Assembly (NCBI RefSeq): GCF_000145295.1
Contig: NC_014408.1
Span: 1,020,001-1,052,000 of the forward strand
Direction of reading: 5' to 3'
Source: Methanothermobacter marburgensis str. Marburg
GTDB lineage: Archaea > Methanobacteriota > Methanobacteria > Methanobacteriales > Methanothermobacteraceae
Length of the DNA: 32,000 bases
How positions within the stretch are numbered: the stretch's first letter is position 1; each line of letters begins with the position of its first letter. The notes under the pieces were generated by a model. The model saw nothing but the letters and a program-made list of their open reading frames with translations, was not told the DNA's origin and searched no databases. The position numbers were made by a program, and so were the translations under genes. This document shows, piece by piece, positions 1-32,000 of this stretch.

Positions 1-143
1 CCTCAAGCATATGTGAGGTGGAGGCCATGAAACACCATGAAAGGCCAGTATACGGTATACAGTTCCACCCTGAGGTACACCATACACAGGATGGTCACCG
101 GGTCTTCGAAAACTTCCATGAGGTCTGTGAAAACCTCCAATAG
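1..143 (+). CDS. guaAA: GMP synthase glutamine amidotransferase subunit A, 3' end only (5' part lies outside the window)
   Basis: Reading from position 3 gives [46 protein letters not shown], with the stop at 141..143. FHPE is the class-I amidotransferase His/Glu region. The subunit B gene follows directly. Confidence 0.75.
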
Positions 144-319
144 AAACACCTTCAAAAAAAACCTCTGAAAACTTCCATGAAGTCCGCAGAAACATCTAAT
201 ATAAAGGTTTCATAAGAGACACCCAACATCAGGCAAAGATTTCATGGAAAAGGCTGACCTTAACATTAAATAGGAGCCACACAAATAATTAAACCAATCA
301 TTTTTATCCGGTGATATTA

Positions 320-1246
320 ATGCTGAATCCATCTGATTTTATCCAGAAAGCTGTGGAAGAGATAAGAAATACCGTGGGTGATGAAAAGGCAATAATAGCA
401 CTCTCAGGAGGAGTTGACAGTTCAGTGGCCTCTGTACTTGCAGGTAAGGCCATAGGTGATAACCTGACAGCGGTCTTCGTTGACCATGGACTCCTCAGGG
501 AGGGCGAGGCAGAATACGTGAAGAAAACCTTCAGTGATAGGCTTAACTTCCGATACATTGATGCATCAGACGAGTTCCTGGGGGAACTTGAGGGTGTGAC
601 GGACCCTGAGGAGAAACGCAAGATAATCGGGAGGGTCTTCATTGAGGTCTTTGAACGCGTTGCAGAGGAGATAGGCGCGAGGTACCTGGTGCAGGGTACC
701 ATAGCCCCCGACTGGATCGAGAGTGAGGGTAAGATAAAATCCCACCACAACGTTGCACTCCCCCATGGACTGGTGCTTGAGATAGTGGAACCAATAAGGG
801 AACTGTACAAGGATGAGGTGCGGGAAATTGGCCTTGAACTCGGCCTTCCCCGTGAGATGATCCAGAGGCAGCCATTCCCTGGTCCTGGACTTGCGGTGAG
901 GATCGTGGGTGAGATAACCAGGGAGAAAATAGAGATATGCAGGAGGGCCAACGCCATCGTGGAGGAGGAGGTCCTTGAAAGCGGACTCCATGAGAGCCTC
1001 TGGCAGTACTTTGCTGTGCTCACAGACACCATGGTGACCGGTGTTAAGGGTGATGTGAGGGACTTCGGCTACCTCGTGGTCATAAGGATGGTTGAATCCC
1101 TTGATGCAATGACCGCCAGTGTCCCTGAACTCCCCTGGGACCTTGTGAAGAGGATATCAAAGCGTATAACCTCCGAGATACCTGAGGTTACACATGTGGC
1201 GCTTTCTGTGAGCGATAAGCCGCCAAGCACCATTGAATTTGCCTGA
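320..1246 (+). CDS. guaAB: GMP synthase subunit B (ATP pyrophosphatase, PP-loop)
   Basis: The ORF contains the PP-loop SGGVDSSV and a GMP synthase C-terminal dimerisation-type tail. The ORF track starts at GTG 311, but that GTG lies inside the GGTGAT Shine-Dalgarno (SD) sequence, 4 nt before ATG 320. Confidence 0.9.
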
Positions 1247-1505
1247 ATTAGATTTGAAATTTGAGACATCCTCCATTATTCTTTCCATTATCACCATCCC
1301 GGTGAGTTTCCCGCAAATACCATCTTTTTATCATCTATCATGTCTGAATGGGGAGTTCCATTGTCTTTTAAATGACACGCAGACGATCCCTTATCATCCA
1401 TCATTGGACGGTCATGAAACACTGCAGTCATGGATCTGAGATCCCTCTAAAAAGATGAATGATTATAATATAATCTAATATACATTTAAGAACATATTTC
1501 CACTC

Positions 1506-1961
1506 ATGAGTGAAAAAATACCCATATTCTCCGCTGCAGGTGGAAATGTTGAGATGGTTGAAAAGATCGAATTAACCGTTGAGGAGTGGCGGGAGATACT
1601 CGAACCCGAGGCCTTCCGTGTTGCAAGGTGCGGAGGCACAGAACCTCCATTCACAGGCGAATACCATGACTTCCATGGTGACGGTATATACCGCTGCGTA
1701 TGCTGCGGCACAGACCTTTTTGACTCAGAAACCAAATTTGATTCAGGCACAGGATGGCCAAGCTTCTATGACACCATATCAGAGTACAATGTGGAACTCA
1801 GGGAGGACCGGAGCCTTGGAATGGTGCGCTGTGAGGTCCTCTGTGCGAGGTGCGGCGCCCATCTTGGCCATGTATTCGATGACGGCCCCCTGCCAACAGG
1901 TAAGAGGTACTGTATGAACTCAGCGGCACTTAAATTCATCCCAAGGAGCCAGATACGCTGA
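1506..1961 (+). CDS. msrB: Peptide-methionine (R)-S-oxide reductase MsrB
   Basis: SelR/MsrB signatures are present: CVCCG and CARCG zinc CxxC pairs, GWPSF, and [21 protein letters not shown]...RYCMNS. Confidence 0.9.
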
Positions 1962-1991
1962 GGTTCAAATATAGAGGCCTGGAGGCATTTA

Positions 1992-2222
1992 ATGGCTGAG
2001 GACTTTGGAAGGTACTGGGTGGCCGGACTCATAATGGCCGTTGCCGGTGGTATGCTGAACACCCTCACCTACATCATAGGAACCTGGAGGCCGGAACAGT
2101 ATCCCGAGTGGCTACTGGGAATACTCACAGGTGCCATAGGTATCACCATGTTCATCCTGGTACCCTGGATCTACGGGAGGCTAGTGGAGTTCATATACAT
2201 GAGGTTCATAGCCAGGAGCTGA
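1992..2222 (+). CDS. Small two-TM membrane protein, function unknown
   Basis: 76-aa ORF with two hydrophobic helices (WVAGLIMAVAGGMLNTL and LLGILTGAIGITMFILVPW). I recognise no family. Confidence 0.45.
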   Translation: MAEDFGRYWVAGLIMAVAGGMLNTLTYIIGTWRPEQYPEWLLGILTGAIGITMFILVPWIYGRLVEFIYMRFIARS

Positions 2223-2377
2223 AGAAAAACCCTAGCTAAACACCCCTGAGTAAGGCCACCCCTCAAGAGATAGAAGAAACAGAGCTGAAGAAAAACCCTA
2301 GCTAAACACCCCTGAGTAAGGCCACCCCTCAAGAGATAGAAGAAACAGAGCTGAAGAAAAACCCTGGCTAGACACCC
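2216..2377. repeat. 66-bp tandem repeat, 2 identical copies plus a partial third, filling a convergent intergenic spacer
   Basis: 2221..2286 and 2287..2352 are identical. 2353..2377 matches with 2 mismatches. The stop of 1992..2222 and the stop of 2368..2745 both lie inside repeat units. Confidence 0.95.
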
Positions 2378-2745
2378 ATCATTGAAGCTGCCTCGTTGAG
2401 GAGCTCATTGGCCTCATTTATCATGAGACCCGCATGGACAAAGTGGTCATCATCACCATCATCATAGAACCTCATGAACTCCCTCAGAGAATCCCTGTAA
2501 ATCCCCGCCGCCCTGAGGATCGTGCTGTGCGCACCCTCCAGTCCAGGATCCGGGACTTCAACCCTTATATCATTGAATATTTCACTTAAGGAACGTTCGA
2601 TATCCATAAATTCCTCTTTGAGTTCCTCAGGATTCTTCCCGCCCTTCAGAAGGAGAAGGTTACCCCTGAATCGGTTCACATTGTACCCTATCCTCTGGAC
2701 ATGCCTCTGCATACTTTCAGTGTACATAGGACCTCCCCATTTCAA
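2368..2745 (-). CDS. Hypothetical acidic helical protein
   Basis: 125-aa ORF from TTG 2745. An alternative ATG at 2727 is preceded by GGAGGT. I recognise no family. Confidence 0.5.
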   Translation of the reverse strand: MKWGGPMYTESMQRHVQRIGYNVNRFRGNLLLLKGGKNPEELKEEFMDIERSLSEIFNDIRVEVPDPGLEGAHSTILRAAGIYRDSLREFMRFYDDGDDDHFVHAGLMINEANELLNEAASMMGV

Positions 2746-2951
2746 TCTAAGTGTCCTTCTGAAAAATAGATTTCCATTTATTCCCTATATTCAAGTGTAC
2801 CATGTTCCTGCAGTAGTATCATACGGATGACGTGTATGAGAAGGAGGATATGTTGTGCCGTTCAATCTTATCCCCATCATTTATTTTTTTTGATCCATAT
2901 GAGTGTTATGGCGATTATTGTGCCGAACCATACAGCTGCAGGCACTATAGG

Positions 2952-3197
2952 CTATAAGGCCTGATAAATCCATCTCATTTTTAGGTATGTGAGGAAGGCG
3001 AGTGTTCCTGCGAAAACCATCACTGGAATCATTATGTCTATGATTTCATCGTCTGGGTCGCTTAGAACCGCCATCTTATCTAGCAGCCTATTATGATATC
3101 TGTCTGTTCTTCTCTGATACTGCAGAAAACTTGTACATGTTCTATACAAGAATATAACGAAATAAAATACACCTGAAAAACCAACTCCATAACTCAC
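2952..3197 (-). CDS. Small two-TM membrane protein at the distal end of the cassette locus
   Basis: 81-aa ORF with a GTG start and two hydrophobic segments. It starts 3 nt after the stop (3201..3203) of an unlisted 37-codon ORF, MTNTKLHKILFIDENPAPGAEDADYTIGRVGGYNGHY (about 3201..3314). Confidence 0.4.
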   Translation of the reverse strand: MSYGVGFSGVFYFVIFLYRTCTSFLQYQRRTDRYHNRLLDKMAVLSDPDDEIIDIMIPVMVFAGTLAFLTYLKMRWIYQAL

Positions 3198-3327
3198 ATG
3201 TCAGTAATGGCCGTTATACCCGCCCACCCGTCCAATAGTATAGTCTGCGTCCTCTGCTCCGGGCGCGGGATTTTCATCTATAAAGAGTATCTTATGTAAC
3301 TTTGTATTTGTCATAAAATGATTCTTG

Positions 3328-3344
3328 TTTACATAATGATTCTT
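3328..3344. repeat. 17-nt direct repeat tttacataatgattctt, left copy (right copy at 11433..11449)
   Basis: Exact 17/17 match read from the sequence. A degenerate third copy, tcataaaatgattctt, lies at 3311..3326. Confidence 0.8.
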
Positions 3345-3586
3345 GAGGAGTTTATTTTGTCATGCTTGAAAATAAAATATGTGGAGGCCGAGAAGAAAAC
3401 TTTGATAGTCGCTTTTTTGGGAACCTGATATCCCCTTTTGGGTTTGTGTAGTGTGGTGTTTGATCCACTTTCAGGTTATCTGGGAATGGGGGATGAGATT
3501 GGAGGCTGCTATTTGGAGGCTAGAAATGCCCTGAGCCTCTTTATTTTGGTATTGGCTTGTTGGTTTGTTGTTGGGTTTAACGCTCC

Positions 3587-3865
3587 TCAATGATATAGCC
3601 GAGAAAGGAGAAGTACACCTACTAGGAGCATTATAACAAAAAGTGTTTCGATCACACCTTTTTCCTCGCCTCTGAACACCTTCTTCGACAGAAAATAGAT
3701 TAGCAAAAACATATTTCCCAGTAAAAGACACGTTAACAATATAATAGGTAGTTCAGGCCTAGTAGGCAGTAAAGCCAACCTACTACCCGTAAACAGTAAA
3801 ACCAACAAAATTGTAAAACACGATAACGACCCCAAAAAATAAAAAAGCTTAGATGTATGCTGCAT
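3587..3865 (-). CDS. Small 3-TM membrane protein, type-2 partner (immunity-like) of orphan cassette 3849..4256
   Basis: 92-aa ORF. Its ATG overlaps the last codons of the cassette and is preceded by GAGGTG with a 5-nt spacer. It shares NMFLLIY.L.K...E......G with 4387..4629. Confidence 0.6.
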   Translation of the reverse strand: MQHTSKLFYFLGSLSCFTILLVLLFTGSRLALLPTRPELPIILLTCLLLGNMFLLIYFLSKKVFRGEEKGVIETLFVIMLLVGVLLLSRLYH

Positions 3866-4256
3866 CCTCCCACCTCAAACTACCATCAGGATTCTTCGGT
3901 ATTTCAATATAGTGTATACAATGATCCTCACCAACATAACTTCTCAACTCATAACCATAAATCCAGGTACGATGAATCGAAATATACTTCCAATATTCTT
4001 GGGGAAGATAATGAGTCCGTATCCTTAAAATCAAATCACCTTCAGCCACTATCACACTTATAAAACCCAAAGGACCCATAACAGCAGTGACACCGGCAAC
4101 AGTTGCAATATCTAATATACCATGGAAAACATCCTCTAGAATGCATGTTTGGTGTTCTATGATGAATTTTTTGATATCGTCTGTGATGTTTAGGAGGCCT
4201 GTGTAGGCTATTATTGTTGCATATGCTGCCATGTTGAGTCCTATAAATCCCTCCAC
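3849..4256 (-). CDS. Orphan C-terminal cassette D (5'-truncated copy of the 837-aa gene tail; variable window type 2); possibly a silent cassette
   Basis: 135 aa from GTG 4256, with no SD. 4141..4244 is the constant 5' block, 4011..4139 the variable window and 3852..4010 the constant tail. 3843..4013 matches 5513..5683 with 1 mismatch. Confidence 0.55.
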   Translation of the reverse strand: MEGFIGLNMAAYATIIAYTGLLNITDDIKKFIIEHQTCILEDVFHGILDIATVAGVTAVMGPLGFISVIVAEGDLILRIRTHYLPQEYWKYISIHRTWIYGYELRSYVGEDHCIHYIEIPKNPDGSLRWEDAAYI

Positions 4257-4386
4257 AAGAGCATAATTGAGGATATCCTGGAATGTAAATCCACATAGAC
4301 TTCAACATTATCATGAGTTGTGATATTTTTTATAGGTTTTTTCTAAGATTTTCCAGTTTTTTTGGGCGTGGGGGGCTGCTTTTCTT

Positions 4387-4629
4387 TTATGCAAGGCCAA
4401 AGAAGCCTATAATTACAAGCAAGCCTCCAAGTGCTCTGACAGTTTCATTTTCAGTTTTTCCCAACTCATCCTTGCCTAATAGGTAAATTAAGAGAAACAT
4501 GTTCACTATGTAAATGGAATAGACAATTAATTTGCTGATAATATAGGGGAAACGGAGACTAACCACAACCAATGCAGCAGTAAAATAAGAAAGGAAATAA
4601 CTAAAATAAAAAATGTACTTTACCATCAT
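4387..4629 (-). CDS. Small 3-TM membrane protein, type-2 partner (immunity-like) of orphan cassette 4643..5146
   Basis: 80-aa ORF. AGGAGG lies 5 nt before the ATGATG start, which is 13 nt after the cassette stop. It is a paralogue of 3587..3865. Confidence 0.65.
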   Translation of the reverse strand: MMVKYIFYFSYFLSYFTAALVVVSLRFPYIISKLIVYSIYIVNMFLLIYLLGKDELGKTENETVRALGGLLVIIGFFGLA

Positions 4630-4642
4630 ATCATCCTCCTAA

Positions 4643-5146
4643 TCAGATATACACTGCTTCATCCCATCTTAAAGTACCATCTGGGTTCTTTGGGATTTCA
4701 ATGTAGTGTATGCAATGGTCTTCGCCAACATAAATTTTAAGTTCATAACCATGCCGCCAAGTTCTATGGTAAGAAACATATTTCCAATATTCAGTTGGAA
4801 GATAATTCGTTCTTACATTCACAATTAAATCACCTTCTGCTAATAGTAGAGAAGCAATCGAAAAAATACCACTTGCCAAGGTGACACCTTCACTACTAAG
4901 CTCTTTTAAACTCCATATAAAAAGAATCCCATCTATAATGTCCCCTCCAATGCATGTTTGGTGTTCTATGATGAATTTTTTGATATCGTCTGTGATGTTT
5001 AGGAGGCCTGTGTAGGCTATTATTGTTGCATATGCTGCCATGTTGAGTCCTATGAGGCTGGCCCTACATAATCGAAAAAGAGGGTTTAGGATGGAAAGGT
5101 ACATGGAGGTTACAAAGCCCAATATAAGCCTTCTTAGTACTATCAT
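4643..5146 (-). CDS. Orphan C-terminal cassette C (variable window type 2) with a decayed, frameshifted 5' remnant
   Basis: 167-aa ORF. The constant block is 4950..5053, the variable window 4805..4948 (48 codons) and the constant tail 4646..4804. Upstream, 5100..5180 is homologous to 5985..6065 but carries a 1-nt insertion, so the first ~10 codons are out of the ancestral frame. Confidence 0.5.
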   Translation of the reverse strand: MIVLRRLILGFVTSMYLSILNPLFRLCRASLIGLNMAAYATIIAYTGLLNITDDIKKFIIEHQTCIGGDIIDGILFIWSLKELSSEGVTLASGIFSIASLLLAEGDLIVNVRTNYLPTEYWKYVSYHRTWRHGYELKIYVGEDHCIHYIEIPKNPDGTLRWDEAVYI

Positions 5147-5161
5147 CTAAACCTTCAAGGT

Positions 5162-5407
5162 TTACAGTGCTGTTGCCATCCAGGAAAAGGACGAGCCTAC
5201 TACAAAGGTTATGGCCATTAACCATCGTATTTCATCCTCTCTTTCCTTCAATTTGAATTGGAGCCAGAATAGAAGAGAAAAAATGAACAAGCCTAAAAGG
5301 TCTGCTATTGGAATCAAACCATTAAAATGTTTAATTCCAATGGAAAATAAAATAATATCGAGACAAAGAAGGGAATAAAGTATATCGAGCAAAGATTCAT
5401 AATCCAA
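5162..5407 (-). CDS. Small 3-TM membrane protein, type-1 partner (immunity-like)
   Basis: 81-aa ORF with a TTG start preceded by GGAGGTG (7-nt spacer). It shares LDYES and L(K/E)E(K/R)E.EIRW.M....VG with 8512..8787. Its last ~7 codons run into a remnant of cassette sequence. Confidence 0.6.
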   Translation of the reverse strand: MDYESLLDILYSLLCLDIILFSIGIKHFNGLIPIADLLGLFIFSLLFWLQFKLKEREDEIRWLMAITFVVGSSFSWMATAL

Positions 5408-5519
5408 GAAAAGACACCTCCTATATCATCCACTTAGACTACCCCATTAGGGTTCGTTTGAGAATTTTAGCCCCATATAGTTGCCGCGGATCGTAAAATA
5501 CGCCAAAAACTGAAAAAGC

Positions 5520-6167
5520 TTAGATGTATACTGCATCCTCCCACCTCAAACTACCATCAGGATTCTTCGGTATTTCAATATAGTGTATACAATGATCCTC
5601 ACCAACATAACTTCTCAACTCATAACCATAAATCCAGGTACGATGAATCGAAATATACTTCCAATATTCTTGGGGAAGATAATGATCTCTAAATGTAAGT
5701 ATGCCATCACCTATCCGCATACACCATCCAATTGGTTGAAATATTTCACCACCATACCTTACTAACACATATGCCAAAACCTGGATCAAACAGTGAGCAG
5801 TATCTTCTGAGATGTATGTTTGGTGTTCTATGATGAATTTTTTGATATCGTCTGTGATGTTTAGGAGGCCTGTGTAGGCTATTATTGTTGCATATGCTGC
5901 CATGTTGAGTCCTATAAATCCCTCCACAAGAGCATAATTGAGGATATCAACAAAAGCCATCGGACCTTCCAGGGCAATGTACATGGAGATTACAAGGCCA
6001 ATATAAGCCTTCTTAATACTATCATCTAAACCTTCAAGGTTTACTGTGCCATTACCATCCAAGAGCGAATCTAACTTTTCAGAGAATATTATAGTCTGGC
6101 CAAGTTCCCGAGCCCATTCTGTCTGTTGGTGGTAGTAGCAGTATGCTCCCATGAAAGCATAGATCAT
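5520..6167 (-). CDS. Orphan C-terminal cassette B (variable window type 1); the reading frame and homology continue upstream to 6300 without a start codon
   Basis: 215 aa from ATG 6167. The constant block is 5812..5915, the variable window 5682..5810 and the tail 5523..5681. The whole 5520..6300 stretch aligns to 8768..9551. Confidence 0.55.
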   Translation of the reverse strand: MIYAFMGAYCYYHQQTEWARELGQTIIFSEKLDSLLDGNGTVNLEGLDDSIKKAYIGLVISMYIALEGPMAFVDILNYALVEGFIGLNMAAYATIIAYTGLLNITDDIKKFIIEHQTYISEDTAHCLIQVLAYVLVRYGGEIFQPIGWCMRIGDGILTFRDHYLPQEYWKYISIHRTWIYGYELRSYVGEDHCIHYIEIPKNPDGSLRWEDAVYI

Positions 6168-6300
6168 GTCCCTTACTATCCCTGTTACATGGTCTATGAT
6201 GAGGTATCTTCCCTGCCCGTCACTGATAAGCGTGTAATTCTCGCTTTCGAGGATGTTTAGTGACCCGCCGTTGAGGAGTGTTAGGCCTATTCCTGTTGTG
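5520..6300 (-). repeat. 781-bp duplicate of the 3' end of the 837-aa gene (partner copy 8768..9551)
   Basis: Read by eye, 5916..6300 is almost identical to 9164..9551. The copies diverge in the variable window and homology ends abruptly at 6300/9551. Confidence 0.9.
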
Positions 6301-6327
6301 TGGAGGTTTTGATCCTGGGATTTGGGT

Positions 6328-7548
6328 TTATGGTTGATTTTTTTGGATGGTGAGTTCTTTCAGGGCTTTTTTGGCTTTTTTGTATTCTGGGTCTATTTTC
6401 AGGGATTTTTCGTAGCATTTTAGTGCTTCTTTGTGTTTGCCGAGTTTTTGTAGTGTTTTTCCTTGCATGTACCATAGTGTTTTGTTTTGCGGGTTTAGTT
6501 TGAGGGCTTTCTTGTAGCATTTCAGGGATTCCTCTGGTTCTTTGAGGTCTTCTAGGATTATGCCTTTCCATTTCCATGCATCAGCGAATTCTGGGTTTAT
6601 TTCAAGGGCTTTTTGAAAGCATTCCAGCGCATCCTCATATTTTCCAAGTTCTTCGAGGACTAGTCCTTTGTTGTTCCATGTTTTGTCGTCTTCTGGATCT
6701 ATTTCCAGGGCTTTTTCATAGCATTCCAGTGCCTCCTCATATCTCCCAAGTTCACTGAGGACTACTCCTTTATTGTTCCATGCTTCTGCAAGTTTGGGGT
6801 TTATCTGTAATGCTTTTTCATAGCATTCTAGTGACTCATCATATCTCCCAAGTTCATTGAAAACTAGTCCTTTGTTGTTCCAAGCTTTATCATCTTGTGG
6901 ATTTAATTGGAGAACTTTGTCATAACATTTTAATGCTTCTTCATATATCTTAAGGTTATGTAATGTTATTCCTTTAGTTCCCCAAGCTCTATAATTTTTT
7001 GGATTTAGCTCTATGGCTTTTTCGAAACATTTTAGTGCCTTTTTGTATTTTTTAAGGTAAATTAGAACGGAGCCTTTATTGTACCATGCATCTGCAAGTT
7101 TGGGGTTTATCTGTAATGCTTTTTCATAGCATTCTAGTGCCTCATCATATCTCCCAAGTTCTTTGAGGACTAGTGCTTTATTGTTCCATGCTCCTGCATA
7201 CTTTGGATTTATTTTTAGTGCTTTTTCATAGCATTCTAGTGCCTCATCATATCTCCCAAGTTCTTTGAGGACTAGTCCTTTGTTGTTCCATGCTTCTGCA
7301 AGTTTTGGATTGTTTTTGAGGATTTTTTCATAGCATTCTAAGGCTTTCTCTGGTCTTTTGAGTTTTAGTAGTGTTATTGCATTGTAGTGGAGGATTTCTG
7401 GGTTGTTTGGTCTTGCTTTGAGGGCTTTCCTGAATTCTTTGAGGGCTTCTTTGTATTTTCCCTGTTTTAGGCTTGATCGGCCCCCAGCAAGGTGCCATCC
7501 AGCCTTTCCCTCGGCTATCCAATCCTTTATTTTCTTAAGGGGGTTCAT
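6328..7548 (-). CDS. Tetratricopeptide (TPR) repeat protein, ~11 tandem 34-aa repeats; translationally coupled partner of orphan cassette E
   Basis: The repeated consensus is A(W)xNKGxxLxxLGRYDEALECYEKALxINP. Adjacent 102-bp DNA units are nearly identical (for example 7118..7190 vs 7220..7292). Its ATG overlaps the stop of 7545..8495 (ATGA). Confidence 0.85.
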   Translation of the reverse strand: MNPLKKIKDWIAEGKAGWHLAGGRSSLKQGKYKEALKEFRKALKARPNNPEILHYNAITLLKLKRPEKALECYEKILKNNPKLAEAWNNKGLVLKELGRYDEALECYEKALKINPKYAGAWNNKALVLKELGRYDEALECYEKALQINPKLADAWYNKGSVLIYLKKYKKALKCFEKAIELNPKNYRAWGTKGITLHNLKIYEEALKCYDKVLQLNPQDDKAWNNKGLVFNELGRYDESLECYEKALQINPKLAEAWNNKGVVLSELGRYEEALECYEKALEIDPEDDKTWNNKGLVLEELGKYEDALECFQKALEINPEFADAWKWKGIILEDLKEPEESLKCYKKALKLNPQNKTLWYMQGKTLQKLGKHKEALKCYEKSLKIDPEYKKAKKALKELTIQKNQP

Positions 7549-8495
7549 CCTCCAGCCTCTCTCAACTTCTTTTCTAGGTAGTTTTTGAATCCTAGTATGC
7601 AGGCTTCTATTGCTTCACGATTCTCATAGGCCAATAGGCTTCCAATAGCCATCCCAGTGCCTATTATAGTGCCTCCATGTTTTATGGCGCCCACAACATC
7701 CCCATCCTTTAAAGCCTCCTTGAACAGATCCCATTCATCCATCATGAGTTTACCTAAATTATTTATAGCCCTTCCTATATCGTCGGGATCGCCACCAACA
7801 CCACCACTGCTAATCACCCTTAGAGTATCTACGGCTTCTCTATACTCATTTATCGCTTGACTCCATTCGTCAGACTGTCTTGATAGTATTTCAAGATAGT
7901 TTTGTATTGGTTGTGTGTCTCCTGTTAGTAGTGTGTAGGCGATGAATGTTGGCAGACCAGCGGGTGAGAGTAACATCATGGCATCTTCGATGTATGGGAG
8001 CCACTCAGGATGTTCGATGAGGATATAAGCGACTATTGCAACAACTATTCCTATGCCAGCTGTCGCCGGCGCTGACAAGGCTCCTGCTTCGAGGATGGCG
8101 ACTTCAGCTCCTCCTTCGAAGCCGACGACTTCAGCTCCTGAAACACCAGCAAATCCAATGAACTTCCACAAACCGGTCTCATTCAGTAGTTCTTTTGCGA
8201 GGTTGGCTGCCCATTCTGTCTGCAGGTGGCTGAAACAATATGCCCCCATAACATTCTTAAAGATATTGACATCCCTCACTATCCCTGTTGCAGTGTCGAT
8301 GATCAGGTAGTCATTATCATAGTTTATTATGGTGTAGTTCCCAGCTTTTGTAATATTTAGTTTTTCTCCGTTCAGGAGCCTGTATGCTATGCTTGTGATC
8401 GCAGCACCTTCCATGATATCCCCTATATTGTCGAGGCTTCCATTGTATGGGAATAGGCGTTGCATTGAACTCTGAGGGGTTTGATGTCCCGACAA
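7545..8495 (-). CDS. Orphan cassette E: junction motif homologous to the 837-aa protein, followed by an unrelated glycine-zipper-rich hydrophobic C-terminal domain
   Basis: 316-aa ORF (TTG 8495, or ATG 8465; no SD). Residues ~36-96 (8208..8390) align to 9362..9541 of the full-length gene: LLNG..LNI...NYT.I....YLIID..TGIVRD....MGAYC..H.QTEWA. Downstream it is unrelated to the other cassettes (GFAGVSGAEVVGFEGGAEV..., GGTIIGTGMAIGSLLA). Confidence 0.55.
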   Translation of the reverse strand: MSGHQTPQSSMQRLFPYNGSLDNIGDIMEGAAITSIAYRLLNGEKLNITKAGNYTIINYDNDYLIIDTATGIVRDVNIFKNVMGAYCFSHLQTEWAANLAKELLNETGLWKFIGFAGVSGAEVVGFEGGAEVAILEAGALSAPATAGIGIVVAIVAYILIEHPEWLPYIEDAMMLLSPAGLPTFIAYTLLTGDTQPIQNYLEILSRQSDEWSQAINEYREAVDTLRVISSGGVGGDPDDIGRAINNLGKLMMDEWDLFKEALKDGDVVGAIKHGGTIIGTGMAIGSLLAYENREAIEACILGFKNYLEKKLREAGG

Positions 8496-8511
8496 TAATT
8501 AAATAGCCCTG

Positions 8512-8787
8512 TTATACCCCTGGAGATGCAATTAAACCCACTATAAGGAGCATTACCATCATCCATCTTATTTCATACTCTTTTTCCTTCAACTCGTAGT
8601 AGAGCCAGCATAAAAGGAGAAGAGTGAACAAGCCTAAAGGGGCTGCTATTAGGGACAAAACATCACAATGATACTTAAGCGCAAGAATACATAGGAACAT
8701 AACTATGCAGATAAGAGGATAAGCCCTCTTATACCAAGATTCATAATCCAATAAGATCCCCTCCACTTTAGATATATACTGCTTCAT
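8512..8787 (-). CDS. Small 3-TM membrane protein, type-1 partner (immunity-like) of the full-length 837-aa protein
   Basis: 91-aa ORF from an ATG inside the upstream gene. A more likely start is TTG 8751, preceded by GGAGGGG (6-nt spacer), which matches the start context of paralogue 5162..5407. Confidence 0.6.
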   Translation of the reverse strand: MKQYISKVEGILLDYESWYKRAYPLICIVMFLCILALKYHCDVLSLIAAPLGLFTLLLLCWLYYELKEKEYEIRWMMVMLLIVGLIASPGV

Positions 8788-9551
8788 CCCACCTCAAACT
8801 ACCATCAGGATTCTTCGGTATTTCAATATAGTGTATACAATGATCCTCACCAACATAACATCTCAACTCATAACCATCGTACCAGGAACGATGATACGAT
8901 ATATACTTCCAATACTCTTTTGGAAGATAATAATCTCTAAAGCTCAATATTTTATCACCAAACCACATACAAAACCCAATTGACCCTAATATCGCCCCAG
9001 CACCTCCTTTTGACACGTATCCAAAAACAGTAAGTAAAATATCTATAATGTCTTTTGGAATGTATGTTTGATGTTCTATGATAAATTCTTTGATATCGTC
9101 TGTGATGTTTAGGAGGCCTGTGTAGGCTATTATTGTTGCATATGCTGCCATGTTGAGTCCTATAAGTCCCTGACCCACAAGAGCATAATTGAGGATATCA
9201 ACGAAAGCCATTGGACCTTCCAGGGCAATGTACATGGAGATTACAAGGCCAATATAGGCCTTCTTGATACTATCATCTAAACCTTCAAGGTTTACTGTGC
9301 CATTACCATCCAAGAGCGAATCTAACTTTTCAGAGAATATTATGGCTTGGCCAAGTTCCCGGGCCCATTCTGTCTGTTGGTGGTAGTAGCAGTATGCTCC
9401 CATGAAAGCATAGATCATGTCCCTTACTATCCCTGTTACATGGTCTATGATGAGGTATCTTCCCTGCCCGTCACTGATAAGCGTGTAATTCTCGCTTTCG
9501 AGGATGTTTAGTGACCCGCCGTTGAGGAGTGTTAGGCCTATTCCTGTTGTG
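8768..9551 (-). repeat. 784-bp master copy of the segment duplicated at 5520..6300
   Basis: See the entry for 5520..6300. The two copies differ in length by one codon. Confidence 0.9.
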
Positions 9552-11281
9552 GGCGCGCTTGTGGGGTCTGATCCTGGGAAGAGGGCCTCCATCACATAGT
9601 ATTCTATTGGATTTATAGCTGATGTTCTCGCATAATTGAATGCTTTAATGTTTTCAGGTGTGCCTTCTGCTTTCACGGCCATGTTGTGGTTGCATTCGAG
9701 GCTTATCCATGTTCCGAGGGCGTGGTCTCCTGCTGAGACCATCACTGGCATGGTCCTGGTCCATGTTACATTATAGCGCGTGGCTGCTTCTTCTGCGATG
9801 AGATCGTGGAGGTATATTACTTCAAGGCCTGTTAGGAATGTTCCGTAGGCTGCCTTTAATGGTCCGGGTTCGTATGTCCTGTTTAGCCACTTTTGTAATG
9901 TCTGGTTTGTTATCTTCCCTGTGGCGAGGGTGTAGGTTATGATGGCGTCGTAGTTGCTAGCCTCCCAGATGAGAGTGTCGTTTATTATGATATTGGGTCC
10001 TGTTTCTCCTGGTGGGTGTATGTATTGGCCGTTTGTGTAGAGTAGGAGGAGTGTTCTTGTTGATTTGTTCCCTGGGAATGTTATATTGGCTATTGTCACC
10101 TTTTCCTCGCCGGGATACTCCACACTGACCTGTAAAGGGTCTATGCACTTGTTATAGTTTGTGAGTATGAATGTCTTTTCTGCCTGGGTTAAATTGAAGT
10201 TGTTGAGATATTCATTCACTTGAGGTTCTGCTCCGAGTTTTGTGTAAATTTCTATGAGTCTGTTCAGGCCAGCTATGACTTGCCAGACTATTTCTCTTTG
10301 ACTCTGGCTGTTAGCCTGGTAGAATGGGTTAGTGACCTCGGCTAGTTTGTATGCTATGCCATCCTCCACAAGGAATATTGTTTCATTGAATAGGCCCGAA
10401 GCTATAGCCCCTATACTAATCCATTTAACCGTGTCATTGAGCGGAATTTTAAATGTTAAATTTAGGGGCTTCCCAGAGGATGTTGCCGTGGAATTAACAT
10501 GGACCGTTGCAAGCATAACCTCCAATGTCATAGTCTTCGTGTCTGTTATGCCATAGGCTTGGATTGTTAGGGTTGCTTTGTAGGTTCCTGGTTTGTAGGC
10601 GTGTACTGGATTCTTCTGGGTGCTTGTGCTTTGGTCTCCGAAGTCCCATTTGTAGTATTGTATTGTCCCTGTACTTTTATCCTGGAACTGGACATTATAG
10701 CCTTGTATTGTGTAGGTGTAGTCTGCCCTTGGCCTTGTCAGGGTTCCGGCCTTACCTGTAACATATTTTACTGTTACATGGTTTGGTAGTCTTCCTGTGC
10801 TGTTGTAGAAGTTTATTATCCTTGCATTGGCATATATTAGGCTTTCTGGGCGGATTTGTCCGATGGCTGTGCTGGCATAATTCGGCGACCTCCCATAGGA
10901 TTCCATGAAAGCCTTAACATTCTTTGCCACCTGCAGGTATCCTGCTTTTTGGAGTGTTCCTGTTCCTGTTCCACTTGGACTGGGCGGGGAGGCCATACTA
11001 TTGAATGACAAGCCAACTCTCCTAGCCTGATCGAGGTTTATGATGGTTGTGGATGAGGCGTAGAGGTAGTCGTCTGCCGACACATTCTTACCGTTAATCA
11101 CAACCTGTGATGGTATTTTTTCATGTTGTGCGGTGTAATTTCCGATCAGCTTTGAAGCGTCACAAATCTCATTATAGGATAAACTCACAGCTGAAGAACT
11201 GCCCAGAAAACAGAAAAAGGACAGGATCGCCAGAAAAAACAACAACCTCCTCACAGCCACCACCATAATATGATAACACAT
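8768..11281 (-). CDS. Full-length secreted wall-binding protein: signal peptide, 2 pseudomurein-binding-like repeats, PKD domain, ~300-aa unknown region, junction motif, variable C-terminal module (type 1)
   Basis: 837-aa ORF. The signal-like N-terminus is (MCYHI)MVVAVRRLLFFLAILSFFCFLGSSSA. The PKD signature is WDFGDQSTSTQKNPVHAYKPGTYKATLTI. The segments KIPSQVVINGKNVSADDYLY and GRLPNHVTV resemble pseudomurein-binding repeats (from memory). About 15 N-x-S/T sequons are present. The variable window is 8930..9058. Confidence 0.85.
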   Translation of the reverse strand: MCYHIMVVAVRRLLFFLAILSFFCFLGSSSAVSLSYNEICDASKLIGNYTAQHEKIPSQVVINGKNVSADDYLYASSTTIINLDQARRVGLSFNSMASPPSPSGTGTGTLQKAGYLQVAKNVKAFMESYGRSPNYASTAIGQIRPESLIYANARIINFYNSTGRLPNHVTVKYVTGKAGTLTRPRADYTYTIQGYNVQFQDKSTGTIQYYKWDFGDQSTSTQKNPVHAYKPGTYKATLTIQAYGITDTKTMTLEVMLATVHVNSTATSSGKPLNLTFKIPLNDTVKWISIGAIASGLFNETIFLVEDGIAYKLAEVTNPFYQANSQSQREIVWQVIAGLNRLIEIYTKLGAEPQVNEYLNNFNLTQAEKTFILTNYNKCIDPLQVSVEYPGEEKVTIANITFPGNKSTRTLLLLYTNGQYIHPPGETGPNIIINDTLIWEASNYDAIITYTLATGKITNQTLQKWLNRTYEPGPLKAAYGTFLTGLEVIYLHDLIAEEAATRYNVTWTRTMPVMVSAGDHALGTWISLECNHNMAVKAEGTPENIKAFNYARTSAINPIEYYVMEALFPGSDPTSAPTTGIGLTLLNGGSLNILESENYTLISDGQGRYLIIDHVTGIVRDMIYAFMGAYCYYHQQTEWARELGQAIIFSEKLDSLLDGNGTVNLEGLDDSIKKAYIGLVISMYIALEGPMAFVDILNYALVGQGLIGLNMAAYATIIAYTGLLNITDDIKEFIIEHQTYIPKDIIDILLTVFGYVSKGGAGAILGSIGFCMWFGDKILSFRDYYLPKEYWKYISYHRSWYDGYELRCYVGEDHCIHYIEIPKNPDGSLRWDEAVYI

Positions 11282-11316
11282 TATAGTATAAAAAGATTAC
11301 TATCTCTTTTAGGGGC

Positions 11317-11332
11317 GAAAAATATAAAAGGT
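11317..11332 (-). promoter_or_regulatory. TATA-box-like element upstream of the 837-aa gene
   Basis: The minus strand reads ccTTTTATATTTTTc, centred ~43 nt upstream of ATG 11281. This is pattern resemblance to archaeal TATA boxes only. Confidence 0.3.
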
Positions 11333-11432
11333 GGGATTTAAGACAAGAGCATGAATCCCATCATTACAAGCTTAAACAGGAAAAATAGGCACTTACCATC
11401 CCCCCCAGATGGGCAAAGAGAAACCTCATTTC

Positions 11433-11449
11433 TTTACATAATGATTCTT
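11433..11449. repeat. 17-nt direct repeat tttacataatgattctt, right copy (left copy at 3328..3344)
   Basis: Exact match read from the sequence, ~150 nt upstream of the 837-aa gene. Confidence 0.8.
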
Positions 11450-11824
11450 CTAAGGGAATACAGAATTTTTCCTGCTCCCCCATTCTTAGGTGTTCCTACA
11501 ATATGCAATGGAGAAGTATGAAGTAGGAAGGAAAACACAGGGTAAAAAGATATTATTGGTGAAACCGTGAAAAACACCTATACAAAAATATACTATAAAC
11601 GATATTGTACATGAGATCAGAAGAAAAAACAAAAACAGGGAAATACTCATTATCTTTAACGAAGTACAGCAGATGTCAAAAAGCACAATGCGAATTTTCT
11701 TGATATAAAGAATAAGTTTCAGTGAGGTGTCATAAAAACAATAAACCCAGTCCCTCCAATGGGATATGATGACGGGTCAGGTGTACCATAAAAACAATAA
11801 ATATCCAGAAACAGAGCTTTAACA

Positions 11825-12988
11825 ATGATACGGTCAAAGTACGCCTTCCTCAAGAGGCTCACCAGGGACCTCAAAATGAGGTCCGTGGAGGTGGGAGAGG
11901 AGTTTGAGGGGGCCACACCCCCATCGGTATTCATAGGGAGCTGGAACTACCCCAGGGTCTACGCTGGACCCATGATAGCACCCATCCAGGGTGAGGTCGA
12001 GATATTTGACTCCCCTGAGAGATGGATACCCGAGAGTAAAACACAGGAGGAAATCATAGACTACCGCCTCAACCTCATAAGGGGCAAGCAGCTAGTGGGA
12101 GTCAGGGACCTTGATAACCATCTCGTGGAGAAGCTCCAGGAAATATCCCTCTCATCAGGGGCCATTGAAAGCGAGGCCCAGTTCAGGAGAAAACCAAGAG
12201 GCCTGTTTTTCAGTGAGGAGCAGACACCCCACGGCCCCAGCGCAGTCCTTGAAAACTTTGAGATAGAGAACGTCAAATGGGACCGTGAACTTGAAAGGGC
12301 CCACTACGACACCGACCTCAGGGCAGATGAGGCAATAGTGGAACTCCACAGAAAGGGAACCCCATTCTCTGCCATCCAGAAGGCCCTCTCGGTGGGTGCA
12401 CTTGGTGATGCCAGGAAAAGGAGGCTTGTCCCCACAAGGTGGTCAATAACAGCCTGCGACAGCACCCTGGCGGACCACTTCCACAGGAGGGTTCTTGAAT
12501 ATGATATCCTGGACATCTACAGGGTCCATGAATTTGAAAGCCTCAAAAACAGATACCTCATACTCCTCACACCCTCAGAGTGGCAGTATGAATGGATGGA
12601 GGCCTTTATAAAGCGTGACGGGCGTGCAATGATATTCTCAGACCATGAAACACTGAAGGGTAAGAGGGAGTACTCAAGGGTTGGTGGCTGCTACTACAGC
12701 GCCAGGATGGCTGTCCTTGAGGCCCTTGACAGGGAAGAGAAACAGGCAGGTGCAATCATACTCAGGGAGGCCTACCCGGGCTATGTGCCCCTGGGTGTCT
12801 TCAACGTCAGGGAGAACGTTAAAAACGCCATGAATGTAAGGCCACATGAGTTCAACGGCCTTAAAGAGGCCCTTGAATTCATGGACAGCAAACTTAAACT
12901 TGGACTTGATGCATTCAGAAGGAGGAGTAACCTGCTGCGGGACATCAGTTCTTCAAGGCAGACAACCCTGGACTCCTTCTTCAGGTGA
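11825..12988 (+). CDS. nreA: Nre-family archaeal DNA repair protein (DUF650/DUF651-like) with a C-terminal PCNA-interacting PIP box
   Basis: 387 aa. [20 protein letters not shown] resembles the Nre N-terminal region (from memory). The C-terminal QTTLDSFF (12959..12982) fits the PIP consensus Qxx[LIM]xx[FY][FY]. Confidence 0.6.
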
Positions 12989-12992
12989 TATC

Positions 12993-13982
12993 ATGAATTC
13001 AGAAACCCCAGCAGAGATGATGGAGGATCTTGAACCCCTTAGACTCAGATTCAGAGAACCATCACCTGAAACAAAAAGAGCCATCTGCAAAGCCGCACTC
13101 TACAGGGAAATACCAGACCCTGAAAAGAAAATCAGGAGGATCACAGGACACAGATACGCAAGACTCCTCAGCAGCGGGAATGCCGCAATCCTCCTCACTG
13201 TATCCCGGCTCGATGGTCCCATCCTCGTGCCTGACCAGGGCGGATGGCGGGGCTTTAAGAGGATACCTGAGATCCTTGGCAGGGAGGTTTTCACGGTCAA
13301 GACAGAGATGGGAATCATTGACCCTGAAGTCCTGGAATCACGTCTTGAAGATACAGGGGCCAGGGCAGTTTTTGTCACAAGCTTCGCCGGTTATACAGCG
13401 GAGCAACCCATCGCAGAACTCTCAGATATCTGCAGATCCCATGATGCAATCCTGGTTGAGGACGCATCCGGGAGCGTCTCTGACCCCCTTGAAAGGTTAT
13501 GCAATGGTAAAAAAAGTCACATTATAATTGCATCCACTGGCTCTCCAAAAACCGTTAACGCGGGTGGTGGCGGGTTCATCTCAACCTCCATTCCAGAGTT
13601 TGTGCAGCAGGACATGCTACTATCCGCCCTCAAGGCGGATCCATATGTGAGGGCTGCCGTTGCCGCCGAACTTGATGTCGCCAGGAGGAACCTCACAGAG
13701 ACCCTCAGGGCATGCAGTTACCTCAAAGAAAAACTTGAGGGGGCATTCCACCCTGAAAAAAGAGGTATAAATGTTATAATCCCATCCAGCACCCCCAGGG
13801 AGGATGTTAAAACTCTGAGAAAACTTATAACAGCAGATGGCAGGAGCATATTCACAGCATGCCCCTCACCTGACAGGATACTTGAGAGTGCAGTTGCAGT
13901 GGAGGTTAAGAACCTGGATGTGGGATGCCTCACCCATGAGAACCTTGAGAGGATGGCGGAGATCATCTCCTCTGTTATATGA
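12993..13982 (+). CDS. PLP-dependent-transferase-fold protein (DegT/SelA-like), function unknown
   Basis: ATG 12993 is preceded by GGTGAT. The listed 12846 start would overlap nreA. ILVEDASGS plus STGSPKTVNAGGGGFI resemble the Asp and Schiff-base Lys regions of fold-type I enzymes. Confidence 0.4.
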   Translation: MNSETPAEMMEDLEPLRLRFREPSPETKRAICKAALYREIPDPEKKIRRITGHRYARLLSSGNAAILLTVSRLDGPILVPDQGGWRGFKRIPEILGREVFTVKTEMGIIDPEVLESRLEDTGARAVFVTSFAGYTAEQPIAELSDICRSHDAILVEDASGSVSDPLERLCNGKKSHIIIASTGSPKTVNAGGGGFISTSIPEFVQQDMLLSALKADPYVRAAVAAELDVARRNLTETLRACSYLKEKLEGAFHPEKRGINVIIPSSTPREDVKTLRKLITADGRSIFTACPSPDRILESAVAVEVKNLDVGCLTHENLERMAEIISSVI

Positions 13983-14013
13983 AGGTGGAGTATCCTCAAA
14001 TCCCCATCATAAA

Positions 14014-14484
14014 CTATAAAACCTGGAGCATCGTCGTCCTCTCTATGAGTGCATTCTCAACTCCAACTGTTTTTACCTCCTCCCCAAGACCATAGAGGCT
14101 TCTGAGATAATCCTCATCTGGTTCAAGGACCCTGTCATCCCTCTGGAACCGGGAATCAAGGAATTCCTGGACATCAGTCTCGCAGTCCACAAGGATCGCG
14201 CAGATCTCCATTTCACCCTTCCTGACACCTAAAAGTTCAAGGGCCCGGCTTATCTGCCTGATACCTGCAATACGTAGGCATATCTCAATTCCAGGGTCGC
14301 TGGAAATATTCTGACCCCTCTCAAAGGCCCTGAGGGCGTGGAGTGCACCATGGAGTGCATGGTCACTCCCTGCAACGGCCCTGGCATCAACAAGCTGGAG
14401 TGTGCATGGGAACCCTCTTATCTCATTCAGGAGTTCATCCAGGTCTTCAATGGTTCCACGGTATCCCCTGATATCTATATTCAC
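14014..14484 (-). CDS. cgi121: Cgi121-like KEOPS complex subunit (tentative)
   Basis: 156 aa. The GTG start comes immediately after the upstream stop. Size and a pattern resembling archaeal Cgi121 (LQLVDARAVAGSDHALHGALHALRAF..GQNIS) support the call. This is from memory only. Confidence 0.45.
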   Translation of the reverse strand: MNIDIRGYRGTIEDLDELLNEIRGFPCTLQLVDARAVAGSDHALHGALHALRAFERGQNISSDPGIEICLRIAGIRQISRALELLGVRKGEMEICAILVDCETDVQEFLDSRFQRDDRVLEPDEDYLRSLYGLGEEVKTVGVENALIERTTMLQVL

Positions 14485-15981
14485 CTAACCACCCTTCTGA
14501 TTCTGAGCTGCCTCATTTGCCAGCAGCCTGTTAACACCGCTGAGGAAGGCCTCCACACTGGCCATGATGATGTCAGGCTGGGTGCTCCTGGCACTTATTA
14601 TCCTGTCACCGTGCCTCAGCTTTATAACAACATCGATGAGGGCATCTGTACCCCCTGTTATGGCGTCCACATGGTACTCCTCAAGGGTGATATCTGCAAA
14701 GTCCTCAAGGCTCTTCTTTATGGCAACTATGGCAGCATCCACCGGACCAACCCCTATACCTGCCTCAAGGACCTCATTACCATCCACCCTAAGTTTGACC
14801 GATGCTGTGGGTGTCACCCGGTTACCTGAGACTATGGTGACCTCCTCAAGGTCCACAACCTTGTCCTCCATGACCCCGAGAACATCCTCTGCTATGGCCT
14901 GGAGGTCCACGTCGGTGACACATTTACCCATATCCCCCAGTGCCTTGACCCTCCTGAATATCTTCATCAGCTTATCCTCATCGACCTTCATTCCAAGCTC
15001 ATCAAGCCTCTGTCTGAGGGCATGGGTCCCTATGTGTTTGCCCATGACGAACCTTCTCCTGTGGCCAACCATCTCAGGTGTTATTGGTTCATAGGTTTCC
15101 GCCTTCTTGAGGACTCCATCTGCATGTATCCCCGATTCATGGGCGAATGCGTTTTCACCGACTATTGCCTTGTTTGGCTGCAGGTATACCCCGGTCATCC
15201 TTGCGACCATTCTGGAGGTCTCATAGAGCATCTCGATGTTGATGTTTGTATCAACATCATAGAGTGATTTGAGTGCAACCACAACCTCCTCAAGGGCTGC
15301 GTTACCTGCACGTTCACCTATGCCATTGATGGTTGCGTGGACCTCGGATGCTCCTGCCCTTAAACCGGCGAGGGAGTTTGCAACTGCCAGTCCAAAGTCG
15401 TTGTGGCAGTGGACACTCAGCGGGACCCCAAGTTCTGAGAGTTCACCGTAGAATTCATAGGAGCGTTCAGGTGTGAGCATCCCCACGGTGTCACAGGCGC
15501 ATATCCTCTCTGCCCCTGCAGCTATACCCTCAGTGAATACCCTCCTGAGGAATTCCATGTCGCTACGTGTTGAGTCCTCTGCTGAGAGTTCAACCAGGAG
15601 GCCATGGTCAACTGCGTACTCTGTGCAGTCCACCGCCTGTTCAAGGACCTCCTCCCTTGTTTTTCTTAGCTTGTGTTCAAGGTGCAGGTCAGAGGTGGGC
15701 ACAACCAGGTGCACACTGTCAACTTCACATGAGAGCGCGGCGTCTATGTCATCCCTGACAGCCCTTGAAAAGCTGCAGATCTCAGCGTTCAGACCCTCTG
15801 ATGTGATTCTCCTGATACCTTCTCTTTCACCCTCTGATGTGATTGCTGAGCCGGCCTCGATGATGTCAGCCCCCAGATCATCGATTTTTAGTGCTATTCT
15901 GAGTTTCTCCTCCGGGGTAAGGGAAACCCCTGGTGTCTGTTCTCCATCCCTCAGTGTGGTGTCAAGTACTCTAACCTGCAA
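14485..15981 (-). CDS. cimA: (R)-citramalate synthase / 2-isopropylmalate synthase family enzyme with a C-terminal LeuA-type regulatory domain
   Basis: [17 protein letters not shown] and [15 protein letters not shown] motifs are present, in 498 aa. [12 protein letters not shown] resembles methanogen CimA more than LeuA (from memory). Distinguishing CimA from LeuA needs phylogeny. Confidence 0.75.
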
Positions 15982-16045
15982 ATTAATCCCTCTTTCAGGT
16001 GCTCAGAAAATAGTTATTTTAGATTTTAGTTCCGACACTTATATA

Positions 16046-16139
16046 TGGTTAAGTGTTCAGTTCTGTGCAAAGGATGACTATGGTTAAGTGTTCAGTTCTG
16101 TGCAAAGGATGACTATGGTTAAGCGTTCAGTCCTCTGCG
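16046..16139. repeat. 35-bp tandem repeat, 2 identical copies plus a degenerate third, upstream of the cimA-like gene
   Basis: 16046..16080 and 16081..16115 are identical (tggttaagtgttcagttctgtgcaaaggatgacta). 16116..16139 matches with 3 mismatches. Confidence 0.95.
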
Positions 16140-16190
16140 GTGGAGGGCGCCAACCCGCACCTGTTCACTTCATAAAATGTGTTGATACCG

Positions 16191-17201
16191 TTACACGGTT
16201 TCAATAACCCTTATAATCCTTGTGAGGCTCCTGTGCATCCTCATGGAGTATTTTTCTCTTACTGTGAACCTATCATCGATGAGTCCCTCAAGGTCAATGT
16301 AGTGGGGTGCTGCCATGCATATCACACCATCCTCTTTAAGATTTGAGTATGCTGAGTTCAGGAACTCCCTGTAGAGTTTCTCGCTCCTCTCACCTGCAGT
16401 TGATGCTGATATTCCATATGGGGGGTCTGTCACTATTGCATCCACCCCTCCCTCAAGCCTCAGATCCCTGGCATCGGATCTTATAACCTCAAAATCAGTT
16501 ATACCATAGTGCTGAAGGTTTTTCCGTGTGCCCTCAACCATCCTCCAGTCTATATCCGCACCCATCACCCTCACATCCATGAGGCCTGCCTCTATGAGTA
16601 TCCCCCCTGTACCGCAGAATGGGTCTAGGAGTCTGTCACCGGACCTCACACCTGCGAGGTTCACCATACACCTTGCAAGTTTCGGACTCATCGAGCCCGG
16701 ATAGAAGAATGGTCTTCTGTGTGGTCTGGCCTTGTTGAAGTGATCCTTACTTATCTCTGCAAGGCGCAGTGTGAGGATGAATCTGTCGTCAATGAGTACC
16801 GGCCTTACAAGGGTCCAGGGATTCTCAAGATCAACCCTTGCTCCTGTCTTATTTTTTATGATGGCCCCAAGACCTCTCTCAAGTTCCCTGGCGTCAACCT
16901 CACCCCTGAGCTTCTTTATCCTTACCGCAAAACTGCCCTTAATATGACTCTTCCAGTCTATTTTCTCTGCTGTCCCTTCAATCCCACCGGTGGTGGAGTA
17001 TCCCATGACCCTGCAGATTTCATGGGCGTATGCAAGCCTCCCCTTAAGGATTTTCCATGTTGATGATGGAGCATCCAGAATCACATATCCCCTTCCATCC
17101 TCAATTAAACTGAATTCTATACCCTCTGACCTCAGAACAGATTTGAGTTCAGCAGAGGGGAGTTCAGGGTGTTCCTGTGAGAGTATGACCATTATTTCCA
17201 T
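16191..17201 (-). CDS. THUMP-domain tRNA (guanine(10)-N2)-methyltransferase, Trm-G10/Trm11 family
   Basis: 336 aa, with the SAM motif DPFCGTGGILIEAG and the catalytic TDPPYG. The N-terminal half has the expected THUMP-like size. Confidence 0.7.
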   Translation of the reverse strand: MEIMVILSQEHPELPSAELKSVLRSEGIEFSLIEDGRGYVILDAPSSTWKILKGRLAYAHEICRVMGYSTTGGIEGTAEKIDWKSHIKGSFAVRIKKLRGEVDARELERGLGAIIKNKTGARVDLENPWTLVRPVLIDDRFILTLRLAEISKDHFNKARPHRRPFFYPGSMSPKLARCMVNLAGVRSGDRLLDPFCGTGGILIEAGLMDVRVMGADIDWRMVEGTRKNLQHYGITDFEVIRSDARDLRLEGGVDAIVTDPPYGISASTAGERSEKLYREFLNSAYSNLKEDGVICMAAPHYIDLEGLIDDRFTVREKYSMRMHRSLTRIIRVIETV

Positions 17202-18322
17202 ATGCTGGCCACCTTCCTTGAGATGATGGATGGTATTATCCTGAAGAGGAGGCCACTCTTAAGGAATTCCATTATGAGCGGTGTCTGTATGTCCATGTCC
17301 CCGTACCTCGATATTATCTCCTCAGCACCGTACTCCTTCATCTTGAGGAAGATATGGTCGAGGTCCTCATCGGATAGTATCCTGAAGGTCCTCTGCACCC
17401 TCATCTGGTTTTTCATCTCAGCCATGTAGAGCTTCCTGCAGACTTCCTGGTAGTTCTCAAGTAGCCCCATGTCATCCTCGAGGGCCATCTGGATGACCTC
17501 CGCCGCCACGTGGGCAGCCCTGGATGCAAGAACTATGCCTCCGCCGGTTGTGGGTTTAACCTGTCCTGCGGCATCACCTATCCTGATGCATCTTCCCCCT
17601 ACAAGTTCCATATCAGGGTCTGGTTCCGGTATGAATCCATGGTGGCTCTCCATGATCCTGAAATCTGTGCTGAGATCTGAAATGAATCCCTTAATAAGAT
17701 CCTTGAGATTTTTATGGTGTCCGAATGCACCCACACGGGCTGTTTTCTCATCAAGGGGTATTCTCCAGAGGAAACCTGGTGAGAGGCGTGAGTCGACCCT
17801 GAGGTCAACAAAGTCTGTGTCCATTTCCTGGTCCCTGAACCTCACAAGGAACTGCCTTGCCGGGTACTTGTCGCGGATAGCGACCTGACCCCTTGCATCC
17901 ACAAGCACACTGGCCCTAAGAGTTCTTCCATTTACCTCAACCTCGCCTGTGGCCTCACTGAAGTCCCTAACGGCTGTTCCTGTTCTCAGCTCAGCACCTG
18001 CTTCGCATGCAAGGTCTGCAAGGTACTGGTCATAGGCTGTCCTGTCAATCACATGTGCCTCGGGCCTCTTCCTGGAAACCCTGAGTTTTATGCCTGATGG
18101 TGAATGCAGCACCGCACCCCTTACACTGTTCAGTATTAAGTTGTCCGGGAGTACATTTGCCTCGGTTATCCTATGGGATATGAGTCCTGCACACTGGAGG
18201 GGAACACCCAGTATTTTTTTCCTGTCAAGGACGCCCACCCTGAATCCCATGCTGGCAGTGAGCCTTGCAATCGTTGAACCCGCCGGCCCGGCTCCCATGA
18301 TGATGACATCGTATTCAGTCAT
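17192..18322 (-). CDS. Geranylgeranyl reductase family FAD-dependent oxidoreductase
   Basis: The dinucleotide-binding motif YDVIIMGAGPAGS is at the N-terminus. ATG 18322 is preceded by AGGAGG (6-nt spacer). The listed GTG 18328 lies within the SD. Confidence 0.75.
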   Translation of the reverse strand: MTEYDVIIMGAGPAGSTIARLTASMGFRVGVLDRKKILGVPLQCAGLISHRITEANVLPDNLILNSVRGAVLHSPSGIKLRVSRKRPEAHVIDRTAYDQYLADLACEAGAELRTGTAVRDFSEATGEVEVNGRTLRASVLVDARGQVAIRDKYPARQFLVRFRDQEMDTDFVDLRVDSRLSPGFLWRIPLDEKTARVGAFGHHKNLKDLIKGFISDLSTDFRIMESHHGFIPEPDPDMELVGGRCIRIGDAAGQVKPTTGGGIVLASRAAHVAAEVIQMALEDDMGLLENYQEVCRKLYMAEMKNQMRVQRTFRILSDEDLDHIFLKMKEYGAEEIISRYGDMDIQTPLIMEFLKSGLLFRIIPSIISRKVASIWK

Positions 18323-19049
18323 TCTCACCCTCCTCTCTGGACCTCCTGAATTTCCGTGAATGCCTCTCCATTACAGACTCTTCACTGCCTCCCATTTCAT
18401 GGGGGGATTCTTCAGGAGTGTTTTCATCAAATTCATCTGTATCCTCCCAGAACTTGGGGTCTGCGAATCCCCGCCCTTTCTGTCTTTCTGATGATAGTTC
18501 CCTGAGTATCTCCTCTGCCTCATCAACTGATCGGTGTTCTGTGAAGCGGTTAATGTGGTACTCGATCCTGGCCGGGAATGGGGCATCCTCAAGGATTATG
18601 TGGGTATCCTCATGGCCGCCGCGGATCTCTATATCCGCAGAGTCCAGGAGCCTCTCCATGATACCCTGTGAGAAGGATATGTCCACTATCTTGCTGTGGT
18701 TCATGTAGAACCTCCTCTTCCTTAAAACTCCACTCTCAACTATAACCCTGTGGTCGGTGATTATGTAGCGCCTGCTCCTCCATGAGATCACATCCCAGAG
18801 CACACTGAGCACCAGCAGGATAAAAGCAGCAGTTAAAATCCAGACAACCTTATCTGCAACCGTGAACCCGTACCTCATAATGAGAAGGTTATCAAGGTCC
18901 CCTGCAAATTTAACCGCCGCCGGGAAGATGTATATGATGAGTGCAAGGAACAGGATTTTTATGATGGATGACTTTGAGTTGAGGATGAACCTTGGCCGTG
19001 TTTCATATAGAACCCTTTCACCTGGATATAACCTCTCCCTGCCAAACAT
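18315..19049 (-). CDS. Membrane protein with a bacterial-type PH (YdbS/YdbT-like, DUF304) domain and an acidic tail
   Basis: Two TM helices are followed by RRYIITDHRVIVESGVLRKRRFYMNHSKIVDISFSQGIMERLLDSADIEI. Confidence 0.6.
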   Translation of the reverse strand: MFGRERLYPGERVLYETRPRFILNSKSSIIKILFLALIIYIFPAAVKFAGDLDNLLIMRYGFTVADKVVWILTAAFILLVLSVLWDVISWRSRRYIITDHRVIVESGVLRKRRFYMNHSKIVDISFSQGIMERLLDSADIEIRGGHEDTHIILEDAPFPARIEYHINRFTEHRSVDEAEEILRELSSERQKGRGFADPKFWEDTDEFDENTPEESPHEMGGSEESVMERHSRKFRRSREEGEND

Positions 19050-19184
19050 GTTATCACAGTGAACTTACATAGATTAAAAGGAGTTAACTTCACTGTACAT
19101 AATTGTTTGCATGTGTTTTTATATCTAATGGTTGGTTCAGAAAAGAACTTCAGGAATTGAGCATAGAAGAGGGGCACTGATTAA

Positions 19185-19910
19185 ATGACAGCGGAGAATA
19201 TAAACATCGGGGAAACCCATATAAGGCTCAGAACCGATATCGAGGACCATGGAGTTGCTGGTTTCATTTTGGGGGAGAGAATGAAACTCATAGGTCATAT
19301 ACAGAGAAATCACGAGTTTTTAACATCCCTTGAACCCATCCATGTGAGTGAGGGGCCCCTTATAGTGAGAATGATGTCCCGTGCATCAGGGAAGGCTGAT
19401 GTGGGACCAATGGCTGCTGTGGCGGGAACAATAGCCCAGCTATCCCTCATGCACCTCATGGGCCTAGGCTCCAGGTGCAGTATAGTGGACAATGGCGGGG
19501 ACATCGCCCTCGTGAACAACCGTAAGGTTACCGTGGGACTTTATGCCGGTTCATCATCACTTTCAGGGACCGTGGGTTTTCTCCTGAAGCCAGGTTCCCC
19601 CAGGGGTATATGCACGTCCTCTGGTACAGTGGGTCACTCCATAAGCTTTGGCAGGGCCGACTCTGTGACGGTATTCGCATCTGAGGCCAGCACCGCAGAT
19701 GCCCTTGCAACCTCAATAGCCAACAGTGCGGATGGCCCCGATGATAGATCCGCGGTTGAGAGCGCGCTTGAGAGGGCTGATGACTTTCGTGAGCACTTCA
19801 GAGGGGTTATGATTGTGGTGGGTGAGCATGCAGGCACGGTGGGGAAGATACCGAAACTCGTAATGACCGATAGAAAAGCCGTGCTTTCAGACCTCTGGGA
19901 GGAAGTCTAA
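19185..19910 (+). CDS. UPF0280 / ApbE-like superfamily protein
   Basis: The pattern [17 protein letters not shown] and [20 protein letters not shown] is typical of archaeal UPF0280 (from memory). Confidence 0.6.
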
Positions 19911-20060
19911 CTGAAGATCCTAAAACTAAGCCTTACTCTGGAAGAAATCCAGTTGATAATCAATTAATCTCAGAAAAAAATAATAGGATTACAGCCTCAG
20001 ATCGCCCATCATTCATCACCTATTCAGAGCTCATAGGGTTCATCACAGGCTGCGGTGTGT

Positions 20061-21293
20061 TTAGCCGAACATCACGCCGGTTTCCTGCTTGTATTCCTCT
20101 TCCTTCTCAACACCCATTATCTTATCAACGGCGTCCATGAAGTCATTCATTGTGACCTCATCACGTTCCTCCCTTATGGCGAACATACCTGCCTCTGTAC
20201 ATATCGCCTTGAGGTCCGCGCCGGATGCACCGTCTGTGATCCTTGCAAGGAGTTCAATGTCAACTTCCTCTGCAAGGGCCATTCCAGATGTGTGTATCTT
20301 GAGGATCTCCCTCCTGCCGTCCTCATTTGGCAGTGGAACCTCAATGAACCTGTCAAATCTTCCAGGGCGGAGAAGTGCAGGATCCAGGATGTCAGGCCTG
20401 TTGGTTGCAGCGACTATACCAACATTACCCCTGGATTCAAAGCCATCAAGCTCTGCAAGGAGCTGCATCAGTGTCCTCTGAACCTCCCTGTCCCCGCTTG
20501 TTGAACTCTTAAGTCTCTTGGCTGCCACAGCGTCAATTTCATCTATGAATATTATGCTGGGGGCCTTCTCCTTGGCCAGCTCAAAGACTCCCCTCACCAG
20601 CCTTGCACCTTCACCTATGTACTTTCTGACGAACTCTGATGCAACTATCTTTATGAAGGTGGCGTTGGTTTCATGTGCAACGGCCTTTGCAAGGAGTGTT
20701 TTACCTGTACCCGGGGGTCCGTAGAGCAGTACACCCTTTGGTGGTTCTATACCTATCTTCTCAAATAGTTCAGGTTTTTTAAGTGGTAATTCCACTGTCT
20801 CCTTGACCTCACGTACCTGTTCCTCGAGGCCACCTATCTGCTCATAGGAGACGTCCGGTTTTTCTTCAACTTCCATACCCGTTACCACGGGGTCCTTCTC
20901 TGATGGAAGCACATCCACTATGCTGAATGTCTGCTGGTTGAGTGCAACCCTGGCACCTGGCTCCAGCTGCTTCTTATCAATGAATCTTGAATAGTTTATT
21001 ACGAAGTGAGGGCCTGTGCTGCTCTTAACTGCGACCCTGTGATCATCAAGAACCTCTGTGATGGTGGCTATGACCAGTGGCGGGGTTCTGAATCTTTCAA
21101 TCTCACCACGGAGAGATTTAACCTCCCTGTCAAGCCTTGTCTTCTCATTTTCAATTAAAAGTTTATCCTTCTCAAGCTTTCTGATCTTCCACATCAGATT
21201 CCTTTTTGTCTTTGAATTCTCCTCTTTAAGCATTCTAATTTCTTTTTTGAGGTCCTCAATCTTTTTTAATACATTCTGGGAGTTATTTTCCAT
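20061..21293 (-). CDS. pan: Proteasome-activating nucleotidase (AAA+ ATPase)
   Basis: An N-terminal coiled coil, an OB region, Walker A GPPGTGKT and Walker B IIFIDEID are present, in 410 aa. Confidence 0.9.
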
Positions 21294-21345
21294 GATTTTA
21301 GAACACTCCTATTTAAATTTTGTTGTATACTATCTTGTTTCTAGT

Positions 21346-21359
21346 AATATTTAAATATT
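21346..21359. promoter_or_regulatory. Perfect 14-nt palindromic TATA-like element between the divergent pan and mbf1 genes
   Basis: aatatttaaatatt equals its own reverse complement. It lies ~53 nt from the pan ATG and ~41 nt from the mbf1 ATG. Confidence 0.35.
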
Positions 21360-21399
21360 GGGGTGGGATAAAACTAGTATAAAATAAAAAGGGATCTTC

Positions 21400-21873
21400 A
21401 TGAGATGCGAGATTTGCGGCAAAAAGATTGTTGGAAAACCTGTGAAGACCAAAATCGACAGTTCAGTGATGGATGTATGCAGAGAATGCTCTAAGTTCGG
21501 TAAAATCATCAGGGAACCTTCCAGACCAAGACCCACCAAGGCGGGTGTTAGGAGAGCCCCTAAGAGGTCAAGGAGGCCAATGGAAACCCTATATGAGGTT
21601 GTTGAGGGTTACGGTGAGATCATAAGGGCTGAGAGAGAGTCCCGGGGATGGTCAAGGGAGGATCTCGCAGAGAGAATCAATGAGAAGGTCTCAGTCATAA
21701 ACAGGATTGAATCTGAGAGAATGGAACCCGACATCAAACTTGCAAGGAAACTCGAGAAGCTCCTTAAAATAAAGATCCTGGAGAAATTCGAGGCCGGTGA
21801 AGAGGAAAGGATTGAGGTTGGAGGGTTCCGCGGAGCAACCATAGGTGATATAGCAAGAATAAAAAGGGGTTGA
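21400..21873 (+). CDS. mbf1: Archaeal multiprotein bridging factor 1 (zinc ribbon + Xre-type HTH)
   Basis: The zinc ribbon is CEICGKK...CRECSKFG. The C-terminal HTH is GWSREDLAERINEKVSVINRIESERMEPDIKLARKLEKLL. Confidence 0.8.
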   Translation: MRCEICGKKIVGKPVKTKIDSSVMDVCRECSKFGKIIREPSRPRPTKAGVRRAPKRSRRPMETLYEVVEGYGEIIRAERESRGWSREDLAERINEKVSVINRIESERMEPDIKLARKLEKLLKIKILEKFEAGEEERIEVGGFRGATIGDIARIKRG

Positions 21874-21893
21874 ATGATTCCCCCTGTGGACAC

Positions 21894-22256
21894 TCACCTC
21901 TTTTTATATGAATAATAACCCTTGAGGACCTTCAGAGTGCCGAACATTTCCCTGAGGTCCTCATATTCATCATATTCGCTGCTCACAACAATTATGTGGG
22001 CCGGTGGATGTATCCTCCTCACAGCCATTATGGTCTCTGTATCACCCTCCTCAACCTCAACTGCGGCTGCAACCCTGGATCTGGTCCTGAGGTTACCTCC
22101 AAGTATGGATGCTGCCATTTTATCTGCGATTTCATGTTTCATTATTCGGGGCCTGCCCCTTACCCTCAGGCCAGCATGTCTTTCAAGATCCGCAAGGGCA
22201 TTCAGGATCTTATCTCTGCTATCAGCCCTTAATATTATTAGAGACACATTAACCAC
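21894..22256 (-). CDS. Hypothetical protein
   Basis: 120-aa ORF with a GTG start. I recognise no family. Confidence 0.45.
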   Translation of the reverse strand: MVNVSLIILRADSRDKILNALADLERHAGLRVRGRPRIMKHEIADKMAASILGGNLRTRSRVAAAVEVEEGDTETIMAVRRIHPPAHIIVVSSEYDEYEDLREMFGTLKVLKGYYSYKKR

Positions 22257-22268
22257 TTTTTAATGGAT

Positions 22269-23525
22269 TTAAACCCTTCTGAATGAACTTATCAGGCTGC
22301 TCCTGAAGAGTACCAGGAGTACCATCACAAAGCCCAGGGCGGTCTGTATGTTGCCCAGGAGATCCAGAAGATTTGAACTTACAGGCAGCTCCATTGGTGG
22401 TGCTGTCCGATCGTCTGGTAGTGGTGTGTAGTAGACACCAACCGCCCTTGAACTTGGTTTAACATTTATATCCTTGGGTTCAACGTAGTTCACGCCCACA
22501 AGGAATCCGTTCTTTATTGCCCTGTTTATGGATCTTGCTATGGCCTCTGCACTGTAACCATTCTTTCTGACTGAGGCCCTCACAATCTCCTGAGTGGTCT
22601 GCACAACACCTGCCTCCTCTGTTCCGTACACTGAAACTGAAACAGAGCCGTTGGTCACTGTTATGGCGTCCTTAAGGGCTTCGTATGCATAGATCACCCT
22701 GAGTTTACTTCCATCAATCGGGCAGACCTGATAGCTTTCGGCTGCAGGGTAACCTATGCTCCATCCGCACTCATCGCATACCTTGACGTAGGGCTCATCC
22801 ATTGGATAACCCGTCTCATTGAGGTTCTCAGGGGTGAACATGTCCCCTGTGGATACCCCTGAATCGAGGTTCACTGCACCACCACCGTATTTTTCACCGG
22901 CGTCCTTTGCCACCTCCTCGAAGACCTTCCCAACTATGTAGGTGGCTGGGTAACCATCCCTTATCATCTTACCTATGTTCACCGCTGTCTCCTGGCGCAC
23001 CCTCGTTGCGGTACCATACTTGGGGTTACCATGTGTGTTCCTGAGGTGTATTATTGCACCCTTCTTCCCTGGTGGGAGGACAGCAAGCCCGCCTGAGTAT
23101 GGTGTCACCGTTATTGTACCATCATCCTCCACGATAACCACATAGGCATCGAAGGATCCGCCAACCGCCGCACCTATACCCGGGCCTCCACACATTACCC
23201 TGATCCCCGGGTAACTGTTGGCTGCTGATGCAGCCTCCGCAGCTGTGGCCCCATTCTCAAGGCGGTTTATAACATCCATTATCGCCATGAGCCTTGGTAT
23301 GGACGCACCTTCACCCCCTGAGAGTACAGCGAATCGTTTCTCCTTGGACATGAGAAATGTGGACTGGAACATGTTCTGTGCAAATGACATACTCCCTGCT
23401 GCTGCGCCGTTGGGATCTGCGCCGTTGGGGTCCGTGATTACGATGACGTTCATCGTGGCGGATACAGGACCTATGAGAAGGTTGAATATGAATATAAGGG
23501 CGATTAGCCTTGAAATTTTATGCAC
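22269..23525 (-). CDS. Secreted protein with an N-terminal signal peptide and a C-terminal TM anchor, function unknown
   Basis: 418 aa. The N-terminus is MHKISRLIALIFIFNLLIGPVSA and the C-terminus ALGFVMVLLVLF. It starts 4 nt after the upstream gene ends. Confidence 0.6.
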   Translation of the reverse strand: MHKISRLIALIFIFNLLIGPVSATMNVIVITDPNGADPNGAAAGSMSFAQNMFQSTFLMSKEKRFAVLSGGEGASIPRLMAIMDVINRLENGATAAEAASAANSYPGIRVMCGGPGIGAAVGGSFDAYVVIVEDDGTITVTPYSGGLAVLPPGKKGAIIHLRNTHGNPKYGTATRVRQETAVNIGKMIRDGYPATYIVGKVFEEVAKDAGEKYGGGAVNLDSGVSTGDMFTPENLNETGYPMDEPYVKVCDECGWSIGYPAAESYQVCPIDGSKLRVIYAYEALKDAITVTNGSVSVSVYGTEEAGVVQTTQEIVRASVRKNGYSAEAIARSINRAIKNGFLVGVNYVEPKDINVKPSSRAVGVYYTPLPDDRTAPPMELPVSSNLLDLLGNIQTALGFVMVLLVLFRSSLISSFRRV

Positions 23526-23528
23526 CGG

Positions 23529-23966
23529 TTACCCTCCTGTTCTGTTAGTGATTTTAACTGTTGAAAAGTCCTCAATGACATTGACAGTCACTATACCCGT
23601 TCTGGTGTCCACCTTCACATCTGCAGCCGCTATTGGCGTGACACGTGTACCTGGAATTGTTGTTCTTTTAACAAATTTCTCCGCGTTTTCTATTGCCTCG
23701 CTCAGCGGAACCTTCCTCTTGGATGTTACGAGTATATCCCCCTTTATGTAGCTCCCCGGTCTGAATCCAGCAGCATACACGTTGGTCTTTATGGATGAGA
23801 GTGGGACTATATCGTTACCCTTCACTATGACACCAGATATTGGAACTCCCCCCTCATCCTCCATCGATGAGGCATAGGCAAGGTATGTCATCACGCGCCC
23901 CGACAGGATGAGTATGAATGCCAGGAGGAGTATCACAAGCGTGTCCCTTCTGATCTTTATGAGCAT
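23529..23966 (-). CDS. N-terminally anchored membrane protein, function unknown
   Basis: 145 aa with a single TM (LVILLLAFILILSG). It is probably co-transcribed with 22269..23525. Confidence 0.55.
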   Translation of the reverse strand: MLIKIRRDTLVILLLAFILILSGRVMTYLAYASSMEDEGGVPISGVIVKGNDIVPLSSIKTNVYAAGFRPGSYIKGDILVTSKRKVPLSEAIENAEKFVKRTTIPGTRVTPIAAADVKVDTRTGIVTVNVIEDFSTVKITNRTGG

Positions 23967-24026
23967 TACACTTCACCTTTAAACTGCAGTTTCTTACAGT
24001 TACTGAATATTAATTCTTGGCTCAAG

Positions 24027-24045
24027 GTTTATAAAGATTGAGCAA
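24027..24045. promoter_or_regulatory. TATA-like 19-nt element ggtttataaagattgagca, copy 1 of 2
   Basis: Exact repeat of 24093..24111. The palindromic core is TTTATAAA, 61 nt upstream of the start at 23966. Confidence 0.4.
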
Positions 24046-24092
24046 CGGCGAGTAACCACCATCAAGTACAAACTGCAAGGCAGCCATGTAAG

Positions 24093-24111
24093 GGTTTATA
24101 AAGATTGAGCA
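24093..24111. promoter_or_regulatory. TATA-like 19-nt element ggtttataaagattgagca, copy 2 of 2
   Basis: Exact repeat of 24027..24045, 66 nt further upstream. Confidence 0.35.
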
Positions 24112-24170
24112 GCAGGAGATGGTGCTGATTGAGATGCTGACAAAATATCCAGCGCCCCTGAAAAGTTAAT

Positions 24171-25652
24171 TCAGGAGCTTTTACGGGTTAAATCTCCTAT
24201 AACATCCGCTGCAGGGTCCATTCCCTGGGCACCAAGGAGGAGAACCGTGTCAGAGGGTTCTGCATTTTCCAGGACTCTTCTGAGTGCGTCCCTCAGATTT
24301 TCAATATGGGTATACCCTATCCCGTTCTCATCCAGGACATGCAGGAAGACCCTCCTCTCGTTTTCAAGTACCCTGTTCTGCTCATCAACAAGGTCGCTGC
24401 TTGATGTTACTATGAGCTCCACATCAAGGTCCTTCAGTGACTCTGCCAGGGCCTCCGCATTCATGATGTTGATGTCCTCTCCCCTGGATCCCCTGATGGC
24501 ATTCACGACCCACAGTCTCCCCTTGAGGTCACAGGCTGCGCTTCTGACCGTTGCCCTTATGCCGTCTGGGTTGTGGGCGAAGTCATCGATGACCCTGGGA
24601 TTATCCATGAGATGGGTGAATCTCCTTTTAAGTGCCCTGTAAGTTTCAACACCCCTCCTCACATCCTCATATGAGAATCCCAGTTCCAGTGCTGCTGTGA
24701 TCGCTGCAAGGGTGTTCTGTATGAAGTGTTCACCTGTGAATGGGAGTTCATCTGTCTGAATTATAAGATCATCTCCGCAGTGGATCCCATTCCCAGTGTA
24801 CCTCACAGGTCCATGGGATCCATAGAAGACCGTCCTGAGGAGGGGGTTGATATCTGCCATTGCCCTGACCCTCTCATCATCAGAGTTCAGTACAGCAACC
24901 CCTGAATCCATCGCCCTGAGGGCTCCTGAAACCTCCCTGAAGACGTCATCCACCGATTCAACCAGTCCTATGTGGTCCATAGCAACGTTGGTTATGACAA
25001 CCATCTCTGGCTGTATTGCTGAGGTCATGAGTTGGGCGTGGTCCCTCATAACCCTTCCAAGCCAGCCCTGAACCTCTGAAACCTCGATGACCATGAATTC
25101 CAGCTGCTCCCTGCTGGCGGCCTCTGCTATATGCTGCGCGACTACAGGGTCGATGAGGGTGTTGAACTCGGACCTTGAATCTGTATTGGTGTAGGATGAC
25201 CTGCCGGCTGTGGTTATGATGTGGTTGATCATGTGGGTGGTGGTTGATTTCCCGTTGGTACCTGTTACAGCTATCCTCCTGGAGGAAGATGCAAACCTGT
25301 TTATCGTCCATGATAGTGCAAGGGCATTTGCGATTTCAATACGATCCACAAGGATGATGGGGACATCAAGAACCTTTGAGGCATCGGACCTCAAATCCTG
25401 GGTTATTATGGCTGCAACACCCCTTTCTGAGGCAATCTGGATCCCCCTATCGTCAATCCAGTGCCTTATAACAATGTCACCTTCCTCTGCAGCCCCCAGG
25501 GTTGTGAATTTACCCCTGAACTCCCCGCCATTTCCCAGGAGTTTTCCTGAAATCCTTCCTGCGATTTCCTCGATGTCCATCCTATCCACCATCCTCTGAG
25601 ATTTCTGATGAGGGGGACAGCAATCTTGAGAGTTCCACAATGTCCACCCCAT
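24171..25652 (-). CDS. Mur ligase family protein (pseudomurein peptide ligase candidate)
   Basis: The P-loop VTGTNGKSTT and the Mur ligase middle and C-terminal domain pattern are present. The start is uncertain: ATG 25652, 25592 or 25580. The first 20 codons look atypical. Confidence 0.8.
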   Translation of the reverse strand: MGWTLWNSQDCCPPHQKSQRMVDRMDIEEIAGRISGKLLGNGGEFRGKFTTLGAAEEGDIVIRHWIDDRGIQIASERGVAAIITQDLRSDASKVLDVPIILVDRIEIANALALSWTINRFASSSRRIAVTGTNGKSTTTHMINHIITTAGRSSYTNTDSRSEFNTLIDPVVAQHIAEAASREQLEFMVIEVSEVQGWLGRVMRDHAQLMTSAIQPEMVVITNVAMDHIGLVESVDDVFREVSGALRAMDSGVAVLNSDDERVRAMADINPLLRTVFYGSHGPVRYTGNGIHCGDDLIIQTDELPFTGEHFIQNTLAAITAALELGFSYEDVRRGVETYRALKRRFTHLMDNPRVIDDFAHNPDGIRATVRSAACDLKGRLWVVNAIRGSRGEDINIMNAEALAESLKDLDVELIVTSSSDLVDEQNRVLENERRVFLHVLDENGIGYTHIENLRDALRRVLENAEPSDTVLLLGAQGMDPAADVIGDLTRKSS

Positions 25653-25658
25653 ACACCA

Positions 25659-26717
25659 TCAGAACGTGAACCCACTGAGGTAGAGTCCAAGTCCGCAGAC
25701 CGCTGCGGTTATCAGCCAGTATAGTAGCACGATTATCCTTTCAGACATTCCACGGTAGTGGAGTGTGTGGTGCAGTGGCTCCACCGGCAGTCTGATGACC
25801 CCTGCACGATGAAGGAGGCTGATTATAACTGAGACCACAGGTACAGCTATGGCAAGAACACCGAAGTAAACCGTATCTGTGAGCATCACCGCGGTTGCAT
25901 AACCTGCCCCCAGGGCAAATGAACCTGTGTCCCCCATGAATATGCTGGCTGGGTGCCTGTTGAATACAAGAAAGCCTGCAGAGATTCCTGCAAGAACCAG
26001 AAACGGAAGAGCGGCTGCAGATAATCCCAGGAGCAGTGCACAGGATAGGGAGGCTATGAGCATTATCCCCGAGGCCATCCCATCCATACCATCTATCAGG
26101 TTGACGGCGTTGATCGCACCCACCATCCCCCCAATAACAATGGGTGCCGCTGCAATACCCAGATTGAATCCTCCAAGTTTGGTGAATGATCCTCCAAGAA
26201 CCAGGAACACCCCTATCATGAGCTGGGCAAGTATCTTCTCACCCTCACTCACCTCGCTCTTTATGGGTGCCTCACCCACCACCTCAACAAGACCACTCTC
26301 CAGTAGCTCCTCAACATCCCTTTTTGCCTTATCTGTGGCTGCCCTTGCCTCTTCCCCTGGCTTCAGCACCAGCTGCCCCACCTCAAGGGGACTTTCAGAT
26401 ACGTTCCTGATTATCCTCTGGACCTCCCTGACCTTAAGCCCAATGAGGTCATCCAGGAGTCCCACAATGGCTGCTGTGAGGATTATGAGTGCTGTGAGGA
26501 CAAGGTAGGGGTTGTTGCGGTAGATAATGGTCACAAGAAGCACTGCGAGGAGCATGCCAAGGCCCCCCATTGTGGGTGTACCTGCCTTGTGGCTGTGCTC
26601 TGTAACTATTGGCCTGTCCCCGATACCTGCACTTCTCAGAACGTTCCTTATAAAGAGTGTGAAAGCCGCCGAAGCAGCCGCACTTACAATGAATGCTGTT
26701 AACCCAATCTCCATCAT
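25659..26717 (-). CDS. MraY/WecA-like polyprenyl-phosphate glycosyl-1-phosphate transferase (GT4 family)
   Basis: The motifs DDLIGLK, NLIDGMDGMASG and FMGDTGSFALG are present with ~10 TM segments. Confidence 0.85.
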   Translation of the reverse strand: MMEIGLTAFIVSAAASAAFTLFIRNVLRSAGIGDRPIVTEHSHKAGTPTMGGLGMLLAVLLVTIIYRNNPYLVLTALIILTAAIVGLLDDLIGLKVREVQRIIRNVSESPLEVGQLVLKPGEEARAATDKAKRDVEELLESGLVEVVGEAPIKSEVSEGEKILAQLMIGVFLVLGGSFTKLGGFNLGIAAAPIVIGGMVGAINAVNLIDGMDGMASGIMLIASLSCALLLGLSAAALPFLVLAGISAGFLVFNRHPASIFMGDTGSFALGAGYATAVMLTDTVYFGVLAIAVPVVSVIISLLHRAGVIRLPVEPLHHTLHYRGMSERIIVLLYWLITAAVCGLGLYLSGFTF

Positions 26718-27790
26718 ATCACCCTGAGTCTCTTCATGATCAGATCAAGCTTCTCCCTATTCGCAGCCCCTGCTGTGAGCCTCACATGATTCTGAGGCCC
26801 GTGCAGCAGCCAATTTACCCCATCAGGCATTAGGGATTCAATATTCCCCGGATTGCCCAGAGGTATCTCCACCGCATTGTAATCCTCTCTTTTAAGTTTA
26901 TGGGGATTCCAGTCCCCGGTTGCCATGTCCACAAGGCTGTGCATTGGATTTATACCTGTGGCGGCCTCAGAGATGTACCTTGTCCCACTGGGCCTTGTGT
27001 TAACCTCTATGGCATAAAGGATACCGTCATCGGAGAGTATCATGTCAACATCCGTGTTCCCCTCAGCTCCAAGGAGTTCAGTTATTCTGGAGGCCATTTT
27101 AAGGGCCTCATCTCCATTGAAACCCTCAATGACTGCAGGGGCCCTCTTCACCTTTCCCAGGGGGTGCAGTCCATCCATACTTGTGGGGCCCTTGTCCACA
27201 GCCACAAGGGGGAAGGTTTTCCCATCCCAGCGGAGGACCTCCACTGAGATCTCAACTCCCTGTATGTATTTCTCCATGATTGCGGAGTCATGGGAGCTGA
27301 GGTATTCCTCCACATCAGCACCTGAAGATGCAACCTTTATATTTGAGCCTCCCTGTCCTTCCCTCTGCTTAAGGACCGTGGGAAACCCCTTTACTTCATC
27401 TGCAGTCCCTATCAGACCATAGGCCGGTGTGTTTATAGCGTTTTCAGTGAAGAACTCCTTGGTTTTGAGTTTATCTGTGGAGATCTCCGCCGCCCTTTCG
27501 CCAGAGGCAACCACTGGAATCCCATAACTCTCCTCAAGTTCCATCTTAAGCCTGGCAACGTCCCTCAGGGGACCGTCGACACCTATGAGGGGTACAACCG
27601 CGTCAACATCCTCCCTCAGTGCAATTTCCATTGGTGCCTCCATGCCACGGGGCACTATGAAGTATGAGTCTGCGAGTTCAAGGTTGGGTGCCTCCGGGTT
27701 TGACTCTGAGAGTATGGTGGTAATTCCCCTTGATGAGGCATAGTCTGCAACGTCATTGAACAGCCTTGAGCCAATGAATAGGATTCTCAT
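26714..27790 (-). CDS. ATP-grasp enzyme (carbamoyl-phosphate-synthase-like / D-Ala-D-Ala-ligase-like), wall peptide ligase candidate
   Basis: 358 aa. VLKQREGQGGSNIKV, EKYIQGVEISVEV and AIEVNTRPSGT fit ATP-grasp motifs. It overlaps the downstream MraY-like gene by 4 nt. Confidence 0.7.
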   Translation of the reverse strand: MRILFIGSRLFNDVADYASSRGITTILSESNPEAPNLELADSYFIVPRGMEAPMEIALREDVDAVVPLIGVDGPLRDVARLKMELEESYGIPVVASGERAAEISTDKLKTKEFFTENAINTPAYGLIGTADEVKGFPTVLKQREGQGGSNIKVASSGADVEEYLSSHDSAIMEKYIQGVEISVEVLRWDGKTFPLVAVDKGPTSMDGLHPLGKVKRAPAVIEGFNGDEALKMASRITELLGAEGNTDVDMILSDDGILYAIEVNTRPSGTRYISEAATGINPMHSLVDMATGDWNPHKLKREDYNAVEIPLGNPGNIESLMPDGVNWLLHGPQNHVRLTAGAANREKLDLIMKRLRVI

Positions 27791-27870
27791 GTTATCACTT
27801 AAAGAATCAAGAACTGATTTACTGTTTGGGAAGCTATTATAAATAATTTAATACCCCTTAACGGGGGAGG

Positions 27871-28407
27871 TTATGAGCCCGGATCTTGTTTAAAATAGGG
27901 GGTCTTCCCGCAGCATACCTCATCGATTGCCGAGAGGAGTAAATCTCTGAGTTCATATGCAGCCCCCCTGACCCCTTCAGATAGTTCCATTCCAAACTCA
28001 AGGTTTTCTGGCTGAACCCCTATCAGGGTTATCCTGCAGTCGCCCTGCTCCTCAAGGTACCTCACCAGGAATGAAAGGGGCATGGCATGGGTGGATATGC
28101 TGTAATCTGATATTCTATCCCTATCAATCAGCATGATGGTCCCTGGCTCTTTACCCATCTCCACCGCGTCGACTATGATTATGTGGCTGGGCTTCTCTGA
28201 CCTTATCATTCCTGTGAAATTTTCAGGGACGGTGCCTGCATTTATGAGTAGATGGCCCCTTTCCATCACATCCCTGGATATTATTGATGCAAGGTATGGT
28301 CCGAATCCATCGTCGGACCTCATTTCATTTCCAACTGTAAGTATAAGGAGCCTGCTGCAGCCCTTCAGAAAGTCACTTAAGCTCTGCTTTAACTGAATCA
28401 AGACCAC
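27871..28407 (-). CDS. [NiFe]-hydrogenase maturation endopeptidase (HycI/HyaD/FrhD family)
   Basis: The motifs GNEMRSDDGFGPYLA, IIIVDAVEMG and STHAMPL are present. The start (GTG 28407 or TTG 28401) lies inside the 3' end of the upstream gene. Confidence 0.75.
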   Translation of the reverse strand: MVLIQLKQSLSDFLKGCSRLLILTVGNEMRSDDGFGPYLASIISRDVMERGHLLINAGTVPENFTGMIRSEKPSHIIIVDAVEMGKEPGTIMLIDRDRISDYSISTHAMPLSFLVRYLEEQGDCRITLIGVQPENLEFGMELSEGVRGAAYELRDLLLSAIDEVCCGKTPYFKQDPGS

Positions 28408-29122
28408 CGCCCATTTTGTATGAGAGCTTCACCCTGAAATAGCCAGCTTCAAGGGTATCCCCCAGGGGCAGGATGAGTGGAGGGTTCATCATGGGTGTTG
28501 GGCCACAGATTATATTCTCTGCGGGGACTGTGAAGGAGGTTATCCTTATGGCGTTGAAGGAGTCTGATGCCAAAAGTTTCAGGGTTCCTCTGAATTTTTC
28601 AGGTATCCTCCCCCTGAAATCAACCCTGTCATAGACACATAGAGGGCCCGATGAGGGGGCTCTGATGTTTTCATCATATGATATGCTTCCACCCTTAATC
28701 ATCACAGGCTCCGCCGCATTTATAACCGCGGCGGGTATGACGTTACCTCCATCCTTAAGGAATCTGAGGGCCCTCCTCAAAACCGGGACCTGCTCCTCAT
28801 CTATCAGTGCAGTGTCCAGCATTTCGCAGATGATTGTATCTGCCCTCTCCTTGAATTCATACTCCAGGGCATCCTCATTCACGACCGTGACATTCTCAAG
28901 ACCCGAGAGATTCTCCCATGCACATGCCGCTATTCTTGGGTCCCTTTCAATTGCAATGACATGATCCGCGTATTCTGATGCAAAGAATGAGAGGACGCCG
29001 CTTCCAGCGCCAAGATCATATGTGAGTCCATGGGCAGCGGAGGCTATTGCCTCATAAAATGCTGAAAGGCGTTCATGGTCCCGCAGGAGGTGCTGGTGGT
29101 ACGCTGTGACCCTGAATTTCAT
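28373..29122 (-). CDS. Class I SAM-dependent methyltransferase, PRMT-like
   Basis: YHQHLLRDHERLSAFYEAI resembles the PRMT pre-motif. Motif I is YDLGAGSGVLS, and ICEMLD is acidic post-II-like. Confidence 0.6.
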   Translation of the reverse strand: MKFRVTAYHQHLLRDHERLSAFYEAIASAAHGLTYDLGAGSGVLSFFASEYADHVIAIERDPRIAACAWENLSGLENVTVVNEDALEYEFKERADTIICEMLDTALIDEEQVPVLRRALRFLKDGGNVIPAAVINAAEPVMIKGGSISYDENIRAPSSGPLCVYDRVDFRGRIPEKFRGTLKLLASDSFNAIRITSFTVPAENIICGPTPMMNPPLILPLGDTLEAGYFRVKLSYKMGGGLDSVKAELK

Positions 29123-29133
29123 CCGACCCTTGC

Positions 29134-29556
29134 CTAGTGTTCATGCTCCACTTTCTGTTCGGTTGATGTGCTTGTGAGCCTTACGTGTTCAACACCCTTG
29201 AGCCTCATCATCTTCTCTGTGAGTTCACGGATCTTTGAAACGTCACCCTTGACAACGATCACCTCAAGGCAGTGCTTCTCTGTCATGTGCACATGCATAA
29301 CCGCATTGATGTATTCACGGTAGTCGTGCTGGATATCCGCAAGATCCTCCATGACCCCGGTGTAGTGGTGGTCATAGATAACTGCAATTATACCGATTCG
29401 CTCTCCTTCCATTTCATTCATCCACTGGTACCTGACAATGTAGTCCTTCAGGGCATCCCTTATACCCTTGGACCTTGACTGGTAACCACGATCCCTTAAA
29501 ACTTCATCAAACTCATTCAGGAGCTTTTTTGGTAGAGACATGCTTATTCTCATCAT
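29134..29556 (-). CDS. nikR: Nickel-responsive transcriptional regulator NikR
   Basis: The ribbon-helix-helix N-terminus is MRISMSLPKKLLNEFDEVL. The C-terminal metal-binding domain has HVHMTEKHC and a His-rich tail, EHEH. Confidence 0.85.
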   Translation of the reverse strand: MMRISMSLPKKLLNEFDEVLRDRGYQSRSKGIRDALKDYIVRYQWMNEMEGERIGIIAVIYDHHYTGVMEDLADIQHDYREYINAVMHVHMTEKHCLEVIVVKGDVSKIRELTEKMMRLKGVEHVRLTSTSTEQKVEHEH

Positions 29557-29840
29557 GGCTATTACCCCACAGGTAATTTTATATGAATTTATTATAGTAT
29601 TAATCTAAAGTCATATTTAAACTTTTTTTAAGGCATGCAGTATTGTCTGTATGGAACAATCAGTTATTACATGAATAATTAACCTGAATATTTAAATGCA
29701 TCGGAATGAAGGTCCGGTGCAGCGTCAACTCCAAGGGGCATGCATGGTATCCCGCCACCGGACAGTGCCAATGGAACAACAAAACATAAAAAGATGCCCC
29801 ATCATAATATTATCCAGTGGAGTTTTTTGAGGGATTATCA

Positions 29841-30245
29841 ATGAAAGTTAAAGAAGCAATGAACCCCGAAATAATAACGGTGAGCCCCGAGACAAGGCCC
29901 CTTGAAGCCTTTGAAAAGATGTACAAACACGGTGTCAGAAGACTCTTTGTGCTTGACGATGACGGTAAACCTGTTGGCGTTGTATCCTACACAGACCTCA
30001 TAGGGGTCCTCGGATCAATAAAACCCGACAGCGAACACCCTGAGAGGGACCTCAAGGTGAGTAACATCATGGTGGATGAGGTTATAACCATCTCAGCCGA
30101 CGACAACATAGAGGACGCCGCCAACCTCATGCTGAGGGCCGATATTTCAGGCCTCCTTGTGATGGATGACGATAAACCTGTGGGTGTGATAACAAAAACA
30201 GATATCTGCCGGCTGGTTGCGGCGGAGATACTGGTACCCTCCTGA
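29841..30245 (+). CDS. CBS-domain pair protein
   Basis: Two CBS motifs are present (HGVRRLFVLDDDGKPVGVVSYTDL and ISGLLVMDDDKPVGVITKTDI). ATG 29841 is preceded by GAGGGA (6-nt spacer). The listed GTG 29817 has no SD. Confidence 0.75.
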   Translation: MKVKEAMNPEIITVSPETRPLEAFEKMYKHGVRRLFVLDDDGKPVGVVSYTDLIGVLGSIKPDSEHPERDLKVSNIMVDEVITISADDNIEDAANLMLRADISGLLVMDDDKPVGVITKTDICRLVAAEILVPS

Positions 30246-30286
30246 TTCAGAGGTACAGCAGAGGTTAATACACGATTCCCCTTTCA

Positions 30287-30368
30287 TGATCGGAGATAAT
30301 CCATACAGAGAATGGTGTGGACACTCCACACATCCATCCCCCTCTGATCAGAGATAATCCATACAGAG
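30287..30368. repeat. 24-nt direct repeat (1 mismatch), 58-nt period, upstream of 30379..30855
   Basis: The copies are tgatcggagataatccatacagag at 30287..30310 and tgatcagagataatccatacagag at 30345..30368. The second copy abuts the GGAGGT SD. Confidence 0.9.
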
Positions 30369-30378
30369 GAGGTAACCC

Positions 30379-30855
30379 TTGAAGATTATAACCAGAAAGG
30401 AGAACATGGTCTACAGGGAAATAAGGTACATGCAGCTTGATCTCAACGCCCCTGTATCAGAGGAGATGCTTAAGAGGAACCTTGACCTCCCTGAACACGA
30501 GTATCATGACATAGTAGTAAGCCTTGAGAAAAAGGGACTCATATCAAGAAAAAACGGGAGGATAACTGCCGGGAACCCTGGTGAAGATGTGAAGGTAATG
30601 GAAAATCAGGACGAAGTCAGGGAAGCTGAGCTGAACCAGATAGAGGAGGAAACCCTGAGGACCATTAAGGAACTCGGAGGCGGAGGACCGGTTCCCCGTT
30701 ACCTCCTTGAGGGCCACCTTCTCTATGGTCCCCTCAGGCTCAGCACAAGGCGCATGTACAACGTACTCCTTTCACTTGAAAATAAAAAGCTCATAGAGAT
30801 GGTGGTGCTGGATCAAGGTGAATATTACCGCCCCTCAGCCCCCCATGATTCCTGA
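30379..30855 (+). CDS. Hypothetical protein with two winged-helix-like segments
   Basis: 158 aa from TTG 30379, with GGAGGT 6 nt upstream. An alternative ATG at 30406 is preceded by AGGAG. The segments HDIVVSLEKKGLISRKNGRI and MYNVLLSLENKKLIEMVVL look wHTH-like. Confidence 0.5.
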   Translation: MKIITRKENMVYREIRYMQLDLNAPVSEEMLKRNLDLPEHEYHDIVVSLEKKGLISRKNGRITAGNPGEDVKVMENQDEVREAELNQIEEETLRTIKELGGGGPVPRYLLEGHLLYGPLRLSTRRMYNVLLSLENKKLIEMVVLDQGEYYRPSAPHDS

Positions 30856-30942
30856 ACACCTTCTGAACCATCATTTTCTCTGCAGATCTAAACCATGATT
30901 CCTGAACACCTTCTGAACCATCATTTTCTCTGCAGATCTAAA
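30843..30942. repeat. 50-bp tandem repeat, 2 copies, spanning a convergent intergenic spacer and both flanking stop regions
   Basis: 30843..30892 and 30893..30942 are identical or nearly so. Copy 1 contains the TGA of 30379..30855 and copy 2 contains the pheS stop. Confidence 0.95.
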
Positions 30943-32000
30943 GTTTCAGATCATCCGTCACCGGAAGGCCCCTGAGCCAGCCAAGGTCGCTCTGGTAGAG
31001 CATCCTTATATCCTTTATATCAAATCTTATCATTGCAAGCCTCTCGATACCCAGACCAAAGGCAGCCACAGGGACCTCAACACCAAGCGGTTCGAGGACT
31101 TCAGGCCTGAACATACCTGCCCCTCCAAGTTCTATCCAGCTCTTCTTCTCAGGGAGGTATATTTCACATTCTGTTGAGAGGTAGGTGTAGGGGAAGTAAG
31201 CCGGCCTGAACCTCACCTCAAATCCCAGTTTTCTGTAAAACTCCCTCAGTATACCCAGGAGGTTTCTGAAGTTAACATCCTCCCCTGCGACGATACCCTC
31301 AACCTGGTGGAACTCTGGCAGATGCTTGTAGGTTATGGTCTCCCTCCTGAAAACCCTCCCAACAGAGAACATCTTGAGGGGTGGTTCATTCTCCCTCAGG
31401 AACCTGGCGGATACACAGGTTGTGTGGGTCCTGAGTACGCTCTGCATTGCAACGTCCCTGTCCCATTCATACTGCCAGCCCTCTGATCCAGTGGAGCCCC
31501 CTGTTTCATGGGCACTCTGCACAGCCCTCACAAGATCCTCATCCGGGAGTTCAGTTACCGGGGGATTTTTAACGTAGAAAGTGTCCTGCATCTCCCTTGC
31601 AGCGTGGTCCTGGGGCTGGAAGAGACAGTCAAAGTTCCAGAAGGCTGATTCAAGAAGGGGGCCCCTGGACTCCGTAAACCCCAGTTTAAGGAATATGAGC
31701 CTTATCTCATCAATTATGCGCCTCAGCGGGTGCATCTTACCCGGGTAAACCACAGGGTACTCTGCATCAATGTTGTAGCCCCTGTAGTGAAGCCTCCTCC
31801 AGGAGCCTGTCTTCAGGTGCTCGTGGGTGACCTGGGTAGCCTCCTCAGCGATCTCCACACCCCTCTCAAGGAGTCTCCTGCCCCCGGGTGTGAGTTCAAT
31901 CCTGTGCTTCCTGACCTTTTTAATATCAACAATACCCTTTCTCCCTGCAAGGTCCTTAAGGGCACCCTTTAAGTGTTCAGGAAGTTCCGCGGCCCTTATA
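30938..32000 (-). CDS. pheS: Phenylalanine--tRNA ligase alpha subunit (5' end outside the window)
   Basis: Class II aaRS motifs [19 protein letters not shown] and GAGMFRPEV...GLGIERLAM are present. The frame stays open upstream of the listed start at 31858, to the window edge (...[28 protein letters not shown]...). Confidence 0.9.

Follow-up and report, generated by a model that had tools for sequence, protein, structure and literature searches.

Organization of the locus

The window, as we call the whole stretch of 32,000 nucleotides analysed here, belongs to Methanothermobacter by its homologues, and its orphan C is identical to a protein of M. marburgensis str. Marburg. It carries an array of ten genes between msrB (SelR) and nre, every one of them on the minus strand, whose open reading frames lie where an earlier note on this DNA had placed them. 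The array holds one full-length gene (A), four orphan C-terminal copies (B to E) and a partner gene behind each copy (pA to pE):

11282..11330, minus strand: region upstream of gene A and putatively its promoter region; two TATA-like boxes (cttttatatt and ctttttatactata), read from the sequence
8768..11281, minus strand: gene A, full-length, ORF of 837 aa; homologues begin at the ATG at 11266
9401..10522, minus strand: body (pre-tip) domain of A, aa 254-627, conserved
9362..9460, minus strand: junction motif, YLIIDxxTGIVRD...MGAYCYYHQQTE followed by WA, kept across the family
9065..9166, minus strand: conserved N-block of the A-type tip (LIGLNMAAYATIIAYTGLLNITDDIKEFIIEHQT); about 100% DNA identity among copies A, C, D and E
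8930..9064, minus strand: variable hydrophobic hairpin of tip A, about 45 aa (aa 740-784); 20-67% DNA identity between copies
8771..8929, minus strand: conserved beta-rich tail of 53 aa (YLPxEYWKY...HYIEIPKNPDGxLRW), present in distant family members too
8512..8787, minus strand: pA, small membrane protein; probable start TTG 8751 (79 aa), preceded by GGAGGGG
7545..8495, minus strand: orphan B, B-type tip; about 95 aa of pre-junction homology and the junction kept, no Shine-Dalgarno upstream
6328..7548, minus strand: pB, 406 aa, 11 TPR repeats, no signal peptide; start overlaps the stop of B as ATGA
5520..6167 (homology 5520..6299), minus strand: orphan C, hairpin variant v2; upstream stretch without start codon or Shine-Dalgarno
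5162..5407, minus strand: pC, 81 aa, three hydrophobic segments; TTG start preceded by TAGGAGGTG
4643..5146 (whole 4643..5185), minus strand: orphan D, hairpin variant v4; upstream homology (LDGNSTVNLEGLDDS...) frameshifted
4387..4629, minus strand: pD, 80 aa, three hydrophobic segments; ATG start preceded by TAGGAGGA
3849..4256 (whole 3849..4277), minus strand: orphan E, hairpin variant v5; GTG start within the conserved N-block
3587..3865, minus strand: pE, 92 aa, three strongly hydrophobic segments; start codon uncertain
3371..3586, minus strand: downstream edge of the island; homology with the L001 and L005 copies at other chromosomal sites ends at about 3371

Protein A is composed, in this order, of a signal peptide (about aa 1-31), three pseudomurein-binding repeat (PMBR) stretches, a PKD domain (aa 192-254), a body of about 390 aa, the junction and an A-type tip. 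The wall-binding repeats and PKD domain described in the earlier note are upheld by Pfam, which finds three PMBR stretches and the PKD domain; the body domain has no match in Pfam, NCBIfam or PDB. BLASTP likewise confirms that all four orphans are homologous to the C-terminal part of A: C is 82% identical across A622-837 (E=3e-124), E 66% (E=4e-58), D 57% (E=4e-61) and B 33% (E=4e-18). Because the homology between A and B is limited to A564-734, B represents the same junction with a different tip, one whose hydrophobic segments are Gly-rich, whose middle is helical and whose C-terminal end bears a glycine-zipper-like segment. Orphan C stays in frame with A up to 6299, where its DNA is 100% identical to A, and the 5' homology block of cassette D overlaps the 3' end of pC. 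The DNA of A, C, D and E forms a mosaic, in which identity is 100% in the N-block, falls to the values listed above in the hairpin and lies at 73-100% in the tail. The C-terminal homology that the note had proposed stands with two amendments: the upstream homology of D is frameshifted, and it is mainly the internal 45 aa or so that set A, C, D and E apart. At the level of sequence, the variable unit of the A-type copies is this short hairpin within conserved blocks and not the whole tip. The orphan tips are preceded neither by Shine-Dalgarno sequences nor by ATGA overlaps.

A partner gene does follow every copy, and the partners carry translation signals, either a strong Shine-Dalgarno sequence or an ATGA stop/start overlap. 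The 20-nt overlap formerly assigned to pA gives way to a 17-nt gap, since the TTG at 8751 is the probable start, being preceded by GGAGGGG and aligned with the pC start MDYES. Pfam bears out the TPR nature of the 406-aa partner; the four small partners are membrane proteins as claimed, with two or three strongly hydrophobic segments each where three transmembrane segments had been counted. pE is distantly related to pD (E=1e-6).

The island to which the array belongs comprises about 8 kb of low GC content and occupies three different chromosomal sites; we regard it as mobile. Its upstream edge lies at 11328, where blastn homology with L001, L002, L004 and L005 starts, and GC content rises again past the downstream edge. 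A Peptidase_C39 cluster adjoins the island in L001 and L005.

Tip switching and co-variation of partners

The expectation that sets of tips and partners differ between strains at the msrB/nre site is confirmed by L006, which occupies that nre..msrB site and whose flanks are 96-98% identical to those of the present array: homology with the window stops sharply at 9368 and resumes at 3890, and the tips and partners in between differ. Position 9368 marks a recombination breakpoint directly 3' of E638, at the end of the junction. Exchange at this point is seen also in P0002 and P0005, the bodies of which are identical up to QQTE and continue into an A-type and a B-type tip, respectively, while one and the same tip is found on P0002 and P0004, which are 89% and 71% identical to A. 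Further recombinants include P0003, a full-length body joined to the frameshifted 5' block of cassette D, and P0059 and P0061, which combine the N-part of D with other hairpins. Arrays made up of orphans alone exist, with the partner genes retained. Between strains that carry them at different chromosomal sites, orphans and their partners show 98-100% conservation and are therefore not simply decaying.

The type of partner is predicted by the type of tip, and for the B/TPR pair this holds across genera. A-type tips go with membrane proteins of 78-92 aa, B-type tips with TPR proteins; the latter arrangement occurs in 6 loci, one of them of Methanobacterium petrolearium, and is seen in L002, L004, L006, L008 and L009. 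Behind further tip types stand membrane proteins of other kinds (L004, L006, L010, L011), and behind a weakly transglutaminase-like tip (E=0.003) an extracytoplasmic protein with an N-terminal anchor. The partner pD is 100% conserved beside D-type tips in L001, L003 and L013, and the pairs v4/pD and v6/85-aa recur in independent loci. The more alike two hairpins are, the more alike their partners tend to be (Mantel r=0.63 between the identities, exact p=0.016, n=7), a co-variation that can also come from simple linkage.

The wider family

A profile search with the body of about 390 aa and the junction, which we use to define the family, shows this module to be common to 247 cluster representatives and spread across the Methanobacteriaceae, with most matches ending at the junction. 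The body is also found on giant adhesin-like surface proteins of Methanobacterium and Methanobrevibacter with beta-helix or Big domains. The tails beyond the junction fall into about 24 clusters of unrelated, mostly hydrophobic tip types: 75 of 94 contain a hydrophobic segment, and GxxxG is enriched about 4-fold relative to the bodies. As the note had anticipated, searches of Pfam, NCBIfam, PADLOC and the PDB sequences link neither tips nor partners to any known family of toxins or immunity proteins; AlphaFold models (pLDDT 42-44) are too poor for fold comparison. This is apparently an undescribed archaeal family with the layout of a bacterial toxin/immunity system.

What could be the function of the array?

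We favour, at a probability of roughly 0.55, the interpretation of the array as a membrane-targeting polymorphic toxin/immunity-type locus of pseudomurein-walled methanogens, the toxic activity itself being putative. Protein A would be exported by Sec through its signal peptide and held by its PMBR stretches and PKD domain on the pseudomurein wall, its own or that of a neighbour. The effector would be the C-terminal tip starting directly after the junction, and we infer its release from A. Composed of moderately hydrophobic or glycine-rich helices, the tips may enter the cytoplasmic membrane of another Methanobacteriaceae cell nearby and harm it by forming pores or causing depolarisation, from which the producer would be protected by the gene directly downstream of the tip. 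The small polytopic A-type partner would recognise the variable hairpin within the membrane, a logic like that of pore-forming colicin immunity, CdiI(EC93) and TsaI; the B-type TPR partner would bind its hydrophobic/helical tip as immunity protein or as chaperone, much like the TPR chaperones of T3SS translocators. The orphans downstream of A could then serve as spare tips devoid of promoter or Shine-Dalgarno, their retained 5' homology allowing homologous recombination at the junction or the 100%-identical N-block to supply the expressed gene with another tip and its partner. Their partners, having ribosome-binding sites of their own, might meanwhile provide standing immunity against the tips of neighbours, and the whole low-GC unit would move among chromosomal sites.

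Every architectural prediction of such a layout that we could put to a test in silico is borne out; the A-type copies depart from the classical swap of a whole C-terminal domain. Several features count against the toxin reading, the lack of any match to known toxin and immunity families among them. From the most hydrophobic segment of B (Kyte-Doolittle 2.3) one would expect the behaviour of a stop-transfer anchor, and the TPR partner, lacking a signal peptide, could meet only a cytoplasmic segment of the tip. In the A-type copies the conserved tail separates the hairpin from the partner gene, and recombination within the tail could uncouple the pair. Hydrophobic tips, moreover, fit a membrane anchor or a recognition module equally well.

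The latter possibility would make the locus a device of non-lethal self or kin recognition, or of adhesion identity: the wall-bound protein would be anchored by its tip in the producer's own membrane, the intramembrane hairpin or B-type cytoplasmic tail would bind the cognate partner like a key in its lock, strains whose pairs match would cooperate or aggregate, and cassettes would diversify identity. A precedent exists in IdsD/IdsE of Proteus mirabilis, two co-encoded proteins that owe their specificity to short variable stretches of predicted transmembrane segments; unlike protein A, IdsD is delivered by the T6SS, and the Ids system is not known to have such orphan arrays or a wall-binding delivery protein. 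Hydrophobic tips with polytopic membrane partners, variation confined mostly to the hairpin, tip and partner co-variation, the lack of a detected enzymatic toxin domain and the adhesin-like proteins among distant relatives all accord with recognition. We nevertheless consider it rather unlikely, because orphan-only arrays with partners and no main gene are expected for the hoarding of immunity and less so for identity, and because unrelated classes of tip and partner (TPR, multi-TM, extracytoplasmic), one tip being weakly transglutaminase-like, resemble an arsenal more than a single interface.

Were the tip nothing but a variable anchor that holds an adhesin-like wall protein in the membrane, subject to cassette exchange akin to phase or antigenic variation, the partners would be helpers of anchoring or assembly, or chaperones, and the orphans either silent spares or duplicates in decay. 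Chaperoning hydrophobic partners is a classic role of TPR proteins; the prevalence of hydrophobic segments in the tails, the upstream frameshift in D and the lack of Shine-Dalgarno sequences before the orphans also suit this reading. By convention, hydrophobic C-termini of archaeal surface proteins exported by Sec are taken for membrane anchors (PMC2812497), as are the C-terminal TM domains of Methanobacteriales adhesin-like proteins (PMC2812497; PMC11532034). We judge it unlikely all the same: there is no obvious reason why an anchor should come in some 24 unrelated types with type-specific partners or be switched precisely at the junction between 97%-identical strains, known antigenic variation alters the exposed part of a protein whereas here the exposed body is conserved, and the conservation of orphans and partners at different chromosomal sites speaks against decay. 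Very improbable is an origin from a mobile element such as a provirus or integrative element, as its remnant or its cargo, with the PMBR protein binding receptor or wall and the small membrane proteins acting in superinfection exclusion or as holin-like factors. PMBR repeats do occur in prophage pseudomurein endoisopeptidases, and the discrete low-GC unit at three sites and the neighbouring Peptidase_C39 cluster of L001 and L005 would fit, yet neither in nor beside the island is there an integrase, capsid, terminase or other viral gene, window positions 1-3000 (the only flank searched) have no match in the plasmid collection, and the repeated pairing of tip and partner and its junction-precise switching would be left unexplained.

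Comparison with known systems

Read as a toxin/immunity-type locus, the array has structural parallels in bacteria. Bacillus subtilis WapA/WapI also combines an N-terminal Sec signal, three wall-binding repeats, a conserved body of great length and a C-terminal tip that varies between strains with an immunity-type gene immediately downstream, and like WapA, protein A would be exposed on a thick wall that no outer membrane covers. WapA differs in its CWB2 repeats, RHS/YD repeats with a PxxxxDPxGL boundary and tRNase tips, where the array has PMBR, a new body without Pfam match, the boundary TGIVRD...GAYCxxHQQTE and hydrophobic tips without known fold. In pore-forming colicins with Cai/Cei/ImmE1, in CdiA-CT(EC93)/CdiI and in S. 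aureus TspA/TsaI, a hydrophobic or glycine-rich helical effector is paired with an immunity protein of 2-4 TM segments and about 80-110 aa, as tip and small partner would be here; colicin specificity resides in a hydrophobic helical hairpin recognised inside the membrane, and TsaI genes occur in multiple copies. No sequence relationship to these systems was found (no Colicin or other Pfam match), and the A-type tip, with its putative activity, also carries the conserved beta-rich tail of 53 aa, which has no known counterpart.

Polymorphic toxin loci in archaea, methanogens among them, have been predicted in silico by Zhang et al. (2012) and reportedly by Makarova et al. (2019, mBio 10:e00715-19). 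Those predicted archaeal systems with which the array was compared are of RHS/YD, DUF4157-protease or barnase type and of bacterial-looking origin, and the array differs from them. The orphan arrays of cdiA-CT/cdiI and of rhs-CT/rhsI (Poole et al. 2011; Zhang et al. 2012, PMC3482391) share the full-length gene with its partner followed by start-less fragments that keep homology upstream of the junction and a partner each, and recombination there displaces the expressed tip. The present array, in an archaeal host, has no CdiB, FHA, VENN or RHS component, and its A-type copies differ only in the internal hairpin, with flanks 100% identical. An archaeal parallel is the VARTIG module of Thermococcales (PMC8416519), a secreted protein with a C-terminal region made hypervariable by recombination and with variable downstream genes; it belongs to another taxon and has other domains, the variable part being an Ig domain, and it lacks a junction with an orphan-tip array and one-to-one partners, yet its authors, too, liken it to polymorphic toxin systems.

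Organization of the array

Between nre and msrB/SelR the GC content falls to 0.36–0.45, against ~0.50 in the flanks, and this low-GC stretch encloses ten co-oriented genes, all on the minus strand. Its borders and its main gene are:

11825..12988, plus strand: nre, one border of the low-GC stretch
8768..11281, minus strand: gene A, 837 aa, the full-length wall-binding protein
1506..1961, plus strand: msrB/SelR, the other border

The signal peptide, pseudomurein-binding repeats and PKD domain that the earlier note had read in A were recovered as a hydrophobic signal-like segment at the N-terminus, three PMBR stretches (E=5e-27) and a PKD domain (E=1.5e-12; Pfam). We infer export, and with it a secreted multidomain protein with N-terminal presentation modules. 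BLASTP bears out the reading of one full-length gene with four C-terminal copies, the orphan tips B, C, D and E, and all five copies are followed by a partner gene (pA to pE), as had been claimed. C matches A622-837 at 82% (E=3e-124), D and E match A at 57% and 66%, and B reaches 33%, restricted to A564-734. The proposed homology of the orphans to the C-terminal end of A therefore stands for C, D and E; B shares the junction, the conserved motif that closes the body domain preceding the tip, and continues into a different C-terminus. The host is confirmed as Methanothermobacter (top match M. marburgensis, 97%), and C of the window is identical to a protein of str. Marburg. No tRNA or Rfam family was detected anywhere in the window.

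Mosaic structure of the tips

The differences among A, C, D and E, the tips of the A-type class, are not spread over their whole length. By alignment and codon-level identity, a 34-aa N-block (LIGLNMAAYATIIAYTGLLNITDDIKxFIIEHQT) is ~100% identical in DNA; identity drops to 20–67% across the following ~45-aa hydrophobic segment (the hairpin) and returns to 73–100% in a 53-aa tail. A and C are also ~100% identical in DNA from aa 588 to 735. The homology of C extends, as noted earlier, to ~6300: the frame shared with A runs up to 6299, without a start codon there.

Several cassette borders carry traces of rearrangement. The upstream homology of D is frameshifted, and this 5' block (window 5115-5185; LDGNSTVNLEGLDDS, in another reading frame) overlaps the 3' end of pC, so that the final residues of pC are encoded by cassette-junction DNA, probably a scar of cassette insertion. 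About 25 nt behind the stop of C (5480-5519) are similar to the beginning of pE, the gene behind E (3825-3850), and the tail DNA of C and E is 100% identical, which suggests that an earlier exchange may have brought part of the pE 5' end in behind C. At the related locus L004 (14250-15729) a new 181-aa orphan tip type precedes two paralogous multi-TM partners of 173 and 135 aa; the final 16 residues of this tip (GIKPPHIPTESEVIGG) recur at the end of the first partner, a repetition that points to duplication of DNA at the cassette border.

Partner genes

Four partners (pA, pC, pD and pE) are small proteins of 79–92 aa with 2–3 strongly hydrophobic segments each, while pB, of 406 aa, contains 11 TPR repeats. 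pC is preceded by TAGGAGGTG, pD by TAGGAGGA and pA by GGAGGGG. The position of the last places the probable start of pA at the TTG at 8751, and the 20-nt overlap between tip and partner claimed previously is thereby withdrawn. The start of pB overlaps the stop of B as ATGA. A Shine-Dalgarno sequence, sought before the orphan tips, is absent from all of them.

pB (window 6328-7548) is composed of 102-nt repeats, of which the TPR partner holds 7.5–11 copies. Its length differs among near-identical strains (406 aa in the window, 355 aa in L003, 13769-14836), and versions of 218–437 aa occur at other loci.

Exchange of tips and mobility of the island

A check proposed in the earlier note, whether tips and partners differ between strains, gave a positive answer. 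Full-length homologues are collinear as far as ...MGAYCYYHQQTE and switch tips thereafter. The homologue P0001 has the same tip as the window; P0002 and P0004, whose bodies are 89% and 71% identical to A, share one further A-type variant; P0005 and P0006 bear tips of the B-type class. The bodies of P0002 and P0005 are identical, whereas their tips are A-type and B-type. The same switch is seen at the same nre..msrB site in L006 (CP113501.1), which is 97.9% identical to the window down to 9368, the codon of E638, and matches again from 3890 at 96%; between these breakpoints lie a B-type tip, a 421-aa TPR protein and another set of orphans and partners. The C-terminal module thus varies among proteins that are otherwise nearly identical, and a conserved motif marks its sharp boundary.

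The orphan cassettes have kept homology at their 5' ends, and they recombine with the main gene. Recombinant P0003 fuses a full-length body to the frameshifted 5' block of cassette D, and P0059 and P0061 fuse the N-part of D to other hairpins.

Homology with copies elsewhere extends from window 11328, at a TATA-like box, to ~3371. This unit, the island, is mobile and occurs at three chromosomal sites. No integrase or viral gene was found in the island, and a plasmid near-identity search with the flank (window 1-3000) returned no match.

Sites of the island in the window and related loci
Site 1: nre..msrB; window, L003, L006
Site 2: polB..DHODH; L002, L004
Site 3: beside a Peptidase_C39 cluster; L001, L005

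At the third site (L001 6368-9078, L005 3856-5040) a stand-alone Peptidase_C39 gene, accompanied by a 151-aa gene and several small ORFs, stands immediately upstream of the island, and this cluster is bacteriocin-processing-like. To read the G-[AGS] that precedes YC of the junction as a double-glycine/C39-type cleavage site would be pure speculation: a C39 peptidase adjoins the island in L001 and L005 only.

Pairing of tips and partners

Among seven A-type hairpin variants (v1–v7), hairpin identity tracks partner identity (Mantel r=0.63, exact p=0.016): v1, v2, v3 and v7 go with pA/pC-like partners, and v4, v5 and v6 with pD/pE/85-aa partners. The v4/pD pair is unchanged in L001, L003 and an orphan-only array of strain MT-2. 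A TPR protein stands behind the B-type tip in the window, L002, L004, L006 and L008, and in Methanobacterium petrolearium (L009) the B-like tip belongs to a beta-helix protein of 2759 aa, whose gene overlaps a 261-aa TPR gene behind it. Other tip types have multi-TM partners of 121 aa, 173/135 aa and 124 aa, and a weakly transglutaminase-like orphan tip precedes a 231-aa N-anchored extracytoplasmic protein. The partner gene immediately downstream co-varies with the tip and is its putative cognate. Linkage by itself could account for part of this co-variation, but the B/TPR pairing across genera is harder to dismiss in that way.

Orphan-only arrays without a full-length gene occur in Methanothermobacter sp. 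MT-2 (L013 5377-8914) and in L012. In the former, truncated A-type tails are joined by a pA/pC-like partner, a TPR gene, a D-type tip whose pD is identical, and a C-type tip; the array occupies a fourth chromosomal context near MatE and msrA.

The wider family

Against 1.84 billion cluster representatives, a profile built from A254-837 retrieved 247 proteins, 85 of them with E<1e-30. Most matches stop at profile position ~399, which is the junction. The ~390-aa body, marked by the motifs MKAAYGTFL, HDxxAD, YNVTWxRT, ECDHxMG, TGIVRD and GAYC, has no relative in Pfam or PDB. It lies at the C-terminal end of proteins of up to 2414 aa with NosD/beta-helix, Big_5, CHB_HEX_C and PMBR domains, the Methanobacteriaceae 'adhesin-like proteins'. 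Among named members, the taxa represented are Methanothermobacter, Methanobacterium alcaliphilum, M. petrolearium and Methanobrevibacter. The 94 tails beyond the junction fall into ~24 BLAST clusters; a hydrophobic 19-mer is present in 75, and GxxxG is more frequent in tails than in bodies (1.16 vs 0.28 per 100 aa). The A-type tip and tail are also found on 1600-aa proteins.

A releasing peptidase in the body with catalytic Cys/His (the ECDH motif) was considered and rejected, since the Cys and His are not invariant. L008 (15364-16654) holds a second, degenerate and more distant system, in which two ORFs, of 90 aa and 184 aa, resemble body and junction in their motifs (AAYGTFLT; YMFIDLASDG...GGACYHNTHPT) and the gene behind them encodes a 91-aa membrane protein. 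In the window, the DNA motifs AARGCNGCNTAYGGNWCNTTY and AAYGTNNNNTGG stand 63 N apart; a scan of genome contigs with the junction alignment yielded no confirmed relative.

Tips and small partners matched nothing in Pfam, NCBIfam or PADLOC, and PDB sequence and profile searches with the body, the A and B tips and two distant tails gave nothing relevant; the profile matches obtained there fell on the PKD domain, owing to full-length rows of the alignment. The impression that these sequences resemble no known toxin or immunity family thus holds for all four databases. Ten representative distant tails gave a single Pfam match, Transglut_core, at E=0.003 and under the Pfam cut-off. The AlphaFold2 models of the A tip (pLDDT 43.5, 14-row alignment) and B tip (42.3, 4 rows) are of low confidence, so that fold matches to them would be meaningless.

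Discussion

What could be the role of a wall-displayed protein whose end is exchanged together with the gene behind it? The hallmarks of polymorphic toxins (Zhang et al. 2012) are all present in silico: a presentation protein that is secreted, a sharp and conserved junction, numerous unrelated tips, partners downstream that are specific to the tip type, and orphan cassettes that recombine. The tips are putative toxins. Because the tips are hydrophobic or Gly-rich and the partners for the most part small membrane proteins of polytopic type, a membrane-inserting effector neutralised inside the membrane would, by analogy, be the most economical mechanism; the TPR partner might bind the B-type tip or chaperone it. 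We hypothesize, with a probability of roughly 0.45, that pseudomurein-walled methanogens own a Sec-exported, wall-displayed and apparently non-bacterial family of polymorphic membrane toxins, defined by body and junction, whose tips are neutralised by their partners. Such a family would span Methanothermobacter, Methanobacterium and Methanobrevibacter, with the ~390-aa domain and TGIVRD...GAYCxxHQQTE as its signature, and would comprise dozens of new membrane-active tip families, each countered by a small intramembrane or TPR immunity protein. The specificity of A-type tips would be held in the 45-aa hairpin and swapped by recombination between 100%-identical flanks.

The literature reading is that the C-terminal TM regions of adhesin-like proteins are anchors (PMC2812497), and PMC11532034 makes no mention of toxin or immunity. 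A pure membrane anchor, however, leaves unexplained the junction-precise switching, the ~24 tip types with type-specific partners and the orphan-only partner arrays. A plausible alternative is a non-lethal identity system like IdsD/IdsE, with which the intramembrane variable hairpin agrees well; it would make the locus a rare case of archaeal molecular self-identity. Antigenic variation of the pilE/pilS type, in which silent cassettes vary a surface-exposed region and have no cognate partner genes, was rejected: here the exposed body is conserved and every cassette has a partner gene.

The likenesses of a membrane toxin to established systems are analogies from existing knowledge and not homologies. 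Pore-forming colicins, CdiA-CT(EC93)/CdiI and TspA/TsaI would share the logic of an effector blocked within the membrane, and B. subtilis WapA comes closest as a delivery concept. CDI differs in its CdiB transporter and FHA/haemagglutinin repeats, none of which Pfam finds in A or the neighbouring ORFs, and in its VENN boundary, the junction here being a different motif. Rhs/YD toxins, including WapA, have RHS/YD repeats and a PxxxxDPxGL boundary, whereas neither A nor six distant members give an RHS/YD match. Colicins combine a pore-forming domain with Cai/Cei-type immunity, and to these tips and partners, which have no Pfam match, the resemblance is a functional analogy only. As large secreted beta-helix/Big/PMBR proteins with C-terminal hydrophobic segments, the family does belong to the class of Leahy et al. 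2010, but that label leaves junction, orphans and partners unexplained.

Most predictions of polymorphic toxins in archaea concern RHS or nuclease systems of bacterial type. Makarova et al. 2019 reportedly predict polymorphic toxin systems in archaea. Earlier predictions also exist (PMC3482391). In full-text literature combining pseudomurein, adhesin-like or Methanothermobacter with toxin or immunity no description of the family was found, Makarova et al. 2019 lying outside this comparison. We rate as new the pre-tip domain, the junction, the tips and the partners, in a system that also has a pseudomurein-binding presentation module and a variable unit inside the tip.

To our knowledge, antagonism among archaea is experimentally almost unexplored. 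The host genus consists of genetically tractable, industrially used methanogens, and the locus is a compact, testable system. The new domain and junction motif permit the mining of tip/partner families across Methanobacteriaceae, including gut and rumen Methanobrevibacter, and many 'adhesin-like proteins with a C-terminal TM anchor' may come to be read anew; if the toxin hypothesis is true, some of the adhesin-like proteins that gut and rumen methanogens possess would be weapons and not adhesins. Putative membrane-active peptides with specific inhibitors, directed against methanogens, would be relevant to methane mitigation.

Other features of the window

GC also dips at window 21001-22000 (0.42) and 29001-30000 (0.44), against ~0.50. 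Two ORFs in the flank, outside the array, are kept at the site in L003 and L006, one of 81 aa with one hydrophobic segment (2952-3197) and one of 125 aa (2368-2745). The intergenic stretch 2216-2377 contains a 66-bp tandem repeat of 2.5 copies (97% match), to which the counterpart in L006 aligns at three staggered offsets; its copy number is therefore strain-variable.

What the first reader, a model, noticed from the sequence alone, without database searches (positions are those of the whole stretch)
3587..9058. Variable-window subtype co-varies with the family of the downstream small membrane protein
The four related tips differ mainly in a 43-48-codon window: A 8930..9058, B 5682..5810, C 4805..4948, D 4011..4139. 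A and B share IG.CM..GD.IL.FRD.YLP. C and D share QTCI...AEGDLI...RT.YLP. The partners split the same way. Those after A and B (8512..8787, 5162..5407) share LDYES...L.E.E.EIRW.M....VG. Those after C and D (4387..4629, 3587..3865) share NMFLLIY.L.K. Specificity pairs behave this way (toxin/immunity or receptor/ligand). The variable window and the preceding constant segment GLNMAAYATIIAYTGLL are hydrophobic, so any interaction with the 3-TM partners would plausibly occur within the membrane, as with pore-forming bacteriocins and their small membrane immunity proteins.
Basis: seen in the sequence. Interest (0 to 1): 0.8.

Follow-up and report, generated by a model that had tools for sequence, protein, structure and literature searches.

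The report
Swappable membrane-tip cassettes in a methanogen
A cell-wall-binding surface protein gene of Methanothermobacter is followed by spare copies of its membrane-active end, each with a small membrane-protein gene, laid out like bacterial toxin/immunity cassette arrays; the tidy match between tip subtype and partner family seen in this window does not hold in sister strains.

Summary
There are four related tips with 43-48-codon variable windows at the stated coordinates. Two window subtypes (A/B and C/D) sit in front of two families of 3-TM partners.

With four cassettes, a matching 2+2 split has a 1-in-3 chance. A larger sample shows the rule fails where it matters most. In the finished genome of strain KEPCO-1 (99.3-99.6% identical flanks), the B window sits next to a D-type partner and the D window next to the A partner. 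Strain MT-2 and several metagenome contigs show similar swaps. The breakpoints lie in the 100%-identical segments that flank the window. A-pA and C-pC stay together in every sequence seen.

The locus has the architecture of a polymorphic-toxin system:
- a secreted pseudomurein-binding protein;
- a conserved body ending at GAYCxxHxQTEWA;
- unrelated alternative C-termini, each with its own kind of downstream gene;
- orphan tips without start signals;
- partner genes with strong ribosome-binding sites;
- exchange of main and orphan tips between strains.

Toxicity and immunity are inferred, not shown. No known toxin domain was found. Window-specific recognition inside the membrane remains possible, but co-variation does not demonstrate it.

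The parts
8768..11281 (-). Main gene, 837 aa. It has a hydrophobic signal-like N-terminus, 3 pseudomurein-binding repeats, a PKD domain, a conserved body, and then the A-type tip.
   Evidence: ORF. Pfam PMBR 5e-27 and PKD_4 1.5e-12. The body is conserved in P0013-P0019.
9362..9436 (-). Junction motif TGIVRD..MGAYCYYHQQTEWA, where homologues stop being alike. It recurs at 6111-6185 (orphan B) and 8208-8288 (orphan E).
   Evidence: T, G, D, G, C and T are invariant in alignment A5, and the C-termini after it are unrelated. Coordinates.
9059..9196 (-). Constant segment R1 of tip A (GLNMAAYATIIAYTGLLNITDDIKxFIIEHQT). Copies lie at 5811-5948 (B), 4949-5086 (C) and 4140-4277 (D). It acts as the upstream recombination flank.
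   Evidence: Repeat family D3. B and D copies are 100% identical. The KEPCO-1 versus window breakpoint is at 9041.
8930..9058 (-). Variable window A (subtype I), predicted as a short helix, a Gly-rich turn and a longer hydrophobic helix.
   Evidence: Translation. AF2 helices 39-52 and 56-80 at low confidence.
8768..8929 (-). Conserved tail of tip A (YLPxEYWKY..YH..YVGEDHCIHYIEIPKNPDG..YI). Copies lie at 5520-5681 (B), 4643-4804 (C) and 3849-4010 (D). It acts as the downstream recombination flank R2.
   Evidence: Repeat family D2. B and D tails are 100% identical. KEPCO-1 breakpoints fall at 8931 and 4014. AF2 gives a small beta unit with pLDDT 70-89.
8512..8787 (-). Partner pA, 91 aa, 3 hydrophobic segments, family F1. 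Its start codon lies inside the last 20 nt of the tip gene.
   Evidence: GAGGTG at -8. A 99% identical copy is present in KEPCO-1.
7545..8495 (-). Orphan E. It has the same junction motif, followed by an unrelated Gly/Ala-rich hydrophobic C-terminus.
   Evidence: Alignment. P0013 carries a related C-terminus on a full-length protein. No ribosome-binding site upstream.
6328..7548 (-). TPR protein, 406 aa. It is the partner gene of the E-type C-terminus and overlaps E by 4 nt.
   Evidence: Pfam TPR_1 1e-125. GGAGG at -5. The E+TPR pair recurs in L006, L007, L035 and L036.
5520..6167 (-). Orphan B (subtype I window at 5682-5810), with 300 nt of upstream homology to the main gene.
   Evidence: Repeat D4, 97%. 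Identical to P0002. No ribosome-binding site.
5449..5536 (-). Remnant of the 5' end of an F2-type partner gene (MQYTSKLFQFLAYFT...stop), left between the B tail and the B partner.
5162..5407 (-). Partner pB, 81 aa, family F1, TTG start.
   Evidence: GGAGGTG at -14.
4643..5185 (-). Orphan C (subtype II window at 4805-4948). Its upstream homology is frameshifted and runs into the 3' end of pB.
   Evidence: Repeat D5 at 5115-5185. ORFs. In KEPCO-1 this tip is on the main gene.
4387..4629 (-). Partner pC, 80 aa, family F2b.
   Evidence: GGAGG at -10.
3849..4277 (-). Orphan D (subtype II window at 4011-4139).
3587..3865 (-). Partner pD, 92 aa, family F2a. Its start codon lies inside the last 17 nt of the D tip.
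   Evidence: GGAGG at -5.

Best explanation
This is a polymorphic-toxin-like (or kin-recognition-like) cassette locus of Methanothermobacter.

**Proposed mechanism**
- The main gene makes a secreted protein that binds pseudomurein. Its conserved body ends at a junction motif (TGIVRD..GAYCxxHxQTEWA).
- After the junction comes an exchangeable, moderately hydrophobic tip, proposed to be membrane-active.
- The gene immediately downstream is translationally coupled to the tip. It encodes a small 3-TM protein that is proposed to neutralise or recognise the tip inside the membrane.
- Downstream lie silent spare tips (orphans B, C, D and the unrelated E), each with its own expressed partner gene.
- Homologous recombination in the conserved sequences moves a spare tip onto the main gene. 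The substrates are the body, the constant segment R1 and the tail R2. The same recombination scrambles which window lies next to which partner in the silent copies.
- The A/B versus C/D match seen in this window is therefore the state of one strain. It reflects cassette ancestry and linkage, not a conserved rule.

**Shown here:** the architecture, the polymorphism, the translation signals and the recombination joints.

**Inferred:** toxicity, delivery to neighbouring cells, and immunity by the partner.
For: **Surface protein**
- 3 PMBR repeats, a PKD domain and a hydrophobic N-terminus.

**Sharp junction and unrelated C-termini**
- Homologues P0013-P0019 share the body up to the invariant T-G-x-x-x-D...G-x-x-C motif. 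They then carry at least five unrelated hydrophobic or Gly-rich C-termini.
- Relatives carry the same tip on quite different stalks: Beta_helix, Big_5 and CHB_HEX_C.

**Each C-terminal class has its own kind of downstream gene**
- The tip class has 79-100 aa 3-TM proteins.
- The E class has a TPR protein.
- The 'LLxNGLREYEQWY' class has a 113-121 aa multi-TM protein.

**Orphan features match those described for CDI/Rhs orphan modules (PMC3150448)**
- Graded upstream homology.
- No ribosome-binding site in front of the tips, but GGAGG or GAGGTG 4-14 nt before every partner start.

**Main and orphan tips are exchanged between strains**
- The A tip is on the main gene here and is an orphan in L006, L007, L037 and L038.
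- The C tip is an orphan here and is on the main gene in the KEPCO-1 finished genome.
- Joints fall exactly at the borders of the variable window: 9041, 8931 and 4014.

**Reciprocal retention of partner genes**
- Marburg keeps pC and KEPCO-1 keeps pA, so each keeps the partner of the other strain's main tip.

**Hydrophobicity**
- Tip segments are only moderately hydrophobic (peaks 1.5-2.1) against 2.2-2.9 for the partners. This is what is expected of a segment that must first be exported.

**Stable pairs**
- A-pA and C-pC are never separated in any locus examined.
Against: - No toxin, pore-former or immunity family is detectable by Pfam, NCBIfam, PADLOC, PHROGs, PDB sequence search or Foldseek.
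- The AF2 models are of low confidence: pLDDT 56 and 58.
- The extreme C-terminal tail is conserved across tips. This is unlike classical polymorphic toxins, where the very end varies.
- A Sec-exported protein with C-terminal hydrophobic helices followed by a basic stretch could simply be a membrane anchor with a cytoplasmic tail.
- The same P0005-type window on a main gene is followed by pB in L003 but by an unrelated 138-aa 4-TM protein in L006.
- No delivery machinery is evident.
- The family is tiny: 39 clusters among 1.84 billion representatives.
Confidence: 0.55

Rival explanations
1. The 43-48-residue variable window is itself the specificity determinant. Each window subtype is recognised inside the membrane only by its own partner family (I by F1, II by F2). 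Selection therefore keeps window and partner together.
For: - All four cassettes in the window match.
- A-pA and C-pC are invariably linked.
- Divergent subtype-II tips from other lineages (L002, L008, L022, L023, L026, L032) are all followed by F2/F3-type partners. These share an N-x-x-L-x-x-Y-[LF]-L-x-K motif in TM2.
- A residual window-partner correlation remains after controlling for the tail: partial Mantel r=0.16, p=0.011.
- There is precedent for in-membrane allele-specific recognition in IdsD-IdsE (PMC4471559) and CDI ionophores with CdiI (PMC11630599).
Against: - The B window lies next to F2a partners in KEPCO-1, MT-2 and L017.
- The D window lies next to F1 partners (pA, pB or the P0009-type) in KEPCO-1, L020, L036 and L044.
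- KEPCO-1 carries the B window but has no pB.
- The partner correlates better with the adjacent tail than with the window.
- The merged contingency table is not significant, p=0.19.
- All mismatches are in orphans, so this rival is weakened rather than excluded.
Confidence: 0.2
2. This is not a conflict system. The tip is the C-terminal membrane anchor and cytoplasmic tail of a family of wall-associated surface (adhesin-like) proteins. The small 3-TM protein is an accessory subunit or assembly factor of that anchor. The downstream copies are decaying duplicates that are homogenised by gene conversion.
For: - The basic residues after the last hydrophobic helix (R..K..K..H.R) fit a cytoplasmic tail.
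- The tail is conserved, with invariant H, D, C and H residues.
- The same helix-plus-tail unit ends a C39-peptidase-domain protein and beta-helix adhesin-like proteins.
- No toxin domain was found.
- Several orphans and partners carry frameshifts.
Against: This reading does not explain:
- why unrelated C-termini alternate after one sharp junction;
- why each C-terminal class brings its own downstream gene;
- why partner genes of silent tips keep strong ribosome-binding sites and intact reading frames;
- why close strains differ precisely in which tip is on the main gene while keeping the other strain's partner gene.
Confidence: 0.2
3. The small downstream ORFs have no functional relation to the tips. 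Their association is only physical linkage inside a repeatedly duplicated DNA unit.
For: The partner tracks the adjacent tail DNA. Windows and partners are separated by simple recombination.
Against: - Start codons overlap the tip's last codons, and ribosome-binding sites are conserved.
- Motifs are conserved at protein level despite synonymous changes.
- A small 3-TM gene follows the tip even in distant Methanobacterium relatives with under 50% identity.
- Other C-terminal classes have different, equally constant neighbours.
Confidence: 0.05

Closest known systems
CDI (CdiA-CT/CdiI) and Rhs loci with orphan toxin/immunity modules (Poole et al. 2011, PMC3150448; Koskiniemi et al. 2014, PMC3967940)
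   Same: - A large surface protein with a conserved body, a short junction motif and a polymorphic C-terminus.
- A small gene immediately downstream.
- A tandem array of C-terminal fragments that keep variable amounts of upstream homology and lack initiation signals, while their partner genes keep a ribosome-binding site and start codon.
- An orphan in one strain is the main tip in another.
   Different: - The host is an archaeon with a pseudomurein wall.
- There is no CdiB/TPS, FHA, YD/RHS repeat, VENN or DPxGL motif.
- The variable part is an internal 43-48-residue window flanked on both sides by conserved DNA, so sub-domain shuffling separates it from the partner gene.
- Toxicity has not been shown.
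CDI ionophore toxins and their polymorphic membrane CdiI proteins (Halvorsen et al. 2024, PMC11630599)
   Same: The toxin end is a helical, membrane-spanning unit. The immunity protein is a small integral membrane protein. Variation is concentrated in the helices predicted to touch the partner.
   Different: There is no sequence or fold match. Those toxins are five-helix bundles at the extreme C-terminus with a separate entry domain. Here a conserved beta tail follows the variable helix, and cognate specificity is untested.
Pore-forming colicins (A/E1 types) with 3-4-TM immunity proteins (from general knowledge, not checked in a paper here)
   Same: A hydrophobic helical hairpin in the toxin is recognised within the membrane by a small polytopic immunity protein encoded next to it.
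   Different: There is no Colicin pore domain hit. The genes are not plasmid-borne. There is no orphan array logic in colicins.
Proteus mirabilis IdsD-IdsE self-recognition pair (Cardarelli et al. 2015, PMC4471559)
   Same: Allele-specific binding is encoded in variable stretches within predicted membrane-spanning subdomains of two adjacently encoded proteins. This is a non-lethal 'identity' alternative to toxin/immunity.
   Different: IdsD is delivered by a type VI secretion system. It is unrelated in sequence and has no cassette array.
Archaeal hypervariable surface-protein modules: VARTIG of Thermococcales (PMC8416519) and predicted archaeal polymorphic toxin systems (Makarova et al. 2019, cited there; the paper itself is not held)
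   Same: An archaeal surface protein with a recombining hypervariable C-terminal part and variable downstream genes, organised like a polymorphic toxin system. The function has not been tested experimentally.
   Different: VARTIG varies an Ig domain and is confined to Thermococcales. The present family has PMBR/PKD stalks, a hydrophobic tip and 3-TM partners, and is confined to Methanobacteriales. I found no paper linking pseudomurein-binding proteins to polymorphic toxins.

Membership tests
Polymorphic toxin system (sensu Zhang et al. 2012) | Secreted multidomain protein with N-terminal trafficking or adhesion modules | tested here: met
   Hydrophobic N-terminus, 3 PMBR repeats and a PKD domain. 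Relatives carry Beta_helix, Big_5 and CHB_HEX_C stalks.
Polymorphic toxin system (sensu Zhang et al. 2012) | Conserved body with a sharp junction, followed by unrelated alternative C-terminal domains among close homologues | tested here: met
   Alignment A5 has an invariant TG...D...G..C...T motif followed by divergence.
Polymorphic toxin system (sensu Zhang et al. 2012) | The C-terminal domain is a toxin (recognisable toxin fold or demonstrated toxicity) | tested here: inconclusive
   No hit in Pfam, NCBIfam, PADLOC, PHROGs, PDB sequences or Foldseek. The model is of low confidence. Toxicity cannot be tested with these tools.
Polymorphic toxin system (sensu Zhang et al. 2012) | Immunity gene immediately downstream, specific to the C-terminal class | tested here: met
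   At class level: the tip has a 3-TM protein, the E type has a TPR protein, and the LLxNGLREYEQWY type has a 113-121-aa multi-TM protein. Within the tip class, adjacency of window subtype and partner family is not conserved.
Polymorphic toxin system (sensu Zhang et al. 2012) | Orphan C-terminus/immunity cassettes with upstream homology. Orphan tips lack initiation signals, and immunity genes are expressible. | tested here: met
   Repeat families D2-D5. Ribosome-binding sites occur only before partner genes. Expression itself was not measured.
Polymorphic toxin system (sensu Zhang et al. 2012) | Main and orphan C-termini are interchanged between strains by recombination | tested here: met
   Marburg has main tip A and KEPCO-1 has main tip C, with 99.3-99.6% identical flanks and joints at the window borders. 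A is an orphan in L006 and L007.
CDI two-partner secretion system (CdiB/CdiA/CdiI) | CdiB transporter, TPS/FHA repeats and VENN junction | tested here: not met
   The main protein has no such Pfam domains. The junction motif is different. The host is an archaeon.
Rhs/YD-repeat toxins | YD/RHS repeats and a DPxGL autoproteolytic junction | tested here: not met
   No RHS or YD hits.
Pore-forming colicins | Colicin pore-forming domain (10-helix bundle) | tested here: not met
   No Pfam hit. No PDB sequence or fold match.
Pseudomurein-binding surface proteins (PMBR, PF09373) | PMBR repeats above the gathering score | tested here: met
   93.1 bits against a cut-off of 24.9, in 3 stretches.

The most novel reading that the evidence does not exclude
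Methanothermobacter strains use a wall-anchored surface protein to place a short, exchangeable helical unit into a neighbour's membrane. A cognate 3-TM protein recognises that single variable helix within the bilayer and either neutralises it (immunity) or reads it as 'self'. This would be an archaeal contact-dependent antagonism or kin-recognition system. Its specificity module would be a swappable transmembrane helix, and its repertoire would be edited by recombination at the identical flanks.
Probability: 0.25. Interest if true: 0.8.

Novelty: new variant of a known kind. Interest (0 to 1): 0.55.

Why it matters
- Antagonism and self/non-self recognition between archaea have been predicted but, according to PMC8416519, not yet characterised experimentally.
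- This locus sits in a model, cultivable methanogen.
- Two finished genomes of nearly identical strains (Marburg and KEPCO-1) differ in which tip is on the main gene. Each retains the other's partner gene. That makes a direct competition or immunity experiment possible.
- The locus shows recombination acting at sub-domain level. Perfectly conserved flanks on both sides of a 130-nt window uncouple the presumed specificity segment from its neighbouring gene.
- It is also a caution against reading specificity from adjacency in a single genome.

Tried and rejected
- **Assembly chimeras.** I first suspected that the exceptions (L017, L020) were assembly chimeras, because the flanking repeats (135 and 160 nt) exceed typical k-mer sizes. 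I rejected this once the same kinds of swap appeared in the finished genomes of KEPCO-1 and MT-2.
- **First genome scan.** The genome-contig scan with alignment A1 found nothing. A tail-centred alignment then found four Methanobacterium-type loci.
- **Sequence libraries.** PDB sequence profile search, NCBIfam, PADLOC and PHROGs gave nothing informative.
- **Partner homology.** F1 and F2 partners show no support for homology by hhalign.
- **Literature.** Makarova et al. 2019 could not be read. Zhang et al. 2012 does not mention pseudomurein or Methanothermobacter.
- **Genomic context.** No tRNA gene flanks the locus.


Full report
**Source and layout**

Orphan tip B is identical to a protein that NCBI names from Methanothermobacter marburgensis str. 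Marburg. The finished genome of Methanothermobacter sp. KEPCO-1 matches the flanks at 99.3-99.6%.

All genes of interest lie on the minus strand, in this order:
- main gene 8768-11281 (837 aa);
- partner pA 8512-8787;
- orphan E 7545-8495 and a TPR gene 6328-7548;
- orphan B 5520-6167 and pB 5162-5407;
- orphan C 4643-5146 and pC 4387-4629;
- orphan D 3849-4256 and pD 3587-3865.

**Checking the observation**

The tips align with an identical constant segment before the window and a near-identical tail after it.

At DNA level the contrast is extreme. Cassettes B and D are 100% identical for about 135 nt before and about 160 nt after the window, and 28-55% identical within it (repeat families D2 and D3).

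All partners have three strongly hydrophobic segments. pA and pB belong to one family, F1. pC and pD are related only over TM2 and the following loop (hhalign 90% over 31 columns). Their shared NMFLLIY motif differs at synonymous positions, so it is conserved at protein level. F1 and F2 are not detectably related.

The description is therefore correct. With four cassettes, however, a matching 2+2 split has probability 1/3.

**Enlarging the sample**

The family is rare. There are 12 proteins in a 5.8-billion-sequence search and 39 clusters among 1.84 billion representatives, all from Methanobacteriales.

I collected 44 loci from MAGs, metagenomes and finished genomes. I then extracted every tip carrying a tail, together with the next multi-TM ORF.

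- A, the A-like P0007 type and the P0009 type are followed by F1. The P0005 type is followed by F1 (pB) in L003 and L015, and is an exception in other loci (see below).
- C, and divergent subtype-II tips from other lineages, are followed by F2- or F3-type partners. These share an N-x-x-L-x-x-Y-[LF]-L-x-K motif.

On the first 24 unique pairs, Fisher's test gave p=0.006 and Mantel r=0.34. Even then the partner tracked the adjacent tail better than the window: partial r=0.32 against 0.16.

**The exceptions**

- The B window precedes a D-type (F2a) partner in L017, L018 and L019.
- The D window precedes pB in L020.

Because the flanks are long exact repeats, I suspected chimeric assembly. A search seeded with the F1 partner profile then reached finished genomes.

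In KEPCO-1 (CP042937.1):
- the main gene carries the C tip followed by pC;
- a D-window orphan is followed by pA (F1);
- the B orphan is followed by a D-type partner.

In MT-2 (AP017647.1), a B-like window is followed by a D-type partner. Scaffold L036 has D+pB and D+pA.

A blastn comparison of KEPCO-1 with the window places the joints at window coordinates 9041, 8931 and 4014. These are the borders of the variable windows, inside R1 and R2.

With near-identical variants merged, the subtype-by-family table is [[6,4],[3,9]], p=0.19. For B and D alone, p=1.0.

A-pA and C-pC are never separated. The P0005-type window is followed by pB in L003 and L015. In L006, L007, L013, L014, L020, L031 and L036 it is followed instead by an unrelated 138-aa 4-TM gene, then a tail remnant and an F1 gene.

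**What the locus is**

The main protein has a hydrophobic N-terminus, three pseudomurein-binding repeats and a PKD domain.

Its homologues share a conserved body. This ends at an invariant motif (TGxVxD...GxxC...T, here TGIVRD..GAYCYYHQQTEWA). After it they carry unrelated, hydrophobic or glycine-rich C-termini.

Each C-terminal class has its own kind of downstream gene:
- small 3-TM proteins for the tip class;
- a TPR protein for the E class;
- a 113-121-aa multi-TM protein for a third class.

More distant relatives put the same tip on beta-helix, Big_5 or chitobiase-type stalks. A C39-peptidase-domain protein ends in the same helix plus tail and is followed by a 151-aa 4-TM gene.

Orphans B, C and D keep decreasing lengths of upstream homology and have no ribosome-binding site. 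Every partner gene, and the TPR gene, has GGAGG or GAGGTG 4-14 nt before its start. The starts of pA and pD lie inside the last codons of the tip.

These are the features reported for CDI/Rhs orphan toxin/immunity modules. That includes the loading of an orphan onto the main gene in another strain (PMC3150448).

**Mechanism, with its limits**

The best reading is a polymorphic-toxin-like or recognition-like system with a membrane-active tip and a membrane partner.

Shown here:
- the domain architecture;
- the junction;
- the class-specific neighbours;
- the translation signals;
- the recombination joints;
- the main/orphan exchange.

Inferred:
- that the tip damages or marks a neighbour's membrane;
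- that the partner neutralises or recognises it;
- that orphan partners form an immunity repertoire.

The tip's hydrophobic stretches are weaker than those of the partners. AF2 predicts helices for the constant segment and the window and a small beta unit for the tail, but confidence is low.

No known toxin, pore or immunity family matches. The conserved tail after the variable helix, and the basic residues that follow that helix, would also fit a plain membrane anchor with a cytoplasmic tail. That is the main rival.

**Comparison with known systems**

The locus works like CDI/Rhs orphan arrays. In the nature of the presumed interaction it resembles CDI ionophores with membrane CdiI (PMC11630599), pore-forming colicins, or the IdsD-IdsE identity pair (PMC4471559).

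It is not a member of any of those families, because their defining domains are absent. Among archaea, the nearest described analogue in organisation is the VARTIG module of Thermococcales (PMC8416519).

I found no paper that links pseudomurein-binding proteins to polymorphic toxins. I could not read Makarova et al. 2019.

**Verdict**

- The toxin/immunity-style frame is well supported by architecture. Window-level specificity remains untested.
- The locus is a new variant of a known kind of system.
- It is of moderate to good interest, because two nearly identical cultivable strains differ in the tip on the main gene while keeping each other's partner gene.

Noticed in passing
window 2216-2413: There are two perfect copies of a 66-nt tandem repeat and a third 62% copy, just downstream of the locus. 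The repeat runs into the 3' end of the ORF at 2368-2745. Its function is unknown.
   Followed up: no
window 6374-7387: The TPR partner gene is built of seven copies of a 102-nt (34-codon) unit at 60-68% identity (family D1).
   Followed up: no
L003:4460-5860; L042:2428-3825; L013:235-937: A secreted Peptidase_C39-domain protein ends in the same hydrophobic helix plus conserved tail as the tips. It is followed by a 151-aa 4-TM gene and lies a few kb upstream of the main locus in several strains.
   Followed up: partly
window 3587-3865 versus L017:1743-2021 and L040:12890-13174: The first hydrophobic segment of the D-type partner is read in two different frames in different strains. This results from compensating single-base indels in T runs, and both versions are hydrophobic. 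MT-2 has a 2-nt deletion that removes the normal start.
   Followed up: partly
window 5449-5536: Between the B tail and pB lies the decayed 5' end of an F2-type partner gene (MQYTSKLFQFLAYFT..stop). This is evidence that the B cassette's tail region was once joined to a D-type partner.
   Followed up: yes
window 5115-5190: The upstream homology of orphan C (DGNSTVNLEGLDDSTKKAYIGL, frameshifted) overlaps the 3' end of pB. As a result, the last codons of pB are encoded by cassette-C sequence.
   Followed up: partly
L003:10001-14566: Five identical 865-bp cassette copies (P0005-type tip plus pB) stand in tandem on a contig with 2x coverage. This is either a real amplification or an assembler loop.
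   Followed up: no
L006:1-900; L001:11935-13758: In some strains the D+pD cassette is followed directly by the promoter region and start of a second main gene, so two loci stand in tandem. This arrangement could be the ancestor from which both the Marburg and the KEPCO-1 layouts derive by deletion.
   Followed up: partly
L006:3489-4236 (also L007, L013, L014, L020, L031, L036): A 138-aa 4-TM gene sits between a P0005-type tip and a duplicated remnant of the tail end, which is followed by an F1 partner. It looks like an inserted or recombined extra partner gene.
   Followed up: partly
window 4387-4629 and L035:10001-10276: Retention is reciprocal. Marburg (main tip A) keeps pC, and KEPCO-1 (main tip C) keeps pA but has lost the A window and pB.
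   Followed up: yes

What the first reader, a model, noticed from the sequence alone, without database searches (positions are those of the whole stretch)
3843..9551. Variable window bracketed by near-identical DNA: 75 nt perfectly identical in four copies, a ~170-nt 3' block, and a 781/784-bp duplication
The 75 nt tttgatatcgtctgtgatgtttaggaggcctgtgtaggctattattgttgcatatgctgccatgttgagtcctat occur identically at 4170..4244, 4979..5053, 5841..5915 and 9089..9163. On the other side of the window, 3843..4013 and 5513..5683 differ at one base, including ~8 nt past the stop. The tail is also conserved, less strictly, in A (8768..~8935) and C (4643..~4810). 5520..6300 duplicates 8768..9551. Divergence is thus concentrated in ~130-145 nt between two conserved tracts. 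This fits cassette exchange by homologous recombination or gene conversion (as in pilE/pilS or orphan CT swapping), and it differs from classical polymorphic toxins, where everything 3' of the junction varies. The conserved tail YLP.EYWKY...YVGEDHCIHYIEIPKNPDGSLRWEDAVYI is itself an unrecognised ~53-aa module.
Basis: seen in the sequence. Interest (0 to 1): 0.75.

Follow-up and report, generated by a model that had tools for sequence, protein, structure and literature searches.

The report
Swappable cassettes in a methanogen surface protein
A cell-surface protein gene of the methanogen Methanothermobacter marburgensis is followed by truncated spare copies of its 3' end, and comparing finished genomes shows that a ~45-codon variable segment is exchanged between copies, including into the expressed gene, by recombination in the near-identical DNA on either side.

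Summary
The 75-nt tract occurs exactly four times (one partner coordinate is off by one). All copies lie on the minus strand of a M. marburgensis chromosome.

The locus holds one full-length gene, A (signal peptide, 3 pseudomurein-binding repeats, PKD, an unannotated ~380-aa region, junction motif ..HQQTEWA). Four 5'-truncated orphan 3' ends follow (E, B, C, D). Each is followed by a small 3-TM-helix gene, or by a TPR gene for E.

- **5' tract:** homogenised at the DNA level (pS 0-0.13, against 0.5-0.73 in the window).
- **Tail:** copy C keeps it only at the protein level (pS 0.74, pN about 0.1). The B and D tails are identical.
- **Strain comparison:** three finished genomes share this chromosomal site. 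THM-2 lacks the ImmB-to-D block. KEPCO-1 carries Marburg's orphan window c plus ImmC in its expressed gene. Its three junctions fall in the 75-nt tract, in the tail, and just past a stop codon.

The cassette-exchange reading is supported on an evolutionary timescale. Programmed pilin-like switching is not shown.

Function is inferred. The locus is built like a polymorphic toxin/immunity or recognition system, with a helical hairpin as the variable part. No known toxin domain or fold was found. The tail is an unannotated module shared with longer proteins whose other domains are typical of Methanobacteriales surface proteins.

The parts
8768..11281 (-). Full-length gene A (837 aa): N-terminal signal-peptide-like segment, 3 pseudomurein-binding repeats, PKD domain, an unannotated ~380-aa region ending in ..TGIVRD..CYYHQQTEWA, then a ~190-aa helical C-terminal region
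   Evidence: ORF. Pfam PMBR 5e-27 and PKD 1.5e-12. Exact match to WBF09278.1, M. marburgensis. TATA-like TTTATAT 47 nt upstream at 11328.
9065..9166 (-). 5' conserved tract of copy A (34 codons, LIGLNMAAYATIIAYTGLLNITDDIKEFIIEHQT); the 75-nt four-way identical core is 9089-9163
   Evidence: KEPCO-1 junction J1 falls within or at the edge of this core.
8930..9064 (-). Variable window a (45 codons); predicted helix-turn-helix hairpin
   Evidence: AF2 helices 118-135 and 140-163.
8768..8929 (-). Conserved tail of A (53 codons plus stop; YLPKEYWKY...YVGEDHCIHYIEIPKNPDGSLRWDEAVYI)
   Evidence: AF2 pLDDT 84-97. Tail-only relatives.
8512..8787 (-). ImmA: small gene for a protein with 3 hydrophobic TM-like segments, directly after A; the likely real start is the internal TTG (LDYES..)
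   Evidence: ORF. Hydropathy. Follows window a in Marburg, THM-2 and the DeltaH-type genomes.
7545..8495 (-). Orphan E (316 aa): keeps the pre-junction motif (..TGIVRD..MGAYCFSHLQTEWA) but has an unrelated Gly-rich hydrophobic C-terminal domain
   Evidence: (D9). A related C-terminal domain sits on the full-length protein in another strain (P0043).
6328..7548 (-). TPR protein (406 aa, 11 x 34-aa repeats) overlapping E's stop by 4 nt; the candidate partner of E
   Evidence: The E-TPR pair is kept in KEPCO-1, THM-2 and DeltaH.
5520..6300 (-). Orphan B: a 5'-truncated copy of A's last ~780 nt (called ORF 5520-6167); tract 5817-5918, window b 5682-5816, tail 5520-5681
   Evidence: Protein identical to P0003.
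5162..5407 (-). ImmB (81 aa): 2 hydrophobic segments passed the hydropathy threshold. It lies about 112 nt after B's stop; a 29-codon remnant resembling the ImmD N-terminus lies between them
   Evidence: The remnant is my own reading of the alignment.
4643..5185 (-). Orphan C: frameshifted and deleted upstream homology (to about 5185), tract 4955-5056, window c 4805-4954 (50 codons), tail 4643-4804
   Evidence: (D6). The same window sits in the full-length gene of KEPCO-1.
4387..4629 (-). ImmC (80 aa, 3 TM-like segments), 14 nt after C's stop, with an AGGAGG ribosome-binding site
   Evidence: Follows window c in every genome examined.
3849..4277 (-). Orphan D: shortest upstream homology, tract 4146-4247 (identical to B up to 4277), window d 4011-4145, tail 3849-4010
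3587..3865 (-). ImmD (92 aa, 3 TM-like segments); its start overlaps D's last codons

Best explanation
**What it is.** The locus is a polymorphic C-terminal cassette system of a pseudomurein-anchored surface protein. One gene (A) is complete and has a promoter-like element. Downstream lie 5'-truncated copies of its 3' end. Each copy is followed by a small membrane-protein gene, or by a TPR gene for E.

**How the cassette is built.** In the A/B/C/D type of 3' end, a ~45-codon helical hairpin is hypervariable. It sits between a conserved 5' tract and a conserved 53-codon tail.

**Shown.**
- The copies recombine with one another through these two blocks.
- Recombination keeps the 5' tract nearly identical at synonymous sites.
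- It makes mosaics within a genome: B has A-like upstream sequence and a D-identical tail.
- Between strains it moves windows, with or without the partner gene, between positions, including into the expressed gene.

**Inferred.**
- The hairpin is the specificity determinant of a contact-dependent, membrane-acting toxin or of a recognition protein.
- The small 3-TM proteins are its cognate immunity or partner proteins.
- The orphans serve as an archive of alternative specificities.
- The tail is kept because the protein needs it, and it doubles as the 3' homology arm.
For: **Anatomy.** ORFs and repeats. PMBR and PKD domains. The small downstream proteins have 2-3 strongly hydrophobic segments.

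**DNA-level homogenisation.** Tract pS is 0-0.13, window pS 0.51-0.73, C-tail pS 0.74 with pN 0.10-0.13, and B/D tail pS 0.

**Concerted evolution.** All four Marburg tracts are identical, while both MT-2 copies share seven other substitutions.

**Recombinants in finished genomes at the same chromosomal site.**
- THM-2 equals Marburg minus the block from ImmB to window d.
- KEPCO-1 equals A-upstream + [c, its tail, ImmC, D-upstream, d] + hybrid tail + ImmA...B(b) + an ImmD-like gene.
- Its junctions lie in the 75-nt tract, in the VGEDHCIHYIEIPK block of the tail, and 9-17 nt past B's stop.

**Replacement of a window without its neighbours.**
- L003 is 98-100% identical to Marburg B in the flanks, including 440 nt with ImmB. 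It has 27% mismatches over about 230 nt (Fisher p = 2e-40).
- The 5' junction of window X relative to its other known context shares only 11 nt. That is too short for a de Bruijn assembly chimera.
- The MT-2 lineage has a b-type window between D-type flanks.

**Polymorphism at the junction.**
- 110 relatives were found. Many match only the pre-junction region and then carry unrelated C-termini.
- P0043 is the same full-length protein with an E-like C-terminal domain.

**Pairing.** At intact full-length genes only a-ImmA, X-138-aa TM protein and c-ImmC are seen. Scrambled adjacencies occur only at orphans.

**Selection among close alleles.** Window dN/dS is about 1.5 and tail dN/dS about 0.45, on small counts.
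Against: - No toxin domain was found by Pfam or NCBIfam in this C-terminal domain or in ten alternative ones.
- There is no sequence relative in the PDB and no fold match (best Foldseek E = 0.8). The model of the helical part has low confidence.
- Toxicity, immunity, export of the C-terminal domain and expression of the orphans are all untested.
- Window and adjacent small gene are uncoupled in several orphans: b with ImmB or ImmD-like, X' with ImmB, d with ImmA. ImmA and ImmB are identical next to different windows. If the window sets specificity, this is tolerable only for silent copies.
- The same architecture (hydrophobic helices followed by the tail) occurs on an exported C39 peptidase. 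That also fits a plain membrane-anchor role.
- Two apparent b/d swaps in metagenome contigs (L008, L011) may be assembler errors and were not used.
Confidence: 0.7

Rival explanations
1. This is an ordinary envelope protein family. The C-terminal helices and tail are a membrane anchor or juxtamembrane module, and the small TM proteins are assembly or anchoring partners. The orphans are decaying duplicates. Recombination between them is a passive result of sequence identity, with no role in conflict or recognition.
For: - Published work on Methanobacteriales adhesin-like proteins reads terminal hydrophobic helices as membrane-anchoring domains (PMC11532034).
- The tail motif follows a TM helix in an exported C39 peptidase.
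- No toxin domain or toxin-like fold was found.
- Adjacency of window and small gene is not conserved in orphans.
Against: - It does not explain why deeply diverged alleles (pS 0.5-0.7, pN 0.34-0.55) of one 45-codon hairpin persist between near-identical flanks.
- It does not explain why unrelated C-termini replace each other after one sharp junction across 110 relatives and between strains.
- It does not explain why each 3' end keeps its own small gene at expressed sites.
- C's tail shows strong purifying selection (pN/pS about 0.15), which decay would not give.
Confidence: 0.2
2. This is programmed, high-frequency variation of the pilE/pilS type. Within a culture, silent windows are copied non-reciprocally into the expressed gene at a measurable rate, giving a mixed population.
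For: - The architecture fits: one expressed copy, orphans that mostly lack their own promoter-like element, and a variable mini-cassette between conserved arms.
- KEPCO-1 shows that an orphan window can occupy the expression site.
Against: - The two DeltaH-type records (AE000666 and CP064324) show the same modules, and Marburg's B protein is identical in the record holding the window and in the str. Marburg entry.
- No G4 motif occurs anywhere in the 32 kb.
- No recombinase is evident in the locus.
- The tract has no RNA structure signal (z = -0.56).
- The KEPCO-1 event moved 1.2 kb including a partner gene, not a mini-cassette.
Confidence: 0.08
3. There is no recombination. Tandem duplicates diverged fast in an unconstrained window, while the flanks stayed alike through purifying selection on the protein.
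For: The tail of copy C behaves in just this way (pS 0.74, pN 0.10-0.13).
Against: - Tract pS is 0-0.13, and the B/D flanks have 0 synonymous differences over about 51 synonymous sites beside a window with pS 0.73.
- Mosaic copies exist within one finished genome.
- Rearranged arrays occur in syntenic finished genomes, with junctions in the conserved blocks.
Confidence: 0.02

Closest known systems
Polymorphic toxin systems with orphan toxin/immunity cassettes (CdiA-CT/CdiI and Rhs orphans; Zhang et al. 2012 and Ruhe et al. 2020, named from memory; archaeal examples predicted by Makarova et al. 2019, a paper I could not open)
   Same: - A large exported surface protein.
- A sharp conserved junction (..HQQTEWA), after which unrelated C-termini replace each other between paralogues and strains.
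- A small gene directly downstream of each C-terminus.
- An array of 5'-truncated orphan C-terminus/partner cassettes that keep upstream homology.
- An orphan cassette found in the expressed gene of a sister strain.
   Different: - No recognisable toxin domain, and no dedicated secretion system (only a Sec-type signal and pseudomurein-binding repeats).
- Within one C-terminal type, variation is confined to a 45-codon hairpin followed by a conserved 53-codon tail. The cassette therefore has a 3' homology arm as well, and the window can be exchanged without the partner gene.
CdiA-CT(EC93)/CdiI and other membrane-acting effectors with small membrane immunity proteins (from memory)
   Same: A hydrophobic, Gly-rich helical C-terminal domain paired with a membrane protein of about 80 aa encoded immediately downstream.
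   Different: There is no sequence or fold similarity that I could detect. Activity is untested.
Neisseria pilE/pilS antigenic variation (from memory)
   Same: One expressed gene, silent 5'-truncated copies, and variable mini-cassettes bracketed by conserved sequence that serves as recombination substrate.
   Different: No G4 element, no evidence of high frequency, direct tandem arrangement, and each silent copy carries its own downstream gene.
Immunity-specificity regions of colicins, such as the E-type DNase exosite or the hydrophobic hairpin of pore-forming colicins (from memory)
   Same: Divergence is concentrated in a short segment of an otherwise conserved killing domain. In pore-formers that segment is a helical hairpin read by a membrane immunity protein.
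   Different: In colicins the variable segment and the immunity gene form one contiguous diverged block. Here a conserved tail separates them. No fold match to colicin domains was found.
VARTIG modules of Thermococcales (PMC8416519)
   Same: An archaeal surface protein with a hypervariable C-terminal part generated by recombination, organised like a polymorphic toxin system, with unknown function.
   Different: The fold differs (Ig domain there, helical hairpin plus alpha/beta tail here), as do the lineage and the downstream genes.

Membership tests
Polymorphic toxin system | Exported multidomain protein with an N-terminal trafficking or surface part | tested here: met
   The N-terminus MCYHIMVVAVRRLLFFLAILSFFCFLGSSSA is signal-peptide-like (read from the sequence). 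PMBR x3 and PKD by Pfam.
Polymorphic toxin system | A conserved junction after which C-terminal domains differ between paralogues and strains | tested here: met
   The ..TGIVRD..C..(H/D)QQTEWA motif is shared by A, orphan E, P0011 and P0043. Dozens of the 110 relatives match only profile positions 1-62 and then carry unrelated C-termini.
Polymorphic toxin system | The C-terminal domain is a toxin | tested here: inconclusive
   No Pfam or NCBIfam hit in this or ten alternative C-terminal domains. No PDB sequence or fold match. The domain is only compositionally like membrane-acting effectors. Activity is not testable with these tools.
Polymorphic toxin system | A cognate immunity gene immediately downstream | tested here: inconclusive
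   A small TM gene follows every copy. Pairings are constant at intact full-length genes (a-ImmA, X-138-aa protein, c-ImmC) but scrambled at orphans. Protection is untested.
Polymorphic toxin system | Orphan 5'-truncated toxin/immunity cassettes that can recombine into the main gene | tested here: met
   Orphans E, B, C and D. KEPCO-1 carries Marburg's orphan c plus ImmC in the full-length gene, with the junction in the tract.
pilE/pilS-type antigenic variation | Frequent non-reciprocal gene conversion within a clonal population | not testable with these tools
   This needs deep long-read data. The two DeltaH-type records show the same modules, which argues against very high rates.
pilE/pilS-type antigenic variation | A G4-forming initiator sequence near the expressed gene | tested here: not met
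   No G3+N1-7 x4 motif on either strand of the 32 kb.
Diversity-generating retroelement | Template and variable repeats that differ at adenines only | tested here: not met
   Window differences hit all four bases, and window lengths differ (135 against 150 nt).
Pore-forming colicin domain | Ten-helix globin-like bundle with a buried hydrophobic hairpin | tested here: inconclusive
   No Foldseek PDB match (best E = 0.8). The helical part of the model has pLDDT of mostly 30-76, so absence of a match is weak evidence.
Methanobacteriales adhesin-like proteins | A large exported protein with Big/PKD, beta-helix or PMBR domains and a terminal hydrophobic segment | tested here: met
   A has PMBR and PKD. 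Relatives P0012 and P0017 carry beta-helix/NosD repeats. The class description is from PMC11532034.

The most novel reading that the evidence does not exclude
Methanothermobacter carries a contact-dependent inhibition or kin-recognition system. Its specificity lies in a ~45-residue helical hairpin read by a small membrane protein. The hairpin is re-assorted from an archive of silent cassettes by two-armed homologous recombination. That would combine polymorphic-toxin logic with pilin-like mini-cassette exchange, in a wall-bearing archaeon, using a protein fold with no known relative.
Probability: 0.3. Interest if true: 0.8.

Novelty: new variant of a known kind. Interest (0 to 1): 0.65.

Why it matters
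Experimental evidence for intercellular conflict or self-recognition systems in archaea is scarce, and the predicted archaeal polymorphic toxin systems had not been characterised experimentally as of 2021 (PMC8416519). This locus sits in well-studied laboratory methanogens (Marburg, DeltaH).

Natural variants already exist in culture: Marburg, THM-2 and KEPCO-1 differ at this site by defined cassette rearrangements, including the expressed window. Competition or recognition assays between them are therefore directly possible.

The locus also shows a polymorphic cassette with homology arms on both sides of a short specificity segment. That separates exchange of the determinant from exchange of its partner gene.

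Finally, it defines two unannotated modules shared with larger exported proteins that look like Methanobacteriales surface proteins: the QTEWA junction region and the 53-aa tail.

Tried and rejected
**Searches that gave nothing or little**
- A genome-contig scan with the C-terminal domain confirmed no hit.
- Phage and plasmid collections gave no match.
- The homologue search with a tail profile returned only 4 close hits.
- Makarova et al. 2019 is not in the held library, so I could not check whether this family is already listed there. Literature searches found nothing linking Methanothermobacter or adhesin-like proteins to polymorphic toxins.

**Structure**
- The first AF2 run with 10 sequences was poor (pLDDT 48).
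- The second, with 28 sequences, gave a confident tail only.

**Evidence set aside**
- The b/d swaps in contigs L008 and L011. Each assembly holds only one tract-window-tail copy for B and D, the contigs end at the repeats, and every finished genome with both positions has B = b and D = d. They may be repeat-resolution errors.
- The 865-nt x5 tandem array in L002, a 2x-coverage contig, is probably an assembler loop.

**Ideas rejected**
- The tract as an RNA structure (z = -0.56).
- A DGR-like mechanism.
- G4-initiated conversion.

**Weak result**
- A scan for archaeal TATA-like motifs found one upstream of A and one upstream of D only. I treat this as weak evidence about orphan expression.
Full report
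**1. The observation**

The 75-nt string is present exactly four times, at 4170, 4979, 5841 and 9089, and the four-way identity ends at both of its borders.

- Counted from just after the EHQ codons up to the YLP codons, the diverged stretch is 135 nt in A, B and D and 150 nt in C.
- One coordinate is off by one. 3843..4013 pairs with 5514..5684 at 170/171.
- B and D are also identical over 132 nt on the 5' side.
- The 781/784-nt duplication (B against A) is 90% identical overall: upstream 344/352, tract 128/132, window 84/135, tail 147/162.

**2. What the copies are**

Everything lies on the minus strand. A (8768..11281) is a complete 837-aa gene.

- It has a signal-peptide-like N-terminus, three pseudomurein-binding repeats and a PKD domain.
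- A TATA-like motif lies 47 nt upstream.
- Its exact sequence is WBF09278.1 of Methanothermobacter marburgensis. The window is part of CP069376.1, and the Marburg type-strain genome encodes the same orphan B.

Downstream of A, in gene order, come:

- ImmA, a small membrane protein.
- Orphan E, 316 aa. It shares the motif ..TGIVRD..MGAYC..HLQTEWA with A and then has an unrelated C-terminus.
- A TPR protein overlapping E's stop.
- Orphan B with ImmB, orphan C with ImmC, and orphan D with ImmD.

B, C and D are 5'-truncated to different extents: about 640 nt of upstream homology for B, about 130 nt (frameshifted and deleted) for C, and about 30 nt for D. The hydropathy scan gave three strongly hydrophobic segments for ImmA, ImmC and ImmD and two for ImmB. 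The C-terminal region of A is only moderately hydrophobic.

**3. Is the flank identity more than protein constraint?**

Nei-Gojobori counts give:

| Segment | Pairs | pS | pN |
|---|---|---|---|
| 5' tract | all | 0-0.13 | 0-0.025 |
| Window | equal-length pairs | 0.51-0.73 | 0.34-0.55 |
| Tail | C against the others | 0.74 | 0.10-0.13 |
| Tail | A against B or D | 0.17 | about 0.08 |
| Tail | B against D | 0 | 0.008 |

- The tract is homogenised at the DNA level.
- The tail is a selected protein module that has also been converted recently between some copies.
- B is a mosaic within one finished genome. It has A-like upstream sequence (97.7%), its own window and a D-identical tail, and it loses similarity to D's downstream sequence about 17 nt past the stop.
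- The four Marburg tracts are identical, while both copies in the MT-2 lineage share seven other substitutions. That is the signature of concerted evolution.
- The tract has no RNA-structure signal.

**4. Related genomes**

The family first looked tiny: 11 hits. An exact-sequence look-up then showed the locus in many Methanothermobacter genomes, and I fetched them through ImmC and E.

Three finished genomes share the window's flanking genes (an Nre-domain gene on one side, MsrB and GMP synthase on the other):

| Genome | Array |
|---|---|
| Marburg | A(a) ImmA E TPR B(b) ImmB C(c) ImmC D(d) ImmD |
| THM-2 | A(a) ImmA E TPR B(b) ImmD-like |
| KEPCO-1 | A(c) ImmC [D-upstream, d, hybrid tail] ImmA E TPR B(b) ImmD-like |

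Three-way alignments place the KEPCO-1 junctions as follows.

- **J1:** between the last A-diagnostic base before the 75-nt tract and the first C-diagnostic base right after it.
- **J2:** inside the block YVGEDHCIHYIEIPKNPDG of the tail. The tail is d-type before it and a-type after it, and it continues into ImmA.
- **J3:** 9-17 nt past B's stop.

The simplest history is replacement of window a in a THM-2-like array by the C-D block of a Marburg-like array, using the tract and the tail as homology arms. That history is my inference.

Further cases:

- DeltaH-type genomes have two tandem arrays. One full-length gene carries a further window X with a 138-aa TM partner. These genomes also hold a module made of C-upstream plus window d.
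- MT-2 and four independent assemblies of that lineage have a b-type window between D-type flanks.
- JGI contig L003 is 98-100% identical to Marburg B on both sides, including 440 nt with ImmB. It has 27% mismatches over about 230 nt covering the window and two thirds of the tail.
- Window X joins B-type sequence through only 11 shared nucleotides relative to its other known context, which rules out a k-mer assembly chimera.

I did not use two tidy-looking b/d swaps in metaSPAdes contigs. Those junctions lie in repeats longer than the k-mer. Each assembly holds only one copy of the repeat unit. Every finished genome with both positions has B = b and D = d.

**5. The protein**

A profile search of 1.84 billion representatives found 110 relatives.

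- **Junction polymorphism.** Many match only the region up to ..QQTEWA and then carry unrelated, mostly Gly-rich hydrophobic C-termini. P0043 is A's orthologue with an E-like C-terminus.
- **The tail as a module.** Others match only the tail, on long proteins with beta-helix/NosD repeats, and on an exported C39 peptidase followed by one TM helix. I infer the Methanobacteriales affiliation of these longer relatives from their domain types. That library carries no organism names.
- **Annotation.** Neither Pfam nor NCBIfam covers the junction region, the helical region or the tail. No PDB sequence matches outside the PKD domain.
- **Structure.** With 28 sequences, AlphaFold gives a confident tail: pLDDT 84-97, a short helix and a beta-hairpin. 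It places the variable window on two antiparallel helices (118-135 and 140-163) at moderate confidence. The rest is poorly predicted. Foldseek against the PDB finds nothing.
- **Selection.** Among closely related alleles, window dN/dS is about 1.5 and tail dN/dS about 0.45, on small counts.

**6. Mechanism**

Shown:

- There is an expressed gene plus an archive of truncated cassettes.
- The copies recombine through the 5' tract and the tail.
- Strains differ in which window is expressed.

Inferred:

- The hairpin is a specificity determinant.
- The small membrane proteins are its partners.

Evidence bearing on the inference:

- In favour: at intact full-length genes only three pairings are seen (a-ImmA, X-138-aa protein, c-ImmC), while odd adjacencies occur only at orphans.
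- Against a simple reading: ImmA and ImmB are identical beside different windows, and no toxin domain is recognisable.
- A membrane-anchor reading remains possible.
- Programmed high-frequency switching is unsupported. There is no G4 motif, and the two DeltaH-type records show the same modules.
- A DGR is excluded by the substitution spectrum.

**7. Comparison and novelty**

The organisation meets the structural criteria of polymorphic toxin systems with orphans: an exported carrier, a sharp junction, a downstream small gene, and truncated cassettes that reach the main gene. The toxin and immunity criteria could not be tested.

It differs in two ways. Variation within one C-terminal type is confined to a short hairpin. 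A conserved, selected tail follows that hairpin and acts as a second homology arm.

I found no description of this locus in the held literature. I could not open Makarova et al. 2019, so prior listing of the family cannot be excluded.

I rate it a new variant of a known kind. Interest is 0.65, because defined natural variants already exist in cultivable model methanogens.

Noticed in passing
window 2216-2413: Two perfect 66-nt tandem copies (2216-2281 and 2282-2347) and a degenerate third (62%), just outside the cassette array. They lie between a 76-aa membrane ORF and the 3' end of a minus-strand ORF (family D8).
   Followed up: no
window 30843-30942: A perfect 50-nt tandem duplication (family D10).
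   Followed up: no
window 6328-7548: The TPR gene consists of 11 head-to-tail 102-nt units at 60-75% identity. It overlaps orphan E's stop by 4 nt, and the E-TPR pair stays together in KEPCO-1, THM-2 and DeltaH. It is therefore probably E's partner rather than an unrelated insert.
   Followed up: partly
window 5408-5519: B's stop is followed by a 29-codon ORF whose first ~10 codons resemble the N-terminus of ImmD (MQYTSKLFQFL..). An unrelated spacer then precedes ImmB. In THM-2 and KEPCO-1 the same tail runs straight into a complete ImmD-like gene. The B/ImmB adjacency in Marburg and DeltaH looks secondary.
   Followed up: partly
L002 4460-6581; also the start of L015, L018, L022 and L023: Next to the first array of DeltaH-type genomes lies an exported Peptidase_C39 protein. 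It ends in one TM helix plus a tail-like motif (VRDKYVPRKYWKYCAYH..GRDHCIHYVEY). In L002 it is followed by membrane ORFs and a small ORF with a double-glycine-leader-like LSTEEMQKIIGK. This may be a bacteriocin-like processing module linked to the system.
   Followed up: partly
L022 (M. thermautotrophicus DeltaH, AE000666) 2961-19264: DeltaH-type genomes carry two tandem arrays with two full-length genes (window X with a 138-aa TM protein, and window a with ImmA). They also hold a frameshifted f-type cassette and a module made of C-upstream plus window d.
   Followed up: partly
L002 10001-14566: Five or more identical 865-nt tandem units (C-upstream, tract, window X, tail, ImmB) in a 2x-coverage metagenome contig. 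This is most likely an assembler loop through the conserved tract, not biology.
   Followed up: partly
L008 and L011: These metaSPAdes contigs show window d between B flanks and window b between D flanks, each 100% identical to Marburg's windows. The contigs end at the repeats, and each assembly holds only one copy of the unit. I suspect repeat-resolution artefacts.
   Followed up: yes

Follow-up and report, generated by a model that had tools for sequence, protein, structure and literature searches.

Why does a gene for a TPR protein stand directly behind a truncated surface-protein tip, and is it the partner of that tip or only its neighbor? The question is raised by a locus in the 32,000-nucleotide stretch of DNA analyzed here (the window), whose host is a Methanothermobacter-like archaeon. 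Archaeal antagonism and kin discrimination are experimentally almost unexplored, and the predicted archaeal polymorphic toxin systems are not validated (PMC8416519). The locus family described here is a clean and testable case, in which several unrelated tips follow a single conserved junction and the partner is either a TM or a TPR protein, and its hosts are relevant to gut, rumen and biogas. Methanothermobacter is also genetically tractable. The polymorphic toxin framework is reportedly that of Zhang et al. from 2012 and, for archaea, that of Makarova et al. from 2019.

Organization of the locus

The window contains a polymorphic surface-protein locus that consists of a main gene and four orphan cassettes (one B-type and three A-type), with all features on the minus strand. 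The main gene (8768..11281; ORF list, Pfam) encodes an 837-aa protein with an A-type tip, which ends ...YVGEDHCIHYIEIPKNPDGSLRWDEAVYI, and its stop-to-stop ORF begins five codons 5' of the ATG. The small partner of this tip (8512..8787, 91 aa, three hydrophobic segments; ORF list, hydropathy) probably has its true start at the TTG at 8751, which has GGAGGGG just upstream and aligns with the M of an 81-aa paralogue. The B-type orphan ORF (7545..8495, 316 aa, TTG start; ORF list) and the TPR partner gene (6328..7548, 406 aa, 11 TPR units; Pfam, hydropathy, DNA periodicity) follow, so that the B-type orphan lies between the active main module and the three A-type orphans. The genes flanking the locus are housekeeping genes, with no secretion-system genes among them.

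A-type orphan cassette 1 has an annotated ATG ORF of 215 aa (5520..6359; ORF list, similarity to the main tip) and is followed by a small TM partner of 81 aa (5162..5407), the paralogue mentioned above, which is 42% identical to the 91-aa partner of the main tip. Cassette 2 (4643..5146, 167 aa) is followed by an 80-aa partner (4387..4629), and cassette 3 (3849..4256, 135 aa) by a 92-aa partner (3587..3865); cassettes 2 and 3 were assigned from the ORF list and similarity, and the three small TM partners from these and hydropathy. A-type orphan 1 shows 82% identity to the main-gene tip, and its pre-junction homology extends upstream of the annotated ATG in the stop-to-stop frame. At the DNA level, 300 nt of the main gene across the junction (9175-9474) are 97% identical to 5924-6223 in A-type orphan 1, and a 41-nt junction core is present in three copies (6112-6152, 8209-8249, and 9363-9403). 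Downstream orphan tip and partner cassettes with a common junction sequence, as found here, are one of the marks of polymorphic toxin systems.

The main surface protein

The main protein begins with a signal-peptide-like hydrophobic segment (residues 5-23, then GSSSA; hydropathy), which is followed by three pseudomurein-binding repeats (Pfam PMBR, 5e-27), a PKD domain (Pfam PKD_4, 1.5e-12), a large unannotated region, the pre-junction domain, the junction, and the tip. It is a large secreted carrier with an N-terminal export/anchoring region, another mark of polymorphic toxins. The pre-junction domain and junction core occupy 9335..9874 (PRE HMM, invariant alignment columns), with the PRE HMM matching residues 475-649 of the stop-to-stop ORF. 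The junction core, GAYCYYHQQTEWA, is located at about 9359-9400 (invariant alignment columns, DNA repeats), and the junction motif of the family is GAYC..QTEWA, with an invariant Cys. The attributes of CDI carriers (two-partner carrier, FHA repeats, VENN) were not found among the Pfam domains of the protein, and the junction is the GAYC..QTEWA motif instead. The scaffold in relatives also has beta-helix and Ig-like domains of the adhesin type.

The B-type orphan ORF and its tip

The first-pass annotation of this DNA held that ORF 7545-8495 keeps the junction of the 837-aa protein and then continues into an unrelated domain of ~220 aa, and both statements were borne out. Residues 11-201 of the orphan align with residues 564-734 of the 837-aa protein (BLASTP, E 9e-17), and the significant part of this alignment is made up of a remnant of the pre-junction domain (residues 11-83, 48% identical) and of the junction, where GAYCFSHLQTEWAA of the orphan pairs with GAYCYYHQQTEWAR of the main protein; the junction DNA of the two is 80% identical. 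The orphan retains the last ~75 residues of the pre-junction domain (residues 11-84, 8244..8465; BLASTP, alignment), the junction core (residues 84-97, 8205..8246; BLASTP, alignment), and the B-type tip (residues 98-316, 219 aa, 7548..8204; hydropathy, alignments, HMM). When the B tip and the A tip of the main protein were compared alone, no significant similarity was observed (E 0.48), so that the word unrelated is fair. The BLASTP alignment extends ~100 residues past the junction, and a distant membrane module common to B and A tips was considered and rejected (tips alone, E 0.48-4.7).

The homology of the orphan to full-length relatives begins exactly at M11 (MQRLFP), no Shine-Dalgarno-like sequence is present 5' of either the TTG or the M11 ATG, and the ORF has no signal peptide. 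Because homology starts only at M11 and a Shine-Dalgarno sequence is absent, the orphan is regarded as 5'-truncated and is probably not translated independently. Its stop overlaps the start of the TPR gene, as the first-pass annotation had read it, in a 4-nt ATGA at 7545..7548 (GGA GGA TGA, with ATG AAC CCC in the +1 frame; sequence read directly), and the same overlap between tip and TPR gene recurs in a related contig, L050.

The Gly/Ala-rich hydrophobic stretches quoted earlier for the tip are present. The tip has a hydrophobic region rich in Gly and Ala and a single strong TM-like helix (residues 142-160), and then a weaker hydrophobic helix (172-190) and a polar helical stretch. The idea of a glycine-zipper peptide, which the first-pass annotation derived from GxxxG spacing, was not upheld: the spacing occurs 5 times vs. 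3.5 times expected by composition (P=0.26), no GxxxGxxxG is found, two GxxxG in tandem occur solely in the last hydrophobic helix, GTIIGTGMAIGSLLA, and there is no match to a Gly-zipper family. Pfam (E<=10), NCBIfam, and PADLOC gave no toxin, pore-forming, or glycine-zipper match to the tip, and the tip alignment, run against PDB sequence profiles, gave only noise (best E 0.075, collagenase). The conserved C-terminal module of the B tip (residues about 231-316; ctm HMM match, 4e-23) contains, in this order, GGDPDD, an amphipathic helix, K.GD, a Gly-rich hydrophobic helix, and a basic tail. The Gly-rich helix (~271-290) is below the TM threshold used, and the positive-inside signal for the membrane topology of the tip is weak. 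The AF2 model of the 316-aa ORF, from a 10-sequence alignment, is all-helical with a pLDDT of 41.8, too poor for a fold search. In the AF2 model of the homologue P0006 (125 sequences), the tip is confident only in a helical hairpin (pLDDT 73-88), and the best E of Foldseek against PDB with this model was 0.26. The hydrophobic C-terminal helices might also do no more than anchor a Sec-exported protein in the membrane.

Tip exchange and range of the family

Two unrelated tips behind one junction had been taken as the defining property of a polymorphic system, and a close strain confirms the exchange. P0027 carries a B-type instead of an A-type tip although the 380 aa ahead of its junction are 98.9% identical to the main protein of the window, and P0009, with a scaffold 79% identical to that of the window, likewise has a B-type tip. 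Unrelated C-terminal domains behind a conserved junction in close strains are a further mark of polymorphic toxins. The scaffold family, with at least 9 tip clusters, is confined to Methanobacteriaceae (11 word-index matches; 39 loci among genomes that represent species; 313 clusters at 50% identity). Among the 150 proteins listed by a profile search of 1.84 billion representatives, in which the profile retained pre-junction columns and therefore recovered mostly family members, none carried a B tip on another scaffold.

Tip type and downstream partner

Whether the tip always co-occurs with a TPR gene was one of the checks suggested for this locus, and the answer is strongly positive. Among 51 unique complete tips from ~40 loci, a TPR gene is the next gene downstream of every intact tip that has the B C-terminal module (23/23) and of none of the 24 tips of other recognizable types that do not have this module. 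Relative to the stop of the B tip, the TPR gene starts at -26 to +314 nt, in 21/23 cases at a distance of no more than 100 nt. Where a downstream gene is visible behind tips of the other types, it is an ORF with 2-7 predicted TM segments in 22 of 23 cases, and a 90-aa ORF with no TM segment in the remaining one. The association (Fisher p = 7e-11, a value that overstates the evidence because the loci are not phylogenetically independent) covers three genera and tips that are mutually only 13-40% identical, and a TPR partner is also found with two singleton tips, both divergent, whose ends are of a similar GD...hydrophobic kind. Two apparent exceptions with 4-TM partners (L013|2-1543 and L040|1314-2369) were assigned to another type because they have no C-terminal module; they are linked to the B cluster only via a common middle segment. 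In addition, the distances among tips correlate with those among their TPR proteins (Mantel r = 0.34, p = 2e-4; partial r = 0.24 controlling for the scaffold).

Because the TPR gene is found behind all intact B tips and behind none of the other types, it is a tip-specific partner and not a chance neighbor: its product is cognate to the B-type tip, and within that tip to the C-terminal module, and the gene occupies the position that small TM partners have in the other modules, as originally proposed. The partner rule in the family is strict, either a TM protein or a TPR protein. An accidental adjacency, with the ATGA overlap also accidental, might be suspected from the fact that TPR proteins of such consensus are common in Methanobacteriaceae, with 73 ORFs in the surveyed loci matching the TPR protein of the window. 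Such an accident is very improbable in view of the tip-type specificity across three genera and very divergent tips, the joint loss of the TPR gene and the 3' half of the tip in L002, and the joint retention of tip and TPR gene in L047 and L050.

Window-type TPR genes are intact beside window-type tips truncated to 316, 207, and 154 aa, which is the pattern expected of retained orphan immunity genes. Multiple tip and TPR modules are arrayed in L007, L014, and L047, and additional tandem TPR genes are found behind tips in L004, L007, and L029.

The TPR partner

The 11 tandem 34-residue TPR units of the 406-aa protein (Pfam TPR_1, E 1e-125) are reflected in a period of 102 nt in the DNA of the gene, and its ATG is preceded by a GAGAGG/GGAGG sequence. 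The protein has neither a signal peptide nor a TM segment (hydropathy), and it was taken as cytoplasmic because a signal peptide is absent. The TPR partners across loci form a recognizable family with conserved N- and C-termini, ranging from 160 to 550 aa and from 4 to 14 repeats; elsewhere in the family they have either a genuine TM anchor or, at the N-terminus, the basic peptide MGLFxxFKKKSL.

Another conceivable function is that of a chaperone or an export/insertion factor for the hydrophobic B tip in the producer, where it would hold the hydrophobic helices in solution or steer them into the membrane; parallels are the class II TPR chaperones of T3SS translocators and the Eag chaperones of TM-containing T6SS effectors. 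Like LcrH/SycD and IpgC of type III secretion, the present protein is a cytoplasmic TPR protein encoded beside, and translationally coupled to, a hydrophobic and putatively membrane-inserting partner, and the NCBIfam model LcrH/SycD (TIGR02552) scores it at 132 bits vs. a cut-off of 104.8. This match is generic, alongside those of other TPR models such as PilW and MamA, and a protein of 406 aa and 11 repeats, in a family that reaches 14, is far longer than the class II chaperones, with their ~3 repeats and ~150 aa. Unlike those chaperones, it is associated with no type III secretion, and the carrier has a Sec-type signal, so that the C-terminus would leave the ribosome long after export starts. 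The TPR gene is kept intact, with its own ribosome-binding site, beside truncated and probably untranslated tips, while there would be no reason to keep the chaperone of a gene that is silent, and the tandem extra TPR genes resemble orphan immunity genes. We therefore consider a chaperone function distinctly unlikely.

Proposed mechanism

The explanation that we prefer, with a probability of roughly 0.55, is that the locus is built of exchangeable-tip cassettes, that its B cassette was displaced, and that the TPR protein serves as the cognate immunity protein of a membrane-inserting tip. The main protein would be Sec-exported and bound to pseudomurein, with an exchangeable C-terminal tip, and each tip type would be inherited as a cassette with the gene directly downstream. 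On this reading, ORF 7545-8495 and the TPR gene form one such cassette, of the B-type, which lost its place at the main gene's 3' end to an A-type tip cassette that came in. The TPR protein is predicted to recognize the B C-terminal module, with its acidic GDxDD motif, amphipathic helix, and Gly-rich hydrophobic helix. The tip would act as a membrane-inserting effector delivered to neighboring cells on contact, and the cytoplasmic TPR protein would capture and neutralize whatever portion of the tip reaches the cytoplasmic side of the membrane; as an immunity protein, it would have the role that for other tip types falls to small multi-TM proteins inside the membrane. The tip-specific gene directly downstream, also typical of polymorphic toxins, is seen here as a linkage; the toxin role of the tip and the immunity role of the TPR protein are inferences. 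The orphan tip is probably silent and the orphan TPR gene, with its own ribosome-binding site, probably still expressed, which would protect the cell against neighbors deploying a B tip.

We know of no precedent for a cytoplasmic immunity protein against a membrane-acting toxin. If a TPR solenoid does counter membrane-inserting tips, this would be a new immunity mechanism against such toxins, and it would show how a soluble repeat protein neutralizes a hydrophobic effector. If the TPR protein is not an immunity factor, the strict linkage would still indicate an unknown cytoplasmic connection of methanogen surface proteins. Only tentatively, we extend the proposal to contact-dependent competition among pseudomurein-walled methanogens by means of a family-specific polymorphic effector, with membrane-inserting tips, small TM immunity proteins for most tip types, and a membrane-tethered cytoplasmic TPR solenoid for ~40% of tips; no tractable system of contact-dependent inhibition in methanogenic archaea might then precede this one.

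A non-lethal system of identity or adhesion, in which the tips are polymorphic membrane anchors or self-recognition determinants of a wall-bound, adhesin-like protein and their cognate partners, inside the cell or in its membrane, serve anchoring, signaling, or kin recognition, seems to us rather unlikely. It would agree with a scaffold of PMBR and PKD domains, with the adhesin-type domains of relatives, with the lack of a detected toxin domain, and with the 2-3 hydrophobic helices per tip, which are placed like a C-terminal anchor; a cytoplasmic TPR protein could dock on a cytoplasmic loop or tail of such an anchor. An analogous ambiguity has been acknowledged for the VARTIG modules of Thermococcales (PMC8416519). 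Orphan arrays with intact partners beside 5'-truncated tips and the wholesale replacement of tips among near-identical strains typify conflict systems, although identity systems fit them too.

Comparison with known systems

Sec-exported and wall-bound carriers are known from WapA/WapI of Bacillus subtilis, and orphan arrays from CdiA-CT/CdiI and Rhs. Like these systems, the window family has a signal peptide, wall-binding repeats, a long extracellular scaffold, a conserved pre-tip junction, unrelated tips swapped between strains, a tip-specific downstream gene, and arrays of 5'-truncated orphan tip and partner cassettes with a common junction sequence. It differs in that the wall-binding module is the pseudomurein-binding repeat and in that the tips are hydrophobic and helical, with no recognizable enzymatic toxin domain; toxicity is only inferred. 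Membrane-targeting effectors with integral-membrane immunity proteins are represented by CdiA-CT EC93/CdiI and the pore-forming colicins. The A-type and other non-B tips, each with a downstream 2-7-TM protein, resemble this class; the B tip is hydrophobic too, but its partner is a soluble cytoplasmic repeat protein rather than a TM protein.

The TPR protein had been regarded as a distinct partner type, which is not wholly the case, since the TPR immunity families TPR-Imm1-4 have been described in the bacterial polymorphic toxin system S8-PTS (PMC9424270). In both, a TPR solenoid is encoded right after a polymorphic C-terminal domain as its predicted cognate neutralizer. The S8-PTS families are bacterial, and the toxin domains that they accompany are soluble ones, BECR-fold RNases among them, whereas the TPR proteins compared here, by description only, with TPR-Imm1-4 are archaeal, have 4-14 repeats, face a membrane-type tip, and carry the conserved basic N-terminal peptide or a TM anchor. 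VARTIG (PMC8416519) is likewise archaeal: its surface protein is large and hypervariable, the membrane-protein genes downstream of it vary as well, and the locus is organized like a polymorphic toxin system, with no identifiable toxin; the lineage, domains, and junction differ from those of the window family, and a TPR partner class was not reported for VARTIG.

The pre-junction domain of this family is a separate matter. It gave no match in Pfam (E<=10), NCBIfam, or PADLOC, contains no VENN, PT-TG, or HINT-type motif, and has no PDB relative (Foldseek on the P0006 model, best E 0.26). Its fold is confident in the AF2 model of P0006 (pLDDT >90, 125 sequences), and as a confidently predicted domain without a solved relative it is a candidate for a new pre-toxin or processing module.

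Organization of the Cassette Island

The genes of the cassette island are all encoded on the minus strand, and the low GC content of the whole stretch (0.36-0.45 across 2300-11300, vs. about 0.50 in the flanks) fits a horizontally exchanged variable island. Housekeeping genes flank it: those for GMP synthase and MsrB at one end, and those for Nre, isopropylmalate/homocitrate synthase, and PAN at the other. In the 837-aa main protein (8768-11281), an N-terminus resembling a signal peptide is combined with three pseudomurein-binding repeats and a PKD domain. Judging from these repeats and from the homologues, the organism belongs to Methanobacteriaceae and most likely to Methanothermobacter. The TM partner of the main protein is a small membrane protein (8512-8787) in which three segments are hydrophobic. 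The island also encodes an orphan ORF of 316 aa (7545-8495), a 406-aa TPR protein of 11 TPR units (6328-7548), and three more fragments homologous to the C-terminus of the main protein (215, 167, and 135 aa); behind each of these fragments lies a gene for a membrane protein of 80-92 aa. The island's distal end carries a 125-aa ORF (2368-2745, minus strand) that had no Pfam match.

Different Tips Behind One Junction

The first-pass annotation proposed that the orphan has the same junction as the main protein but an unrelated tip (i.e., the exchangeable C-terminal domain), and both points held. The two proteins align by BLASTP (E 9e-17), and the real similarity covers the last ~75 residues of the pre-junction domain (48% identity) and the junction itself (orphan GAYCFSHLQTEWAA, main protein GAYCYYHQQTEWAR), the 41-nt core of which is 80% identical at the DNA level. 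When compared alone past the junction, the orphan tip (219 aa) showed no significant similarity to the tip of the main protein (E 0.48). We refer to the tip type of the main protein as A and that of the orphan as B. Judging from the start of homology to full-length relatives exactly at Met11 (MQRLFP), the lack of a signal peptide, and the absence of a Shine-Dalgarno-like sequence upstream of both candidate starts, the 316-aa ORF is a 5'-truncated orphan. The TPR gene, unlike the orphan, has GAGAGG/GGAGG upstream of its ATG, which overlaps the stop of the orphan as ATGA (7545-7548), as had been noted.

The proposal of a polymorphic system was borne out directly by two relatives. P0027, a protein from metagenomic contig L047, matches the 837-aa protein at 98.9% identity across the 380 residues before the junction, but its tip is of the B-type, and P0009, which is 79% identical to the main protein, likewise has a B-type instead of an A-type tip, indicating that the junction is the point of tip exchange between strains. 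Within the window, the main gene and the first A-type orphan have 97% identity over a 300-nt stretch across the junction, a ready recombination substrate. Unrelated tips follow the pre-junction domain, and clustering of 51 unique complete tips gave at least nine groups. A polymorphic system is well supported. The B-type is the largest group (25 of 66 representative proteins with a full tip) and is united by two hydrophobic segments right after the junction, a variable polar middle, and a C-terminal module that combines an acidic GDxDD motif and an amphipathic helix with K.GD and a Gly-rich hydrophobic helix.

The scaffold family has few members and is restricted in lineage. Word-indexed searching gave 11 relatives, species-representative genomes contained 39 loci, essentially all in Methanobacterium, Methanobrevibacter, or Methanothermobacter, and 313 clusters emerged when 1.84 billion representatives were scanned in full with an HMM. 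Family contigs were also present in MAGs labelled as bacterial (Anaerolineales, Atribacter, Bacteroidota, and Phycisphaerales; L009, L021, L024, L036, L037, and L044), which are most likely mis-binned archaeal contigs because of their pseudomurein-binding context and near-identity to Methanobacterium contigs. All members have in common a pre-junction domain of ~180 residues (9335-9874, minus strand, in the window) with an invariant His-Asp, Asn-x-Thr-Trp-x-Arg, Thr-Gly..Asp, and a junction Cys located exactly at the tip-exchange point. Its fold was predicted confidently (pLDDT >90, modelled on residues 40-260 of the homologue P0006 with a 125-sequence alignment), while Foldseek gave no PDB match (best E 0.26), and the domain falls into neither a Pfam nor an NCBIfam family. 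Taken together, these features suggest, speculatively, that it could be an autoprocessing or pre-toxin module.

Association of the B-Type Tip with TPR Genes

The B-type tip and the cytoplasmic TPR protein are co-inherited as a cassette of this polymorphic system. The first-pass annotation had proposed checking whether this tip always co-occurs with a TPR gene. In every examined locus with an intact B-type tip, the next gene indeed encodes a TPR protein; these loci are those of M. thermautotrophicus CP064337 (504 aa), a Methanothermobacter MAG (215 aa), two further MAGs (266 aa), Methanobacterium alcaliphilum (498 aa), an ENA MAG (261 aa), and the genome-scan loci. A TPR gene accompanied 23 of 23 tips with the B C-terminal module, its start lying between -26 and +314 nt relative to the stop of the tip (within 100 nt in 21), and none of the 24 tips of other recognizable types (Fisher's exact p about 7e-11, which ignores shared ancestry). 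Among the 23 other-type tips with a visible downstream gene, 22 precede an ORF for which 2-7 TM segments are predicted, and the remaining one precedes a 90-aa ORF without a TM segment. Two initial exceptions in the B cluster had no C-terminal module and represent a different tip type. Two divergent singletons whose tips end in a similar GD...hydrophobic stretch had TPR partners as well.

The divergence of tip and TPR protein was correlated beyond that of the scaffold (partial Mantel r 0.24, p 4e-4). One relative's locus (L002) lacks both the 3' half of the tip and the TPR gene, and three others (L007, L014, and L047) have arrays of several tip and TPR modules. Close relatives have an intact window-type TPR gene where the neighbouring window-type tip is cut down to 207 or 154 aa, with the ATGA overlap recurring in one of these two cases. 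It is effectively excluded that the TPR gene is a mere neighbour of the tip, and its role as the cognate partner of the B-type tip is well supported.

The TPR gene of the window contains eleven 102-nt units with 60-75% DNA identity (6374-7449, minus strand); between it and the gene of the close relative L047 (72.6% overall identity), the terminal repeats are conserved and the central ones reshuffled.

Possible Roles of Tip and Partner

The 219-aa tip was predicted to be all-helical, with a strong hydrophobic helix at 142-160, a weaker one at 172-190, and a Gly-rich hydrophobic helix at ~271-290 near the C-terminus, below the hydropathy thresholds used. The glycine zippers suggested initially fared poorly: GxxxG occurred 5 times vs. 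3.5 expected from composition (P = 0.26), and GxxxGxxxG was absent. For the tip, searches detected neither a toxin-like family nor a toxin-like fold, and structure models were poor except for a predicted helical hairpin in the C-terminal module of P0006 (pLDDT 73-88). The positive-inside signal for membrane topology was weak. Both the glycine-zipper and the toxin reading are putative. The C-terminal hydrophobic helices of a Sec-exported protein could be a plain anchor, and a non-lethal system for identity or anchoring is a live rival.

In the favoured reading, the B-type tip would be a membrane-inserting effector and the TPR protein would neutralize it on the cytoplasmic membrane face, in parallel with the small TM proteins that partner other tips. 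Common to the TPR partners, which have no signal peptides, are a basic N-terminal stretch (MGLFxxFKKKSL) and a cap at the C-terminus (...LDPDFExAKKAKEEILS). In one subtype the N-terminus carries a genuine TM anchor (L003 9853-10500; L047 8353-8976; L002 4292-4555), and the basic peptide of most others resembles amphipathic membrane-targeting helices, which hints that they may act at the inner membrane face. The TPR protein could instead be a chaperone of the tip, also a live rival. Immunity fits better, however, with the finding that TPR genes are kept whole beside decaying tips, along with ribosome-binding sites of their own, and that extra TPR genes accumulate.

Relation to Known Systems

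The wall-bound Sec-exported carrier and the orphan arrays match those of polymorphic toxin systems of the WapA, CdiA-CT, and Rhs type, and the locus agrees with such systems in every structural respect tested; the resemblance is structural and the toxin function putative. According to the first-pass annotation, a TPR protein acting as the partner would be a distinct partner type. The category as such is not new, since TPR-Imm1-4 immunity families are known in the bacterial system S8-PTS (PMC9424270). What is new is an archaeal, pseudomurein-specific carrier, a junction and pre-junction domain that is confidently predicted without a PDB relative, the pairing of a hydrophobic tip with a long cytoplasmic TPR protein, and the strict TM-or-TPR dichotomy inside one family. 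In the literature searched, which covered work on the adhesin-like proteins of Methanobacteriales but not the key 2019 survey of polymorphic toxins in archaea, no account of such a system was found.

TM Partners of Other Tips

The three A-type orphans (3587-6359, minus strand) and the main A-type tip are nearly identical in their N- and C-terminal parts (C-terminal ends ...YVGEDHCIHYIEIPKNPDGSLRW..) and vary mainly in an internal hydrophobic patch of ~40 residues, while their TM partners are strongly divergent (18-42% identity), so that A-type specificity may reside in the internal segment rather than at the extreme C-terminus. As listed, the main TM partner is a 91-aa ORF that overlaps the 3' end of the main gene (8751-8787, minus strand). 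Its real start is probably TTG at 8751 (79 aa), as suggested by a GGAGGGG motif 6 nt before it and by alignment with an 81-aa paralogue. Another widespread tip class (L011, L013, L019, L033, L042, and L044) is related to an orphan in locus L001 (13363-13773). Its partners are consistently 5-7-TM proteins of 210-294 aa, not TM proteins of 80-120 aa, which suggests a third partner class.
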